Shown here: in pieces, positions 1 to 64,000 of the stretch
Position numbering within the stretch: the first letter of the stretch is position 1
How the letters are laid out: each line of letters begins with the position of its first letter
Source: Neisseria sp.
GTDB taxonomy: Bacteria > Pseudomonadota > Gammaproteobacteria > Burkholderiales > Neisseriaceae
Assembly: GCA_030538055.1 (NCBI GenBank)
Contig: JAUNUS010000004.1
Coordinates: forward strand, 25,524-89,523
DNA: 64,000 nucleotides
Direction: 5' to 3'
Position numbers and translations under genes: made by a program
The notes under the pieces: model-generated
Database searches by the model: none
What the model saw: the letters and a program-made list of their open reading frames with translations, nothing else
What the model was told of the DNA's origin: nothing

Positions 1-2103
1 CTGATCTTTGGTACGGGTTTGGACGCCGGTGACATTGATTTTGTTCCGCGACAACACCTCCGATACGTCGCGCAGCAAACCGTTGCGGTCGTGTGCATAA
101 ATCTCAAGGTCGATCGCAAACACGTTCTGGCTCTGCCCTGCCGACCAAGTCGCCGGCAGGATTTTTTCAGGGTGCTGATTCGCCAAGTGCTCAAACGAAG
201 CACAACCTTGGCGATGAATCGAGATGCCGCGCTCACGCGTGACAAAGCCGATGATCGCGTCCGGCGGTGCGGGTTTGCAGCATTTGGCCAGTACGGTGAG
301 CAGGCCGCTTTCACCGTCAATCAAAATACCGTCGGGGTTATTGGTACCGGCTTTGCTGCTGCGCACGATATCCTCCGCGCTCAAAGCAGCTTTAAGCGGT
401 GCGCTCAATTCGGATAAGACTTTTTCCACCGCATGCGGGGTGATTTCGCCTTGTCCGAGTGCGGCGAAAAAATCTTCGCTTTTATCGAAGTTAAATCGTT
501 CCGCCAGCTTTTGCAGATTCGGCTTGCCGCCGGTTTTGGCAATCGCCTTATCCAACAGATTTTTACCGTTTTCGCGTACCGAATCAATGTTTTGGGCACG
601 GATAAAACTGCGGATTTTGCTGATGGCCTTACTGCTTTTCACCCAGCCTTGATGCAGCCAGTCCGGTGATGGGTTGCCGCTTTTGGCGGCGATGATTTCC
701 ACCCGCTGCCCGCTTTCCAGCGGCGTGGATAAAGGCACGATTTGCCCGTTGACCTTGGCACCTCGGCAGCGATTGCCCAAATCCGAATGCAGCGCGTAAG
801 CAAAATCGATCGGTGTTGCACCATCGGGTAAAGACAACACCCGCCCTTGCGGGGTCAGCACATAAATCGTGTCGTGAAAAAGCTCGGTTTTGAACGCAGC
901 GGCCAAGTTTTCCTTATCGGAAGCCGCCATGTTTTCGCGCCAATCAAGCAATTGGCGCAACCATGCGATTTTTTGTTCGTAAGCACTGTCGGAGTCGCCG
1001 CCTTCTTTGTACCGCCAGTGCGCCGCCACGCCGAATTCGGCAAATTCGTGCATTTCAAAGGTGCGGATTTGCACCTCCACGCCTTTGTTGTTCGGGCCGA
1101 CTACCACCGTGTGTAAGCTGCGGTAATCATTGGATTTAGGGTGCGAAATATAGTCGTCAAACTCGCCTGAAATCGGCTGCCACAAACTGTGCACCACGCC
1201 CAGCGCGGTATAACACTCGGGTACGGTTTCCACCAACACCCGCACCGCCCGAATATCGTACAGCTCGGAAAACGACAAATGCTTGCGCTGCATTTTTTTG
1301 TAAATCGAGTAAATATGCTTCGGCCGCCCTGCGATGTCGCATTTCAGTCCGATTTTTTCCAATTCCGTTTTCAGGCTGCCTGAAAAGTCGGCGATGTAAG
1401 CCAAACGTTCATCGCGCTTTTCGGCTAATGCTTCGGCAATTTCACGATAAGCTTCAGGCTGCTGATAGCGAAAACCCAAATCCTCCAGCTGCCATTTCAA
1501 CTGCCACACCCCCAAACGATTCGCCAACGGGGCAAACACTTCGGTGGTTTCTTTGGCAATCGCCCGTTTAAGCGGACTGTCTGCTACGCGCCCCAAATAC
1601 TGCATGGTGCGGGTACGCATCGCCAGTTTAATCAACACCACGCGAATATCGGACACCATTGCCAGCAACATTTTGCGCATGGTTTCGGCTTGCTGGGCGC
1701 GCTCTTGCGGGTTTTCGGGCGCATTGACAAATTCGGTCAGTTTTTGCACTTGGTCAATGCCTTCGACCAAGCGCACCACACTGATGTCGGCTGCCGCAGT
1801 CAGTTTTTCCCGCCAATCGGGCAAATACGCCGGTAACGATGAGGCCAACACCGCCTGCACCGCTTCAGGCAGCAAATCCATCTGCGCCACCATTTCTGCG
1901 GTGCGCAATAAATGACGTTGTAACGGCTCGCCTGTCGGCGTGGTGGCCGTCGGCGGGATATGATCGCGAAACAACAACGCCACGCACGCAAAAGCCGCCG
2001 CATCGGCTTCAGGCAGGCTGCGATGATAATTTTCCGCCCATTCGGCTGGTGTCTCGTCACTCGTCCAGTCGAATTTTTCGCGCAGCATGGTGTCGGTCAT
2101 CAT
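1..2103 (-). CDS. relA: GTP pyrophosphokinase RelA ((p)ppGpp synthetase I), 3' end cut by window edge
   Basis: Absent from the ORF track because the frame runs off position 1. My minus-strand translation from the ATG at 2103 is open for 701 codons. It shows synthetase motifs (HPKSNDYRSLHTVV, RTFEMHEFAEFGVAAHWRYKEGG), a TGS segment (IYVLTPQGRVLSLPDGATPIDFAYALHSDLGNRCRGAKVNG) and the start of an ACT domain. The N-terminal domain lacks an HD hydrolase motif, which favours RelA over SpoT. Confidence 0.9.
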   Translation of the reverse strand, partial: MMTDTMLREKFDWTSDETPAEWAENYHRSLPEADAAAFACVALLFRDHIPPTATTPTGEPLQRHLLRTAEMVAQMDLLPEAVQAVLASSLPAYLPDWREKLTAAADISVVRLVEGIDQVQKLTEFVNAPENPQERAQQAETMRKMLLAMVSDIRVVLIKLAMRTRTMQYLGRVADSPLKRAIAKETTEVFAPLANRLGVWQLKWQLEDLGFRYQQPEAYREIAEALAEKRDERLAYIADFSGSLKTELEKIGLKCDIAGRPKHIYSIYKKMQRKHLSFSELYDIRAVRVLVETVPECYTALGVVHSLWQPISGEFDDYISHPKSNDYRSLHTVVVGPNNKGVEVQIRTFEMHEFAEFGVAAHWRYKEGGDSDSAYEQKIAWLRQLLDWRENMAASDKENLAAAFKTELFHDTIYVLTPQGRVLSLPDGATPIDFAYALHSDLGNRCRGAKVNGQIVPLSTPLESGQRVEIIAAKSGNPSPDWLHQGWVKSSKAISKIRSFIRAQNIDSVRENGKNLLDKAIAKTGGKPNLQKLAERFNFDKSEDFFAALGQGEITPHAVEKVLSELSAPLKAALSAEDIVRSSKAGTNNPDGILIDGESGLLTVLAKCCKPAPPDAIIGFVTRERGISIHRQGCASFEHLANQHPEKILPATWSAGQSQNVFAIDLEIYAHDRNGLLRDVSEVLSRNKINVTGVQTRTKDQ

Positions 2104-2225
2104 GTGTCCTTATGTCAGGGGTAAATTGACAGGATCTGAAATGCTGTCAGTTTCATGTTTTTATTGATGATATTGATTGAATTGTCGATTGAAAGATCAA
2201 AAATCGCTTGTATCTTGCCTGCGTA

Positions 2226-2627
2226 TTAAGGCTGATCGCGCGAACCCTTCTCCATACCCGACAACAAAATATTCAGCGCATTGCCTGATAACATCAGCTC
2301 CCGCACCGAAATCAACATGGAAGCCAGCAATAACAACAAACTCAAGGCAAAAGTCCAGACACCTGCCATACGATAACCGCCGAACAAAAGCAAAATGCTG
2401 ACAATACAAACAATCATGCTCAACACGCCGACAATCTGCATATTGCGCGTCATCAGTACGCGACGACGCAAATTATCGATTTGCGCGGCCAACATCGCAT
2501 CCGGGCGTTCCTCATATTCATCGTGCAAATGACGAATCACACTGGATAAACCAAGAAAACGATTGGTATAAGCAAGCAAAATCAAAGAAATAGCAGGAAA
2601 AAGCAAAGCAGGAGTCGTAAAATTCAT
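2226..2627 (-). CDS. DUF2721-like small membrane protein
   Basis: ORF track 2226..2639. The codon at 2639 is GTG, so I chose the ATG at 2627. It has hydrophobic helices flanking a charged loop (IRHLHDEYEERP...DNLRRR), and the N-terminus TPALLFPAISLILLAYTNRF matches my memory of DUF2721. Confidence 0.55.
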   Translation of the reverse strand: MNFTTPALLFPAISLILLAYTNRFLGLSSVIRHLHDEYEERPDAMLAAQIDNLRRRVLMTRNMQIVGVLSMIVCIVSILLLFGGYRMAGVWTFALSLLLLLASMLISVRELMLSGNALNILLSGMEKGSRDQP

Positions 2628-2869
2628 GACGGTAATCACTTAAAAAATCAGGTAATCAATCTCTATCTATTGTAACCATAAGCGACAGATAATGTGAAAT
2701 CGAATTGAGGTGTTTGTGCGATAGCCCACCGGCGGTTAAGCCGGAAAGATTCTGCTGATACGGATTATTTTGCTTGACTCTGTAATTGATGACAGGCTGC
2801 CTGAAACTGATGTCATGACACAATCACGAGCCATCACACCACAACACGCCATGAGCGTGATCCACCGGC

Positions 2870-2901
2870 AAAAAAGCATCGCCATATGACGATGCTTTTT
2901 T
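2870..2901. terminator. bidirectional stem-loop terminator downstream of the GTPase operon
   Basis: AAAAAAGCATCG-ccatatga-CGATGCTTTTTT is a perfect 6-bp GC-containing stem flanked by an A-run and a T-run. It lies 22 nt beyond the stop at 2923. Confidence 0.6.
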
Positions 2902-2922
2902 CAGATACCGCGCAACAGATGT

Positions 2923-3351
2923 TTATGAGCGTGCGAATTCGTCTACCAGTTCGGTGACCATTTTTTTGATGTGCCACAGTAAGGTGGCAAAATTTTCTTC
3001 ACCATTGGCTGCAACCAGCAATCCCACTTCCTTACCGCCGCTCAAGTACACGATGCGGCTGAACACAAAACCCGCCTCGCATTCGATGTGGGTCGCATCG
3101 GCTTTTTTCAAATTCGACTCTTGCGCCACGGTCGAACTCAAACCGTTTAACGACGCCGTCACCGCCGCCTTACGCATCGCTTCTTGATCATCCATCTCGG
3201 TATAGGCTACCGGAAAACCGTCATCGGTCGCGATCATGGCGTAAACCAAGCTGGTGGCGTTTTTCTTCAAACTGTCGACATGTTTTTTGAACAAATCCGT
3301 GCGCGCTACGATTTCTTCGTGCTTGCGTACGGCTTCATGATTGTCACTCAT
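2923..3351 (-). CDS. Roadblock/LC7 (MglB-like) domain protein
   Basis: 142 aa. The segment SLVYAMIATDDGFPVAYTE...HIECEAGFVFSRIVYLSGGKEVGLLVAANGEENFATLL fits the Roadblock/LC7 pattern. The gene starts 2 nt after the stop of the GTPase gene. Confidence 0.7.
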   Translation of the reverse strand: MSDNHEAVRKHEEIVARTDLFKKHVDSLKKNATSLVYAMIATDDGFPVAYTEMDDQEAMRKAAVTASLNGLSSTVAQESNLKKADATHIECEAGFVFSRIVYLSGGKEVGLLVAANGEENFATLLWHIKKMVTELVDEFARS

Positions 3352-3353
3352 GA

Positions 3354-3902
3354 CTATCCTTTAATTTCTTGATTAATCAGTAATATCTCTAACATCATCA
3401 GCACGTCGGCTTTTTCACGCACATCGACTTCAAAAATCGGCGGGGTCATGCCGCGTTTGGCAAAGTAGTCGGTATATTTGCTCAATGCCATGCCGTTTTT
3501 CGCCGTTTTACCGACGCCGACCACAAATGCCTGTTTTTTGATCAGCTCGTCAAACGCTTCCAGATAGCTGTCCAAATCTTTCATCGGGTTTTCACGGGTT
3601 TCATCCATCAACACAATGCAACCCAACGCACCTTTGGCAAGAATCGGCCACATAAAACTGAAACGCGGCTGTCCGGGAATGCCGTACAGATGCAGCATAT
3701 CCTCACCCAATTCAATCGAACCATAGTCCATTGCCACCGTGGTGGTGGATTTGGTGGATTGCGCTGCATCGGTATTATCCGCCTCGGTCGAGATCGGCGG
3801 AGTATCACTGATGCAAGTGATCGCAGTGGTTTTACCCGCGCCCATCGGCCCGACAAACAGAATCTTGTGTAATACCGTTTTCTTGCTCATAAGGAGGTTC
3901 AA
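3354..3902 (-). CDS. small Ras-superfamily GTPase, MglA/CvnD-like (COG2229-type ATP/GTP-binding protein)
   Basis: 182 aa. It has a P-loop (GPMGAGKTT), a switch-I Thr run (TTTVAMDYG) and a switch-II PGQ (YGIPGQPRF) as in MglA/CvnD. The codon at 3902 is TTG and overlaps the upstream stop (TTGA). An alternative ATG lies at 3890. Confidence 0.75.
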   Translation of the reverse strand: MNLLMSKKTVLHKILFVGPMGAGKTTAITCISDTPPISTEADNTDAAQSTKSTTTVAMDYGSIELGEDMLHLYGIPGQPRFSFMWPILAKGALGCIVLMDETRENPMKDLDSYLEAFDELIKKQAFVVGVGKTAKNGMALSKYTDYFAKRGMTPPIFEVDVREKADVLMMLEILLINQEIKG

Positions 3903-4903
3903 TCTGATAAAAAATCCTGCATATGCAATTTCTTACGCAGGCGGTTAATCCATTTCACGTCTTTTTTGGCCGCAATGTCGGCGGCATGATTACCTGTATC
4001 GCCAAGCTCGTGCTCCAACGGTAGTTGTGCCATGCTTGCCGCTGCCAAAAAGTGCAGTACCTGTTCGGTATCCAAGCCCGATTTGGCAACAGCCTCACTG
4101 ACCGAAGTTGACTTTTGCGTGAATAAGGTGGTCAACAACAACAGTTTGGCGTTGGTTTCCCACTGCCCGAAAAGCGGCCATTTTTTCAGGCGAAACAAGC
4201 TGCCTGCGTCACCAAAACGAGTCAATGCTTCTTCGCTCAACGGCGCATGCAGACCGTAACTCCATACCAAGGCATCGTAAGTAAATACTACAGCTTCCGG
4301 CGGCGGCTCATGGTAAGCAGCAATCTGCGGCACCGCAGTATCGGTCAGCAACGCCACCAAGCCCGCCATATCTTGACAACTGGTATGAACTTTGCCAAGC
4401 GTACGGCTAATCCACGCCATGTCTTGCGGCCATGTCAACACATGCTCCTGTTGCACGGCAAAATCCTGCAAATAGCGTGTAAAAAACGGCACTGCTGCCG
4501 GAGTCTGTAACGCCGGTGTTTCCAGTTCTGCCGCGACTGGCGGGACGGTTTTCGGTATGGTTTGGGTCGTGGATTTAGGGGCGGTTTGCAGCAGCTGTTC
4601 TGCGGTTTGCAAAGCATGCAGAAAAGCCATGGCCGTCAAAGGATACGCTACCATGACCACCTGAGCGTTCAGGCCGGTCATATTGGTGATCACCGGACGT
4701 GCCAGCAGCTCCACCTCTCCACACGTATGCGCCTCGCCCAAACAAAAAGCATCGGCCTCATCACGGGATACGCCGACCTGCCACGTGCAGGTCAGCTTAC
4801 CGGAGTGAGTGCCGATGCGATTAACGGTGTCCAACAACCGAGGCAGTGTTTGGACAAAATCATCAGGCATTCCGTCTACAAACAAAAAAGCGGATTGATT
4901 CAC
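3899..4903 (-). CDS. hypothetical 334-aa protein, no family recognised (two domains joined by a Pro/Thr-rich linker)
   Basis: Long ORF in operon context with a GTG start at 4903 (next ATG at 4870). The linker is TAPKSTTQTIPKTVPPVAAELETPALQTPAAVP. The stop overlaps the GTPase start. Confidence 0.6.
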   Translation of the reverse strand: MNQSAFLFVDGMPDDFVQTLPRLLDTVNRIGTHSGKLTCTWQVGVSRDEADAFCLGEAHTCGEVELLARPVITNMTGLNAQVVMVAYPLTAMAFLHALQTAEQLLQTAPKSTTQTIPKTVPPVAAELETPALQTPAAVPFFTRYLQDFAVQQEHVLTWPQDMAWISRTLGKVHTSCQDMAGLVALLTDTAVPQIAAYHEPPPEAVVFTYDALVWSYGLHAPLSEEALTRFGDAGSLFRLKKWPLFGQWETNAKLLLLTTLFTQKSTSVSEAVAKSGLDTEQVLHFLAAASMAQLPLEHELGDTGNHAADIAAKKDVKWINRLRKKLHMQDFLSD

Positions 4904-4935
4904 GAATTGCCCTGTCCGTCAAAATTAAATATCAA

Positions 4936-5292
4936 TTACAAACCGTGCTCGGCATCAACCAATGCGCGGCGAGCCAAAGCAAGGTTGGATTTGCTTTTAT
5001 CCAGTACGAAATACAGGAACAAACCATCATGTTTGGTCAAGGGGCGCATCAGGTGGTACTGTGAACCGAGCGTGATCAAAATATCATCAATGTTGTCTTT
5101 TAAACCCAACATTTCCATGGTTTTCATTTTGGCACGCATCACTTCGGTGTTACCGGCAGCGGCAATTTCCAAATCCAAAGTCGAGATACCCTCACCTGCC
5201 AACAACATGCCGCTGGAGTAGTCTACAACCGCAGCCGACAATGCACCGTCTACCGAGAGTAATTGTTTGATGGTGGTTTCAAAGTTTTTCAT
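4936..5292 (-). CDS. Roadblock/LC7-like protein (first gene of operon)
   Basis: 118 aa. The ATG is preceded by AAGGAA. The pattern VDGALSAAVVDYSSGMLLAGEG...DDILITLGSQYHLMRPL...LFLYFVLDKSKSNLALARRAL fits the Roadblock fold. It is a paralog of 33387..33752. Confidence 0.6.
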   Translation of the reverse strand: MKNFETTIKQLLSVDGALSAAVVDYSSGMLLAGEGISTLDLEIAAAGNTEVMRAKMKTMEMLGLKDNIDDILITLGSQYHLMRPLTKHDGLFLYFVLDKSKSNLALARRALVDAEHGL

Positions 5293-5833
5293 GAGTCATT
5301 CCTTGTTTGATGTATTTAAGTCGGGTACAAAATTCAGGTTTACAGCGACCTGCCGCGCTCGTCACCAAACGCCTTCCGGCATGATGACAAATTTATTCAG
5401 CCGCTCTACAACATAAATCTTACGCCGAACATCAGCATAAAACGAGTGGGAAAAAATCGATTAAATTTTAACACCATGAGTCTCTAACTGTCTAGTTTAA
5501 ACCACAGAAAAAGCGCTGACGACACAGAAAAAATCATTGATAAAGTCAACTCAAAACAGAAAGTCAAAAAATAAAAACTATAATTTGCCGTGTAAAAGAA
5601 CAACAATTACAACCATCAGCATGACTTTTTTTAAATTGCCAAATGTCAATATCTATGGCTTCCGCTTAGCCCTCCAATCAAGCTTCTGTGTAAAATAACA
5701 ACAATGGCAATCAAAAATCCGTCCATCTTTATCAACAAAGTGATGTTATGGCCAACACAATCAATTGACAATGATGGCATGTTGAATATTTTGATTATTG
5801 TATACCTAAACGTCCATCGCGCTGAATCATCCT

Positions 5834-6400
5834 ATGCTGCCTGAAAATATTTTACCTTTTGTGCATCATTTACTGAGAACACAGATTGCATCCGGTGCGC
5901 ATGCACTGGATGCAACCGCAGGTAACGGGCACGATACTTTACATTTGGCACATTGCGTCGGCAGAGAGGGTTGTGTGTGGGCGTTTGACGTGCAGGCTGA
6001 AGCATTGGCGGAGACACAACGCAAGCTGAAAGCTGCCTGCATCAGCGAACGGGTACGGTTGATTCATGACGGACACGAGCATTTGGATCGCTACATCACA
6101 CAGCCGCTCAGTGCCGCCGTGTTTAATTTGGGCTATCTGCCGCATGGCGACAAACATGTGGCCACTGCCGCCGACACCACGTTAATCGCCTTACAAAAAA
6201 GCCTGAAATGGTTACAAAAAGACGGCATTTTGACCGTAGTCTTGTATGGCGGGCACGAAGCCGGACAGGTCGAATGCGCTATAGTCGAAACATGGGCGCA
6301 ACAACTGCCGCAAGCAGAAGTCGATGTATTGCGTTATCGCTTTGCCAACCGCCCGCAATCCGCCCCTTATGCTTTGATTTTCAGGAAAATGATTCCATGA
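5834..6400 (+). CDS. class I SAM-dependent methyltransferase (putative rRNA methylase family / MnmM-YtqB-like)
   Basis: 188 aa. The SAM motif ALDATAGNGHDTLHLA and the later NLGYLPHGDK match the YtqB/MnmM-type family as I remember it. Confidence 0.7.
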   Translation: MLPENILPFVHHLLRTQIASGAHALDATAGNGHDTLHLAHCVGREGCVWAFDVQAEALAETQRKLKAACISERVRLIHDGHEHLDRYITQPLSAAVFNLGYLPHGDKHVATAADTTLIALQKSLKWLQKDGILTVVLYGGHEAGQVECAIVETWAQQLPQAEVDVLRYRFANRPQSAPYALIFRKMIP

Positions 6401-6609
6401 GCAAAAAATTTCCGCTGCAGCCGAAGTTTCCCGAACGCATCTGCTGGGGGTGCGATAAATATTGTCCCGCACACGATTTGCAATGCGGCAACGGCTCCGG
6501 ACGCTGCCAACATCCTTGTGAGATTTTAGGTGAGGATTGGTACAAGCACGGCGACTGGGGAATTGAAGCGAGCGAAGACGATCCGTCGCAAACGGTTGAG
6601 CCGGGATAA
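6397..6609 (+). CDS. small Cys-rich protein, DUF3079-like
   Basis: Internal ATG at 6397 of track ORF 6208..6609, overlapping the upstream stop (ATGA). The 70-aa product is MSKKFPLQPKFPERICWGCDKYCPAHDLQCGNGSGRCQHPCEILGEDWY. Confidence 0.55.
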   Translation: MSKKFPLQPKFPERICWGCDKYCPAHDLQCGNGSGRCQHPCEILGEDWYKHGDWGIEASEDDPSQTVEPG

Positions 6610-6685
6610 TCCTCCCACCCAGCTGCTGCACAAGACTTCAGGCTGCCTGAAACAGCAGTCGTCACACTGATCATGCAAAATTTTA

Positions 6686-6714
6686 GGGCTGCGCGGTTAA
6701 ACCGCAGCAGCCCT
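6686..6714. terminator. stem-loop between convergent genes
   Basis: GGGCTGCGCGGTT-aa-ACCGCAGCAGCCC is an imperfect hairpin between the DUF3079-like stop and the aspS stop. Confidence 0.4.
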
Positions 6715-6741
6715 CATCAATACCAAGACATCAGTCAAGCA

Positions 6742-8544
6742 TTACGCGTTTTCCGCCGCTTTCTGGCGCAGGCGCAAGCCTAATTCGCGCAATTGCTTAT
6801 CGTCCACATGGTTGGGCGCGCTGGTGAGCAGACATTGGGCGCGTTGCGTTTTGGGGAAGGCAATCACGTCGCGAATCGACTCCGCACCCGCCATCAAGGT
6901 CACCAAACGATCCAAGCCGAACGCCAAACCACCGTGCGGCGGCGCGCCGAATTTCAGGTTATCCAGCAGAAAGCCGAATTTGTTTTGCTGCTCTTCAGGG
7001 CTGATCGCCAAGGCGGCAAACACTTTTTCCTGAATGTCGGCGCGGTGGATACGGATCGAACCGCCGCCCACTTCCCAGCCGTTGAGCACCATATCGTAAG
7101 CACGCGCCAAGCAGTGTTCGGGGTCGCTCGTCATTTTGTCCTCATGCCCTGCTTTGGGCGAGGTGAAGGGGTGGTGCATCGCGGCGTAGCGTTTTTCCTC
7201 CTCGTCGTATTCAAACATCGGAAAATCAACCACCCACAACGGTTTCCATACATTCTCAAAATAACCGTCCGCCGCGCCGTGTTCGTGCCCGATTTTGACG
7301 CGCAAGGCACCGATGGCTTCGTTCACGACTTTTGCTTTGTCCGCGCCGAAGAAAATAATGTCGCCGTTTTGCGCGCCGGTTTTCTCGATAATCGCTTTCA
7401 GGCAGCCATCGGACAGAAATTTGACAATCGGCGATTGCAAACCGCTGTTTTCGCCGTTGGAAAGGTTGCCTGCATCATTGACTTTGATGTATGCCAAGCC
7501 TTTCGCGCCGTAAATGCCGACAAATTCGGTGTAAACGTCGATTTCTTTGCGGGAAAGTTTCGCACCGCCCGGCACGCGCAAGGCAACCACGCGACCGTTG
7601 GGCAGATCGGCGGCGGCACGGAAGACTTTGAATTCTTCCGTTTTCATGACATCGGTCAATTCGGTGAATTGCAGGCCGACGCGCAAATCGGGTTTGTCCG
7701 AGCCGTACCGATACATGGCTTCGGCAAAAGTCATGCGCGGAAATTCGCCCAACTCCACCTGCATCACGTCGCGGAAAATGCTGCGCGTCATGCCCTCGGC
7801 GATGTCCATGATTTCGTCTTCGTTCAAAAACGAAGTCTCCAAGTCGATCTGGGTGAATTCGGGCTGACGGTCGGCGCGCAAATCTTCATCGCGGAAGCAT
7901 TTGGTGATTTGGTAATAACGGTCAAAACCGGCCACCATCAACAGCTGCTTGAAAAGCTGCGGCGACTGCGGCAGAGCGAAACACGAGCCCGGATGCACAC
8001 GCGAAGGCACCAGATAATCGCGCGCGCCTTCGGGCGTGGAACGGGTCAAGGTCGGGGTTTCGATGTCGATAAAGCCTTTTTCGTCCAAATAACGGCGCAC
8101 ACCCATCGCCACGCGATAGCGCAGGCGCAGATTGTTTTGCATCACCGCACGGCGCAGGTCAATCACGCGATGCGTCAGGCGCACGTTTTCGGAAAGGTTT
8201 TCATCGTCGATTTGGAAAGGCGGCGTGGCGGCGGTGTTCAGCACTTCGATTTCTTTTGCCAAAATTTCAATGCCGCCCGAAATCATCTTATCGTTTTTCG
8301 TGCCGTCGGGACGCGCACGCACGCGACCGGTAATCGACAGCACAAACTCATTGCGCGACGAATCCGCACGGGTAAACGCTTCCGGCGTATCAGGATCAAT
8401 CACCACCTGCACCAAACCTTCACGGTCACGCAAGTCGATAAAAATCACCCCGCCGTGGTCACGACGACGATGCACCCAACCTTTAACGGTTACGGTTTGG
8501 TCTAAATATTGCTCGTTAATCAAGCCACAATAGTTGGTACGCAT
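6742..8544 (-). CDS. aspS: aspartate--tRNA ligase
   Basis: Class II aaRS motifs are present ([49 protein letters not shown]). I placed the start at MRTNYCG (8544). The 20-codon upstream extension in the track contains a DUS. Confidence 0.95.
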
Positions 8545-8634
8545 TTTTTTAATTGCCTTATGTTTTTCATGTTTTGAATAATGTTTACAGGCTGCCTGAA
8601 ACAAAGTTTTTGCGAAGCCAGAGCCGAATGCCGT

Positions 8635-9294
8635 TTACTGCGAAACGGTTTTATCTTTATTGGAGGCTGCCTGCATATCGGGCATCACCATGCCCAAAGA
8701 AATAATGTATTTCAATGCCTCGTCCACGCTTAAATCCACTGCGCGGGTGTCGGACTTTTTCACCATAATGTAATAGCCGCCGGTCGGGTTCGGTGTGGTC
8801 GGCACGTACACCGAGAGGTATTCTTCATCGCCCAAAGCGGTGGCGATTTCCGCCGGCAGGCTGCCTGAAACAAATGCCAGCGACCACACGCCTTGATGCG
8901 GAAACTGCACCAGCAGCGGCGTTTTGAACGATTGCCGCGAGTCCGACAATAACGACTCCGAGACTTTTTTCACGCTGGTGTACACCGTTTTCACCACCGG
9001 AATATGCCCGAAAAAGTTATCCCACATTTCGATGATTTTGCGCCCGACGAAATTGCCCGCAAACAGCCCCGTCAGCAACAAAATCACCAACGCGGCAATC
9101 AAGCCCAAACCGGGAATTTTATGTCCGAGCAACTCTTCCGGCCGCCAGCGCACGGGCAAAAGGTGCAGCAATCCGTCCGAGGCGGAAACGATGTAATCAA
9201 TCGTCCACACCCCCGCAATAATCGGCAACCAAATCAGCACCCCTGTCAGCAGGTACTTTTTTATATTGAACCGTTTTTTCTCGGAAATGCCCAC
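8635..9294 (-). CDS. DUF502 family membrane protein
   Basis: Two N-terminal TM helices plus the conserved C-terminal PTTPNPTGGYYIMV motif. The track start at 9327 is TTG. The GTG at 9294 has AAGGTG 7 nt upstream. Confidence 0.75.
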   Translation of the reverse strand: MGISEKKRFNIKKYLLTGVLIWLPIIAGVWTIDYIVSASDGLLHLLPVRWRPEELLGHKIPGLGLIAALVILLLTGLFAGNFVGRKIIEMWDNFFGHIPVVKTVYTSVKKVSESLLSDSRQSFKTPLLVQFPHQGVWSLAFVSGSLPAEIATALGDEEYLSVYVPTTPNPTGGYYIMVKKSDTRAVDLSVDEALKYIISLGMVMPDMQAASNKDKTVSQ

Positions 9295-9484
9295 GTTTTT
9301 CACCTTAAGTGTCGGCAACAGATGCAAAGTTTATGATTATAACGCTTTCCGGCGCGGATTGTTTGAAAATATCATGGAGGCTCAACGGCACTTGGCATTT
9401 GCCGAAAAACAAGCGAAAATGCAGACGCAATACCTCATTTTGCGGTCATTTGCCGCACCAACAGCAGAAAGAAGGAGATGTAAC

Positions 9485-9805
9485 ATGAACTTAAAAATCA
9501 CCGGTATCAACATCGACATCACCGCCGCCCTGCGCGAGCACATCGAGAAAAAGCTGGAGCGCATTGTGCGCCACGCCGACGGCGTGATTTCCACCGCAGT
9601 GACCTTATCGGTGGATAAGCTGCAGCAAAAAGCCGAAGTCGATTTGCACATGGCGGGCAGAGACCTGCATGTGGAAACCGTTGAGAGCGATATGTATGCC
9701 GCCATTGACGTGCTGATGGACAAACTTGACCGCATGGTATTGAAACACAAAGAAAAACAAACCGATCACCGCACCACCCCCAGCGGCCGAGAAAGCATCG
9801 GCTAA
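9485..9805 (+). CDS. hpf: ribosome hibernation promoting factor (short HPF/YhbH type)
   Basis: MNLKITGINIDITAALREHIEKKLERI... 106 aa. AAGGAG lies 8 nt upstream of the ATG at 9485. The upstream part of track ORF 9266..9805 was discarded. Confidence 0.85.
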   Translation: MNLKITGINIDITAALREHIEKKLERIVRHADGVISTAVTLSVDKLQQKAEVDLHMAGRDLHVETVESDMYAAIDVLMDKLDRMVLKHKEKQTDHRTTPSGRESIG

Positions 9806-9825
9806 CGTCTGGAAATGATGATGCA

Positions 9826-9853
9826 ACCTCGTCGAATATCGGCGAGGTTTTTT
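9826..9853 (+). terminator. rho-independent terminator of hpf
   Basis: CCTCGTCG-aatat-CGGCGAGG followed by TTTTTT. Confidence 0.7.
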
Positions 9854-9873
9854 GTTGGCGGCATGCTTTAATC

Positions 9874-9912
9874 AGGCTGCCTGAAAAATGAGTGGTTCAT
9901 TTCAGGCAGCCA
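9874..9912. repeat. inverted DUS pair
   Basis: AGGCTGCCTGAA ... TTCAGGCAGCCa, 15 nt apart, between convergent hpf and ccoI. Confidence 0.8.
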
Positions 9913-9986
9913 AGCAATCAAGCCGACGTTTTCACAGCGTCGGCTTGATGGATTATTTCTCAGAGATTTTTAAAGAAAAGCTGTCT

Positions 9987-12446
9987 TCACACCTTTGCCC
10001 GTAACAAACGCAGGGCATTGCTGACCACGAGCAGCGAGCTGGCGGCCATGCCTAAAGCCGCCACCACGGGTTTGGCGTAACCCATCGCGGCGATCGGCAC
10101 GGCAATCGCGTTATAAGTCAAAGCCCATGCCAAATTTTGGCGGATAATGTGCTGCGTTTTGCGCGCAATTTTCAGCGAGCGCGGCAGAATGCGTAAATCG
10201 CGGTTCATCATCACCATATCGCTGCCCTCGCGCGACACGTCCGCGCCGCCCGCCATCGCCACCGACACATCGGCTTGCGCCAGCACCGGTGCATCGTTCA
10301 CGCCGTCGCCCACCATCAAAACTTTGCGCCCTTGGCGTTGCAGGCTTTGCACGTACGCCAGTTTTTCTTCGGGCGAAGCTTCGGCGGTGACGTTTTGAAT
10401 CGCCAATTTCTCCGCCACGGTCTGCGCCGCGGTTTGCATGTCGCCGCTGAGCAAATGCGTGCGCAAACCCATTTGGTTCAAGCTTTTCACGGTTGCGGCG
10501 GCGTTGTCTTTAATCGTGTCCGCCAGATAAAAGGCTGCCTGAAAGCCGTGAACATTACCCAGCGCCACCATCGTGCCGTCATGCGTACGCTGCGCCCATG
10601 ATGGAGGATTGCCTGCGATTTGCGCGACATAGGCAATGCGCCCCAAACGCCATACTTCGCCGTCAATCTGCGCCGCAATGCCTTGTCCGACCGTGTTGAT
10701 CACATTTTCCACCATCACCGCATTGGCCGTGGCGCGGTATTGTTCGAGCAGTGCCAAGGCAATCGGGTGTTCGGACTGCGCTTCCAACGCGCACACAATA
10801 TCAGCGTAACACGCGGGCAATTGCCCGGGGCTGCCTGAATCTGTAGCGTTTTGCCCGTCAAATCCCACCGCGCTGACGCGCAGTTTGCCTTCGGTCAGCG
10901 TGCCGGTTTTATCAAAAATCACATCGTCCACATGGGCTAAGGTTTCCAACGCCGCACCGCTGCTCACCAACATACCGGAGGCGGTCAGATTGCCCGTACC
11001 GGCGGTCAATGCCGCCGGAGTCGCCAACGACAAGGCGCACGGACAGGTGATCACCAGCAGCGAAACCGTGACCCACAAGGCGCGGTTGGCATCGGCGTGC
11101 CATGTCCAAAACGCGAAAATCAACACTGCCAAGCTCAGCAATGCCGCCACAAACACCGAAGCGTAGCGGTCGGCAATCTGCGCCATGCGCGGTTTTTGCG
11201 CCAGCGCGGTGTCCAGCAAACGCACAATCGAACCCAGACGCGTATGCGTGCCCACGCCCAATACGCGCATGATCAGCGGACTGGCGGTATTGGTGGTGCC
11301 GGCGGTGACTTTATCGCCCGCACGCTTGCCCACCGGCAGACTTTCGCCGGTGAGCATGGCTTCGTTCACCTCGCTTTCGCCGTCCAATACTTCGCCGTCG
11401 GCAGGGATCACCTCGCCTGCTTTCACCAGCAACACATCGCCTTCTTCGACCTGCACCACCGCCGCTTCCTGTACGGTGCGCTCATGCGGATAATCGGGCA
11501 GGCGATGGCAAAACGCCGGCACCAGTTTCACCAACCGTTCGGTTGCATAAGCGGCTTTGCTGCGCGCCATTTGCTCCAGATAACGTCCGCCCAACAGCAA
11601 AAACACAAACATCGACACCGAATCGAAAAACACGCCGCCTTCTTCGCGCCGCAAGAGCGCAATCGTGCTGGCGATAAACGCCAACGACACCGCCAGCGCA
11701 ATCGGCGTGTCCATGCCCACGCGGCGGTTTTTCAAATCGCGGATCGCGCCGCGATAAAACGGCACGGCGGAAAACAGCACCACGGGCAAGGTCAAAACCA
11801 TGTTCGCCCAATGCAGCAACCACAAAAACTGCGGCTCGATGTCGCCGAACAAATACGTCGGCACGGCATACATCATCACCTGCATCATCGACAAACCCGC
11901 CACCCACAGACGCAGCAATGCCTGTTTGCGTTCTTTCTGCGCCTGCGCTTCCACTTTCATCGCGTCATACGGATGCGCCTCGTAACCCGTCTGGCGAATC
12001 AACAGCAAAATCTGCGACAAATTCAAGCGCGACGCGTCCCACGCGACACGCGCCCGATGCGTGCCGTAATTCAAATCCACCCGCACCACGCCGGACAGGC
12101 GCATCAGGCGTTGTTCGATCAACCACACGCACGCGGCGCAGGTGATGCCCGAGAGCATCAGCAAGGCTTCGCGCTCGTTTTCCGATTTCACTTCGACAAA
12201 ATCCGCCTGCACTTCCGGCAAATCGTACAGTTTCAATTGCTCCAAAATTTCCTGCGGCGGCAGTTCGCCGCGCTGCGCCTCGGCGGTGCGTTCTTCGTAA
12301 TACTTGCCCAAACCCGCGTCAATAATGCTCTGCGCCACCGCTTGGCAACCGGCGCAACAAGACGGCTCTTCCCGCCCTTCGTACAGAATCGGCAAGTTCA
12401 AATCCGGCGGAACATCCAGTCCGCAGTGGAAACATATTTTTTTCAT
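9987..12446 (-). CDS. ccoI: copper-translocating P1B-type ATPase, CcoI/FixI-like (cbb3 oxidase maturation)
   Basis: It has an N-terminal Cys cap (CFHCG...CCAGCQAV), a CPC motif (ITCPCALSLATP), a phosphorylation site (FDKTGTLT) and a hinge (GDGVNDAP). I placed the start at MKKICFHCG (12446). The upstream extension contains a DUS pair. Confidence 0.85.
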   Translation of the reverse strand: MKKICFHCGLDVPPDLNLPILYEGREEPSCCAGCQAVAQSIIDAGLGKYYEERTAEAQRGELPPQEILEQLKLYDLPEVQADFVEVKSENEREALLMLSGITCAACVWLIEQRLMRLSGVVRVDLNYGTHRARVAWDASRLNLSQILLLIRQTGYEAHPYDAMKVEAQAQKERKQALLRLWVAGLSMMQVMMYAVPTYLFGDIEPQFLWLLHWANMVLTLPVVLFSAVPFYRGAIRDLKNRRVGMDTPIALAVSLAFIASTIALLRREEGGVFFDSVSMFVFLLLGGRYLEQMARSKAAYATERLVKLVPAFCHRLPDYPHERTVQEAAVVQVEEGDVLLVKAGEVIPADGEVLDGESEVNEAMLTGESLPVGKRAGDKVTAGTTNTASPLIMRVLGVGTHTRLGSIVRLLDTALAQKPRMAQIADRYASVFVAALLSLAVLIFAFWTWHADANRALWVTVSLLVITCPCALSLATPAALTAGTGNLTASGMLVSSGAALETLAHVDDVIFDKTGTLTEGKLRVSAVGFDGQNATDSGSPGQLPACYADIVCALEAQSEHPIALALLEQYRATANAVMVENVINTVGQGIAAQIDGEVWRLGRIAYVAQIAGNPPSWAQRTHDGTMVALGNVHGFQAAFYLADTIKDNAAATVKSLNQMGLRTHLLSGDMQTAAQTVAEKLAIQNVTAEASPEEKLAYVQSLQRQGRKVLMVGDGVNDAPVLAQADVSVAMAGGADVSREGSDMVMMNRDLRILPRSLKIARKTQHIIRQNLAWALTYNAIAVPIAAMGYAKPVVAALGMAASSLLVVSNALRLLRAKV

Positions 12447-12511
12447 TTTATTGACGTGTTGATGCACATTAAAAAGGCTGCCTGAATCAATCATTCAGGC
12501 AGCAAACCGTT

Positions 12512-13666
12512 TCAGGCAGCCTGTTGCAAAGCTTGTTCCATATCCGCCCAAATATCTTCGACATCCTCAATCCCGATCGAAAAGCGCAACAAACCTTCGC
12601 GAATGCCCTGCGCCGCTTTGACTTCACTCGGCATACCGCTGTGCGACTGACTGGCGGAATGATTGACCAGACTTTCCACGCCGCCCAAGCTCGATGCCAT
12701 TTGCAGCATATTCAGGCTGCGGATCACGCGGTCGGCCACGGCGCGGGTATCGTTTTTCAGGTACACCGACACCACGCCGCCGAAGCCGTTCATTTGCCGT
12801 TGTGCCAATGCGTGCTGCGGATGTTCAGGCAGCCCCGGATAAAACACCTGCTCAATCGCAGGGTGGTTTTGCAAACGTTCGGCGATGATGTGCGCGTTTT
12901 CCTGATGACGGTCCATGCGCACGGCCAAGGTTTTGATGCCGCGCAACACCAAGGCGCAATCCATCGGCCCGGCGACCGCGCCGCTGTTGATCTGCATCGA
13001 GCGAATCGCCCGTGCATGAGCTTCGTCTTTCGCCACCGCGATGCCCATCAACACATCGGAATGACCGCACAAATATTTGGTGGCGGAATGCACCACAATA
13101 TCGCAGCCCTGCAATAAAGGATTTTGCAAATAAGGCGTTGCAAAAGTATTGTCGATGCCGACGATCACCTGCCGCGCACGCGCTTTTTCGCATAAGGCGG
13201 CCACATCGACCAAACGCAGCAAAGGATTACTCGGGCTTTCCAGCCACAGCATTTTGACGGGTTCGCGCTGCAAAACAGCATCCAGCGCAGCGGCATCGCG
13301 CAGGTCGGCAAAAATGACTTTCACCCCCCATACGGCATAAACTTCGGTCAATAAATCATAAGCACCGCCGTAAATATCCGCCACCGCGACAATGGTATCG
13401 CCCGGACGCAACAGCGCGCGCCACACCGCATCAATCGCCGCCATGCCGCTGGAAAAAGCAAAACCCGAACAGCCGTGTTCCAATTCCGCCATGGTGTCTT
13501 CCAACACCTGACGGGTAGGATTGCTCAAACGCGCATAGCGAAACGGAATGCTCTCGCCGATGCCTTTCATCGCAAACATGCTGTTTTGGTAAATGGGCGG
13601 CATGATGGCGCGGTTGTGTTGATCGGCATCGTAAGCGGCATGAATGGCGGTGCTGGCAAATTTCAT
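12512..13666 (-). CDS. Cys/Met-metabolism PLP enzyme (cystathionine beta-lyase / gamma-synthase family)
   Basis: 384 aa. PLP-lysine context SATKYLCGHSDVLMG, and family-wide similarity including the C-terminal LLRFSIGIEDVEDI. Confidence 0.85.
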   Translation of the reverse strand: MKFASTAIHAAYDADQHNRAIMPPIYQNSMFAMKGIGESIPFRYARLSNPTRQVLEDTMAELEHGCSGFAFSSGMAAIDAVWRALLRPGDTIVAVADIYGGAYDLLTEVYAVWGVKVIFADLRDAAALDAVLQREPVKMLWLESPSNPLLRLVDVAALCEKARARQVIVGIDNTFATPYLQNPLLQGCDIVVHSATKYLCGHSDVLMGIAVAKDEAHARAIRSMQINSGAVAGPMDCALVLRGIKTLAVRMDRHQENAHIIAERLQNHPAIEQVFYPGLPEHPQHALAQRQMNGFGGVVSVYLKNDTRAVADRVIRSLNMLQMASSLGGVESLVNHSASQSHSGMPSEVKAAQGIREGLLRFSIGIEDVEDIWADMEQALQQAA

Positions 13667-13818
13667 CGTCGGCTCTTTATCGGGTTAAACGGAAAAGCAG
13701 GATTATAACGACATAATCGGCTTTCAGGCTGCCTGAAACATTTTTGCAGGCTGCCTGAACTTTTTTTTTCTTCGCCGTCACGGTAAACTGACCGCGATAA
13801 GCCATCACGGGAGCAATC

Positions 13819-14775
13819 ATGAGTAAAAAACGGATATTCGGCATCATCGCACTGCTGGCACTCGTGGCGTTTGCCGCTTGGTACGGCTACCGCTGGTTTT
13901 CCACCCGCGCGCAGAGCTTGCCCGAACACATCGTGTCGAGCAATGCGCGTCTGGAAATGGGGCGCAGCGATGTCGCCACCTTATACGCCGGTCGGGTGCT
14001 GACGGTGACAGTGCGCGAGGGCGATACCGTGAGCAAAGATCAGGAACTCGCCACGCTGGAAGCCACCCAGATTGCGGCGCAACTGGACATCGCGCAGGCC
14101 GCGCGCGAACGCGCCCGCGCAGCGGTGGCGGCACAACAACAAAAACTGGACGTGGCGGCACTGGACTACCGCAACACGCAAAACCTGCACCGTGACGCTT
14201 TGGTTTCGCGCAGCGAATTGGATAAGCGCAACGCGCAACTGAAAGGCGAACGCGCAGGCGTGGATGCCGCTCGCGCCGCCGAAGCCGAAGCCGAAGCGCA
14301 AATCAAACGCATCGAAGACATGAACCACGACATGACGGTGCGGGCGCCGTTGGACGGGCGTGTGGAGTATCGGCTGGCCGAGCCGGGTGAAGTCGTGCCG
14401 GCAGGCGGACGCATCGTCAGTCTGCTCGATCCGTCCGATGTATCCTTAAACGTGTTTTTGCCGACCTCCACCATGGCGCGCACCCATGTCGGTGCGGCAG
14501 CACGCATCCGCGTGGACGGTGTGGATGCGGTTTTCCCCGCCGACGTGACCTTTATCGCCTCACAAGCGCAATTCACCCCGAAATACGTGGAAACGCAAAA
14601 CGAACGGGACAAAATGACCTATCGCGTCAAGCTGACCATTCCGAGCGAAATCGCGCTGCAACACCAAACCTTGCTCAAGGGCGGACTGACCGCAACGGGC
14701 TATGTCAATACTTCCGCCGAGGCGGATTTCCCGCCTGAACTGGCGGTGCGTTTACCGGAGCGGACTGCGCCGTGA
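13819..14775 (+). CDS. HlyD-family periplasmic adaptor (YhiI-like)
   Basis: N-terminal TM helix, a long Ala/Gln-rich coiled coil, a beta-barrel segment (VRAPLDGRVEY) and C-terminal TPKYVETQNERDKMTYRVKL. The stop overlaps the next gene (GTGA). Confidence 0.85.
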   Translation: MSKKRIFGIIALLALVAFAAWYGYRWFSTRAQSLPEHIVSSNARLEMGRSDVATLYAGRVLTVTVREGDTVSKDQELATLEATQIAAQLDIAQAARERARAAVAAQQQKLDVAALDYRNTQNLHRDALVSRSELDKRNAQLKGERAGVDAARAAEAEAEAQIKRIEDMNHDMTVRAPLDGRVEYRLAEPGEVVPAGGRIVSLLDPSDVSLNVFLPTSTMARTHVGAAARIRVDGVDAVFPADVTFIASQAQFTPKYVETQNERDKMTYRVKLTIPSEIALQHQTLLKGGLTATGYVNTSAEADFPPELAVRLPERTAP

Positions 14776-17498
14776 GCACCGTGCTTGCGCTGACAGGCGT
14801 GACCCACCGCTACGGCAGCAAACAAGCTTTGCATGACGTATCGTTCAGCCTGCCTGCAGGCGCGACGGCGGCTCTGGTCGGGCCGGACGGCGTGGGCAAA
14901 TCGACTTTGCTTTCCTTGCTTGCGGGCGTGAAAAAATTGCAAACGGGCGAAATCACCGTGCTCGGGCACGATGTACGCTCGGCACAAGAGCGCGACCGGC
15001 TGGCGCACCGCGTGGCGTTTATGCCGCAAGGTCTGGGCAAAAACCTTTACCCGACCTTATCCGTGTTGGAAAACATCGAATTTTTCGCCCGTCTGTACGG
15101 GCTGCCTGAAGCAGCACGGCGCGCACAAATCAGCCGCCTGCTGGACGCGACGGGCTTAGCCCCGTTTGCCGATCGCGCCGCGATCAAACTTTCCGGCGGC
15201 ATGAAACAGAAACTCAGCCTGTGCTGCGCTTTGGTGCACACGCCCGAACTTTTGATTTTGGACGAGCCGACCACCGGCGTTGATCCTTTGTCGCGCCGTC
15301 AGTTCTGGGCATTGACCGACAGCCTGCGCGCCGAACACCGCGACATGACCATGCTGGTCGCCACCGCATACATGGAAGAAGCGCAACACTTCGAGCATTT
15401 GCTGGCAATGAACGACGGCGAACTTTTGGCCGCCGGACCCATGGCAGAAGTTTTGGCGGCAAACGACAGCAACAGCGTGGAAGCGGCGTTCATCGCCCTT
15501 TTGCCACCCGAAAAACGCGGCACAGCAGGCGAAATCGTGATTCCGCCGTTTGTCGCCGATCCGCACGAACCGCCGGTGATCGAAGCACACCATTTAAGCA
15601 AACGCTTCGGCGACTTCACCGCCGTGGACGATGTCAGCTTCACCATTGCCCGTGGCGAAATCTTCGGCTTTCTCGGTTCCAACGGCTGCGGCAAAAGCAC
15701 CACCATGAAAATGCTCACCGGTCTGTTGCAAGCGGACGAAGGCAGCGCAACGCTTCTGGGCAAACCGATCGACGCTTCCGACATGGCGACCCGTATGCGC
15801 GTGGGCTATATGTCGCAAGCGTTTTCCTTATACGAAGAATTAAGCGTGCGTCAGAACCTGCGCCTGCACGCCGATCTTTATCCCGCCACCGCCGAGCGTG
15901 CCGCCGCCGTGGTCGAAGAAGCCTTGCAACGCTTTGATTTAAGTGATAATGCCGAAGCCAAACCCGCCGCCCTGTCTTTGGGCATCCGCCAGCGTTTGCA
16001 ATTGGCGGCGGCGTGTCTGCATTCGCCCGAATTGCTGATTTTGGACGAACCGACTTCAGGCGTGGATCCTGCCGCGCGCGATATGTTTTGGCGGTATTTG
16101 ATTCATCTGTCGCGTGAAGAAAAAGTCACGATTTTCGTGTCCACCCACTTTATGAACGAAGCGGCCTTGTGCGACCGCATTTCCTTGATGCACCAAGGCC
16201 GCGTGTTGGCGATGGGCACGCCGCCCGAATTACAGGCAGCCTTTGATGCGCCGTCTTTGGAAGAGGCGTTTATTGTCTGCTTGCAACAAAACCACGCCGA
16301 TGAGTCGCCAACCACCGCCTCACACCACACAGAAAACGACACTGCCGATATTCCCGCTTCCACAACCTCCGGCATGGTTTATTGGCTGGCCACCATGCTC
16401 ACTTTTGCCCGCCGCGAAACGGTCGAGCTGCTGCGTGATAAGGTGCGCTTGGTGTTTGCCTTCATCGGCCCCTTGATTTTGCTGTTTTCCATCGCCTTGT
16501 GCGTGTCGTTCGATATTTTCGATATTCCGTTTGCGGTGTTGGATCGCGACCAAAGCGCACACAGCCGCCAACTGGTGCAGGAGTTTTCCGGTTCGCGTTA
16601 TTTTGCAGAAGCTCCCCCGATTGCGGATACTGCCGACATCGAGCGTGTCCTTGCTTCGTCGCAAGTGCGTATGGTGATGGATATTCCGCCGAATTACGGT
16701 AAGGATTTGATGCGTTTCAGGCAGCCTGAAGTCGCTTATTATCTGGACGGTGCGCAGCCTTTTATTGCGGAGAACGTGCGCGGTTTCATCGGCGGTATTA
16801 CCCTGCCCTATATGCAGCAGTTTTCCCCGCCGCAAGCCTTGGGCGCGCCCTCGCTGCAAGTTTTGGAGCCGCGCTTTGCTTACAATCAGGAATTCAAAAG
16901 CATTTACGCGATCACGCCGGGCGTATTGATGTTGGCGTTAATGCTGATTCCCACCATGCTCACCGCCTTGGGCGTGGTGCGTGAAAAAGAAATGGGTTCG
17001 ATCATCAATCTGTACGCCTCACCCGCTTCCGTCAGCCAATATTTGCTGGGTAAACAATTACCCTATGTGGTGCTGGGCATGCTGATGGCCGTCATGCTCT
17101 TGGTCGTGAGCGTATTCGTGCTCGAGGTACCGTTTAAAGGTTCGCTGCTCGGATTTTTATTCGGCGCATTATTGTTCATCATCACCGCTTCCGGCATCGG
17201 GCTATTGATTTCCTGCTTTGTGCGCAGTCAGATTGCCGCGCTCTTTACCGCCGCCATCATGACCATGATTCCTGCCGCCAATTTTTCGGGTTTGACGTAT
17301 CCCGTTTCCACCTTGGAAGGTTCGAGTTATTGGATCGGTAAAATTTTCCCCGCCTCGTGGTTTCAACTCATCAGCTTGGGTTCATTCACCAAAGGATCGG
17401 AATGGAGCGATTTGCTGCCGATGTACGGCGCCTTGTCGGTGACCTCCGTCGTGGTGCTGGCTGCCGCTTGTTATCTGCTGAAAAAACAGGAGGACTGA
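14772..17498 (+). CDS. rbbA: fused double-ATPase/ABC-2 permease, RbbA (YhiH)-like
   Basis: 908 aa. It has two Walker A sites (GPDGVGKST, GSNGCGKST), two signatures (LSGGMKQKL, LSLGIRQRL) and a C-terminal multi-TM ABC-2 domain. The gene order adaptor-rbbA-yhhJ is as in E. coli. Confidence 0.85.
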   Translation: MSTVLALTGVTHRYGSKQALHDVSFSLPAGATAALVGPDGVGKSTLLSLLAGVKKLQTGEITVLGHDVRSAQERDRLAHRVAFMPQGLGKNLYPTLSVLENIEFFARLYGLPEAARRAQISRLLDATGLAPFADRAAIKLSGGMKQKLSLCCALVHTPELLILDEPTTGVDPLSRRQFWALTDSLRAEHRDMTMLVATAYMEEAQHFEHLLAMNDGELLAAGPMAEVLAANDSNSVEAAFIALLPPEKRGTAGEIVIPPFVADPHEPPVIEAHHLSKRFGDFTAVDDVSFTIARGEIFGFLGSNGCGKSTTMKMLTGLLQADEGSATLLGKPIDASDMATRMRVGYMSQAFSLYEELSVRQNLRLHADLYPATAERAAAVVEEALQRFDLSDNAEAKPAALSLGIRQRLQLAAACLHSPELLILDEPTSGVDPAARDMFWRYLIHLSREEKVTIFVSTHFMNEAALCDRISLMHQGRVLAMGTPPELQAAFDAPSLEEAFIVCLQQNHADESPTTASHHTENDTADIPASTTSGMVYWLATMLTFARRETVELLRDKVRLVFAFIGPLILLFSIALCVSFDIFDIPFAVLDRDQSAHSRQLVQEFSGSRYFAEAPPIADTADIERVLASSQVRMVMDIPPNYGKDLMRFRQPEVAYYLDGAQPFIAENVRGFIGGITLPYMQQFSPPQALGAPSLQVLEPRFAYNQEFKSIYAITPGVLMLALMLIPTMLTALGVVREKEMGSIINLYASPASVSQYLLGKQLPYVVLGMLMAVMLLVVSVFVLEVPFKGSLLGFLFGALLFIITASGIGLLISCFVRSQIAALFTAAIMTMIPAANFSGLTYPVSTLEGSSYWIGKIFPASWFQLISLGSFTKGSEWSDLLPMYGALSVTSVVVLAAACYLLKKQED

Positions 17499-17501
17499 CC
17501 C

Positions 17502-18635
17502 GTGCGCGCCTTCCGCTCCCTGTTCACGATTTACCGCCTGTGCGGTAAGGAAATCCGCAGTTTGCTCGGCGACACCACCATGGTGGTGATGTTGATCATG
17601 GTGTTCACCGTGGTGCCGCACATTATCCACAAAGGCTTGCGCGCCGAAGTGCGTAATGCCACCGTGGCGGTGATTGACGATGATCGCTCGGAATTATCTT
17701 ATCGTCTGCGCGGCGCGTTGGTGCCGCCGTATTTCAAACCCGCCACCACGATTGAGCGCGCCCAAGCCGATCAAGCCATGATGCGGGGCGAGTATATTTT
17801 TATTCTGGATATTCCGCCGAATTTTCAGAAAGACTTGATGGCGGGTCAAAACCCGCGCATTCAGCTCGCGGTCGATGCCACCGCCATGACACAGGCAGCG
17901 GTCGGCACATCGTATATCGAGCAAATCTTTATGCGCGAGACGGCGGATTTTTTCAAAATCCACAGCCTTGCCGCGGCGCAGCCTGTGGACAACGTCATTC
18001 ATATACAATATAACCCGAACGCCGACTCCTCATGGTACAACACGGTGATGCAGATCGTGCTCAACACCACTTTGCTCGGGCTGGTGCTGGTGGGTGCGGC
18101 GGTGATTCGCGAACGCGAACACGGCACGATCGAACATTTGCTGGTGATGCCGGTCAGCGCGATCGAAATCGCACTGGCAAAAATCATCGCCAACGGCGGC
18201 GTGATTTTGTTGGCGGCGGTGCTGGGAATGTATTTTGTGGTGCATTTGTGGATCGGTATTCCGCTGCTCGGCTCGTTGTGGCTGTTTGCCTTGACCGCAG
18301 GCATTTATCTTTTCACCGTGACTTCGCTCGGTATGCTGGCGGCAACGCTTGCACCGTCTATGCCGCAGTTGGGCTTGCTGATTACCCCGATTATTATGAT
18401 TTCGCATCAGACTTCAGGCGGCGTCACCTCCGTGGACAGCATGCCGCCTGCGGTGCAAAACTGGGTACAACTGAACCCCGCGACCCATTTTGTCGCCGCC
18501 ACCCGAGACATTATCTTTCATGGCGCAGGCATGGAGACCGTCTGGCACAAGCTCTTAATCTTGGCGGTGATGGGCGTGATCTTTTTAACGCTGGCACTGC
18601 TGCGCTTCCGCAAAATGCTTGAACAGCAAGGCTGA
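17502..18635 (+). CDS. yhhJ: ABC-2 type transporter permease (YhhJ-like)
   Basis: 377 aa with a GTG start 3 nt after the rbbA stop. One N-terminal TM helix, a periplasmic loop and five C-terminal TM helices, paralogous to the rbbA C-terminus (EREHGTIEHL vs EKEMGSIINL). Confidence 0.8.
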   Translation: MRAFRSLFTIYRLCGKEIRSLLGDTTMVVMLIMVFTVVPHIIHKGLRAEVRNATVAVIDDDRSELSYRLRGALVPPYFKPATTIERAQADQAMMRGEYIFILDIPPNFQKDLMAGQNPRIQLAVDATAMTQAAVGTSYIEQIFMRETADFFKIHSLAAAQPVDNVIHIQYNPNADSSWYNTVMQIVLNTTLLGLVLVGAAVIREREHGTIEHLLVMPVSAIEIALAKIIANGGVILLAAVLGMYFVVHLWIGIPLLGSLWLFALTAGIYLFTVTSLGMLAATLAPSMPQLGLLITPIIMISHQTSGGVTSVDSMPPAVQNWVQLNPATHFVAATRDIIFHGAGMETVWHKLLILAVMGVIFLTLALLRFRKMLEQQG

Positions 18636-18687
18636 TCTTATCCGCTTTTTCAGGCTGCCTGAACGCTTGATATGCATAAGGAAAATC

Positions 18688-19863
18688 ATGAATCCGAAAC
18701 TTTCGCTGCTGCAACCTTACCCTTTTGAAAAACTCACCCGCATCATGCAGGACATCACGCCGCCTGCGGGTTTGACACCGCTGGCTCTGCACATCGGCGA
18801 GCCGAAACACGACACACCGCAATTGATTTTCGACGCACTCACTGCGCAGTTAAACGCTTTTGCCAAATACCCCGCGATCAACGGGCTGCCTGAACTGCGC
18901 GCGGCATGTGCCGCGTGGTGTCGGCGCCGTTACGGCATCGAGGTGGACGAAAACCATGAAATCATTCCCACGCTCGGCAGCCGTGAGGCCTTGTTTTCCT
19001 TTGTTCAGGCAGCCTTAGATACTTCCAAAGATGCGCAACCGCTGGTGCTGTGCCCCAATCCTTTTTACCAGATTTACGAAGGGGCGACGCTGCTGGCCGG
19101 CGGTCAAACCGTGCTGGCCAATACCCGTGCGCCCGACTTTCTGCCCGACTGGTTGGAAGTCGATGACGCCGCATGGGCGCGCATTCAAATCGTGTTTGTG
19201 TGCTCGCCGGGCAATCCCACCGGCGCGGCGATGAAACAGCACGACTGGCAGCAGCTTTTCGCCTTACAAGACCGCTATGGTTTCATCATTGCTTCTGATG
19301 AATGTTATTCGGAAATTTACGCCGACACGCCGCCCGTCGGACTGTTGCAGGCAGCCCGTGCCGACGGGCGCGACTTCTCGCGCAAAATCATGTTCACCAG
19401 CTTATCCAAACGCTCCAACGCGCCCGGTTTGCGCAGCGGTTTTGTGGCGGGCGATGCGGCGATTTTGAAAAAATTTCTGCATTACCGCACGTACCACGGC
19501 TGCGCCATGGGTTTGCCGATCCAGCACGCTTCCATTGCCGCGTGGAACGACGAAAGCCATGTCGAATTGAACCGCGCCCGTTACCGCGAAAAATTCGCCC
19601 GCGTCCTGCCGGTGTTGCAGCAAAAATACGCCGTCACCCTGCCCGATGCGTCGTTTTATCTGTGGCTGCCGGTGCCGGACGGCGACGACATCGCTTTTGC
19701 GCGGCAATTATGGCAGCACGCCGCGATTCAGGTTTTGCCCGGCAGCCTGCTGGCACGCGATAGTGCGCACGGCAATGCGGGGCAAGGTTATGTGCGCATC
19801 GCGCTGGTGGCGTCGCTGGCTGAATGCGACGAGGCGGCGCGGCGCATGACGCAGTTATCGTGA
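18688..19863 (+). CDS. dapC: succinyldiaminopimelate transaminase (class I aminotransferase)
   Basis: MNPKLSLLQPYPFEKL...IGEPKH... and the PLP Lys context SLSKRSNAPGLRSG. I chose the ATG at 18688 (AAGGAA upstream). The track extension carries a DUS. Confidence 0.8.
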   Translation: MNPKLSLLQPYPFEKLTRIMQDITPPAGLTPLALHIGEPKHDTPQLIFDALTAQLNAFAKYPAINGLPELRAACAAWCRRRYGIEVDENHEIIPTLGSREALFSFVQAALDTSKDAQPLVLCPNPFYQIYEGATLLAGGQTVLANTRAPDFLPDWLEVDDAAWARIQIVFVCSPGNPTGAAMKQHDWQQLFALQDRYGFIIASDECYSEIYADTPPVGLLQAARADGRDFSRKIMFTSLSKRSNAPGLRSGFVAGDAAILKKFLHYRTYHGCAMGLPIQHASIAAWNDESHVELNRARYREKFARVLPVLQQKYAVTLPDASFYLWLPVPDGDDIAFARQLWQHAAIQVLPGSLLARDSAHGNAGQGYVRIALVASLAECDEAARRMTQLS

Positions 19864-19952
19864 AATAAGAAGTCTACGGCGTTGGCTGCGCCTCGCCGCC
19901 TTGTATCTTTCTTATTTTATTTCACTATATTACCTTAAAAAACAAACACACC

Positions 19953-27991: not shown

Positions 27992-28360
27992 ATGACAAAC
28001 TTCGTCAAAAGCAATATGATAAGTGTATTTATTCAATCGGACGGTAATATGGTCACTACGTTTAGCATTGCCACTTTGGACGGCGCGCACATCGGTTTTC
28101 TGCTTATCACGCGTGACGACGCGCAGCAGGAGAGCGGCGGCTTGATGATTAAAGTTCAGGTAGCCGATCCTGAAGTCTCGCACCGCCCCGAAGTGCGTGC
28201 TTTGGCGCGGTCTGCGCAGGCTTATTTCGTGTGGCGGCTTGAAGACGCTTTGCTGAACATTTATGACGACCACGGCGAAGAGACCGCGCAGATTCAGGGC
28301 GAATATTTGCAGTATTGCGGTTATACTTACAGCCTGAACGAATTGGTCGGAGTGTGGTAA
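27992..28360 (+). CDS. hypothetical protein, translationally coupled to ccoS
   Basis: I chose the ATG at 27992 within track ORF 27890..28360, because the upstream part contains a DUS. Its TAA stop overlaps the ccoS ATG (TAATG). No family recognised. Confidence 0.45.
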   Translation: MTNFVKSNMISVFIQSDGNMVTTFSIATLDGAHIGFLLITRDDAQQESGGLMIKVQVADPEVSHRPEVRALARSAQAYFVWRLEDALLNIYDDHGEETAQIQGEYLQYCGYTYSLNELVGVW

Positions 28361-28548
28361 TGGAAAGCGTGTATATTTTAATTCCCTTGAGTATTTTGCT
28401 GGTATTCGTCATCGGTGCGGCGTTTTGGTGGTCGTCCAAAAGCGGACAATTCGATGACTTGGACGGCCCGGGCTATCGCGTCATCATGGACGACGACAGC
28501 ACCGATACGCTGCCTGAAAACAATGACGACAATCCGCCGACATCATGA
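28360..28548 (+). CDS. ccoS: cbb3-type cytochrome oxidase maturation protein CcoS/FixS
   Basis: MESVYILIPLSILLVFVIGAAFWWSSKSGQFDDLDGP... is the classic CcoS N-terminus. 62 aa, from an internal start of track ORF 28315..28548. Confidence 0.85.
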   Translation: MESVYILIPLSILLVFVIGAAFWWSSKSGQFDDLDGPGYRVIMDDDSTDTLPENNDDNPPTS

Positions 28549-29828
28549 GTTCCGATTTCTCTTTTGCCCGCAGCCGCCGTTTTGCACCGCTGTTTGGCAC
28601 GCAGTTTCTGGGTGCGTTCAACGATAATTTCTTCAAAACCACAGTGTTTGTGCTGATCACTTATCACGGTTTGAGCGGTCAGTCTTCTTTGCCGCCGGCG
28701 CAGTGGTTGAATTTCGGCATGTTATTGTTTATTTTGCCGTATTTTTTATTCTCCGCCTTTTCGGGCGAAATCAGTACGCGCTTTGACAAGGCACTGATTG
28801 CGCGCGCGGTCAAAGTCATCGAAGTGGCGATTATGCTGCTGGCGGTGGTCGGTTTTGTCCGTAACTCAGTGTGGTTGTTGATGTTGTGCCTGTTTTTGAT
28901 GGGCACGCATTCGACTTTGTTCGGCCCGTTGAAGTACGCGATTTTGCCCGATTATTTGCAGCGCGATGAGTTGATTTTGGGCAATGGTTTGATTGAAAGC
29001 GGTACGTTTATTGCGATTTTGCTCGGTCAGTTCACCGGCTCGGCTTTGGCCGGCATCAATCCGTGGGTGATCAGCATTGCTTTGTTGATCGTCGCAGGAT
29101 CAGGTTTGGTTTCATCATGGTTCATGCCGCGTGTCGGTGCGAAAAATCCGCACGCGCCGATTCATGCCAATATTGTCAAAAGCTCCAAAAATCTGCTGCG
29201 CGAAACTTTCAAACACGTTGAACTGGCGACCGCCATCATCGGCATTTCATGGTTTTGGTTTCTCGGCGCGGTGTACACCACGCAATTGCCCACCTTCACC
29301 GAAATCCACTTGGGCGGTAATCAAAACGTGTTCAATCTGATGCTGACCTTATTTTCAGTAGGCATCGGCGCCGGTTCGGTGTGGTGCGCCAAGCTGTGTC
29401 ACGGGCATTTGAATTTGCGTTTGGTGCTGTTCGGCGCGGCGGGCATGGCGATTTTCGGCACGGTGCTGGCGTTTGCCACCTTTGGACGGCATCAGGGCGA
29501 GCTTGTCGGTTTGGGGCAGTTTTTACAGCAACCGCGCGCTTACACCGTGATCGTGTGCATTGCCGCGCTTGGGCTATGCGGCGGCTTTTTCTCGGTGCCG
29601 CTGTACACTTGGCTGCAAACCGCCAGCAGCGAAACCTTCCGCGCCCACGCGATCGCCGCCAACAACATCGTCAACGGTGTTTTTATGGTCGCTGCGGCGT
29701 TGATTTCTGCGATTTTAATGTGGTTGGCGCACAATGTGTCTTTACTGTATCTTCTGACCGCGCTGGGTAATCTGGCAGCGATTTTTATTCTGGTTAAACT
29801 TTCACCCAAAATGTGGGAAAGCCGATAA
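28545..29828 (+). CDS. MFS transporter, lysophospholipid transporter LplT-like
   Basis: 427 aa, about 12 TM helices. The N-terminus FAPLFGTQFLGAFNDNFFK resembles LplT. The start overlaps the ccoS stop (ATGA). Confidence 0.65.
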   Translation: MSSDFSFARSRRFAPLFGTQFLGAFNDNFFKTTVFVLITYHGLSGQSSLPPAQWLNFGMLLFILPYFLFSAFSGEISTRFDKALIARAVKVIEVAIMLLAVVGFVRNSVWLLMLCLFLMGTHSTLFGPLKYAILPDYLQRDELILGNGLIESGTFIAILLGQFTGSALAGINPWVISIALLIVAGSGLVSSWFMPRVGAKNPHAPIHANIVKSSKNLLRETFKHVELATAIIGISWFWFLGAVYTTQLPTFTEIHLGGNQNVFNLMLTLFSVGIGAGSVWCAKLCHGHLNLRLVLFGAAGMAIFGTVLAFATFGRHQGELVGLGQFLQQPRAYTVIVCIAALGLCGGFFSVPLYTWLQTASSETFRAHAIAANNIVNGVFMVAAALISAILMWLAHNVSLLYLLTALGNLAAIFILVKLSPKMWESR

Positions 29829-29829
29829 A

Positions 29830-29890
29830 CACGGTGCGGCAATGAAGCACAAAGTGAACAGCTTCTGCAAAGCAATACAGGCTGCCTGAA
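29830..29890 (+). repeat. ~60-bp 3'-terminal fragment of the ~350-bp repeat family
   Basis: GGTGCGGCAATGAAGCACAAAGTGAACAGCTTCTGCAAAGCAATACAGGCTGCCTGAA matches the right ends of copies at 59000-59058 and (inverted) 51546-51610. It ends in an exact DUS. Confidence 0.65.
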
Positions 29891-29961
29891 ACATTTAAAA
29901 TCCTTTCAGGCAGCCTAAAATACAATCTTACACAAATATCATTTATTCAAAATCTTCCATA

Positions 29962-30663
29962 ATGAACAACCCTTCTCCACCCGATCATACCGTCAGTCAT
30001 CTGCGCGGCATTCGCAGCTTTGTGCTGCGCCAAGGACATTTATCCGCGTCGCAATTGAACGCCATCAACACTTTAATGCCGCGCTGGGGCATGGCATATC
30101 GCGCCGAGCACACTGATTTGAACGCGCTTTTCGGGCGGGATAAGCCGAAAATTCTGGAAATCGGTTTCGGCATGGGCACGGCCACCGCCGAGATTGCACA
30201 CCAGCTGCCTGAATACGATTTTGTGGCGATTGATGTCCACAGCCCGGGCGTGGGGAATTTGCTGAAATTGATTAACGAGCGCGGTATCGATAACATCCGC
30301 GTGATGCGCCACGATGCGGTCGAAGTGGTCACGCATATGCTGGGCGACGGCAGTTTGCACGGCGTGCATATTTTCTTTCCCGATCCGTGGCACAAAAAAC
30401 GTCACCATAAACGCCGCCTGATTCAGCCTGACTTCATCAACAAGCTGCTGCCGAAAATCGCCATCGGCGGTTATGTTCACGCCGCGACTGATTGGCAAGA
30501 CTATGCCGAGCAAATGCTGGAAGTATTGTCCGCGACCGCAGGTTTACGCAACACCGCCGCCGATTACGCGCCCAAACCCGCCTATCGCCCCGAAACCAAA
30601 TTTGAAACCCGTGGCAAAAAACTCGGTCACGGCGTGTGGGATTTGGTGTTTGAACGGATCTGA
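29962..30663 (+). CDS. trmB: tRNA (guanine46-N7)-methyltransferase
   Basis: EIGFGMG SAM motif and FFPDPWHKKRHHKRRL signature. Confidence 0.93.
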   Translation: MNNPSPPDHTVSHLRGIRSFVLRQGHLSASQLNAINTLMPRWGMAYRAEHTDLNALFGRDKPKILEIGFGMGTATAEIAHQLPEYDFVAIDVHSPGVGNLLKLINERGIDNIRVMRHDAVEVVTHMLGDGSLHGVHIFFPDPWHKKRHHKRRLIQPDFINKLLPKIAIGGYVHAATDWQDYAEQMLEVLSATAGLRNTAADYAPKPAYRPETKFETRGKKLGHGVWDLVFERI

Positions 30664-30886
30664 CGGCGATTATCTTCAATACTTTGGGAGCCTCTGAAAC
30701 GAAGTTCAGAGGTCTCCTTGCATAATCCGTGTTAAAATTCGTCTTTTCGCCGTTTGTCATCAAGCGGTAAAAAATTTTCCCAACCCGCCGTAAGGCTGCC
30801 TGAAACACTAATTTTCCGCATACCGTATCAGAGTGTTGAAAATTAGGGTTTTAGCGGCTGACGGTTTTATTCAAAAAAGGACTTTT

Positions 30887-33019
30887 ATGTTTAATAAACA
30901 CGTTAAAACATTCCAATACGGTCAGCACACCGTCAGCTTGGAAACCGGCGAAATCGCCCGTCAAGCATCCGCCGCCGTTAAAGTATCCATGGGCGACACC
31001 GTGGTGTTGGTGAGCGTGGTCGCTGCCAAAGACATTAAAGCAGGGCAAGATTTCTTTCCCTTGACCGTGGATTATTTCGAGCGCACTTACGCCGCAGGCA
31101 AAATCCCCGGCGGCTTTTTCAAGCGCGAAGGCAAACCGAGCGAAAAAGAAGTTTTGACCAGCCGTTTGATTGACCGCCCGATCCGCCCGCTGTTTCCGGA
31201 AGGCTTCTACCACGACATTCAAATCATCGCGATGGTGGTATCGCTCGACCCCGAAATCGACTCCGACATCCCCGCCATGATCGGCGCGTCCGCCGCTTTG
31301 GTCTTGGCCGGCGTACCTTTTGCCGGTCCGATTGGCGCAGCGCGCGTAGGCTACCTGAACGGCGAATATGTTTTGAACCCGAGCAAAACCCAACTGGAAA
31401 GCTCGCAGTTGAACTTGGTCGTCGCCGGCACGCAAAAAGCGGTGCTGATGGTGGAATCCGAAGCGCAAGAATTGTCCGAAGCCGTGATGCTCGGCTCGGT
31501 GGTGTTCGGTCACGAGCAAATGCAAACTGTGATTCAAGCGATCAACGAATTGGCCGACGCGGTCAATCCTGCGGTGTGGGAATGGCAAGCACCGGTGAAA
31601 AACGATGCTTTAATCCAACAGATCAAAGACATCGCCGGAGAAGACATTCAGGCAGCCTTCAAAATCCGCCAAAAACAATCCCGCAGCGAAAAATTAAGCG
31701 AAGCTTGGGCAAAAGTCTCCGCCGCTTTGATCAATGAAAACACCGACACTTTGGCGGCCAACGAAATTCGCGGCATTTTCCATGATCTGGAAGCCGAAGT
31801 GGTGCGCTCGCAGATCCTCAACGGCGAAGCACGCATCGACGGCCGCGATACCCGCACCGTGCGCCCGATCAACATTCAAACCGGCGTTTTACCGCGCACC
31901 CACGGTTCGGCATTGTTCACCCGTGGTGAAACCCAAGCTTTGGCAGTCGCCACCTTAGGCACGCAACGCGACGAGCAAATCATCGACGCTCTGAGCGGCG
32001 AGTATACCGACCGCTTTATGTTGCATTACAATTTCCCACCCTACTCTACCGGCGAAGTCGGTCGCGTCGGCGTGCCCAAACGCCGCGAAATCGGCCACGG
32101 CCGCCTGGCGAAACGCGCTTTGCTGGCGGTCTTGCCGCCGCAAGAAGAATTCAACTACGCCATGCGCGTGGTGTCCGAAATCACCGAATCGAACGGTTCG
32201 TCATCCATGGCTTCCGTGTGCGGCGGCTGTCTCGCCCTTTTGTCGGCAGGCGTTCCGCTGAAAGCTCACGTTGCCGGCATCGCCATGGGTTTGATTTTGG
32301 AAGGCAATAAATTCGCCGTCCTGACCGATATTCTCGGTGACGAAGACCATTTGGGCGATATGGATTTCAAAGTCGCCGGCACCGCAAACGGCGTGACCGC
32401 CCTGCAAATGGACATCAAAATCCAAGGCATCACCAAAGACATCATGCACATCGCGCTGGAGCAGGCCAAAGAAGGCCGTATGCACATCTTGGGCTTGATG
32501 AAAGAAGCAGTCGAAGGCCCGCAGACCTTGTCCGAATTTGCACCGCGTCTGTTTACCTTGAAAATCAACCCCGAGAAAATCCGCGACGTGATCGGTAAAG
32601 GCGGCGAAACCATCCGCGCCCTGACCAAAGAAACCGGCACGGAAATCAACATCGACGACACCGGTATCATCGTGATCGCCGCCACCACACAGGAAGCCGC
32701 CGACGAAGCCAAACGCCGCATCGAAGAAATCACGGTTGAAGTCGAAGCGGGCAAAGTGTACGAAGGCACGGTACTGAAAATCCTCGACAATAACGTCGGT
32801 GCGATTGTCTCGATTTTGCCGGGTAAAGACGGTTTGGTGCATATCAGCCAAATCGCCCACGAGCGCGTGAAAAACGTCAGCGATTACCTGCAAGTCGGCC
32901 AAGCCGTCACGGTCAAAGCTTTGGAAATCGACGACCGTGGTCGCGTCCGCCTGTCGATTAAAGCCTTGCTGGACAGACCGCAAGCACAGGAAGAAAGCGG
33001 CGAACAAGATAACGCGTAA
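30887..33019 (+). CDS. pnp: polyribonucleotide nucleotidyltransferase (PNPase)
   Basis: [27 protein letters not shown]..., two RNase PH domains, KH ([11 protein letters not shown]) and S1 ([11 protein letters not shown]). The track start at 30833 is a GTG extension. Confidence 0.97.
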
Positions 33020-33044
33020 TCAAGCTTGCCTCCATCATCTCGAA

Positions 33045-33072
33045 CCGCCCTGATCAAACAGGGCGGTTTTTT
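33045..33072 (+). terminator. rho-independent terminator of pnp
   Basis: CCGCCCTG-atcaaa-CAGGGCGG followed by TTTTTT. Confidence 0.8.
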
Positions 33073-33386
33073 GATGCCTGATGCAGCAATACAACACATT
33101 TTCCGAGGAAAATACTGAGAAAAATAAAACATTCATCCTACCTGATTATTGTCGGTAAGAGAAAACCAGTCCTAGCCTGATGATGTATGGATAACTTTCT
33201 CTTTTCCATACTGCTGATAACCATCATCTGTGCTCAATCAATCAAAAAAAACTACTTGGTTCAATGGGTATTAAAATTGACAATCGCCAAAAAATAATAA
33301 TATAATAATGGATCATTTATTCTCGCTCAGAAAGCACCCTGAACGAGGGTTCAATCGACCAACCATCCCAACGCGAGGTACACACC

Positions 33387-33752
33387 ATGTCCAATTTCGC
33401 CTTATCAGAACTTGCCAAATTAGACGGCTTTATCGCCGTTACCCTAGTCGACACCGAAGTCGGCATGAGCATGGCATCCGAAGGCTCAACCGCAACCGAC
33501 CCCGAGATGAACGCCGTTGCCGCAACCGAAGTTTATCGCTCAATGACTAAAGCCATTGATCTGTTGCAGTTGAACGATAAAATCGAAGACACTTTGGTCT
33601 CCTTAGGCGACACCTACCAGCTGATTCGCCCCTTGCATGCCAATCCCAAACTCGTGATTCATCTGGCCATGCGCCGTGCCCAGTCCAACTTGGCATTGGC
33701 TCGTCGCGCTTTGTCCGACTTTGAAAGCAGCCACGATTTTTCCGTGCTGTAA
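33387..33752 (+). CDS. Roadblock/LC7-like protein, orphan paralog of 4936..5292
   Basis: 121 aa. It aligns by eye along its whole length with the 118-aa protein (LDGFIAVTLVD / VDGALSAAVVD; LIRPL / LMRPL; identical SNLALARRAL). It is flanked by an AT-rich upstream region and its own terminator. Confidence 0.6.
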   Translation: MSNFALSELAKLDGFIAVTLVDTEVGMSMASEGSTATDPEMNAVAATEVYRSMTKAIDLLQLNDKIEDTLVSLGDTYQLIRPLHANPKLVIHLAMRRAQSNLALARRALSDFESSHDFSVL

Positions 33753-33770
33753 TCGAAAAACATCATCTCT

Positions 33771-33802
33771 ACTGCCGTGCCTATGCACGGCAGTATTTTT
33801 TT
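33771..33802 (+). terminator. rho-independent terminator
   Basis: ACTGCCGTGC-ctat-GCACGGCAGT followed by ATTTTTTT. Confidence 0.75.
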
Positions 33803-33916
33803 GCTTTCAGGCAGCCTGAAAAGTAAATAGCGATAGGTGTGCGATCCATTCAAGCCATACTGCTTGAGCATAACTGTACATTGATCCATCTCCGGTAAGA
33901 AACAACAAAAACAGCA

Positions 33917-33960
33917 AAACCGCCGATGCCGCGCAATGAATGGCGCGGCATCGGCGGTTT
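33917..33960. terminator. 18-bp perfect hairpin, likely mltD terminator
   Basis: AAACCGCCGATGCCGCGC-aatgaatg-GCGCGGCATCGGCGGTTT. On the minus strand it is followed by a T-rich tract. Confidence 0.6.
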
Positions 33961-33987
33961 AAGTGCGGTGACACTTTGATGCTTGGC

Positions 33988-35568
33988 TTATGCAGATTTT
34001 TTCTTACGATTGAGCTTTACCGATTTTTGTGCGGCTTTTTTGTCGCTTGCTTTTTTCTGTACACGTTTGTTGGTAACCGTTTTTTGTTTACTGTTAACTT
34101 TACGTGTAGTAGTGCGCTTGGTGGTCGCAGATTGTGTTTTGACTTTCAGCACCTGTCCGACGCGAAGTTTATCCGAACGCAAATTATTCAGTGCTTTAAG
34201 CTCTTTGACCGTCATGCCTACCTGCTGTGCAATCTGCGATAAGGTCACGCCTTTTTTCACCGTTACCCGTGCATAGCGCACAGTATTGTTTTTCGCTCGC
34301 GGAGCAACCGTATCGTTAATGATGCGCGGCTCTTCATACCAACCGTCTGCCACCGAGTCTGTATCGTTATACGTCGTTTTCACCATATAATTCGATGCGG
34401 CGCGGTTGGTGGTGATCACACTGTCCGGTGCCGGCGTCGCTATCGTTCTGACGCGCGCCACCAATAAAATACTGCCTGTCGGCACATGATCGCCACGCAG
34501 ATTATTACCTTTTTTCAGCACCGCCAGATCCATACCGTATTGCTTGGCGATTTCCGTTAATTGCCGCTCCTCACCCACACGATGAGGCTGCCAAGTCAGC
34601 AAGGCATCGGGATCCGCCTGACGCAAATTGGCGCGAAAAGTCGCTACCGCAGATTTAGGCAATAACAGCTTGCGTCCGCTTTGCGGTACCCATACCGGTA
34701 CTTTATAACCCGGGTTCAGGCTCAACAGCTCTTCTTCGGAAATTTTCGCCAAGCGGGCAATCGCCGCCATATCGATCGGATGATCCACTTTCACCGCTTC
34801 AAAATACGGGCGGTTGTCGATTTTTTTCAAGGCCAGATCAAAAGCACTCGGATCTTCTACCAGATTACGCACCGCTAGCAATTTCGGCACATATTCTCGG
34901 GTTTCCCGCGGCAAATCAAGATATTCGAATGTGGTCGGCAGGCCTTTTTTCTCGGCGCGCGCCTGTGCCCGTTGTACACAGCCTTCACCACAGTTGTACG
35001 CCGCCAGCGCCAGATTCCAATCGCCAAACATACCATGCAAGTACTGCAAGTAATCCAGCGCGGCATTGGTCGCAGCATGCACGTCATTGCGTCCGTCATA
35101 CCATTGGCTTTGTTTTAAGCCGTATTGCGTACCGGTTTTCGGCATAAACTGCCAAATACCCGATGCGCCGACATGCGATTTGGCACGGGTAACGAATGCG
35201 CTTTCGATGAACGGTAACAAGGCAATCTCGCCGGGCATATTTCTTTTTTCGACTTCACTGGCGATATGGTAAAGATAAGGTGAGCCGCGGCGAACGATGC
35301 GATTGAAATATTCCGGTTTTTTCGCATAAAAATCTTCAAACCGCTGCACCAGATCAGGACTGACGTCTTTTAATTCAAAACGATGGCGAATCTGCCCCCA
35401 TAAATCCAAATCCGCACCGGTGGCACGTAAAGGCGAATTATTCAGCTGCATCACGTATGCCGCCAACTCTTGTTCGCTGACATTGTTCGCAGCCGCCGTA
35501 CCATTCGCGCAGGCAAAAAAAGGCAGCCCCAAAAGGCTGATGACCATGTATTTGAAAGAAGCCGTCAT
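33988..35568 (-). CDS. mltD: membrane-bound lytic murein transglycosylase D-like lipoprotein with LysM repeats
   Basis: Lipobox LPFFAC after the ATG at 35568 (track start 35589 is GTG). It has an SLT domain (ESAF..., SGIWQFMPKTGTQYGL) and LysM-like segments (e.g. VTVKKGVTLSQIAQQVGMTVKELKALNNL). The C-terminal tail is highly basic. Confidence 0.85.
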   Translation of the reverse strand: MTASFKYMVISLLGLPFFACANGTAAANNVSEQELAAYVMQLNNSPLRATGADLDLWGQIRHRFELKDVSPDLVQRFEDFYAKKPEYFNRIVRRGSPYLYHIASEVEKRNMPGEIALLPFIESAFVTRAKSHVGASGIWQFMPKTGTQYGLKQSQWYDGRNDVHAATNAALDYLQYLHGMFGDWNLALAAYNCGEGCVQRAQARAEKKGLPTTFEYLDLPRETREYVPKLLAVRNLVEDPSAFDLALKKIDNRPYFEAVKVDHPIDMAAIARLAKISEEELLSLNPGYKVPVWVPQSGRKLLLPKSAVATFRANLRQADPDALLTWQPHRVGEERQLTEIAKQYGMDLAVLKKGNNLRGDHVPTGSILLVARVRTIATPAPDSVITTNRAASNYMVKTTYNDTDSVADGWYEEPRIINDTVAPRAKNNTVRYARVTVKKGVTLSQIAQQVGMTVKELKALNNLRSDKLRVGQVLKVKTQSATTKRTTTRKVNSKQKTVTNKRVQKKASDKKAAQKSVKLNRKKKSA

Positions 35569-35698
35569 GACACTATTACTCGAAATCACTGTTCAATAAT
35601 GCAGACAATGTTAATTTTTCTCTTAAAAAAAGTCAAGCCGAGATTCAAGTAAAGTCAATGATTTATCTGATGATTTTTCTTAAAGTGATAAGGTTTAT

Positions 35699-36124
35699 CT
35701 ATTCCAGATGATGCGTGGTGTCGGCAGATTGCGATGTTTTGACTTCACTGAATTCGCCGCTGATGATGTTGTCATCCTTTTTAGGCTGCCTGAAAGCGGA
35801 TTTTGCCTTACCTTTCAATGGGAGCAACAATGCCAAGCCGATGATATCGCTGAAAAAACCGGGCAGCAAAAAAAGCAATGCCGCCATACCGTAACGCATC
35901 GGCCATAGCATCTGGTACCACGAAACGCTGCCGTCACGACTGCGGAAAATATCCATCGACAGCAGAAAAGCAGACACTCCGATATGGCGCAGCATGTACA
36001 CGCCCAAGAAAAAAAACAGTGCCAGCATCATAATGGTCGCTGCGCCCCCCGCCCATGAGGCAAACAATACCAGCGACAAAATTTCCGCGAAGAAAAAACC
36101 GATAAACATCAAAAAATAAGGCAT
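35699..36124 (-). CDS. fxsA: FxsA family membrane protein
   Basis: 141 aa. FAEILSLVLF at the N-terminus and the signature PGFFSDIIGLALLLP. Confidence 0.8.
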   Translation of the reverse strand: MPYFLMFIGFFFAEILSLVLFASWAGGAATIMMLALFFFLGVYMLRHIGVSAFLLSMDIFRSRDGSVSWYQMLWPMRYGMAALLFLLPGFFSDIIGLALLLPLKGKAKSAFRQPKKDDNIISGEFSEVKTSQSADTTHHLE

Positions 36125-36263
36125 CGAAACGCTCCAAACTGATCAGGTTAAACATGTTGGGTTCTTGAACCGCTTTTCAACTCTAACACAAGACCTGCCG
36201 GCGTCATCAAGTAAAAAAGCCACACCATAAGGATGATCACACCCAGTTCATATACCTTCCCAT

Positions 36264-36288
36264 AAAAAATGCCCGTCAAATGACGGGC
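36264..36288 (-). terminator. rho-independent terminator of the cco operon
   Basis: Minus strand reads GCCCGTCA-tt-TGACGGGC followed by ATTTTTT, 22 nt after the ccoP stop. Confidence 0.75.
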
Positions 36289-36309
36289 ATTGATTTGACT
36301 GAGCATTAA

Positions 36310-37668
36310 TTATTGCAAAGTCACTTCCACACGGCGAGCTTCGGCGTTCGAACCGTCACCGGTAGTGGATTCGGGTTTTTTCAGATCGATTTTGTCAGCC
36401 GGCACGCCCAAGGCTTCCAATGCCGCCTGTACCGCTTGCGCACGCTGTTTGGCCAACTCTGCGTTTTGTGCAGCGTCACCGGTGGCATCATGAAATCCCG
36501 AGATGACAACGGTTTTACCTTCTTGCACACCTTGCACAACCGCAGCCAAAGCGTCGTTTGCACCGGCGGCAAGATTGTTGCTGCCAACGGCGAAGTAGAA
36601 TTTCACCACGCCGTCGTCACCGACAACCACTTGATCACCTTCGTCAGCTGCGGCTGCCGATGCAGCGGCATCAGATGCCGGAGCAGCCTCAACCGGAGCA
36701 GGTGCTGCAGCAGCATTGGCACCGGTATTGGACAGACCCCAAACATAAGCGGTCAAGATTTTCAGCTTGCTGTCGTCTTCCTTACCGTTCTCGGTGGTCA
36801 CCAAGAAGTTGCTCCATGCCGGCATTTCGTTGGTGTGACCGTTGATGATCGTATTTTCGATATCTTTGTCACGACCGCCCCACAACCAGATGTTATCGGT
36901 CATGTTCGGAGCCAGACCGATCATGCCTTTACCGTCCGCTTGGTGACAGGTGAAGCAGATTTGATCATAAATGGCTTTACCTTTAGCCGCACGCGCCGGA
37001 TTCGAACGATCTTTGTATTCGGGGTGTTCATTCAAAGACAGCAAGTAATGGGTCACGTCTTTCACCGACTCTTCGGGGAAAGGCGGCAAACCACCGTACG
37101 GCAACATCACACCGATACGACCGTCTTTAATCGTCGATTGGATCGACTCGGGATCACCACCCCACAACCAATCGTGGTCGGTCAGGTTCGGGAAGCCTTT
37201 TGCACCTTTTGCGTCAGCACCGTGGCACTGAATACAGTAAGTGTTGAACAGATTTTGTCCGATGACTTTGGCTTCGGGGTCTTGCGCGATTTGTTCAACC
37301 GGCATCGCCGCGAATTTGTCGTAAATCGGCTGATATTTGGCTTTTGCCGTTTGCATTTCGCCTTCATACTGGTTTTGGCTCGTCCAACCCAAAATACCTT
37401 TGAACGTACCGAAACCCGGGTACAGTATCAGGTAGCCGATACTGAACACCACCGTGATGACAAAGAGGTAAAACCACCAGCGGGGCAGCGGATTGTTGTA
37501 TTCCTCAATCCCGTCCCACTCGTGCCCCATGGTTTCTGCCTGACCGTCTTTGGTTTTTTTGGTTTTGTTTTGCGAAACCAATAACCAAATCATGCCGATG
37601 AAGCTGATGATCAGGATAACCGCAATGTAGATATTCCAGAAATTACTGGTGAAATCTGATGTATTCAT
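36310..37668 (-). CDS. ccoP: cbb3-type cytochrome c oxidase subunit III (dihaem CcoP) fused to a C-terminal OmpA-C-like domain
   Basis: N-terminal TM helix, two CxxCH motifs (CIQCH, CFTCH), an Ala/Pro-rich linker, then KFYFAVGSNNL...VVISGFHDATGDAAQNAELAKQRAQAVQAALEALGVPADKI...EARRVEVTL. The ORF is continuous. Confidence 0.9.
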   Translation of the reverse strand: MNTSDFTSNFWNIYIAVILIISFIGMIWLLVSQNKTKKTKDGQAETMGHEWDGIEEYNNPLPRWWFYLFVITVVFSIGYLILYPGFGTFKGILGWTSQNQYEGEMQTAKAKYQPIYDKFAAMPVEQIAQDPEAKVIGQNLFNTYCIQCHGADAKGAKGFPNLTDHDWLWGGDPESIQSTIKDGRIGVMLPYGGLPPFPEESVKDVTHYLLSLNEHPEYKDRSNPARAAKGKAIYDQICFTCHQADGKGMIGLAPNMTDNIWLWGGRDKDIENTIINGHTNEMPAWSNFLVTTENGKEDDSKLKILTAYVWGLSNTGANAAAAPAPVEAAPASDAAASAAAADEGDQVVVGDDGVVKFYFAVGSNNLAAGANDALAAVVQGVQEGKTVVISGFHDATGDAAQNAELAKQRAQAVQAALEALGVPADKIDLKKPESTTGDGSNAEARRVEVTLQ

Positions 37669-37871
37669 TTATTCGCTCCGTTTCCATGAGTCGCATCTGG
37701 GCTCGAATGCTCGGCAGTTGTGCTTTCCCAAGGGGTATCGTTATCATCGATAATCTCTTGTGCCACATCTTTATAGCCTTTTCTTGCGCCTTTGCGGTAG
37801 GTAATCAGCACAAAAATGATGAAAGCACTAAAGCACAATACCGTGAATAAAATTCGAGCCAGATCAATCAT
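37665..37871 (-). CDS. ccoQ: cbb3-type cytochrome oxidase subunit CcoQ
   Basis: 68 aa, single TM (ILFTVLCFSAFIIFVLITY). It lies between ccoO and ccoP, and its stop overlaps the ccoP start. Confidence 0.75.
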   Translation of the reverse strand: MIDLARILFTVLCFSAFIIFVLITYRKGARKGYKDVAQEIIDDNDTPWESTTAEHSSPDATHGNGANK

Positions 37872-37874
37872 GAT

Positions 37875-38507
37875 TTACCTTTGAGTAGTGTTAGCCAACG
37901 CATGACCCAAGCTCTGCAAATAGGCAATCATCGCGTCCTGTTCGGTTTTCGGCGAGCCGTCGTCATTGGTCATCTCTGCTTGGGCAGCATCGAAGTCTTC
38001 CTGAGTATAAGGAACACCGACCATTTTCAGAACTTTCATGCGTTTCACGGTGGTGGCAACATCCACTTTATTGGTGGACAACCACGGGAAAGCAGGCATG
38101 ACCGACTCGGGAACGACCGCACGCGGATCTTCTAAGTGCAGCTGATGCCAAGTGTCGGAATAACGACCACCGACACGAGCCAGATCAGGACCGGCACGTT
38201 TGGAACCAAACTGGAACGGGTGGTCGTAAACCGACTCTCCGCCCACGGAGTAATGACCATAACGCTCGGTTTCCGCACGGAACGGACGAATCATTTGCGA
38301 GTGGCAGGTATAGCAGCCTTCGCGTACGTAAATATCACGTCCGGCTTGCTGTAACGCAGTATACGGTTTTTGTCCCGGCGCAGGTTCGGTTGCCGATTTG
38401 GAACCGAACAACGGGATAACTTCAATAAGCAGACCGAAGCTGATCACCACAAGAATAAAGATGATCAAAAACGCCACTTTCTCTTCAGCGAGTTTTTGGA
38501 AATTCAT
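37875..38507 (-). CDS. ccoO: cbb3-type cytochrome c oxidase subunit II (monohaem CcoO)
   Basis: N-terminal TM helix and [11 protein letters not shown]. Confidence 0.95.
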
Positions 38508-38527
38508 TTTTCTGTCCTGCCTTTCTT

Positions 38528-39958
38528 TTAGTGTTGAGCCTGAGAGACAGTAGGAATCGGCGCATCAACAGCTTTGCCTACCGCAATGGTGCGGAAAACG
38601 TTATAAGCCATCAAAATCATACCCGCAAGGTACAATACGCCGCCGATAAAGCGAATGACAAAGTACGGGATCGATTGCTTAACCGACTCGATGAAAGAGT
38701 AAGTCAGCGTGCCGTCGATGTTCAAGTCGCGCCACATCAGACCCTGCATCACACCGGCAATCCACATCGAAGCGATGTAAAGCACGATGCCGACCGTACC
38801 GATCCAGAAGTGTACTTCGATGAGTTTCACGCTGTACATTTCTTTACGGCCGAAGAGGCGGGGAATCAGATAATAGAGGGAACCCATGGTCACAAAACCT
38901 ACCCAGCCCAATGCGCCGGAGTGTACGTGACCTACCGTCCAGTCGGTGTAGTGCGACAGTGCATTCACCGATTTAACCGACATCATCGGACCTTCAAAGG
39001 TCGACATGCCGTAGAACGAGAGGGAAACGATCAGGAACTTCAAGATCGGGTCGGTGCGCAGTTTATGCCATGCACCGGACAAGGTCATGATACCGTTGAT
39101 CATACCGCCCCAGCTCGGAGCCAGCAGAATCAGGGAGAAAATCATCCCCAAAGACTGCGTCCAGTCAGGCAATGCGGTGTAATGCAAGTGGTGAGGACCT
39201 GCCCACATATAAGTGAAAATCAATGCCCAGAAGTGAACCACGGACAGGCGATAGGAGTAGATCGGACGGCCTGCTTGCTTCGGTACGAAGTAGTACATCA
39301 TGCCCAAGAAAGCGGCTGTCAGGAAGAAACCTACGGCATTGTGACCGTACCACCACTGCACCATGGCATCAATCACACCGGAGTAAATCGGATAAGACCA
39401 AGTCAAACCGGCAGGAACGGCTGCGTTATTGACGATGTACAACAGGGCGATCGCCAAAATAAAGGCAGCGTAGAACCAGTTGGCCACGTAGATGTGTTTG
39501 ACTTTACGGGTTGCCAATGTGCCGAAGAAGACGATGGCGTAAGACACCCACACCACCACCACCAGCAAGTCGACAATCCACGGCAGTTCGGCATATTCTT
39601 TACCTTGCGTCCAACCCATCGGGTAGCTGATGGCTGCACCCAAAATCACGAGCTGCCAGCCCCAGAAAGTGAAAGCTGCCAGCGGACCGGCGAAAAGGCG
39701 TACGTTACAGGTACGCTGTACGACGTAATACGATGTTGCAAAAAGACCGCAACCGCCGAATGCAAAGATCACGGCGTTGGTGTGCAGGGGGCGCAACCGA
39801 CCGAAGTGAAACCACGGACCGATGTCGCTCAAGTTCAGTGCCGGCATAAAAAGTTGAGCGGCGATCAAGACGCCGACCAACATACCGACAATACCCCACA
39901 CTACAGTCATGACGGCAAATTGCCGCACCACCTTGTAGTTGTAAGTTTGCGTTTCCAT
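38528..39958 (-). CDS. ccoN: cbb3-type cytochrome c oxidase subunit I
   Basis: Polytopic haem-copper oxidase ([29 protein letters not shown]). I placed the start at [11 protein letters not shown] (39958). The 60-codon track extension was discarded. Confidence 0.95.
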
Positions 39959-40188
39959 AAAGGTTCTCCATAAATTATGGGGGGTTAAAACTTGGTATCC
40001 TGCTGCGGCTTGCCCGTGACAAGACACCTGTTCGGTTATTGTTGAATATCGCTGCCGGTCGTTGCCGACCTTGGCGAACCTGCCTATTCTAAAACAATTC
40101 CCTGTGACAAACCAGCGCACACCTCTTGAAAGATGCACGCACGGGCTGCATAGTGTGCTCAGGGTATAGAAAATTTAATGAACTTATC

Positions 40189-40202
40189 TTGATCAATATC
40201 AA
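40189..40202. promoter_or_regulatory. FNR-type box TTGAT-caat-ATCAA
   Basis: Perfect match to the TTGAT-N4-ATCAA consensus, in the divergent region between ccoN (start 39958) and the M61 peptidase gene (start 40253). Confidence 0.6.
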
Positions 40203-40252
40203 GCAATCCCAGAATATATCTACAAAATTCCTCTTTACAGAAAGCTTTTGTT

Positions 40253-41992
40253 ATGATTCGTTATGTTGTTGCGGCGCACAATCCCCATGCTCACTTATTT
40301 CAGATAACACTCTATTTTTCCAATAACAATCAGCGATCCGTACAGGTTTTTCTGCCTAACTGGACCCCCGGCAGTTACATGATTCGCGACTTCTGCAAAA
40401 ACGTGCGTGCAGTACGTGCTTCCTGCGACAATTCGCCGCAAGTGTTGCGCCAAATCAACAAAAACACTTGGGAAACACCTGCGTTGGCGGGCAATTGGGT
40501 GATCGAATATGAAGTGTATGCTTTCGATTTATCCGTGCGCGGTGCATTTTTGGACGGGGAGCGGGCTTTTTTTGACGGGGCATCTTTGTTGATGGCGGTT
40601 GTCGGGCAGGAGCAGGCTGCTTGCGAACTCTTTTTCAGGCTGCCTGAAAGCTGGAACTGCGCCATCGCTTTGCCGCAAGACGAACACGGTACGTATCACG
40701 CGCCTGATTATGCGGCCTTGATTGATGCGCCGCTGGAAGCAGGCTGCCTGAAAAGAATCGCGTTTGAAGCCGAAGGCATTGCCCATGAAATCGTGCTTTC
40801 AGGCAGCCATGAACATTTGGATGCGGAACGTTTACGTGACGATGTGCAACGTATTTGCAGCGAGCATATCCGTTTATTCAGGCAGCCTGCACCGTTTGAA
40901 CGGTACACTTTTTTGCTGCACGTGACCGACAATGCTTATGGCGGTTTGGAACATCGCGCTTCCACCGCGCTTTTGGCGGCGCGCCATTGCCTGCCTTCCA
41001 CCCGCCGCGACGATAACCGTGACGATTACATCACCTTGCTGGGACTGTTCAGCCATGAGTATTTTCATGCGTGGAACGTTAAGGCGATCAAGCCGCAAGT
41101 TTTTCAACCATATGATTTACAACAAGAAACCTACACCGAGCAATTATGGGCGGTTGAGGGCATCACTTCTTATTATGATGATTTGGCCTTGGTGCGCAGC
41201 GGTGTGATTGCGCCTGAAGAATACTTCAAACTGCTGCTCAAAAACATTGACCGCGTGCATCAAGGCAGCGGACGTTTTCACCAATCTCTGGCGCAATCAA
41301 GTTTTAACGCTTGGACCAAATACTACAAACAAGACGAAAACAGCAGCAATGCGATTGTCAGTTATTACCAAAAAGGCGCGCTGGCGGCATTGTGTCTGGA
41401 TTTGCGGATTCGCCGCGCCACCGCACACGCGGCATCGTTGGACGATGTGATGCGTCTGCTGTACGCCGACTATCGTGCCAACGGTCAAGGCTTGGCGGAC
41501 GATGCTTGGCAGGCGGCTGCGGAAAAGATCGCAGGTGAAGATTTGTCCGATTTCTTTCAGGCAGCCATTCATGGCACGGACGATTTGCCTTTGGCGCAAG
41601 AGCTTGCCGCTTACGGACTGGAGCTGCGTTTTGCTGCGGTCGAGCAATCCGGCATCGTCGAGACCTTCCCTGATGCGCCCTGCCCTACACTGGATTTTGG
41701 CGCACAGTTAGAGACTGTTCCCGCCGGCAAAAGCATTGTCCGCATCGCCAACGGTTCGCACGCGGAACAAGCCGGACTGGCGATCAAAGACATTATTCTC
41801 GCCCTGGACCGTTGCGGCGCGTCCGAGTTTGACCACACTTGGCGGCAAGTGCGCACGGGGGATAAGGTAAGCGTGCATTATTTGCGGCACAACCGTTTAT
41901 ACAAAACCTGCTTCACCGCCGCTGCACGGCACCCGCAACACGCTTTGCTTAAAATCCATGCACAGGGGAAATGGGACAATTGGCTGACATAA
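40253..41992 (+). CDS. M61 family glycyl aminopeptidase with C-terminal PDZ domain
   Basis: 579 aa. HEYFHAWN zinc motif, EGITSYYDDL, and a C-terminal PDZ-like segment (AEQAGLAIKDIILALD). Confidence 0.85.
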   Translation: MIRYVVAAHNPHAHLFQITLYFSNNNQRSVQVFLPNWTPGSYMIRDFCKNVRAVRASCDNSPQVLRQINKNTWETPALAGNWVIEYEVYAFDLSVRGAFLDGERAFFDGASLLMAVVGQEQAACELFFRLPESWNCAIALPQDEHGTYHAPDYAALIDAPLEAGCLKRIAFEAEGIAHEIVLSGSHEHLDAERLRDDVQRICSEHIRLFRQPAPFERYTFLLHVTDNAYGGLEHRASTALLAARHCLPSTRRDDNRDDYITLLGLFSHEYFHAWNVKAIKPQVFQPYDLQQETYTEQLWAVEGITSYYDDLALVRSGVIAPEEYFKLLLKNIDRVHQGSGRFHQSLAQSSFNAWTKYYKQDENSSNAIVSYYQKGALAALCLDLRIRRATAHAASLDDVMRLLYADYRANGQGLADDAWQAAAEKIAGEDLSDFFQAAIHGTDDLPLAQELAAYGLELRFAAVEQSGIVETFPDAPCPTLDFGAQLETVPAGKSIVRIANGSHAEQAGLAIKDIILALDRCGASEFDHTWRQVRTGDKVSVHYLRHNRLYKTCFTAAARHPQHALLKIHAQGKWDNWLT

Positions 41993-42047
41993 AACAAAAA
42001 AGCTTTCAGGCAGCCTGAAAACTTTAGTTATGAATAACCACTGTTTT

Positions 42048-42509
42048 TTAGAATATTTTGCGCGAATCCAGCAATATCGTGACCGGCCCGTCGTTGCACA
42101 GACTAATGTGCATATGGGTTTGAAATTGTCCGGTGGCGACATTCAGTCCACGCTCACGCAGGTAAAGCGCGGTTTGCTCGTATAAGGCGTTGGCGGTTTC
42201 GGCTCGGGCGGCGCGGCTGTAGGACGGACGGCGGCCGTTGCGCGCATCGCCGAGTAAGGTGAATTGCGAAATCAGCAAGATTTCGCCCTTGATGTCTTGG
42301 AGCGACCGATTCAATTTGCCGTTTTCGTCATCAAAAATCCGCAATCCTGCGATTTTGTCGGCGATGTAGCGCGCATCTGCTGCCGTGTCGCCCTCTTCCA
42401 CACCCAGTAACACGGTCAGCCCGTGACCAATCGCAGCAACGGTTTCGTTGTGTGACGGGCCGATCACGGTGACGGCAGAGGAAACGGTGCGTTGAATCAC
42501 GGCGCGCAT
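42048..42509 (-). CDS. dtd: D-aminoacyl-tRNA deacylase
   Basis: [15 protein letters not shown]...[17 protein letters not shown]...[10 protein letters not shown]. The start is the internal ATG at 42509 of track ORF 42048..42665. Confidence 0.9.
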
Positions 42510-42513
42510 AGGT

Positions 42514-43359
42514 TTAATGCTCCTGATGTTCGAATAATTGCCACACGGGGCGGCAAGTGAGCGGCAACTCGGGCGGACGGCCGATGATGCAGCCGTATTC
42601 GCCTTGCCCGTGAAAATCGCTGCCGCGCGAAGCGTATAAACCGTAACGGTTCGCCAGCAAGGCAAAATTCAAACGTTCGTTCAAAGAGTGCACCGAACAC
42701 GCAACTTCGATCGCCTGTCCGCCCAGCGCAATGAATTCTTCCAATAAAGCACGCATCGCGGTCGCACTCAAACGATACCGCGCCGGGTGCGCGATCACCG
42801 CCACACCGCCTGCGGTATGAATCATGGCAACGGCTTCGGCTAAAGTCGCCCATTCGTGTTTGACGCAGGCAGGTTTGCCGTCGCCCAACCATTTTTTGAA
42901 AGCTTCGTCTTTATCCGCAACATGACCGTTTTGGCATAAAAACTGGGCAATATGGGTGCGGCTGACTGTGTCGGGATTTTCCGCCAAAGCCAATGCGCCT
43001 TCGTACACGCCGTCGATTTTGGCTTTTTTCGCCAACCGTTCGGCGATTTTTTGCAAACGCGTTAAGCGGCCACTGCGAATCTGCGCCAGTTTTTCAGGCA
43101 GCCCTGCATGATGACGGTCAAAATTCAAGCCGACGATGTGCACCGTGCGCGCACGCCATGTCACCGAAATTTCCACGCCGTTGATGAGGTTTACGCCATG
43201 ATCTTGTGCGGCAAGATGCGCCTCCGCCAAACCGCCGATATGGTCGTGATCGGTCAGTGACAGCATGGTCGCGCCGTTGGCGTGCGCCAGCCGCACCACT
43301 TCGGACGGCGGAAATTTCCCGTCCGAAACATGGGAATGGCAATGCAGGTCGATGCTCAT
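42514..43359 (-). CDS. PHP-domain phosphoesterase (TrpH/YciV, RNase AM-like)
   Basis: [14 protein letters not shown]..., and HPARY later. 281 aa. Confidence 0.85.
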
Positions 43360-43526
43360 GCCGATTGCGCCGCGACGGCGGCATCGTAGCGCGCTTTGTC
43401 ACGCGCATAAATCGACCACAAACACGCCTCGCCGCAATCGCTGTTGCAGCACTCCCATTCGGCCGGTGGTTCGGGGGCTTGTAAAGATGCAGCATCGAGG
43501 CTGCCTGAAGATGTGGTGTGTGTCAT
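43356..43526 (-). CDS. 56-aa Cys-rich protein, oxidoreductase-like N-terminal domain family (below the ORF-track size cut-off)
   Basis: My translation: [56 protein letters not shown]. The stop overlaps the PHP gene start (ATGA). The motif P-x-x-ECC-x-S-x-C-x-x-C-x-W matches PF09791 as I remember it. Confidence 0.5.
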   Translation of the reverse strand: MTHTTSSGSLDAASLQAPEPPAEWECCNSDCGEACLWSIYARDKARYDAAVAAQSA

Positions 43527-43553
43527 ATAAAATTTTATTGAATCATGAATACT

Positions 43554-43772
43554 TTACGGCAAAACCTGAATCGTCGCCTCACCCAGCGTGATGATTTCGC
43601 CGCTGCGGATTTTGGCGGTTTTGCGGGTTTCGACTTCACCGTTACGCCGCACTTCGCCGGCGGCAATCAGCATTTTGGCTTGACCGCCGCTGTCGGTGAC
43701 GCCGACGGTTTTCAAAAGATCGCACAAGGGAATGTACGGTGCATCGCATAAGTTAAAAGAAATCGGTTTCAT
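43554..43772 (-). CDS. ybcJ: S4-like RNA-binding protein YbcJ
   Basis: 72 aa. LCDLLKTVGVTDSGGQAKMLIAAGEVRRNGEVETRK parallels E. coli YbcJ. Confidence 0.8.
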   Translation of the reverse strand: MKPISFNLCDAPYIPLCDLLKTVGVTDSGGQAKMLIAAGEVRRNGEVETRKTAKIRSGEIITLGEATIQVLP

Positions 43773-43848
43773 AAAATTTTCAGGCTGCCTGAAAGATGAA
43801 AAAAGACATTTAATTTAACAAAAATGCTTTATCCAAGCAAAAGCTATT

Positions 43849-44547
43849 TTATGGCAAAGCGATAGCATAATCTCTATGCCCGAACAATGCCGAGCCGATG
43901 CGCAGATGAGTAGTGCCGTATTCCAGCGCCAGCCGCCAATCGCCCGACATGCCCATGGATAACGCATCCAAAGCGAAACCTTGAGCTTGTAAATCGCGGT
44001 ATAAGGCTTGCGCCGCCTGCATTTGCGCGCGGACAATGCTTTCCTCCGCCGCGCTGGGCACGCACATGATGCCGCGCAATCTCAACGGCGGCAGATCGGT
44101 GATGCGCTGCGCCAGTTCGGCAGCGTCAGACGGTGCAATGCCGTGCTTTTGCGCCTCGCCCGAAATATTGATTTCAATGCACACGTTTAAGGGCGGCAAG
44201 TCGGCAGGGCGTTGTGCGGCAAGCCGTTCGGCGATTTTGGCGCGGCTGACGGTGTGCACCCATGCGGCGTGCTCCGCCACTTGGCGGGTTTTATTGCTTT
44301 GCACGTCACCAATCATGTGCCACACAATGTCTTCAGGCAGCCTTTGCTGTTTTTCCGCCCATTCCTGAACATAGTTTTCGCCGAAATCGCGCACACCGGC
44401 ATCGTAAAAACCTTGAATCGCTTCAGGCGGAAAGGTTTTGCTCACCGCAATCAAGGTGATTTCTTCAGGCAGCCTATGGACGGCACGCGCAGCGGCGTCA
44501 ATATCGCGGCGTAAAGCGCGGTAACGCTCGGCAGGACTTAAACTCAT
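43849..44547 (-). CDS. yggS: YggS-family pyridoxal phosphate homeostasis protein
   Basis: LIAVSKTF (PLP Lys), FGENYVQE, HMIGDVQSNK. I placed the start at MSLSPAERY (44547). It is divergent from pilT, as in other proteobacteria. Confidence 0.9.
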   Translation of the reverse strand: MSLSPAERYRALRRDIDAAARAVHRLPEEITLIAVSKTFPPEAIQGFYDAGVRDFGENYVQEWAEKQQRLPEDIVWHMIGDVQSNKTRQVAEHAAWVHTVSRAKIAERLAAQRPADLPPLNVCIEINISGEAQKHGIAPSDAAELAQRITDLPPLRLRGIMCVPSAAEESIVRAQMQAAQALYRDLQAQGFALDALSMGMSGDWRLALEYGTTHLRIGSALFGHRDYAIALP

Positions 44548-44646
44548 AACGGTTCTCGCATAAAAAGATACAATCGTCACTGATTCGGTTTGAGATCAAA
44601 CCGTTCTTTACCCTTGCGATTCATGCTTGTGGTAATATTTGCCAAT

Positions 44647-44688
44647 ATTTTAAGTTCTTCATTCCCCATTTTAAGTTCTTCATTCCCA
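44647..44688. repeat. 21-bp tandem duplication (2 units, 20/21 identical) upstream of pilT
   Basis: ATTTTAAGTTCTTCATTCCCC / ATTTTAAGTTCTTCATTCCCA, ending 18 nt before the pilT ATG. Confidence 0.9.
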
Positions 44689-44705
44689 AAAATCGAGGCT
44701 GAACC

Positions 44706-45743
44706 ATGCAAATTACCGACTTACTGGCTTTTTCCGTACAGAATAAAGCCTCCGACTTGCACATCAGTACCGGCTTGCCGCCGATGATCCGCGTTCACGG
44801 CGACATTCGCCGCATCAATTTACCCGACACCACCACGGAAGACGTGTTCAACATGATTTCCGACATCATGAACGACAACCAGCGCAAAATCTACCAGCAA
44901 AATCTGGAAACCGACTTTTCGTTTGAGTTGCCGAACGTGGCGCGTTTTCGTGTCAATGCCTTCAATACCAATCGCGGCCCGGCAGCGGTGTTCCGGACGA
45001 TTCCGAGCGAAGTTTTGACCTTGGAGCAGCTGGATTCGCCCAAAGTGTTCAAAGATATTTGCGACACCCCGCGCGGTTTGGTGCTGGTGACGGGCCCCAC
45101 CGGTTCGGGTAAATCCACCACGCTGGCGGCGATGATCGACTACATCAACGAAAACCAGCCGATGCACATTCTGACGGTGGAAGACCCGATCGAGTTTGTG
45201 CACAAAAGCAAAAAAGCCTTGATCAACCAGCGCGAACTGCACGAACACACCCATAGCTTTGAAAATGCTTTGCGTTCGGCCTTGCGTGAAGACCCGGACG
45301 TGATTCTGGTCGGCGAGATGCGTGACGTCGAAACCATTCGCTTGGCTTTGACCGCAGCCGAAACCGGTCACTTGGTGTTCGGCACCTTGCACACCACGGG
45401 CGCGGCCAAAACCATTGACCGGATCGTGGACGTGTTCCCCGGCGGCGAAAAAGACATGATCCGCACCATGCTTTCCGAAAGTTTGCGCTCGGTGATTTCG
45501 CAAACCCTGCTGAAGAAAAAAGACGGCAAAGGTCGTTGCGCCGCTTATGAAATCCTGATCAGTACACCGGCGATTCGTAACCTGATTCGTGAAAACAAAG
45601 TCGCCCAAATGGGTTCGATGATCCAGACCGGTCAGCAGTACGGTATGCAGACTTTGGATCAGGCCTTAAGCGCACTGGTTAAACGCGGTTTAATCAGCCT
45701 CGAAGCGGCACGCGCCAAAGCGCAAAGCCCGCAAAACATATAA
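44706..45743 (+). CDS. pilT: type IV pilus retraction ATPase PilT
   Basis: Walker A GPTGSGKST, GHLVFGTLHT His box, and the PilT signature AIRNLIRENKVAQM. Confidence 0.95.
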   Translation: MQITDLLAFSVQNKASDLHISTGLPPMIRVHGDIRRINLPDTTTEDVFNMISDIMNDNQRKIYQQNLETDFSFELPNVARFRVNAFNTNRGPAAVFRTIPSEVLTLEQLDSPKVFKDICDTPRGLVLVTGPTGSGKSTTLAAMIDYINENQPMHILTVEDPIEFVHKSKKALINQRELHEHTHSFENALRSALREDPDVILVGEMRDVETIRLALTAAETGHLVFGTLHTTGAAKTIDRIVDVFPGGEKDMIRTMLSESLRSVISQTLLKKKDGKGRCAAYEILISTPAIRNLIRENKVAQMGSMIQTGQQYGMQTLDQALSALVKRGLISLEAARAKAQSPQNI

Positions 45744-45758
45744 TTCGGAGACTTGCTC

Positions 45759-46997
45759 ATGAACGAACCTCAAATCACCGACTATGCGGAAGTCAGCGGC
45801 GCGTCCGCTCAAGCACCGCATTTGCGTTATTTGCGTGCCGATGCCGCCGCGCTGAAAATCCCGCGCTTGGGCAAAGCTTATGAAACCATGTTCAAGCTGA
45901 TGGAATATGCTGCCGAACATAACGCCTCCGATATTTTTATCGCGCCCGATTTTCCGCCTGCGGTCAAAATCAACGGCAAAATCACCCCTTTGTCCGACAA
46001 GCCTTATGCGCCCGCCACCACGCGCGACTTGGTGTACTCCACCATGAACGAAAAGCAAATCCGCGAATTTGAAAGCGAGTGGGAGCTGAACTACGCGCAC
46101 CGTGCCACCGACGAGGTGCGTTTCCGTGTCAATGCTTACCACGAGCAAGGACGCGTCGGCATGGTGATGCGGAAAATCAACACCGAAATCGCCACCTTGG
46201 ACGATCTCAAGCTGCCTGAAGTCTTGAAAAGACTGGCGATGGCGCATCGCGGCTTGATTATTGTGGTGGGCGCGACCGGTTCGGGTAAATCGACATCGCT
46301 GGCGGCGATGGTCGATTACCGCAACAAACGCGCCGCCGGACATATTGTCACGATTGAAGACCCGATCGAGTTTGTGCACCGCCACCACAAAAGCATCATT
46401 ACCCAACGCGAAATCGGCATCGACACCGAAAGCTGGCACGTCGCCCTGAAAAGTGCGATGCGGCAAGCGCCGGACGTGGTGATCGTGGGCGAAGTGCGCG
46501 ACGAGGACAGCATGAGCCATGCTTTGCAATTGTCGCAGACCGGTCACTTGTGTATGTGTACCTTGCACGCGACCAACGCCAACCAAGCGATCGAGCGCGT
46601 GATCAACTTCTACAACGAAGACCGTCACCCGCAAATCTTTATGGACTTGGCGATGAACTTGGTCGCGATCGTGTCGCAACGCTTGGTGGTCAAAGCCGAC
46701 GGCAGCGGCCGTACCGTGGCGATGGACATCATGCTCAACACCCCTGCGGTGCAGGATTTGATTTTCAAAGGCGACATCGACGGCATCAAGGAAATCATGA
46801 CCCGCTCCGAAGATGACGGCATGCAAACCTTTGACCAGCACTTATTCGAGTTGTACAAAGAAGGCGTCATCGACTTTGACGAAGCGATGCGTAACGCCGA
46901 CTCCGCCAACAACCTGCGCTTGGCGATTAAATTGTACGAAGAAGGCTTATCGCCGGACGAGCGCAATAAACGCGTGCAGCATTTGGATTTGATGTAA
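45759..46997 (+). CDS. pilU: PilT-family ATPase PilU
   Basis: GATGSGKST and GHLCMCTLHATNA. It lies immediately downstream of pilT. ATG at 45759 (track start 45753 is TTG). Confidence 0.9.
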   Translation: MNEPQITDYAEVSGASAQAPHLRYLRADAAALKIPRLGKAYETMFKLMEYAAEHNASDIFIAPDFPPAVKINGKITPLSDKPYAPATTRDLVYSTMNEKQIREFESEWELNYAHRATDEVRFRVNAYHEQGRVGMVMRKINTEIATLDDLKLPEVLKRLAMAHRGLIIVVGATGSGKSTSLAAMVDYRNKRAAGHIVTIEDPIEFVHRHHKSIITQREIGIDTESWHVALKSAMRQAPDVVIVGEVRDEDSMSHALQLSQTGHLCMCTLHATNANQAIERVINFYNEDRHPQIFMDLAMNLVAIVSQRLVVKADGSGRTVAMDIMLNTPAVQDLIFKGDIDGIKEIMTRSEDDGMQTFDQHLFELYKEGVIDFDEAMRNADSANNLRLAIKLYEEGLSPDERNKRVQHLDLM

Positions 46998-47013
46998 TTC
47001 CTGTCTGTAAAAA

Positions 47014-47041
47014 AGGCTGCCTGAAACCTTTCAGGCAGCCT
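47014..47041. terminator. inverted DUS pair forming a bidirectional terminator
   Basis: AAAAAGGCTGCCTGAAAcctTTCAGGCAGCCTTTTTT between convergent pilU and amiC. Confidence 0.8.
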
Positions 47042-47073
47042 TTTTTGTTTTGATGCGGACAGGACTTACTCAA

Positions 47074-48462
47074 TCACCGCCGTGCCAATGCCGCACCTTG
47101 TTTGAAATACGCATGGATACCGTTGGCAATCGCTTGCGCCGCTTTGACGCGAAAAGAGGTCGAGGCGAGCAGTTTTTCTTCTTGCGGATTCGACAGAAAA
47201 GCCGTCTCGACCAAAATCGACGGCACGTCCGGCGCTTTGAGCACGGCAAAGGCTGCCTGATCGACATGACCTTTATGCAGCTTATTGATTTTCCCCAGCT
47301 GTGCGAGGACGAGTTTGCCCAGTTTCAGGCTGTCGTTGATGGTGGCGGTTTGGGTGAGGTCAAACAATGTATTGTCGATCATCGGGTCGCCTACGCTGCG
47401 CACGCCGCCGATGGCATCGGCTTCGTTCTGGGTTTTTGCCAGATAGCGGGCGGCGGTGCTGGTCGCGCCTTTGCGGCTTAACGCATACACGCCCGTACCG
47501 CGTGCCGCCGGACTGGTGAAGGCATCGGCGTGAATCGAAACAAAAACGTCCGCCTTGAGTGCGCGCGCTTTGGCCACCCGTACGCGCAAGGGAATAAACA
47601 CGTCTTCGTTGCGCGTCATGTAAACCTTATAACCTAAACGTTCCAACTGCTTTTTGCACTCACGCCCGATCGCCAATACCACGTTTTTTTCATACAATCC
47701 CGACGGGCCGACCGCACCGGGGTCTTCACCGCCATGCCCCGGATCCAGCACCACAATGATCTGGCGTTTGCCTGCCGGTTTTACAGACGGCGGCGGGGTG
47801 ACGGGTTTGCCGGGCGGCTGCGTTGGGGGTGTCGGGTCTTTTTTCTGCGCGGCGAGAATACTGTCGATTTTCTGCCCGAGAATGTCCTCTTCCTCCGCAG
47901 ACGGCGTGACGCTGACGCGATTGTCCGGAATGGTGGTGCGCGCCACCACCGTGGTTGAACCGTCACTGCGGATTTCGCCACGGCTGTAGTCTTGCAGCAA
48001 CGCCATTAAAGGGTCTTGTTCGGTACCGGTGACAGCAGGATAAAGGTCAATCACCAGTCGGTTTTTGAAATCCGCCACCGGACTTAAAGTGAACACCTGC
48101 GGATCAATCAAGGCTTTGAGGTCAAACACCACGCGAATCACATTGGCACTGTGTTGTGCCACGCGCACACGGGCGATGTAAGGGTCGCGTTCCAGAATTT
48201 TGGAGGATAAGGTCTGCAAAACGCCGTTTAATTCCGCACCGCTGATGTCCACCACCAAGCGGTCGGTGTTTTGCAAAGTGAAATGGGTGTATTGCAGCGG
48301 CAGGGTAGATTCCAGCGTGACGCGGGTATAGGCGGCGGCCGGCCACACCCGTACCGCGACGAATTGCGACAAAGCTTGCGCGGCGCGCATGGCGGGTGAC
48401 ACCGCCAGCAACAAAGTGCCGCCTGCCGCATTCAGAATTTGTCGTCTGGTGAATTTTGCCAT
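47074..48462 (-). CDS. amiC: N-acetylmuramoyl-L-alanine amidase with Tat signal and AMIN domain
   Basis: Tat motif TRRQILNAAGG...AMRAAQA, an AMIN-like N-domain, a Pro-rich linker and a catalytic domain (LDPGHGGEDPGAVG, SIHADA). I placed the start at MAKFTRRQ (48462). Confidence 0.9.
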   Translation of the reverse strand: MAKFTRRQILNAAGGTLLLAVSPAMRAAQALSQFVAVRVWPAAAYTRVTLESTLPLQYTHFTLQNTDRLVVDISGAELNGVLQTLSSKILERDPYIARVRVAQHSANVIRVVFDLKALIDPQVFTLSPVADFKNRLVIDLYPAVTGTEQDPLMALLQDYSRGEIRSDGSTTVVARTTIPDNRVSVTPSAEEEDILGQKIDSILAAQKKDPTPPTQPPGKPVTPPPSVKPAGKRQIIVVLDPGHGGEDPGAVGPSGLYEKNVVLAIGRECKKQLERLGYKVYMTRNEDVFIPLRVRVAKARALKADVFVSIHADAFTSPAARGTGVYALSRKGATSTAARYLAKTQNEADAIGGVRSVGDPMIDNTLFDLTQTATINDSLKLGKLVLAQLGKINKLHKGHVDQAAFAVLKAPDVPSILVETAFLSNPQEEKLLASTSFRVKAAQAIANGIHAYFKQGAALARR

Positions 48463-48938
48463 GCTGTGAACATTTCCTGACCTGTCGCCGTATGGGGCGT
48501 TATTGTACACATTCTGCCTTCGTTCTGCACCGCAAAGGCAAAGCTGATATCGGCAGGCGGCACAAAGCCTTCCGCACATTGCGCCCACTCGATCAACGCC
48601 AAAACCGGCGCGTGCATTTCATCGTCAAAACCGGCCTCTTCCCATTCCTGCGGCTCATGAAAACGGTACAGATCAAAGTGCAACACGCGCGCTGCCGGTA
48701 AATGATAAGTCTCCAAGAGATTATAGGTCGGGCTTTTGACATTGCCCGTAAAACCCATCGCCCGTAAAAAGCCGCGCACAAACGTGGTTTTGCCGCTGCC
48801 CAAATCACCATGCAGATACACCGTCACCGCTTGCGTAGCGTGCGCCGCAGCAGCGTACAGGCTGCCTGAACAACGCGTCGCCAAAGCCGCCGTGGCGGTT
48901 TCATCGGGTAAAAATACAGTCATGGTTTCAGGCAGCAT
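48432..48938 (-). CDS. tsaE: tRNA t6A biosynthesis ATPase TsaE
   Basis: GDLGSGKTTFVRG P-loop and HFDLYR. The ATG at 48938 abuts the rsmD stop. The 3' end overlaps the amiC start by 31 nt. Confidence 0.9.
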   Translation of the reverse strand: MLPETMTVFLPDETATAALATRCSGSLYAAAAHATQAVTVYLHGDLGSGKTTFVRGFLRAMGFTGNVKSPTYNLLETYHLPAARVLHFDLYRFHEPQEWEEAGFDDEMHAPVLALIEWAQCAEGFVPPADISFAFAVQNEGRMCTITPHTATGQEMFTAWQNSPDDKF

Positions 48939-49516
48939 CAATCTTTCCGTTCGCTTTCATCAGCGGCGGCATAACGCGCCAACACAAAATAGCTCATGCC
49001 GCTGCGGCCGCGTTTGCGCTCCTGCAAAGCCGCAGGCAGGACAACTTCGGCGGCGGCTTCGGCGTACACTTCCGCGTGCGGATTCAGGCGCGGCAGCAGT
49101 GCCGTCCATAACGCCTCCCAATCCTGCCACGCATACGGCGGATCCAGCAGCACCACATCAAACATTTCCTGCGTCTGTTTCAAATACTGCAGCGCATCAC
49201 CGCGATGAAGAGTAATTTCAGGCAGCCTTAACAGCTCGAGATTCGCCGCAATTTCGGCACAAGTGCGCGGATTAGCCTCCACCAACACCGTGCGCGCCGC
49301 GCCGCGTGACGCCGCCTCGCAACCCAACACCGCACTGCCGGCAAACAGATCCAGCACGCTTTTGCCGTGCAAGGTTTGCCCGAGCCAGTTGAAAAGTTTT
49401 TCGCGCACCGCGTCCGCGCTTGGGCGCAGACCGTCGGCATCGCGAAAACGCAATAAACGCGAACGGTGCGTGCCGCCGATGATGCGGACTTGATTTTTAT
49501 GTTTAGCGTGACGCAT
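48938..49516 (-). CDS. rsmD: 16S rRNA (guanine966-N2)-methyltransferase
   Basis: VRIIGGTHRSRLL, RPSADAVREKLFNWL, DLFAGSAVLG and LDPPY. Confidence 0.9.
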   Translation of the reverse strand: MRHAKHKNQVRIIGGTHRSRLLRFRDADGLRPSADAVREKLFNWLGQTLHGKSVLDLFAGSAVLGCEAASRGAARTVLVEANPRTCAEIAANLELLRLPEITLHRGDALQYLKQTQEMFDVVLLDPPYAWQDWEALWTALLPRLNPHAEVYAEAAAEVVLPAALQERKRGRSGMSYFVLARYAAADESERKD

Positions 49517-49536
49517 GGTTTAAATAAAGGATAATT

Positions 49537-50937
49537 TTAACGCAACAATACTTTCATCATCAGTTGGAACAGCTTGCCGTAAGGCGGCGCGAGCAAGCCC
49601 GTGCCGTTGAGTTTCGACTGGATAAACACGCTCTTATAATGGGTGAAGGTGTCAAAACCCGCCTTGCCGTGGTACGCGCCCATGCCTGATGCGCCGATGC
49701 CGCCGAACGGTAAATTTTCCTGCGCCACATGGTAGATGGTTTCGTTCAGTGACGCGCCGCCGCTGACGGTGTTGTGCAGCAAATCGTCCAGTCGCTTGGC
49801 ATCGCTGCTGAAACCGTACAACGCCAACGGACGTTCGCGCTCACGGATAAAGGCCAGTGCTTCCGCCTCGTCGCGATACGTCACCACGGGCAAAATCGGC
49901 CCGAAAATCTCTTCATTGAGTAACTTCGCCTGTGCAGGCAGCCCGGTGACCAGAGTCGGCGGTAAAAAACGGCCGGCCGCGTCGGCAACGTCGTCGCCTA
50001 AGGAAATAATGCTTGCGCCCAGCTCTGCCGCCTCATCCAGCCATGCACGCAAGCGTGCATATTGGCGTTCGTTGATGATGCGGGTGAAGTCCGCCCCGCT
50101 GCGCAATTGCGGATAATGCTTTTGCACCCATGCGCGTGCGTGCTCGATAAATTCAGGCAAATGCGCTTGCGGCAATAAAGCATAATCAGGCGCAATGCAG
50201 GTTTGGCCAGCATTGAGCAATTTGCCTGCCATAATGCGTGCGGCGGTTTGTGCCAAATCGGCATCGTCCAACACCACGCACGGCGATTTGCCGCCCAATT
50301 CCAAAGTCACAGGGGTCAGGTTCGCAGCAGCCGCCTGCATCACTTTGCGCCCGACCGCAGTCGATCCCGTGAACAGCAAATGGTCAAACGGCAAAGCGGC
50401 AAACGCCTCCGCCACTTCACGCTCGCCGCACACCACCGCCACTTCGTCGGCGGCAAAATAATCCGGCACGGTTTGTTGCAACCACGCGGCAAACGCAGGG
50501 GCGAATTCCGACATTTTGATCAAAGCACGATTGCCCGCGACCAAGGCCGCCAGCAACGGTCCCACAGTTAGGTACAAAGGATAATTCCACGGCGCAATAA
50601 TCCCGACCACGCCTTTGGCCTGCGGCACGATGCGGCTTTGCGCGGGGAAAAACCACAAGCCGCTGGGTACGCGACGCGGCTTCATCCACGACTCACCGTG
50701 ACGTAAAGCATGGCGCACGCCTTCCAGCGTCGGAAACACTTCCAGCAGCAAAGTCTCCGCGACGGCACGCTGCCCGAAATCCCGGCTGATGGTCTCGGCA
50801 ATCGTCCGACTGTGGGTTTTCACCATGTCCAGCAGGCGTTGCAAGCGGTCGCGCCGCACCGACCACGGCACATGCACTTCGTTGCGCGATGCGGCGTATT
50901 GCGCGTCAAATAACGCTTGTAATGATCTTTGATCCAT
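49537..50937 (-). CDS. aldehyde dehydrogenase (coniferyl-aldehyde dehydrogenase-like, ALDH3-type)
   Basis: ELGGKSP, catalytic Cys context GQTCIAPDY, and EEIFGPILPV. I placed the start at MDQRSLQ (50937). Confidence 0.85.
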   Translation of the reverse strand: MDQRSLQALFDAQYAASRNEVHVPWSVRRDRLQRLLDMVKTHSRTIAETISRDFGQRAVAETLLLEVFPTLEGVRHALRHGESWMKPRRVPSGLWFFPAQSRIVPQAKGVVGIIAPWNYPLYLTVGPLLAALVAGNRALIKMSEFAPAFAAWLQQTVPDYFAADEVAVVCGEREVAEAFAALPFDHLLFTGSTAVGRKVMQAAAANLTPVTLELGGKSPCVVLDDADLAQTAARIMAGKLLNAGQTCIAPDYALLPQAHLPEFIEHARAWVQKHYPQLRSGADFTRIINERQYARLRAWLDEAAELGASIISLGDDVADAAGRFLPPTLVTGLPAQAKLLNEEIFGPILPVVTYRDEAEALAFIRERERPLALYGFSSDAKRLDDLLHNTVSGGASLNETIYHVAQENLPFGGIGASGMGAYHGKAGFDTFTHYKSVFIQSKLNGTGLLAPPYGKLFQLMMKVLLR

Positions 50938-50990
50938 GTTTTTCTCCGATGTTGTGTCAAGGGTTTTCAGGCTGCCTGCAGATGGCAGCA

Positions 50991-51533
50991 TTATTCTTGC
51001 GCCGTACCGCAACGCATTGAAGCGACGGCGTTCAGAAAAATCTGCTCGGAATCGCCACGGTTAAACAACAACGCCCGTGCGCGCCGATCATCGCACCGAA
51101 ACGTCAGTGCCAGCACATCGCCTGCTGCGTGGTGCACACGCCATGCGGCGACATCGGCTTGCGTGGGCAATGACGGCGGCGCGCTTAACGCCTCCACCTG
51201 CGCCTCCTCGTTCACGCCTTGCAACAGCGCGGGCGTATTGTCCGCCAGATACTGCACGCTCTGCGCGTTATCGCTAAAAAGCTGGATGCGCAGCATGGCG
51301 TTTTCATTGTGCGCCGACCACACGATGTCATTGCCCGGCTCTTCCGCCAATAATTGATAACTTTCAGGCAGCCTTACACTGAACGCCTGCTGCTCGCTGC
51401 GGATGATTTTTTCTATCGGCGGCGCATCTTTGACGGGTTCGGACGCAGGCGGCTCCTGTCCGCCGTTCTCACGCGAACACGCCGCCAGCATCAGCAATAA
51501 CGTCGCCATGCACCAGATTAAGCCTTTTTTCAT
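50991..51533 (-). CDS. hypothetical lipoprotein
   Basis: MKKGLIWCMATLLLMLAAC lipobox after the internal ATG at 51533. No family recognised. The track extension runs into the repeat element. Confidence 0.55.
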   Translation of the reverse strand: MKKGLIWCMATLLLMLAACSRENGGQEPPASEPVKDAPPIEKIIRSEQQAFSVRLPESYQLLAEEPGNDIVWSAHNENAMLRIQLFSDNAQSVQYLADNTPALLQGVNEEAQVEALSAPPSLPTQADVAAWRVHHAAGDVLALTFRCDDRRARALLFNRGDSEQIFLNAVASMRCGTAQE

Positions 51534-51545
51534 GGGTAAAATCCT

Positions 51546-51890
51546 TTCAGGCAGCCTGTATTGCTTACAGAAGCTGTTTGCTTTGTGCTTCATTGCCGCA
51601 CAGGCAACTTACTTTCTTTGCTTCGTCAAAGAAAGTAAGCAAAGAAAGACGACCCCACGGCGCAGGTTTTGGCTGCGCCAAAACTTCCCGTTAAAAAAGC
51701 CGTTTGTGCGGCGGGCTTGAACTCGCATTTGCTTAGCAAATGCTCAAACAGGCAAGCCCTTTTCTCCGCAAAAACGCCTTTTTTAACGGCTGCTTCAAGG
51801 GGATTGGGCGGATGAAATAAAGGTTTCTTTCGGTTGTTACGTTTTGGACTTGAACGACGTTGAGCATACTCAACAAAAACGCGCACAAAC
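51546..51890 (-). repeat. ~350-bp multi-hairpin intergenic repeat, copy B (inverted; boundaries approximate)
   Basis: The reverse complement aligns with copies A and C. It begins with an exact DUS (TTCAGGCAGCCT) and contains the GCAAAGAAAGTAAG hairpin and the long CCGTTAAAAAAG.../...CTTTTTTAACGG inverted repeat. Confidence 0.7.
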
Positions 51891-51936
51891 ACCATCCGAA
51901 ACTGCATCCTCATTATCCCCTTTTGCCAAGGCAGCC

Positions 51937-52455
51937 TCAAACAAACCGGCCGCCTTTGACTTTCCTCACGCCCAATCCGCGTGCCAAAGCATGATTGCGC
52001 AGATAATGGGTCAATGCCACCGCCAAAGCATCCGCGGCATCTGCCTGCGGTGCGGCGGAAAGTTGCAACATCTGCATCACCATATGCTGCACCTGCTCTT
52101 TCGCCGCCTTGCCCTGCCCGACCACGGCTTGTTTGACCTGCAAAGCGGTGTATTCGAACACCGGCAATTGCTGCAAAGTCAGCGCCGCCACCGCCGCGCC
52201 GCGTGCCTGACCGAGCATCAGCGTGGAAGCAGGATTAACATTGACAAACACCTCTTCCACCGCCGCCACCGTCGGGCGATAAGCGGCAATTACCTCGCCC
52301 AAATCGCGCACAATCACCGCAATGCGCTCGGGCAAAGCGGATTGCGGCGTGGTTTTGATGCAGCCTGACGCCACATAATGCACGCTCTTTCCCGTCACGT
52401 CCACCACGCCGAAACCGGTGATGCGGCTGCCCGGGTCAATGCCGATGATTCTCAT
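51937..52455 (-). CDS. ruvC: crossover junction endodeoxyribonuclease RuvC
   Basis: [20 protein letters not shown]... An alternative start is MDM at 52461. The rest of the track extension to 52608 is MITE sequence. Confidence 0.9.
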
Positions 52456-52492
52456 GTCCATATTGTTTTTCATTGGGTTGGTTATTCCACTT

Positions 52493-52657
52493 TTCAGGCT
52501 GATACCTTTGCAAAAATCTGTCATGTGGATGCAGTTCGAAGGAATAGCACCACAGAAAGCGAAGACATATCTTATAGATAGGCTATGCTTTCGAGGAGCG
52601 CATTCCAAAGAAATGCGCCGCAGGACGGATTTTTGCCAAAGTCTCAGGCTGCCTGAA
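52493..52657 (+). mobile_element. ~165-bp MITE-like element, copy 2
   Basis: Same orientation as copy 1. The right end is TTTTTGCCAAAGTCTCAGGCTGCCTGAA (exact DUS) and the left DUS is degenerate. It fills the gap between the lipoprotein stop (52664) and the ruvC start. Confidence 0.7.
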
Positions 52658-52663
52658 AATACT

Positions 52664-53470
52664 TTACGGCAACTGCGCCGCCGCGGTCTGTTCGGGCACG
52701 ATGCGGCAGTGCTTGTTCCACAACGACACCGAGCAGCTTAAATGCCCGATGTATTGCAAGGGCACCGCCGGCACCATGGACGGGATATCGCCCTCGCGCA
52801 TATGCAGCAAATCCCCCGGACTGATCCACTCCGGCGGCACGGCGGTCAGCGGTTTGCCCGCATGATTAAACGCCGCCACCACAAACTGCGAGCAAAAATA
52901 CTTTTCACCCGAAAACGGCGTGATCGTGATCAACGCCGCCGAATTCAGGCATAAATGACGAAAGCCGCGCGGGATGACCGGCAGCTCGCACACTTTGCGC
53001 ACCGCAGAATACGGCGCTTGCTTGACGATGCCGAACAGATTGTATTTTTCACCTGCTTGTTCCCGCGCAAACGCCTGAATCGCGGCAATATCTTGCGCGT
53101 TCAAATCGGGGCGGCGATACGCCGCGATAAGGCTGTTCTCTTGCAATGCGTCTTGCAAGGAAATAATCCGCACGCCGCTGCCGACTGCTTCCGCCACTTC
53201 ACCCTCACCCAGATAAATCGACGCATGGCTGACCGAAGTATGGGTAAACAAGCGAATCGCCAAGGAGTTAAAGCCGCCGTCATCCGCCGAAAACAGCATA
53301 TCGCCCGCGGTCAAATCTTGCTCGGTCACGGGGCGGATGCCGTTTTTGTCACCGGTGGCATTGCGCTGAATCTTAAGCTTCATGCCCAACGCGGCATCGC
53401 GGTCGCTTTTCCATTGCGCGGCGCAGCCGTTGAGCAACAATGCCAGTAGTACATAAACCATGATTCTCAT
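52664..53470 (-). CDS. lipoprotein, permuted papain-like (YiiX/YaeF-type NlpC/P60-related) amidase family
   Basis: Lipobox LLLNGC. The His-containing segment ([11 protein letters not shown]) precedes the Cys-containing segment ([12 protein letters not shown]), which is the permuted order typical of the YiiX family. Assigned by eye. Confidence 0.6.
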
Positions 53471-53480
53471 AAAATAACCT

Positions 53481-53646
53481 TTCAGGCAGCCTGAAACCTT
53501 TGCAAAAACCTCTCCTGCGGCGCATTTCTTTGAGATGCGCTCCTCGAAATCTTGCCTAGCTTACGCTATGTCTGCATTTTCTGCGGTGCTGTCTCTTTGA
53601 ACTGCATCCACATTAGAGGCTTTTGCAACGGTTTCAGCCTGCTGGG
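53481..53646 (-). mobile_element. ~165-bp MITE-like element, copy 3 (inverted relative to copies 1 and 2)
   Basis: The left end is TTCAGGCAGCCTGAAACCTTTGCAAAAA (exact DUS). The interior is the reverse complement of copy 2. It overlaps the last 27 codons and the stop of scpA. Confidence 0.7.
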
Positions 53647-54412
53647 GCAGCATCACATAAATCGGCGCAAACGCCGCCTCTTGCATCACTTGCGCCAAAC
53701 CTTCTTTCATCAATTCCAACACGGCGATAAACGTCACCACCGCCAACGCCGCGCCGTGTTGCGGCGTGAACAGGCGTTCAAAGCGGGTGCTGCCGTGACT
53801 TTGCAAATGCCGCAAAATTTCGCTCATTTGCGCCCGCACCGATAAAGCTTCCTGTTGCACCGTGTGCTGCTGAAAATTGCGCGCGCGATGCAGAATATGC
53901 AACCATGCCTGTTGCAAGTCGGTGATGCTGACGGCGGGCGGCTGGGTTAAAGTCACGCGTGCCTGCGGCAGTTGCACCCATAAAAAATCGCGCCCTGCTT
54001 GCGGCATTGCGTCCAGCTTCATCGCCGCGTATTTCATTTTTTCGTATTCCAGCAAACGCCGCGCCAATTCGGCTCGCGGGTCTTGCTCTTCGTCTTCGCT
54101 GTCGGGCATACGCGGCAGCAACAGCCGCGATTTGATTTCAATCAACACCGACGCCATCAGCAGATACTCCGCCGCCAAATCCATTTGCCCGCGCTCCATT
54201 TGTTCAATATAAGCAAGGTATTGCGCGGTGATTTGCGTCATCGGAATATCGAGAATGTCCAGATTTTGCTTGCGAATCAAATACAGCAATAAATCCAACG
54301 GTCCTTCAAAATGCTGCAAAATCACGGTCAGCGCATCGGGCGGGATAAACAAATCACGCGGAATATCGGTCACATTTTGCCCGAACAGCGTCGCCACCAC
54401 GGTTTCGCTCAT
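53561..54412 (-). CDS. scpA: segregation and condensation protein A
   Basis: FEGPLDLLLYLIRKQNLDILDIPMTQITAQYLAYI. I placed the start at MSETVVA (54412), overlapping the tcdA stop (ATGA). The 3' end is encoded by MITE copy 3. Confidence 0.85.
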   Translation of the reverse strand: MSETVVATLFGQNVTDIPRDLFIPPDALTVILQHFEGPLDLLLYLIRKQNLDILDIPMTQITAQYLAYIEQMERGQMDLAAEYLLMASVLIEIKSRLLLPRMPDSEDEEQDPRAELARRLLEYEKMKYAAMKLDAMPQAGRDFLWVQLPQARVTLTQPPAVSITDLQQAWLHILHRARNFQQHTVQQEALSVRAQMSEILRHLQSHGSTRFERLFTPQHGAALAVVTFIAVLELMKEGLAQVMQEAAFAPIYVMLPQQAETVAKASNVDAVQRDSTAENADIA

Positions 54413-55176
54413 GCCGCACTCCGTGCAAGGTGTTCCAACGCGGCATTCGCCAAATACAGCCCGAAAATCGCGGTCACGGTCATCACCGCGCCGTAACCTG
54501 CACACGACAAACCTTGCGGCGCGGCATCGCAGGCGGCATCGTTTTGCGGCGGCAGCACGGTTTCGCTTGAAAACACGCACGGCACGCGCATTTTGTCGCT
54601 GCGCGAAAAACCATACTGCTTACGCAGCAAATAACGCATATTGGCCAAAAGCTTATCGTGGGTGACATCACGCAAATCGGCGTAGCGGATTTTTTCAGGC
54701 AGCCTTTGTCCGCCCGCACCGCCCGAAACCGCAAACGGCACCCGATGACGCACACAATAATCCGCCAATAACGCCTTCACCCGCACTTGGTCAATCGCAT
54801 CAATCACAAAATCAAAAGGCTGCCTGAAACATTCCGCCAGATTATCCGCGCTTAAAAAATCTTCGATTTCCGTCACGGCGCATTGCGGTTGGATTTCCGC
54901 GATGCGCTCGCGCATGGCTTGGGTTTTGGGTTTGCCGACGTTGGCGGTGAGCGCGTGCAACTGGCGATTGACATTGGATTCGGCGACGTTGTCCAAGTCG
55001 ATTAAAGTCAAACGGCCGATGCCGCTGCGCGCCAAGGCTTCCACCGCCCACGAACCGACACCGCCCAAGCCGACCACGCACACATGCGCTGCCTGAAAAC
55101 GGTGCAAAACCGCCGTGCCGTAGAGCCGTTCGATGCCGCCTAAACGTCTTTCTGAAGAAAATGTCGAAAAAAGCAT
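54409..55176 (-). CDS. tcdA: tRNA threonylcarbamoyladenosine dehydratase (ThiF-family, TcdA/CsdL)
   Basis: RLYG...VCVVGLGGVGSWAVEALARSGIGRLTLIDLDNVAESNVNRQ. Confidence 0.85.
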   Translation of the reverse strand: MLFSTFSSERRLGGIERLYGTAVLHRFQAAHVCVVGLGGVGSWAVEALARSGIGRLTLIDLDNVAESNVNRQLHALTANVGKPKTQAMRERIAEIQPQCAVTEIEDFLSADNLAECFRQPFDFVIDAIDQVRVKALLADYCVRHRVPFAVSGGAGGQRLPEKIRYADLRDVTHDKLLANMRYLLRKQYGFSRSDKMRVPCVFSSETVLPPQNDAACDAAPQGLSCAGYGAVMTVTAIFGLYLANAALEHLARSAA

Positions 55177-55336
55177 GAGCTAGGTCAAGAAATATGCAAA
55201 TGAGGCTTGGAAAATTCAACAGAATTATTATACTGCATGCCAAGGCAACTGAAACCCGTTTCGGTTTCGCTGCATCGCGTCACCTCGCACCGGCGAGCAT
55301 GACGCACGGCAACACTTTATCAACATGGAGAACATT

Positions 55337-55816
55337 ATGCTCTACAAACACCTCGTGGTAGCGGTTGATGGCAGCCGTACTTCTTTGCTGGCACTGGATC
55401 ACGCTTCCAAACTGGCGGCCTTGTCGGAAGCCGCCATGACCTTGGTCAATATCGCCAACCCTTCCGAATACATGGCACTCGCACCTGAATTTTTACAACA
55501 CGAAAGCTACGAATCCGCTGCCATGGCACAAGGCAATGAAGTGCTGGACTACGCCGAAAAAGTCGCGCGTGAAGCCGGCGTCACCGAAATCCACCGCCAC
55601 TTGGCCGTGTCCACCAAAGGCGCGCGCGACATGGCGCAGCAACTGGTCGATTTCGCCGAAGCACAGCAAGCGGACTTGCTGGTGTTGGGCACGCACGGTC
55701 GCACCGGTTTGATGCACCTGCTGATGGGCAGCTTCGCCGAAACCGTGATGCGCCAAAGCACCCTGCCACTGTTGATTTTACGTGCCGTCAGCACCGACGA
55801 CACCGAAGAAGAATAA
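55337..55816 (+). CDS. universal stress protein (UspA family)
   Basis: MLYKHLVVAVDGS...LLVLGTHGRTGL...GSFAETVMRQSTLPLLIL. The ATG at 55337 has GGAGA upstream. The track start is 55325. Confidence 0.85.
   Translation: MLYKHLVVAVDGSRTSLLALDHASKLAALSEAAMTLVNIANPSEYMALAPEFLQHESYESAAMAQGNEVLDYAEKVAREAGVTEIHRHLAVSTKGARDMAQQLVDFAEAQQADLLVLGTHGRTGLMHLLMGSFAETVMRQSTLPLLILRAVSTDDTEEE

Positions 55817-64000: not shown

Follow-up and report, generated by a model that had tools for sequence, protein, structure and literature searches.

The described systems closest to the locus considered here are the Group 3 MglA systems, catalogued in 2015 in beta- and gamma-Proteobacteria including Neisseria (Wuichet and Sogaard-Andersen, PMC4316618). 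[quoted passage not shown] Many beta- and gamma-Proteobacteria have such systems, among them Neisseria, Stenotrophomonas, Xanthomonas-group bacteria, Acinetobacter, Pseudomonas and methanotrophs, and ten years after the cataloguing the sole phenotype reported, an effect on host-colonisation fitness together with a change in soft agar, comes from a bee-gut member of the Neisseriaceae. The mglA of that bacterium, Snodgrassella, has been assigned to Group 3 and the genes named a 'group 3 mgl operon' (Meng et al. 2024, PMC11112851). There Tn-seq found mglB-1, mglB-2 and mglB-3 to benefit colonisation, and a G78R mutation in the orphan mglB altered the flares formed in soft agar, which its authors read as type IV pilus (T4P) motility; an unlinked third mglB is also present in most Group 3 genomes, Snodgrassella included (PMC11112851). 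In the literature searched, no functional study of a Group 3 system other than that of Snodgrassella was found, and the sole experimental hint for the class is one pointing to surface behaviour and host colonisation.

What, then, is the set of four genes in a 64,000-nucleotide stretch of Neisseria DNA, the whole of which is termed 'the window' below? It belongs to that known, poorly understood, signalling module as a new and divergent member, and is not a new type of system. More fully, and with considerable confidence, it is read as a small-GTPase switch module of the Group 3 MglA type, belonging to the subtype in which two MglB homologues are coupled, and in a rare gene order. An earlier note, made from the sequence of the window, had treated the architecture as new, a view that has to be given up as it had already been described, large unknown protein included, as Group 3 (PMC4316618). 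That note also reckoned that prior characterisation in a related organism would undo its case; such characterisation exists in part, in the form of the 2015 catalogue (PMC4316618) and of the Snodgrassella experiments (PMC11112851).

The operon and its boundaries

Four co-oriented and closely spaced genes, A to D, occupy the minus strand from 2923 to 5292 (Table 1).

Table 1. Features of the locus, with positions numbered from the first letter of the window
Feature	Position	Strand	Description
Gene A	4936-5292	-	118 aa, divergent Roadblock/LC7 protein (MglB-like), 'Ra' type
Gene B	3899-4903	-	334 aa, GTG start, Group 3 'conserved unknown'
Gene C	3354-3890	-	178 aa from ATG 3890, small GTPase of the MglA family (Group 3)
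Gene D	2923-3351	-	142 aa, Roadblock/LC7 protein (MglB/CvnB/MfpD-like), 'Rd' type
Intrinsic terminator	~2870-2901	-	13-bp stem and U-run, closes the operon
Intergenic region	5293-5833		541 bp, AT-rich, separates the operon from a divergent rRNA-methylase-like gene
Orphan third Roadblock gene	33387-33752	+	121 aa, paralogue of A, downstream of pnp

Coordinates are as the earlier note gave them, and so are the gaps, 32 nt from A to B and 2 nt from C to D. A Shine-Dalgarno sequence, AAGGA, lies 8 nt 5' of gene A. The spacing suggests that the four genes form one transcription unit, and the reality of the operon is well beyond chance since the four are kept as a set in other genomes. The start of gene C is another matter. 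Its reading frame is open from TTG 3902 (3354-3902, 182 aa), and the TTGA overlap with B at 3899-3902 had been taken as the start, which is probably wrong because the N-termini of homologues and the public gene call (on an identical contig, 178 aa) favour ATG 3890. That start leaves an 8-nt gap after the stop codon of B, and B-to-C translational coupling is plausible with either. The stem-loop terminator that had been proposed is real: its hairpin has an MFE of -24.7 kcal/mol (z = -3.7) and none of 200 shuffles folded equally well.

The 5' leader, and one promoter or more, presumably lie within the intergenic region. This region has a GC content of 34-39%, compared with 53% for the whole window, and sigma-70-like sites are found on its minus strand, e.g., at 5494-5465 with 10 of 12 matches and an extended TG; counts of promoter-like and terminator-like sites within it equal those expected from shuffles. 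A riboswitch or other RNA element was considered for this long leader and set aside, Rfam giving nothing at E<=1. Nor is leader length conserved, the equivalent spacer in Vitreoscilla being ~286 bp. The operon had been said to lie behind a long AT-rich leader and to look accessory. That it is accessory is reasonable, since the genomic context varies and one copy is plasmid-borne, while the leader does not serve as a basis for saying so. The Neisseriaceae origin that had been proposed for the DNA is borne out by identical proteins carrying Neisseria sp. MAG names and by 55 copies of a DUS-like 12-mer in the window.

The GTPase

The Group 3 assignment is based on motifs, on the taxonomy of the host, on gene neighbourhood and on homology to the Snodgrassella, Neisseria and Stenotrophomonas loci. 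That C is a P-loop GTPase, as the earlier note had it, is upheld by Pfam search (PF03029, 44.5 bits; Roc, 26.9 bits), its profile matches Rab, Sec4 and MglA structures, and the PGQ switch II is present. C has 72% identity to its Vitreoscilla counterpart. Identity to the GTPases of Neisseria mucosa, N. sicca and Snodgrassella is 47-48%, the value for the last, which is the one that Meng et al. placed in Group 3, being 47%. G1 is GPMGAGKT. In the G2 region, K-S-T-T-T-V, T50 and T51 are invariant and Arg is absent. In G3, Y-G-I-P-G-Q, G70, P72, G73 and Q74 are invariant, with position 71 variable (I/T/A/V/M). The G4 region, VVGVGKTA (family consensus VVGxGxx), is degenerate and departs from [NT]KxD, while D156 and R158 of the G5 D-V-R (D[VA]R in the family) are invariant in 20 of 20 sequences. 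Since the GKTA of G4 is without the guanine-specifying Asp, the GTP specificity of C is itself presumptive.

The Roadblock proteins

The Roadblock identity proposed for the products of both outer genes was correct, by different routes. D scores 27.3 bits for Robl_LC7, above the cut-off of 23, and the profile of its family matches 7f8m (2e-22), 9jue (3e-20), CvnB5 (3leq, 3.6e-13) and Rv3364c/MfpD (6.7e-10). A, at 16.7 bits, falls under that cut-off, and is nevertheless a Roadblock protein because its family profile matches solved Roadblock structures (7f8m, E 3.6e-6; 7yh1, E 8.5e-5) and because hhalign pairs the A and D families with 91% probability (E 9e-7). The two types differ at an adjacent Asp-Gly pair that is invariant in the 26 sequences of D type (26/26) and in place of which A has VDxxSGM (D-x3-G).

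A third Roadblock gene, overlooked in the first reading, lies elsewhere in the window (Table 1). Its product has 41% identity to A (E 2e-29) and scores 158 bits on the A-type HMM. This orphan is probably, in functional terms, part of the system that the operon encodes.

The third protein, B

Protein B has no match in Pfam, NCBIfam or PADLOC, and its family profile matched nothing among PDB sequences. Relatives are scarce: there were two word-indexed matches, exhaustive HMMER searching gave 45, and at E<=1e-10 there are 16 representatives among 1.84 billion; the nearest has 44% identity. The AlphaFold2 model has a pLDDT of 88 overall and of 90 for the C-terminal half, and predicts that residues 1-107 form a receiver-like N-domain, ~108-139 a disordered linker rich in Pro, 140-245 an alpha/beta domain and 252-300 a winged helix, after which comes a basic C-terminal helix. 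The linker varies in length from 0 to 259 residues in the family. Foldseek matches are to receiver domains (probability 0.87-0.97, E 0.05-0.2) and to the winged helix 2yu3 (probability 0.99, E 0.06); they are weak, none having E < 0.04 with either the whole model or its C-terminal half, and it is the recurrence of receiver and winged-helix matches that speaks for these folds. Conserved positions within residues 1-107 are G11, Q23, W41, A50, P88, L94, L98 and E102, and no Asp there is conserved at >=60%. Because the fold is receiver-like and the phospho-acceptor Asp is not conserved, the N-domain is taken to be a pseudo-receiver.

Could B be a DNA-binding regulator, with receiver-like input and winged-helix output, that is gated by the GTPase and the Roadblock proteins? 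The winged helix is confidently predicted, some members of the B family have weak IclR, ArsR, HTH_20 or TrmB matches, and a transcriptional role has been suggested for Group 3 by Wuichet and Sogaard-Andersen (PMC4316618). However, no significant match to a DNA-binding family was found, the receiver-like domain is without a conserved phospho-acceptor Asp and has no cognate kinase nearby, and the putative recognition helix, with the conserved V..F[LI].AC...GL, is hydrophobic; its median content across 45 members is one Lys/Arg, and its net charge is -1. Since that helix is hydrophobic with few Lys/Arg, the winged helix looks more like those engaged in protein-protein contacts than like those that bind DNA, and the regulator reading is considered unlikely.

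The earlier note also placed B in the position that DUF742 has in a conservon. A relationship between B and DUF742 is not detectable. PF05331 (DUF742) matches neither B nor any of its 45 relatives, and when the DUF742 proteins of eight genuine Streptomyces and Embleya plasmid conservons were aligned and compared with the B family by hhalign, part of the helix-turn-helix only was paired (E 0.18, probability 0.3%). Proteins that combine DUF4388/PATAN with a winged helix, and which adjoin related GTPases in actinobacterial MAGs, were likewise rejected as relatives, the winged helix alone being aligned (hhalign E 0.24). The C-terminal half of B gives recurring weak Foldseek matches to Nprl2/3 of GATOR1/SEAC, with TM < 0.3 and E > 0.1, which are at most a lead.

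The DUF742 result bears on whether the operon is a reduced actinobacterial-type conservon, CvnB-CvnC-CvnD without CvnA, that was acquired horizontally. C does match PF03029 as CvnD does and has 33-37% identity to the GTPases of Streptomyces plasmid conservons, and the D-type profile matches CvnB5 and MfpD. But there is no kinase, B is not DUF742, the B-type cassette is both widespread in and specific to beta- and gamma-Proteobacteria, and Group 2 and Group 3 are separate in the literature. These membership tests effectively refute derivation from a conservon, which is extremely improbable.

Gene order and mobility

With the B-family HMM, a GTPase-adjacent gene is found in 52 of 88 sources (87 loci and the window). 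The E-values include 1e-12 for Neisseria mucosa, 4e-13 for Snodgrassella, 4e-13 for Acinetobacter and 1e-5 for Stenotrophomonas, and Pseudomonas is also represented; almost all loci with a B-type protein are from beta- and gamma-Proteobacteria. Apart from this locus, the order A-B-GTPase-D was encountered solely in Vitreoscilla and in a single metagenomic contig. Among other relatives the orders, with G for the GTPase, are B-G-Rd-Ra, Rd-Ra-B-G, G-Rd-B-Ra and B-G-[213 aa]-Rd. The genomic context of the cassette is different in every relative, and one complete cassette, with IS elements on either side, is carried by a conjugative plasmid of Acinetobacter. The evidence is that the four components constitute a permutable and mobile cassette. 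A functional tie to the neighbouring relA/spoT or DUF2721 genes was also entertained, and dropped as that neighbourhood is kept in no relative.

Mobility of this sort, with its change of position among relatives and carriage on a conjugative plasmid, and the location of the operon within a 3.8-kb stretch devoid of the DUS-like repeat, would suit anti-phage defence or some other mobile accessory function apart from signalling. Yet PADLOC gave nothing but a trivial P-loop match, there is no nuclease, protease or other effector-like domain, and the parts are classic GTPase-regulator components; such a function is scarcely credible.

Cellular role

Does the module control T4P assembly, twitching or competence, as Group 1 does in Myxococcus, Thermus and Bdellovibrio? 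The pilus link was suggested by pilT and a pilU-like gene in the window. The density of the DUS-like repeat implies T4P-dependent competence and, in Snodgrassella, the mglB genes matter for colonisation and the orphan-mglB mutation changes flares. Against this, pilT/pilU are ~40 kb away, the context of the cassette differs in every relative, C is without the intrinsic Arg finger and TVPGQ of Group 1, and the T4P link in Snodgrassella was deduced from colony morphology only. Further, all-versus-all clustering of neighbours at the 52 loci yielded no recurrent pil gene; what recurs is only the ~213-aa protein, which belongs to the other Group 3 subtype, and neighbours limited to particular lineages. 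The pilus link, as proposed from the window, accordingly has no genomic support, what indirect support there is coming from Snodgrassella, and control of T4P functions is judged a doubtful role for this Group 3 module.

A possible mechanism

A to D would be transcribed together from the AT-rich upstream region, with transcription ending at the hairpin at 2870-2901. By analogy with the systems described, C would cycle between nucleotide-bound states. D is probably its GTPase-activating protein (GAP), acting on its own as a homodimer or paired in a heterodimer with A, the divergent Roadblock. It has the invariant Asp-Gly pair that MglBs typically carry when coupled to Group 2-5 MglAs, and it resembles CvnB and MfpD. 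A and the orphan paralogue are without that pair and are more likely to be adaptor or modulator subunits, as MglC is for MglB in Myxococcus. [quoted passage not shown]

A bolder proposal can be made, though it is a distinctly unlikely one. It is that B represents a proteobacterial class of GTPase regulator homologous to neither DUF742 nor RomX, and that B and an A:D heterodimer form a Ragulator/GATOR-like platform controlling both nucleotide exchange and hydrolysis by a Group 3 MglA. The output would be through protein-protein contacts, e.g., in the positioning of a surface machine, rather than through transcription, and the cassette, a 'G-protein switch' complete in itself and moved by horizontal transfer, could be put to use for varied cellular targets.

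What the locus adds leaves the Group 3 classification unchanged, and sharpens questions testable in a cultivable relative. It provides a confident structural model of B, in which a predicted pseudo-receiver is joined by an alpha/beta domain and by a winged helix that looks unlike a DNA-binding one, and the negative finding that B is no relative of DUF742. It allows a DG-bearing Roadblock, the likely GAP, to be told apart from a DG-less one that has an orphan paralogue, and it gives evidence of a permutable, mobile, four-part cassette, one copy of which is carried by a conjugative plasmid.

Comparison with known systems

The analogy to MglA/MglB and to the conservons drawn in the earlier note holds, as does its point about the kinase, none being encoded within +/-10 kb of the operon. 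There is a likeness with the eukaryotic Rag-Ragulator-GATOR1, where a small GTPase is also under the control of Roadblock heterodimers and of proteins with alpha/beta and winged-helix domains. The profiles of A and D match LAMTOR2 weakly; the Nprl2/3 matches of B are not significant, and this is analogy only. With the Group 1 MglA-MglB of Myxococcus and Thermus there is in common a Ras-like GTPase with a Roadblock GAP, a paralogous second Roadblock (MglC, paralleled by A), and, in RomR, a broad layout of receiver, Pro-rich linker and C-terminal domain like that of B. However, C has neither of the Group 1 hallmarks, an intrinsic Arg finger and TVPGQ (its G2 is TTT, not RT, and its G3 GIPGQ), and the Group 1 partners MglC, RomR/RomX and RomY are dispersed whereas here the partners are operon-encoded.

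Conservons (CvnA-D; MfpB-E), which as Group 2 are kept separate from Group 3 in the MglA classification (PMC4316618), share a PF03029-type GTPase with GxPGQ, a CvnB/MfpD-like Roadblock protein and, directly upstream of the GTPase, a co-evolving, non-enzymatic winged-helix third protein. In the mycobacterial system MfpD is the GAP and MfpC the GEF (PMC11343762). In contrast, all genuine conservons compared have the CvnA/MfpE histidine kinase that is missing from the window operon, where the third protein is not DUF742, is three times larger and has a pseudo-receiver, there are two Roadblock genes, and the host is proteobacterial.

It is with Group 3 that the correspondence is closest. The window locus departs from it in its rare gene order, its very divergent B and the Ile for Thr in G3. 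C nonetheless shares the G2 Thr-Thr without Arg, the GxPGQ of G3, a G4 that is not [NT]KxD and the D[AV]R of G5; B is the adjacent Pfam-less protein with, as modelled, the published receiver-linker-winged-helix architecture; there are two coupled Roadblocks and an unlinked third, with the DG pair in D matching the MglBs of Group 2-5 MglAs; and the host clade, the beta- and gamma-Proteobacteria, is the same.

Operon layout and signals

The four minus-strand ORFs (genes A to D, for a Roadblock protein, a protein lacking Pfam matches, a small GTPase and a further Roadblock protein) lie where an earlier note, made from the sequence only, had placed them, as the ORF positions confirm. On inspection, the Shine-Dalgarno sequence AAGGA is 8 nt upstream of A, 32 nt separate A from B, and C is followed after 2 nt by D, which has AAAGGA upstream. 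Do B and C overlap? The TTGA overlap proposed for them needs C to start at the TTG at 3902, and is probably wrong: the N-termini of homologues, together with a public 178-aa gene call on the identical contig, favour the ATG at 3890, 8 nt past the stop codon of B. The stem-loop previously noted behind D is a strong intrinsic terminator, judged by its stem, its U-run and its folding (MFE -24.7 kcal/mol, z = -3.7, with 0 shuffles folding equally well). The intergenic region upstream of A is common to the operon and a divergently transcribed rRNA-methylase-like gene; within it no Rfam family was found, and its promoter-like sites do not outnumber those of shuffled sequences. The genes that come next downstream, also on the strand of the operon, encode a DUF2721 membrane protein and a (p)ppGpp enzyme of the RelA/SpoT family (1-2103 and 2226-2639, minus strand), an adjacency kept in none of the relatives examined.

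Features of the window, of the model of protein B and of related loci (L numbers are labels of homologous genome loci)
Feature	Position	Strand	Description
Gene A	4936-5292	-	ORF, 118 aa
Gene B	3899-4903	-	ORF, 334 aa, GTG start
Gene C	3354-3902	-	ORF, 182 aa counted from TTG
Gene D	2923-3351	-	ORF, 142 aa
Intrinsic terminator hairpin	2870-2901		Downstream of D; 13-bp stem and U-run
Intergenic region upstream of A	5293-5833		541 bp; 34-39% GC vs 53% in window
Orphan Roadblock gene	33387-33752	+	121 aa; 41% identical to A, E 2e-29
pilT	44706-45743		
pilU-like gene	45753-46997		
B, alpha/beta N-domain	residues 1-107		AlphaFold2 model
B, Pro-rich linker	between N-domain and second alpha/beta domain		Disordered; AlphaFold2 model
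B, second alpha/beta domain	residues 140-245		AlphaFold2 model
B, winged helix	residues 252-300		AlphaFold2 model
B, basic C-terminal helices			AlphaFold2 model
~213-aa protein	L008 5534-6175; L014 5540-6199; L020 5532-6170; 23 other loci		
Acinetobacter wuhouensis cassette	NZ_CP033119.1 (L100/L101), record 48258-50181 and 1-492		Flanks: IS1595, IS5 and IS3 transposases

The GTPase and its Roadblock partners

C scores 44.5 bits against PF03029 (ATP_bind_1, the family including CvnD) and 26.9 bits against Roc, and a profile of 20 homologues matches the structures of Rab, Sec4 and MglA. In the alignment its G1 motif is GPMGAGKT, G2 is TTT without arginine, G3 is YGIPGQ, G4 is degenerate (VVGVGKTA) and G5 is an invariant D-V-R. 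More than 700 relatives are found at E<=1e-3, in a first identity band of 65-88% (uncultured Neisseriaceae and Vitreoscilla) and a second of about 50% (Pseudomonas, Derxia, methanotrophs and others). The G4 of C, at 3480-3500, reads GKTA and so is without the guanine-specifying Asp; the closest relative has GKTD, and GRxx, GHxx or T[KR]xD occur in others. Within this GTPase family, specificity for the nucleotide may vary.

D is above the Pfam Roadblock threshold (27.3 bits, cut-off 23), and the D-type profile matches solved Roadblock structures (7f8m, 2e-22; 9jue, 3e-20), Streptomyces CvnB5 (3.6e-13) and M. tuberculosis Rv3364c/MfpD (6.7e-10). A is a Roadblock protein despite its sub-threshold Pfam score of 16.7 bits: the profile of its family matches 7f8m (3.6e-6) and 7yh1 (8.5e-5), and in profile-profile comparison the A and D families align over 109 columns (91% probability, E 9e-7). 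An Asp-Gly pair is invariant in D-type proteins (26/26), in place of which A-type proteins have V-D-x-x-S-G-M at the same diagnostic site. The domain-level interpretation of the earlier note, Roadblock, GTPase, Roadblock, is correct by Pfam and profiles. The window has a third Roadblock gene, an orphan paralogue of A immediately downstream of pnp, whose product has no Pfam match at E<=0.1.

Protein B

What is B? It has no match in Pfam, NCBIfam or PADLOC, and a word-indexed search of 5.8 billion proteins returned only B itself (Neisseria sp. MAG) and a single relative at 44% identity. Exhaustive HMMER against 1.84 billion representatives gave 45 relatives, 16 of them at E<=1e-10, with the similarity mainly in the C-terminal half. 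On the alignment of these relatives the AlphaFold2 model is confident (mean pLDDT 88), as is the C-terminal half modelled alone (pLDDT 90, pTM 0.84). Foldseek of the model against the PDB gave no strong match, the best E-values being 0.04-0.06. Receiver domains (FrzS, AdeR, HP1043, PA1611REC) recur for the N-domain with probability up to 0.97, and the C-terminal half matches the winged helix 2yu3 (probability 0.99) and, weakly, MarR-type regulators. Because the conserved columns of the alignment hold no Asp in the receiver-like domain, the N-domain is a pseudo-receiver at most. In the winged helix, helix three is hydrophobic and follows a conserved V..F[LI].AC...GL pattern; its median count of basic residues is one and its net charge -1, from which contact with protein rather than DNA is inferred. 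Residues W214, P243, W248 and F285 form a conserved surface of B, and its C-terminal helix carries RLRxxL.

The C-terminal half (3899-4516) also repeatedly retrieves Nprl2/Nprl3-type GATOR1/SEAC chains (8adl_S, 9o5a_H, 9h4q_T, 7t3a_B). These matches, over 167-193 columns with TM < 0.3 and RMSD 11-15 A, are not significant and are noted for the Rag/GATOR-like analogy that they may hint at.

A divergent member of a described class

Wuichet and Sogaard-Andersen (Genome Biol Evol 2015; PMC4316618) split the prokaryotic MglA homologues into five groups. For Groups 2-5, and Groups 2 and 3 specifically, they list TT in G2, no Arg finger, GTPGQ, a deviant G4, DAR as G5 and, for the coupled MglB, a DG pair. 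The Group 3 unknown protein was described as having conserved, Pfam-less N- and C-terminal regions, predicted by Phyre2 to be receiver-like and winged-helix-like, with a variable linker between (PMC4316618). C and D fit the published motif description. In the same family, Neisseriaceae, the Snodgrassella mgl operon was classed as Group 3 by Meng et al. (Microbiome 2024; PMC11112851), with two coupled mglB and an orphan third about 1 Mb distant, a pattern of unlinked orphans in Group 3 genomes that the third Roadblock gene of the window mirrors. The operon is not of a new kind; it is a divergent member of a described class, the Group 3 MglA systems that have two coupled MglBs.

The survey covered 80 fetched genome loci plus public contexts, annotated with HMMs built from our alignments. 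The B-family HMM matches the GTPase-adjacent gene in 52 of 88 sources (87 loci and the window), with E-values of 1e-12 in Neisseria mucosa, 4e-13 in both Snodgrassella and Acinetobacter, 6.5e-22 in Methylobacter, 4e-77 in Pseudomonas and 1e-5 in Stenotrophomonas. With Ra and Rd for A- and D-type Roadblock and G for GTPase, the order is Ra-B-G-Rd in the window, one metagenomic contig and Vitreoscilla; B-G-Rd-Ra in Pseudomonas, Comamonadaceae and Lysobacteraceae; Rd-Ra-B-G in Stenotrophomonas and Pseudoxanthomonas; and G-Rd-B-Ra in Acinetobacter. The upstream A gene is absent in some close relatives. A second subtype, B-G-[~213 aa]-Rd, occurs in Neisseria mucosa, N. sicca, Snodgrassella, Stenoxybacter, methanotrophs and Thiotrichales; its ~213-aa protein, between the GTPase and a 120-aa Roadblock protein, is conserved and Pfam-less, and its C-terminal half bears a weak resemblance to Roadblock (hhalign E 3.4e-4, prob 38%).

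Accessory status and mobility

Each genome examined has different flanking genes, and on a conjugative plasmid of Acinetobacter wuhouensis (50 kb) a complete G-Rd-B-Ra cassette has IS elements on either side. Related GTPases are also carried by Ralstonia megaplasmids. GC3 of the operon is slightly low (0.56-0.61 vs a typical 0.63-0.70). The 12-mer AGGCTGCCTGAA, a DNA-uptake-sequence (DUS)-like repeat that corresponds to the Eikenella-type DUS dialect, has 55 copies in the 64 kb against 0.01 expected (e.g., 2794-2805 and 6640-6651), on average one per 1.2 kb. Between 2806 and 6639, the 3.8 kb with operon and leader, there are none, and this is the second-largest gap of the window. Variable position, low GC3 and the repeat-free stretch together support an operon that is accessory and horizontally mobile. 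The earlier note had also called it accessory, and that part stands; its appeal to a long AT-rich leader does not, the length not being conserved.

Is pilus control the output?

The Snodgrassella work offers the one piece of support, an indirect one: G78R in the orphan mglB gave a colonisation advantage and changed soft-agar colony edges, and in Tn-seq in the bee gut all three mglB were beneficial (PMC11112851). However, pilT and the pilU-like gene, on whose presence in the window a pilus link had been proposed, are about 40 kb away from the operon, and neighbour clustering over 52 related loci shows no recurrent pil gene. Pilus control is a possible, unproven output, and we consider it rather unlikely. 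Our literature search found no functional work on Group 3 besides that on Snodgrassella, and the window instance, being from an uncultured MAG, does not by itself give easier access to the question of Group 3 function.

Comparison with conservons, MglA/MglB and Mfp

With both the conservon and the MglA/MglB module the locus shares a small GTPase paired with Roadblock regulators and with a third protein that co-evolves. Plasmid conservons of Streptomyces and Embleya have the order kinase, Roadblock, DUF742 (108-127 aa), GTPase. Genuine conservons have the kinase, whereas, as had been remarked, the operon has none, at least within +/-10 kb. The Group 1 MglA of Myxococcus has an arginine finger and TVPGQ, both of which C lacks. 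B has no detectable relation to DUF742 (hhalign E 0.18; no Pfam match in any of its 45 relatives), nor to the DUF4388/PATAN and winged-helix proteins encoded beside related GTPases in actinobacterial MAGs. The locus would therefore work like a conservon or MglA/MglB module, yet it belongs to neither family.

In those MAGs (L062, L065, L066, L070, L074, L087) a Roadblock gene and one for a 330-440-aa DUF4388/PATAN-winged-helix protein precede the GTPase. The winged helix is weakly related to DUF742 (hhalign E 1e-3), and these proteins end in a conserved ...LRLIAGVRGL tail, which the basic C-terminus of B (RLRKKL) superficially resembles.

In Mycobacterium, GAP activity is reported for the Roadblock protein MfpD and GEF activity for MfpC, which is the DUF742 protein (PMC11343762). 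By analogy, which motivates but does not prove the assignments, D would be the GAP for C, and B, in the slot of MfpC, might be an exchange factor, scaffold or effector.

What the first reader, a model, noticed from the sequence alone, without database searches (positions are those of the whole stretch)
36313..36723. CcoP carries a C-terminal OmpA-C-like (peptidoglycan-binding-type) domain in place of a third haem domain
After a normal dihaem CcoP (CIQCH and CFTCH) there is an Ala/Pro-rich linker (NAAAAPAPVEAAPASDAAASAAAADEG). A segment of about 110 aa follows, with the hallmarks of the OmpA C-terminal/MotB-like fold: F-x-F-x-x-g-S-x-x-L, then VVISGFHDATGDAAQNAELAKQRAQAVQAALEALGVPADKI (compare GHTDxxGsxxyNxxLSxxRAxaV), and finally ARRVEV. 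It has no CxxCH. As I recall, pathogenic Neisseria CcoP proteins also have a linker-attached extra C-terminal domain, but there it is a third c-type cytochrome. The same attachment point seems to have been reused here for a cell-wall-binding module, which would tether the cbb3 oxidase to peptidoglycan or to a periplasmic partner. The reading frame is continuous, so this is not simply two adjacent genes.
Basis: partly seen in the sequence, partly recalled or inferred. Interest (0 to 1): 0.65.

Follow-up and report, generated by a model that had tools for sequence, protein, structure and literature searches.

The report
cbb3 oxidase subunit with cell-wall anchor
The CcoP subunit of this bacterium's respiratory cbb3 oxidase really does end in a conserved, probably cell-wall-binding, OmpA-like domain on a flexible linker; this undescribed architecture is the common form in Neisseriaceae and appears to predate the third haem domain of the pathogenic Neisseria.

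Summary
Window 36310..37668 (-) is one 452-aa ORF, the last gene of a ccoNOQP operon, with a strong terminator 18 nt after its stop. It has two TM helices, a dihaem CcoP core (TIGR00782, 305 bits), a disordered Ala/Pro-rich linker (about aa 315-345) and a 107-aa OmpA-like module (PF00691, 48.6 bits against a 27.2 cut-off). The tail model (pLDDT 90.8) matches only peptidoglycan-binding OmpA-like domains. The Asp/Arg pair that binds diaminopimelate (D394, R409) is invariant in 116 homologues.

It is not a one-off. Of 161 close CcoP relatives, 117 carry the module, 14 are tri-haem, 27 are short and 3 keep only a linker. OmpA-type and tri-haem CcoPs with 92-93 % identical cores share the same linker start, so one domain replaced the other.

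The module is a distinct, portable betaproteobacterial subfamily. It is usually a single-TM inner-membrane protein. It is also fused to CcoO, cytochrome c5 and H+-pyrophosphatase, and to CcoP in Burkholderiales, where the public record lists only the last 137 aa.

Tethering to peptidoglycan is inferred, not shown. No paper describing this was found.

The parts
38528..39958 (-). ccoN, cbb3 oxidase subunit I. The start at METQTYNYK... is inferred; the mechanical ORF runs up to 40138.
   Evidence: TIGR00780 ccoN 834 bits against a cut-off of 583; ORF.
37875..38507 (-). ccoO, monohaem subunit II.
   Evidence: TIGR00781 302 bits; Pfam FixO 273.8 bits.
37665..37871 (-). ccoQ-like small membrane subunit (68 aa). 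It overlaps the ccoP start by 4 nt.
   Evidence: Pfam FixQ 21.1 bits, E 3e-4, which is below the 29-bit cut-off. Assigned by position between ccoO and ccoP.
36310..37668 (-). ccoP-ompA fusion gene: the whole 452-aa ORF including the stop codon at 36310..36312.
37570..37644 (-). TM helix 1 of CcoP (aa 9-33).
   Evidence: Helix in the full-length AlphaFold model; hydrophobic sequence.
37423..37482 (-). TM helix 2 of CcoP (aa 63-82), inside the FixP_N region (aa 44-90).
   Evidence: Pfam FixP_N 87.2 bits.
36727..37557 (-). CcoP core as matched by TIGR00782 (aa 38-314), containing both c-type haem domains.
   Evidence: TIGR00782 305 bits against a cut-off of 179.95.
37222..37236 (-). Haem-binding motif 1, CIQCH (aa 145-149).
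   Evidence: invariant C145, C148, H149.
36943..36957 (-). Haem-binding motif 2, CFTCH (aa 238-242).
   Evidence: invariant C238, C241, H242.
36634..36726 (-). Ala/Pro/Ser-rich flexible linker (aa 315-345), variable in length and sequence among homologues.
   Evidence: pLDDT < 50 for aa 321-342. Linker of 33-107 residues, median 63, 33 % Ala and 11 % Pro across 113 homologues. Poorly conserved columns.
36313..36633 (-). OmpA-like (peptidoglycan-binding type) module, aa 346-452, with a beta-alpha-beta-alpha-beta-beta fold.
   Evidence: PF00691 48.6/51.7 bits; model pLDDT 90.8; Foldseek hits.
36487..36489 (-). Codon of D394, the counterpart of the diaminopimelate-binding Asp of OmpA-like domains.
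   Evidence: Invariant in 116 homologues. Aligned with the Asp of the G(Y/F)TD motif in YiaD, PA0833-PD and Salmonella OmpA. Role of the Asp/Arg pair from PMC5974059.
36442..36444 (-). Codon of R409, the counterpart of the diaminopimelate-binding Arg.
   Evidence: Invariant; aligned with the Arg of the (R/K)RA motif.
36268..36291 (-). Intrinsic terminator: a 10-bp stem with 6 G-C pairs, a 4-nt loop and a T-run, 18 nt after the ccoP stop. It ends the operon.

Best explanation
The gene encodes a CcoP subunit of the cbb3 cytochrome oxidase whose periplasmic C-terminus continues into a flexible linker and a small OmpA-like domain.

Shown:
- The ORF is continuous and is the last gene of ccoNOQP.
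- The tail is an OmpA-family domain by profile and by predicted fold.
- Its signature residues are under strong conservation, while the linker is free to vary.
- The same module occurs alone on a single-TM anchor and on other inner-membrane proteins.

Inferred:
- After the haem domains are exported, the linker of about 30-45 disordered residues lets the module reach the peptidoglycan layer.
- There the module binds the meso-diaminopimelate-containing stem peptide non-covalently through the D394/R409 pocket, as Pal, OmpA, MotB and PA0833 do.
- This ties the oxidase to the sacculus. The consequence would be restricted lateral mobility or positioning of the oxidase, an extra inner-membrane-to-wall strut for the envelope, or both.
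- The catalytic dihaem core should work without the tail.

Evolution (inferred from distribution):
- A free-standing TM-linker-module gene of Betaproteobacteria supplied the module.
- CcoP replaced its TM anchor.
- Within Neisseria the module was later exchanged for a cytochrome c5-like haem domain, by recombination in the shared Ala/Ser/Pro-rich linker. That exchange gave the tri-haem CcoP of the pathogens.
For: Family and fold:
- PF00691 is above the gathering score.
- Profile-to-PDB hits include PA0833-PD, YiaD, TagL, YfiB, Pal and OmpA.
- The confident model gives Foldseek matches only to peptidoglycan-binding OmpA-like domains, including AbOmpA bound to a peptidoglycan pentapeptide, 3td5, at TMq 0.75.

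Binding residues:
- D394, G397, N402, R409, A410, R445 and R446 are invariant in 116 homologues that are 46-83 % identical overall.
- D394 and R409 align with the Asp and Arg of the conserved motifs in PA0833-PD, YiaD and OmpA.
- Asp271 and Arg286 of A. baumannii OmpA bind diaminopimelate. They are conserved in PA0833, whose domain binds peptidoglycan in vitro (PMC5974059).

Topology and linker:
- The model shows two TM helices, then the haem domains, then the tail, with the linker at pLDDT < 50.

Recurrence on partners with periplasmic C-termini:
- CcoP in a Burkholderiales MAG (L044).
- CcoO followed by ccoQ and ccoP (P0351/L043).
- Membrane-anchored cytochrome c5 (P0178, P0199).
- H+-PPase (L036, L035, L033, P0218).
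- Dozens of single-TM anchors.

Swap:
-, and the tolerance of transposon insertions in the linker and third domain of gonococcal ccoP.
Against: - No binding experiment exists for this subfamily.
- The module is shorter than classical OmpA-like domains. The Pfam match covers profile positions 1-76 of 98, and the loop before the final strand is short. The pocket could therefore differ.
- OmpA-like domains can also serve in protein contacts (RmpM with porins, YfiB with YfiR).
- The reach of the linker to the wall is an estimate, not a measurement.
- Short, tail-less CcoPs are scattered among close relatives (27 of 161), so the tail is dispensable in some lineages.
- The direction of the swap rests on neighbour-joining trees without support values, and Neisseria genes recombine often.
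- No expression or read data could be found for this organism.
Confidence: 0.7

Rival explanations
1. The OmpA-like module is a protein-protein docking domain, not a wall anchor. It would hold the oxidase next to a periplasmic or outer-membrane partner, for example a redox partner, or a porin complex in the way RmpM does. Alternatively it could act as a switch, as in YfiB. In either case peptidoglycan binding would be secondary or absent.
For: - YfiB and RmpM (1r1m) are among the structural and sequence relatives.
- The domain that replaced the module in pathogenic Neisseria is a redox domain that serves the nitrite reductase. The tether position can therefore support partner interactions.
- The module is compact and lacks part of the classical domain.
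Against: - The invariant residues are exactly the family's diaminopimelate-binding and structural motif.
- The same module sits on unrelated carriers (H+-PPase, CcoO, c5, plain TM anchors). This argues for a carrier-independent ligand such as the wall, not a partner specific to the oxidase.
Confidence: 0.15
2. The tail is made as part of CcoP but is then cleaved in the linker and acts as a separate soluble periplasmic protein. Alternatively it is a nearly neutral appendage with no effect on respiration.
For: - Ala/Pro-rich linkers are protease-accessible.
- Tail-less and linker-only CcoPs occur among close relatives (P0065, P0297 and 27 short forms).
- Insertions behind the second haem domain are tolerated in the gonococcus.
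Against: - The fusion is retained, with an invariant motif, in 117 clusters down to 46 % overall identity.
- Independent fusions to CcoO and to CcoP in another order indicate selection for physical attachment.
- The free-standing form keeps a membrane anchor and is not soluble.
Confidence: 0.1
3. The fusion is an assembly or frameshift artefact that joins two neighbouring genes.
For: None found. The public annotation of a related Burkholderiales genome does list only the last 137 aa as a separate 'OmpA family protein'.
Against: - The frame is continuous here and in L044.
- The architecture recurs in more than 100 independent clusters.
- There is no start codon context, ribosome-binding site or signal peptide for a separate tail gene.
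- The terminator follows the tail, not the core.
Confidence: 0.02

Closest known systems
Tri-haem CcoP of Neisseria gonorrhoeae and related human Neisseria (Aspholm et al. 2010, PMC2924362)
   Same: - The same dihaem core: 61 % identity between the window core and the tri-haem P0293 core, and up to 92-93 % between OmpA-type and tri-haem proteins within Neisseria.
- The same position of an Ala/Ser/Pro-rich low-complexity linker after the YVWG helix.
- An extra globular periplasmic domain at the end.
   Different: - The extra domain here is OmpA-like with no CxxCH. It is not a c5-like cytochrome, so it cannot carry electrons.
- The published model derives the tri-haem form from a 'primordial di-haem' ccoP and states that all other CcoPs are di-haem. 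Neither statement fits the distribution found here.
PA0833 (P. aeruginosa) and YiaD (E. coli) OmpA-C-like domains; Pal, OmpA, OprF and TagL peptidoglycan-binding domains
   Same: - The same fold and the same motif (G-x-x-D-x-x-G ... N-x-x-L-x-x-x-R-A ... R-R-V-E).
- They are the best sequence and fold matches.
- PA0833-PD binds peptidoglycan in vitro.
   Different: - Those proteins are lipoproteins or outer-membrane proteins.
- Here the carrier is an inner-membrane respiratory subunit.
- The module is about 100 aa, shorter than the classical 120-140 aa.
- Identity is only 17-30 % in the fold-search alignments.
MotB, PomB and TssL/TagL: inner-membrane proteins with a C-terminal OmpA-like anchor
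   Same: The same logic: a membrane-embedded machine is tied to the wall by a C-terminal OmpA-like domain on a linker (fold matches).
   Different: - There is no stator channel helix, plug or MotA partner.
- The carrier is a redox enzyme with no known need for a mechanical reaction point.
Free-standing betaproteobacterial 'OmpA family protein' (for example Snodgrassella sp. WP_066569896.1, and Curvibacter soli, Ottowia and Rhodoferax loci)
   Same: - It is the nearest relative of the tail: 58-75 % identity among the best-scoring single-copy representatives.
- It has the same module at the extreme C-terminus behind an Ala/Gly/Pro-rich linker.
   Different: - Its anchor is a single TM helix after a short acidic N-terminus, instead of CcoP.
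- It is uncharacterised.

Membership tests
CcoP / FixP, cbb3 oxidase subunit III (TIGR00782) | Profile match above the curated cut-off. | tested here: met
   305 bits against 179.95, aa 38-314.
CcoP / FixP, cbb3 oxidase subunit III (TIGR00782) | Two CxxCH haem c motifs and an N-terminal membrane anchor with the FixP_N region. | tested here: met
   CIQCH and CFTCH; FixP_N 87.2 bits; TM helices 9-33 and 63-82.
CcoP / FixP, cbb3 oxidase subunit III (TIGR00782) | Encoded in a ccoNOQP operon. | tested here: met
   ccoN 834 bits and ccoO 302 bits; a FixQ-like ORF between ccoO and ccoP; terminator after ccoP.
OmpA-like / OmpA_C peptidoglycan-binding domain (PF00691) | Profile match above the gathering score. 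| tested here: met
   48.6 bits (whole protein) and 51.7 bits (tail) against 27.2. The match covers profile positions 1-76 of 98.
OmpA-like / OmpA_C peptidoglycan-binding domain (PF00691) | Beta-alpha-beta-alpha-beta-beta fold. | tested here: met
   Predicted only: model pLDDT 90.8. Foldseek gives probability 1.00 and TMq 0.6-0.75 to Pal, OmpA, OprF, YiaD and PA0833.
OmpA-like / OmpA_C peptidoglycan-binding domain (PF00691) | Conserved Asp and Arg that bind diaminopimelate (Asp271/Arg286 of A. baumannii OmpA). | tested here: met
   D394 and R409 align with them through PA0833-PD, YiaD and OmpA and are invariant in 116 homologues.
OmpA-like / OmpA_C peptidoglycan-binding domain (PF00691) | Periplasmic location. 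| tested here: met
   By topology only: the tail follows the c-type haem domains, which mature in the periplasm, with no further TM segment.
OmpA-like / OmpA_C peptidoglycan-binding domain (PF00691) | Physical binding to peptidoglycan. | not testable with these tools
   Needs a sacculus co-sedimentation assay.
Tri-haem neisserial CcoP | A third CxxCH in a c5-like C-terminal domain. | tested here: not met
   Only two CxxCH motifs, and no cytochrome profile hit after aa 297.
MotB/PomB-type stator anchors | A single TM helix with a conserved proton- or ion-binding Asp, a plug segment, and an adjacent motA/pomA gene. | tested here: not met
   The N-terminal part is CcoP. NCBIfam MotB models score only 13-17 bits on the tail, far below their cut-offs. 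The neighbours are cco genes.

The most novel reading that the evidence does not exclude
Betaproteobacteria may possess a dedicated, portable 'wall-tether' module that has been attached repeatedly and independently to energy-transducing inner-membrane proteins. The carriers found are cbb3 oxidase (through CcoP or through CcoO), membrane-bound cytochrome c5 and H+-pyrophosphatase. On this reading, fixing bioenergetic complexes to the sacculus is itself a selected trait, whether for spatial organisation of respiration, control of the distance between inner membrane and wall, or mechanical stabilisation. The long periplasm-spanning linker that evolved for this purpose would then have been co-opted in Neisseria. 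There it carries a haem domain out to the outer-membrane nitrite reductase, which would explain the origin of the tri-haem CcoP of the pathogens.
Probability: 0.3. Interest if true: 0.8.

Novelty: new variant of a known kind. Interest (0 to 1): 0.6.

Why it matters
- Terminal oxidases are generally treated as freely diffusing membrane complexes. A conserved wall-binding domain on a core subunit would be direct evidence that some bacteria pin a respiratory enzyme to the cell wall. It also supplies a simple genetic handle (tail deletion, D394A/R409A) to ask what that pinning is for.
- The finding changes the published account of how the tri-haem CcoP of N. gonorrhoeae and its relatives arose. 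The precursor was probably not a plain di-haem protein. It already carried a linker and an OmpA-like module, and the tri-haem form is not universal in today's genus Neisseria.
- In practice, annotation hides the architecture. The proteins are simply named 'cbb3-type subunit III', and in at least one Burkholderiales genome record only the last 137 aa are listed, as an 'OmpA family protein'.

Tried and rejected
- Sequencing-run search for the junction, to check the frame independently and look for transcripts: no run listed.
- L015 (Sphingomonadales), whose tblastn match seemed to reach residue 438: not a fusion. The CcoP ORF stops at 364 aa and ccoG follows.
- The 52-aa ORF directly downstream (36148..36306): no family hit, and it overlaps the terminator, so it was treated as spurious.
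- A second copy of the module in the window: none found in a six-frame profile scan.
- Gene neighbourhood of the free-standing gene in Snodgrassella: uninformative, glyQS and unrelated genes.
- Literature searches for CcoP with OmpA, cbb3 with OmpA-like and peptidoglycan, CcoP with peptidoglycan-binding, and pyrophosphatase with OmpA fusion: nothing describes these architectures. Subscription journals are not covered.
- P0142 (P-II N-terminal part plus module) and P0267 (HTH start plus module): set aside as probable chimeric gene calls, because their carriers are cytoplasmic.
- The module tree of about 110 columns was too short to decide how many independent CcoP fusions occurred.
- Look-up of the Ottowia testudinis gene: not on record. 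A sister MAG, L044, was used instead.
Full report
**1. What is in the sequence**

The finding's coordinates (36313..36723) are the last 137 codons of a 452-aa ORF at 36310..37668 on the minus strand. The ORF is the fourth gene of a compact operon.
- ccoN is at about 38528..39958 (TIGR00780, 834 bits).
- ccoO is at 37875..38507 (TIGR00781, 302 bits).
- A 68-aa FixQ-like ORF is at 37665..37871.
- ccoP follows.

A 10-bp G+C-rich hairpin with a T-run lies 18 nt after the ccoP stop, at 36291..36268. The tail is therefore the end of the transcription unit, not a separate downstream gene.

The protein has these parts.
- Two TM helices (aa 9-33 and 63-82).
- The FixP_N region.
- Two haem c motifs (CIQCH at 145-149 and CFTCH at 238-242).
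- A full-length match to the CcoP equivalog TIGR00782 over aa 38-314 (305 bits).
- An Ala/Pro/Ser-rich stretch, then about 107 residues that match Pfam OmpA (PF00691) at 48.6 bits in the whole protein and 51.7 bits for the tail alone. The gathering score is 27.2.

There is no third CxxCH.

**2. Is the tail really an OmpA-like domain?**

- Sequence searches against solved structures find YiaD (2k1s) and the PA0833 periplasmic domain (6jfw) with the single sequence.
- A profile of 31 tails finds 47 OmpA-like chains, with a best E-value of 1.4e-12.
- An AlphaFold model of aa 341-452 built on that alignment is confident (pLDDT 90.8, pTM 0.85). It has the beta-alpha-beta-alpha-beta-beta order.
- Foldseek against the PDB gives 119 matches at E <= 0.001. 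The 50 best listed are all OmpA-like domains of wall-binding proteins. They include PA0833-PD, FopA1, YiaD, Pal, OprF, YfiB, TagL and MotB, and the A. baumannii OmpA domain bound to a peptidoglycan pentapeptide (3td5, TMq 0.75).
- In the full-length model the linker (aa 321-342) has pLDDT below 50, while the module stays at 82-97. The overall pTM is 0.55, as expected for independent domains on a flexible tether.

**3. Conservation**

I aligned 116 homologues that are 46-83 % identical overall. The linker columns are variable and gappy. The motif residues D394, G397, N402, R409, A410, R445 and R446 are invariant.

The residue mapping works as follows.
- D394 and R409 align with the Asp of G-Y/F-T-D and the Arg of R/K-R-A in PA0833-PD, YiaD and Salmonella OmpA.
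- These correspond to Asp271 and Arg286 of A. baumannii OmpA, which bind diaminopimelate.
- They are conserved in PA0833, whose domain co-sediments with peptidoglycan (PMC5974059).

The linker measures 33-107 residues (median 63; 45 in the window). It is 33 % Ala, 11 % Pro and 9 % Ser.

**4. Distribution among CcoPs**

With the full protein as query, 117 of the best 120 database clusters have FixP_N, cytochrome c and OmpA domains together. Named examples include:
- Stenoxybacter acetivorans
- Bergeriella denitrificans
- an Eikenella MAG
- Neisseria animalis, N. canis, N. zoodegmatis, N. shayeganii, N. arctica, N. leonii, N. lisongii, N. yangbaofengii and N. chenwenguii

All are labelled only 'cbb3-type subunit III'.

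With the core alone as query, tail-less relatives also appear. Of 161 proteins in total, 117 are OmpA-type, 14 have three CxxCH motifs, 27 are short and 3 keep only a linker.

On a neighbour-joining tree of the core, the OmpA state occurs in nearly every clade, including the window's own clade of ruminant-forestomach Neisseriaceae. The tri-haem proteins form a few groups nested inside Neisseria next to OmpA-type sisters (no support values).

The clearest case is N. yangbaofengii CcoP (P0049, OmpA-type) against the tri-haem proteins P0293 and P0295. Their cores are 91.7-92.7 % identical and their linkers start the same way (YVWGLSNKDGKAPVKKA...). After the low-complexity region they end in unrelated domains.

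Aspholm et al. (PMC2924362) showed the following.
- The third domain is 74 % identical to the C-terminal domain of cytochrome c5.
- Both CcoP and c5 carry an O-glycosylated Ala/Ser/Pro-rich region.
- Insertions behind the second haem domain are tolerated.

They proposed a fusion of cycB with a 'primordial di-haem' ccoP. They also stated that all other CcoPs are di-haem and that the tri-haem allele is complete within the genus. They do not mention OmpA.

The present data fit a modified model. The recipient already had linker plus OmpA module, and recombination in the low-complexity region exchanged the terminal domain. This is an inference from distribution, and the direction is not proven.

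**5. The tail is a portable module**

A scan of species-representative genomes found the tail alone at 63-70 % identity in Burkholderiales. An exhaustive search of 1.84 billion representative proteins found 1784 relatives at E <= 0.001, of which 735 were at E <= 1e-10.

Most of the best 150 are 160-250 aa proteins. They have a short acidic N-terminus, one TM helix, an Ala/Gly/Pro-rich linker, and the module at the very C-terminus. Examples are Ottowia (L034, L038), Rhodoferax (L032), Curvibacter soli (L037) and Snodgrassella sp. CFCC 13594 (P0129).

Other carriers of the same module are listed below.
- **H+-pyrophosphatase.** L036 scores H_PPase 909.7 bits plus OmpA 44.2 bits. L035, L033 and several fragments have the same architecture.
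- **Membrane-anchored monohaem cytochrome 'c5'.** P0178 and P0199. P0199 lies next to SCO1, a c-type cytochrome, CtaA and CtaB.
- **CcoO.** P0351, followed by ccoQ and ccoP.
- **YidB-like proteins** with two or three tandem modules.
- **CcoP in a Burkholderiales-type operon.** In L044 the order is ccoI-S-N-O-Q-P-G. Its 425-aa ORF is continuous and 47 % identical to the window protein over the full length. The public record lists only the last 137 aa, as an 'OmpA family protein'. Sister records from Ottowia testudinis and other genomes begin at the same place, MLTAYVWG, inside the last CcoP helix.

Every credible carrier ends in the periplasm.
- CcoP and CcoO: shown here by their haem domains.
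- H+-PPase: known from memory of its 16-TM crystal structures, in which both termini face the non-cytoplasmic side.

**6. Mechanism**

Shown:
- The architecture, the family membership by profile and predicted fold, the conservation pattern, and the recurrence of the module on other carriers.

Inferred:
- The module binds the diaminopimelate-containing stem peptide and so ties the oxidase to the wall.
- A disordered linker of 45 residues could span up to roughly 100 Å or more when extended. That is the order of the distance from inner membrane to wall that MotB has to bridge. This estimate comes from general knowledge and was not measured here.

The module is found on two different cbb3 subunits and on other energy-converting membrane proteins. 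This favours a carrier-independent ligand (the wall) over a partner specific to the oxidase. What the cell gains is open: positioning or immobilising respiratory complexes, or using abundant complexes as envelope struts. The scattered tail-less relatives show that the tail is not essential everywhere.

**7. Rivals**

- **Protein-docking or signalling role.** This cannot be excluded (confidence 0.15).
- **Post-translational cleavage or near-neutrality.** This is unlikely given the conservation and the repeated fusions (0.1).
- **Frameshift artefact.** This is excluded by conservation and by the continuous frame (0.02).

**8. Novelty and score**

Both the domain and the oxidase subunit are ordinary; the combination is not. 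I found no paper describing a CcoP-OmpA, CcoO-OmpA or H+-PPase-OmpA protein. The architecture is, however, visible in precomputed Pfam annotations.

I rate it a new variant of a known kind, with interest 0.6. It is real, conserved and testable. It corrects a published evolutionary model for a pathogen protein, and it points to a wider, unstudied habit of tethering bioenergetic complexes to the wall. Its function remains inferred.

Noticed in passing
whole window (1..64000): The 12-mer AGGCTGCCTGAA occurs 55 times and its 10-mer core GCTGCCTGAA 77 times in 64 kb, about one per 0.8-1.2 kb. The canonical neisserial GCCGTCTGAA occurs 0 times. From memory, this word is the 'AG-simDUS' dialect of the Neisseriaceae DNA uptake sequence. 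If so, it marks the organism as a naturally transformable member of that family. The closest genomes are ruminant-forestomach 'Neisseriaceae bacterium' MAGs, 67-72 % identical on CcoP.
   Followed up: partly
L044:3137-4414 (GCA_020161215.1, JAIUOM010000001.1): A continuous 425-aa ccoP-OmpA ORF appears in the public gene table only as a 137-aa 'OmpA family protein' that starts inside the last CcoP helix. No ccoP gene is listed between ccoQ and ccoG. Records from Ottowia testudinis, an Ottowia MAG and a Burkholderiales MAG start at the same residue. This looks like a systematic annotation split.
   Followed up: partly
L036:3847-6309, L035:3760-6309, L033:3-1106: Membrane H+-pyrophosphatases of Burkholderiales carry the same OmpA-like module on an Ala/Pro-rich linker at their C-terminus (H_PPase 909.7 bits plus OmpA 44.2 bits in L036). 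I found no description of this in the literature.
   Followed up: partly
L043:10-624 (SRR19631134 contig): A CcoO (FixO) C-terminus is fused through an Ala/Pro-rich linker to the same module, followed by ccoQ and ccoP. In this organism the cbb3 oxidase carries the module on subunit II instead of subunit III. The contig is short and the organism is unknown.
   Followed up: partly
window 36148..36306 (-): A 52-aa ORF directly after ccoP overlaps the operon terminator hairpin and has no family match. It is probably not a gene.
   Followed up: yes
window 33988..35589 (-) and 35699..36124 (-): Downstream of the operon lie an FxsA-family membrane protein and an MltD-like lytic transglycosylase (SLT domain plus LysM), which is a peptidoglycan-remodelling enzyme. 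I did not examine whether its closeness to a wall-binding oxidase subunit is more than coincidence.
   Followed up: no
P0142 (200 aa) and P0267 (272 aa): Two representatives join the module to cytoplasmic-type N-termini: P-II residues 1-73, and a LacI-like HTH start. These make no topological sense and are probably chimeric gene calls or assembly joins.
   Followed up: no
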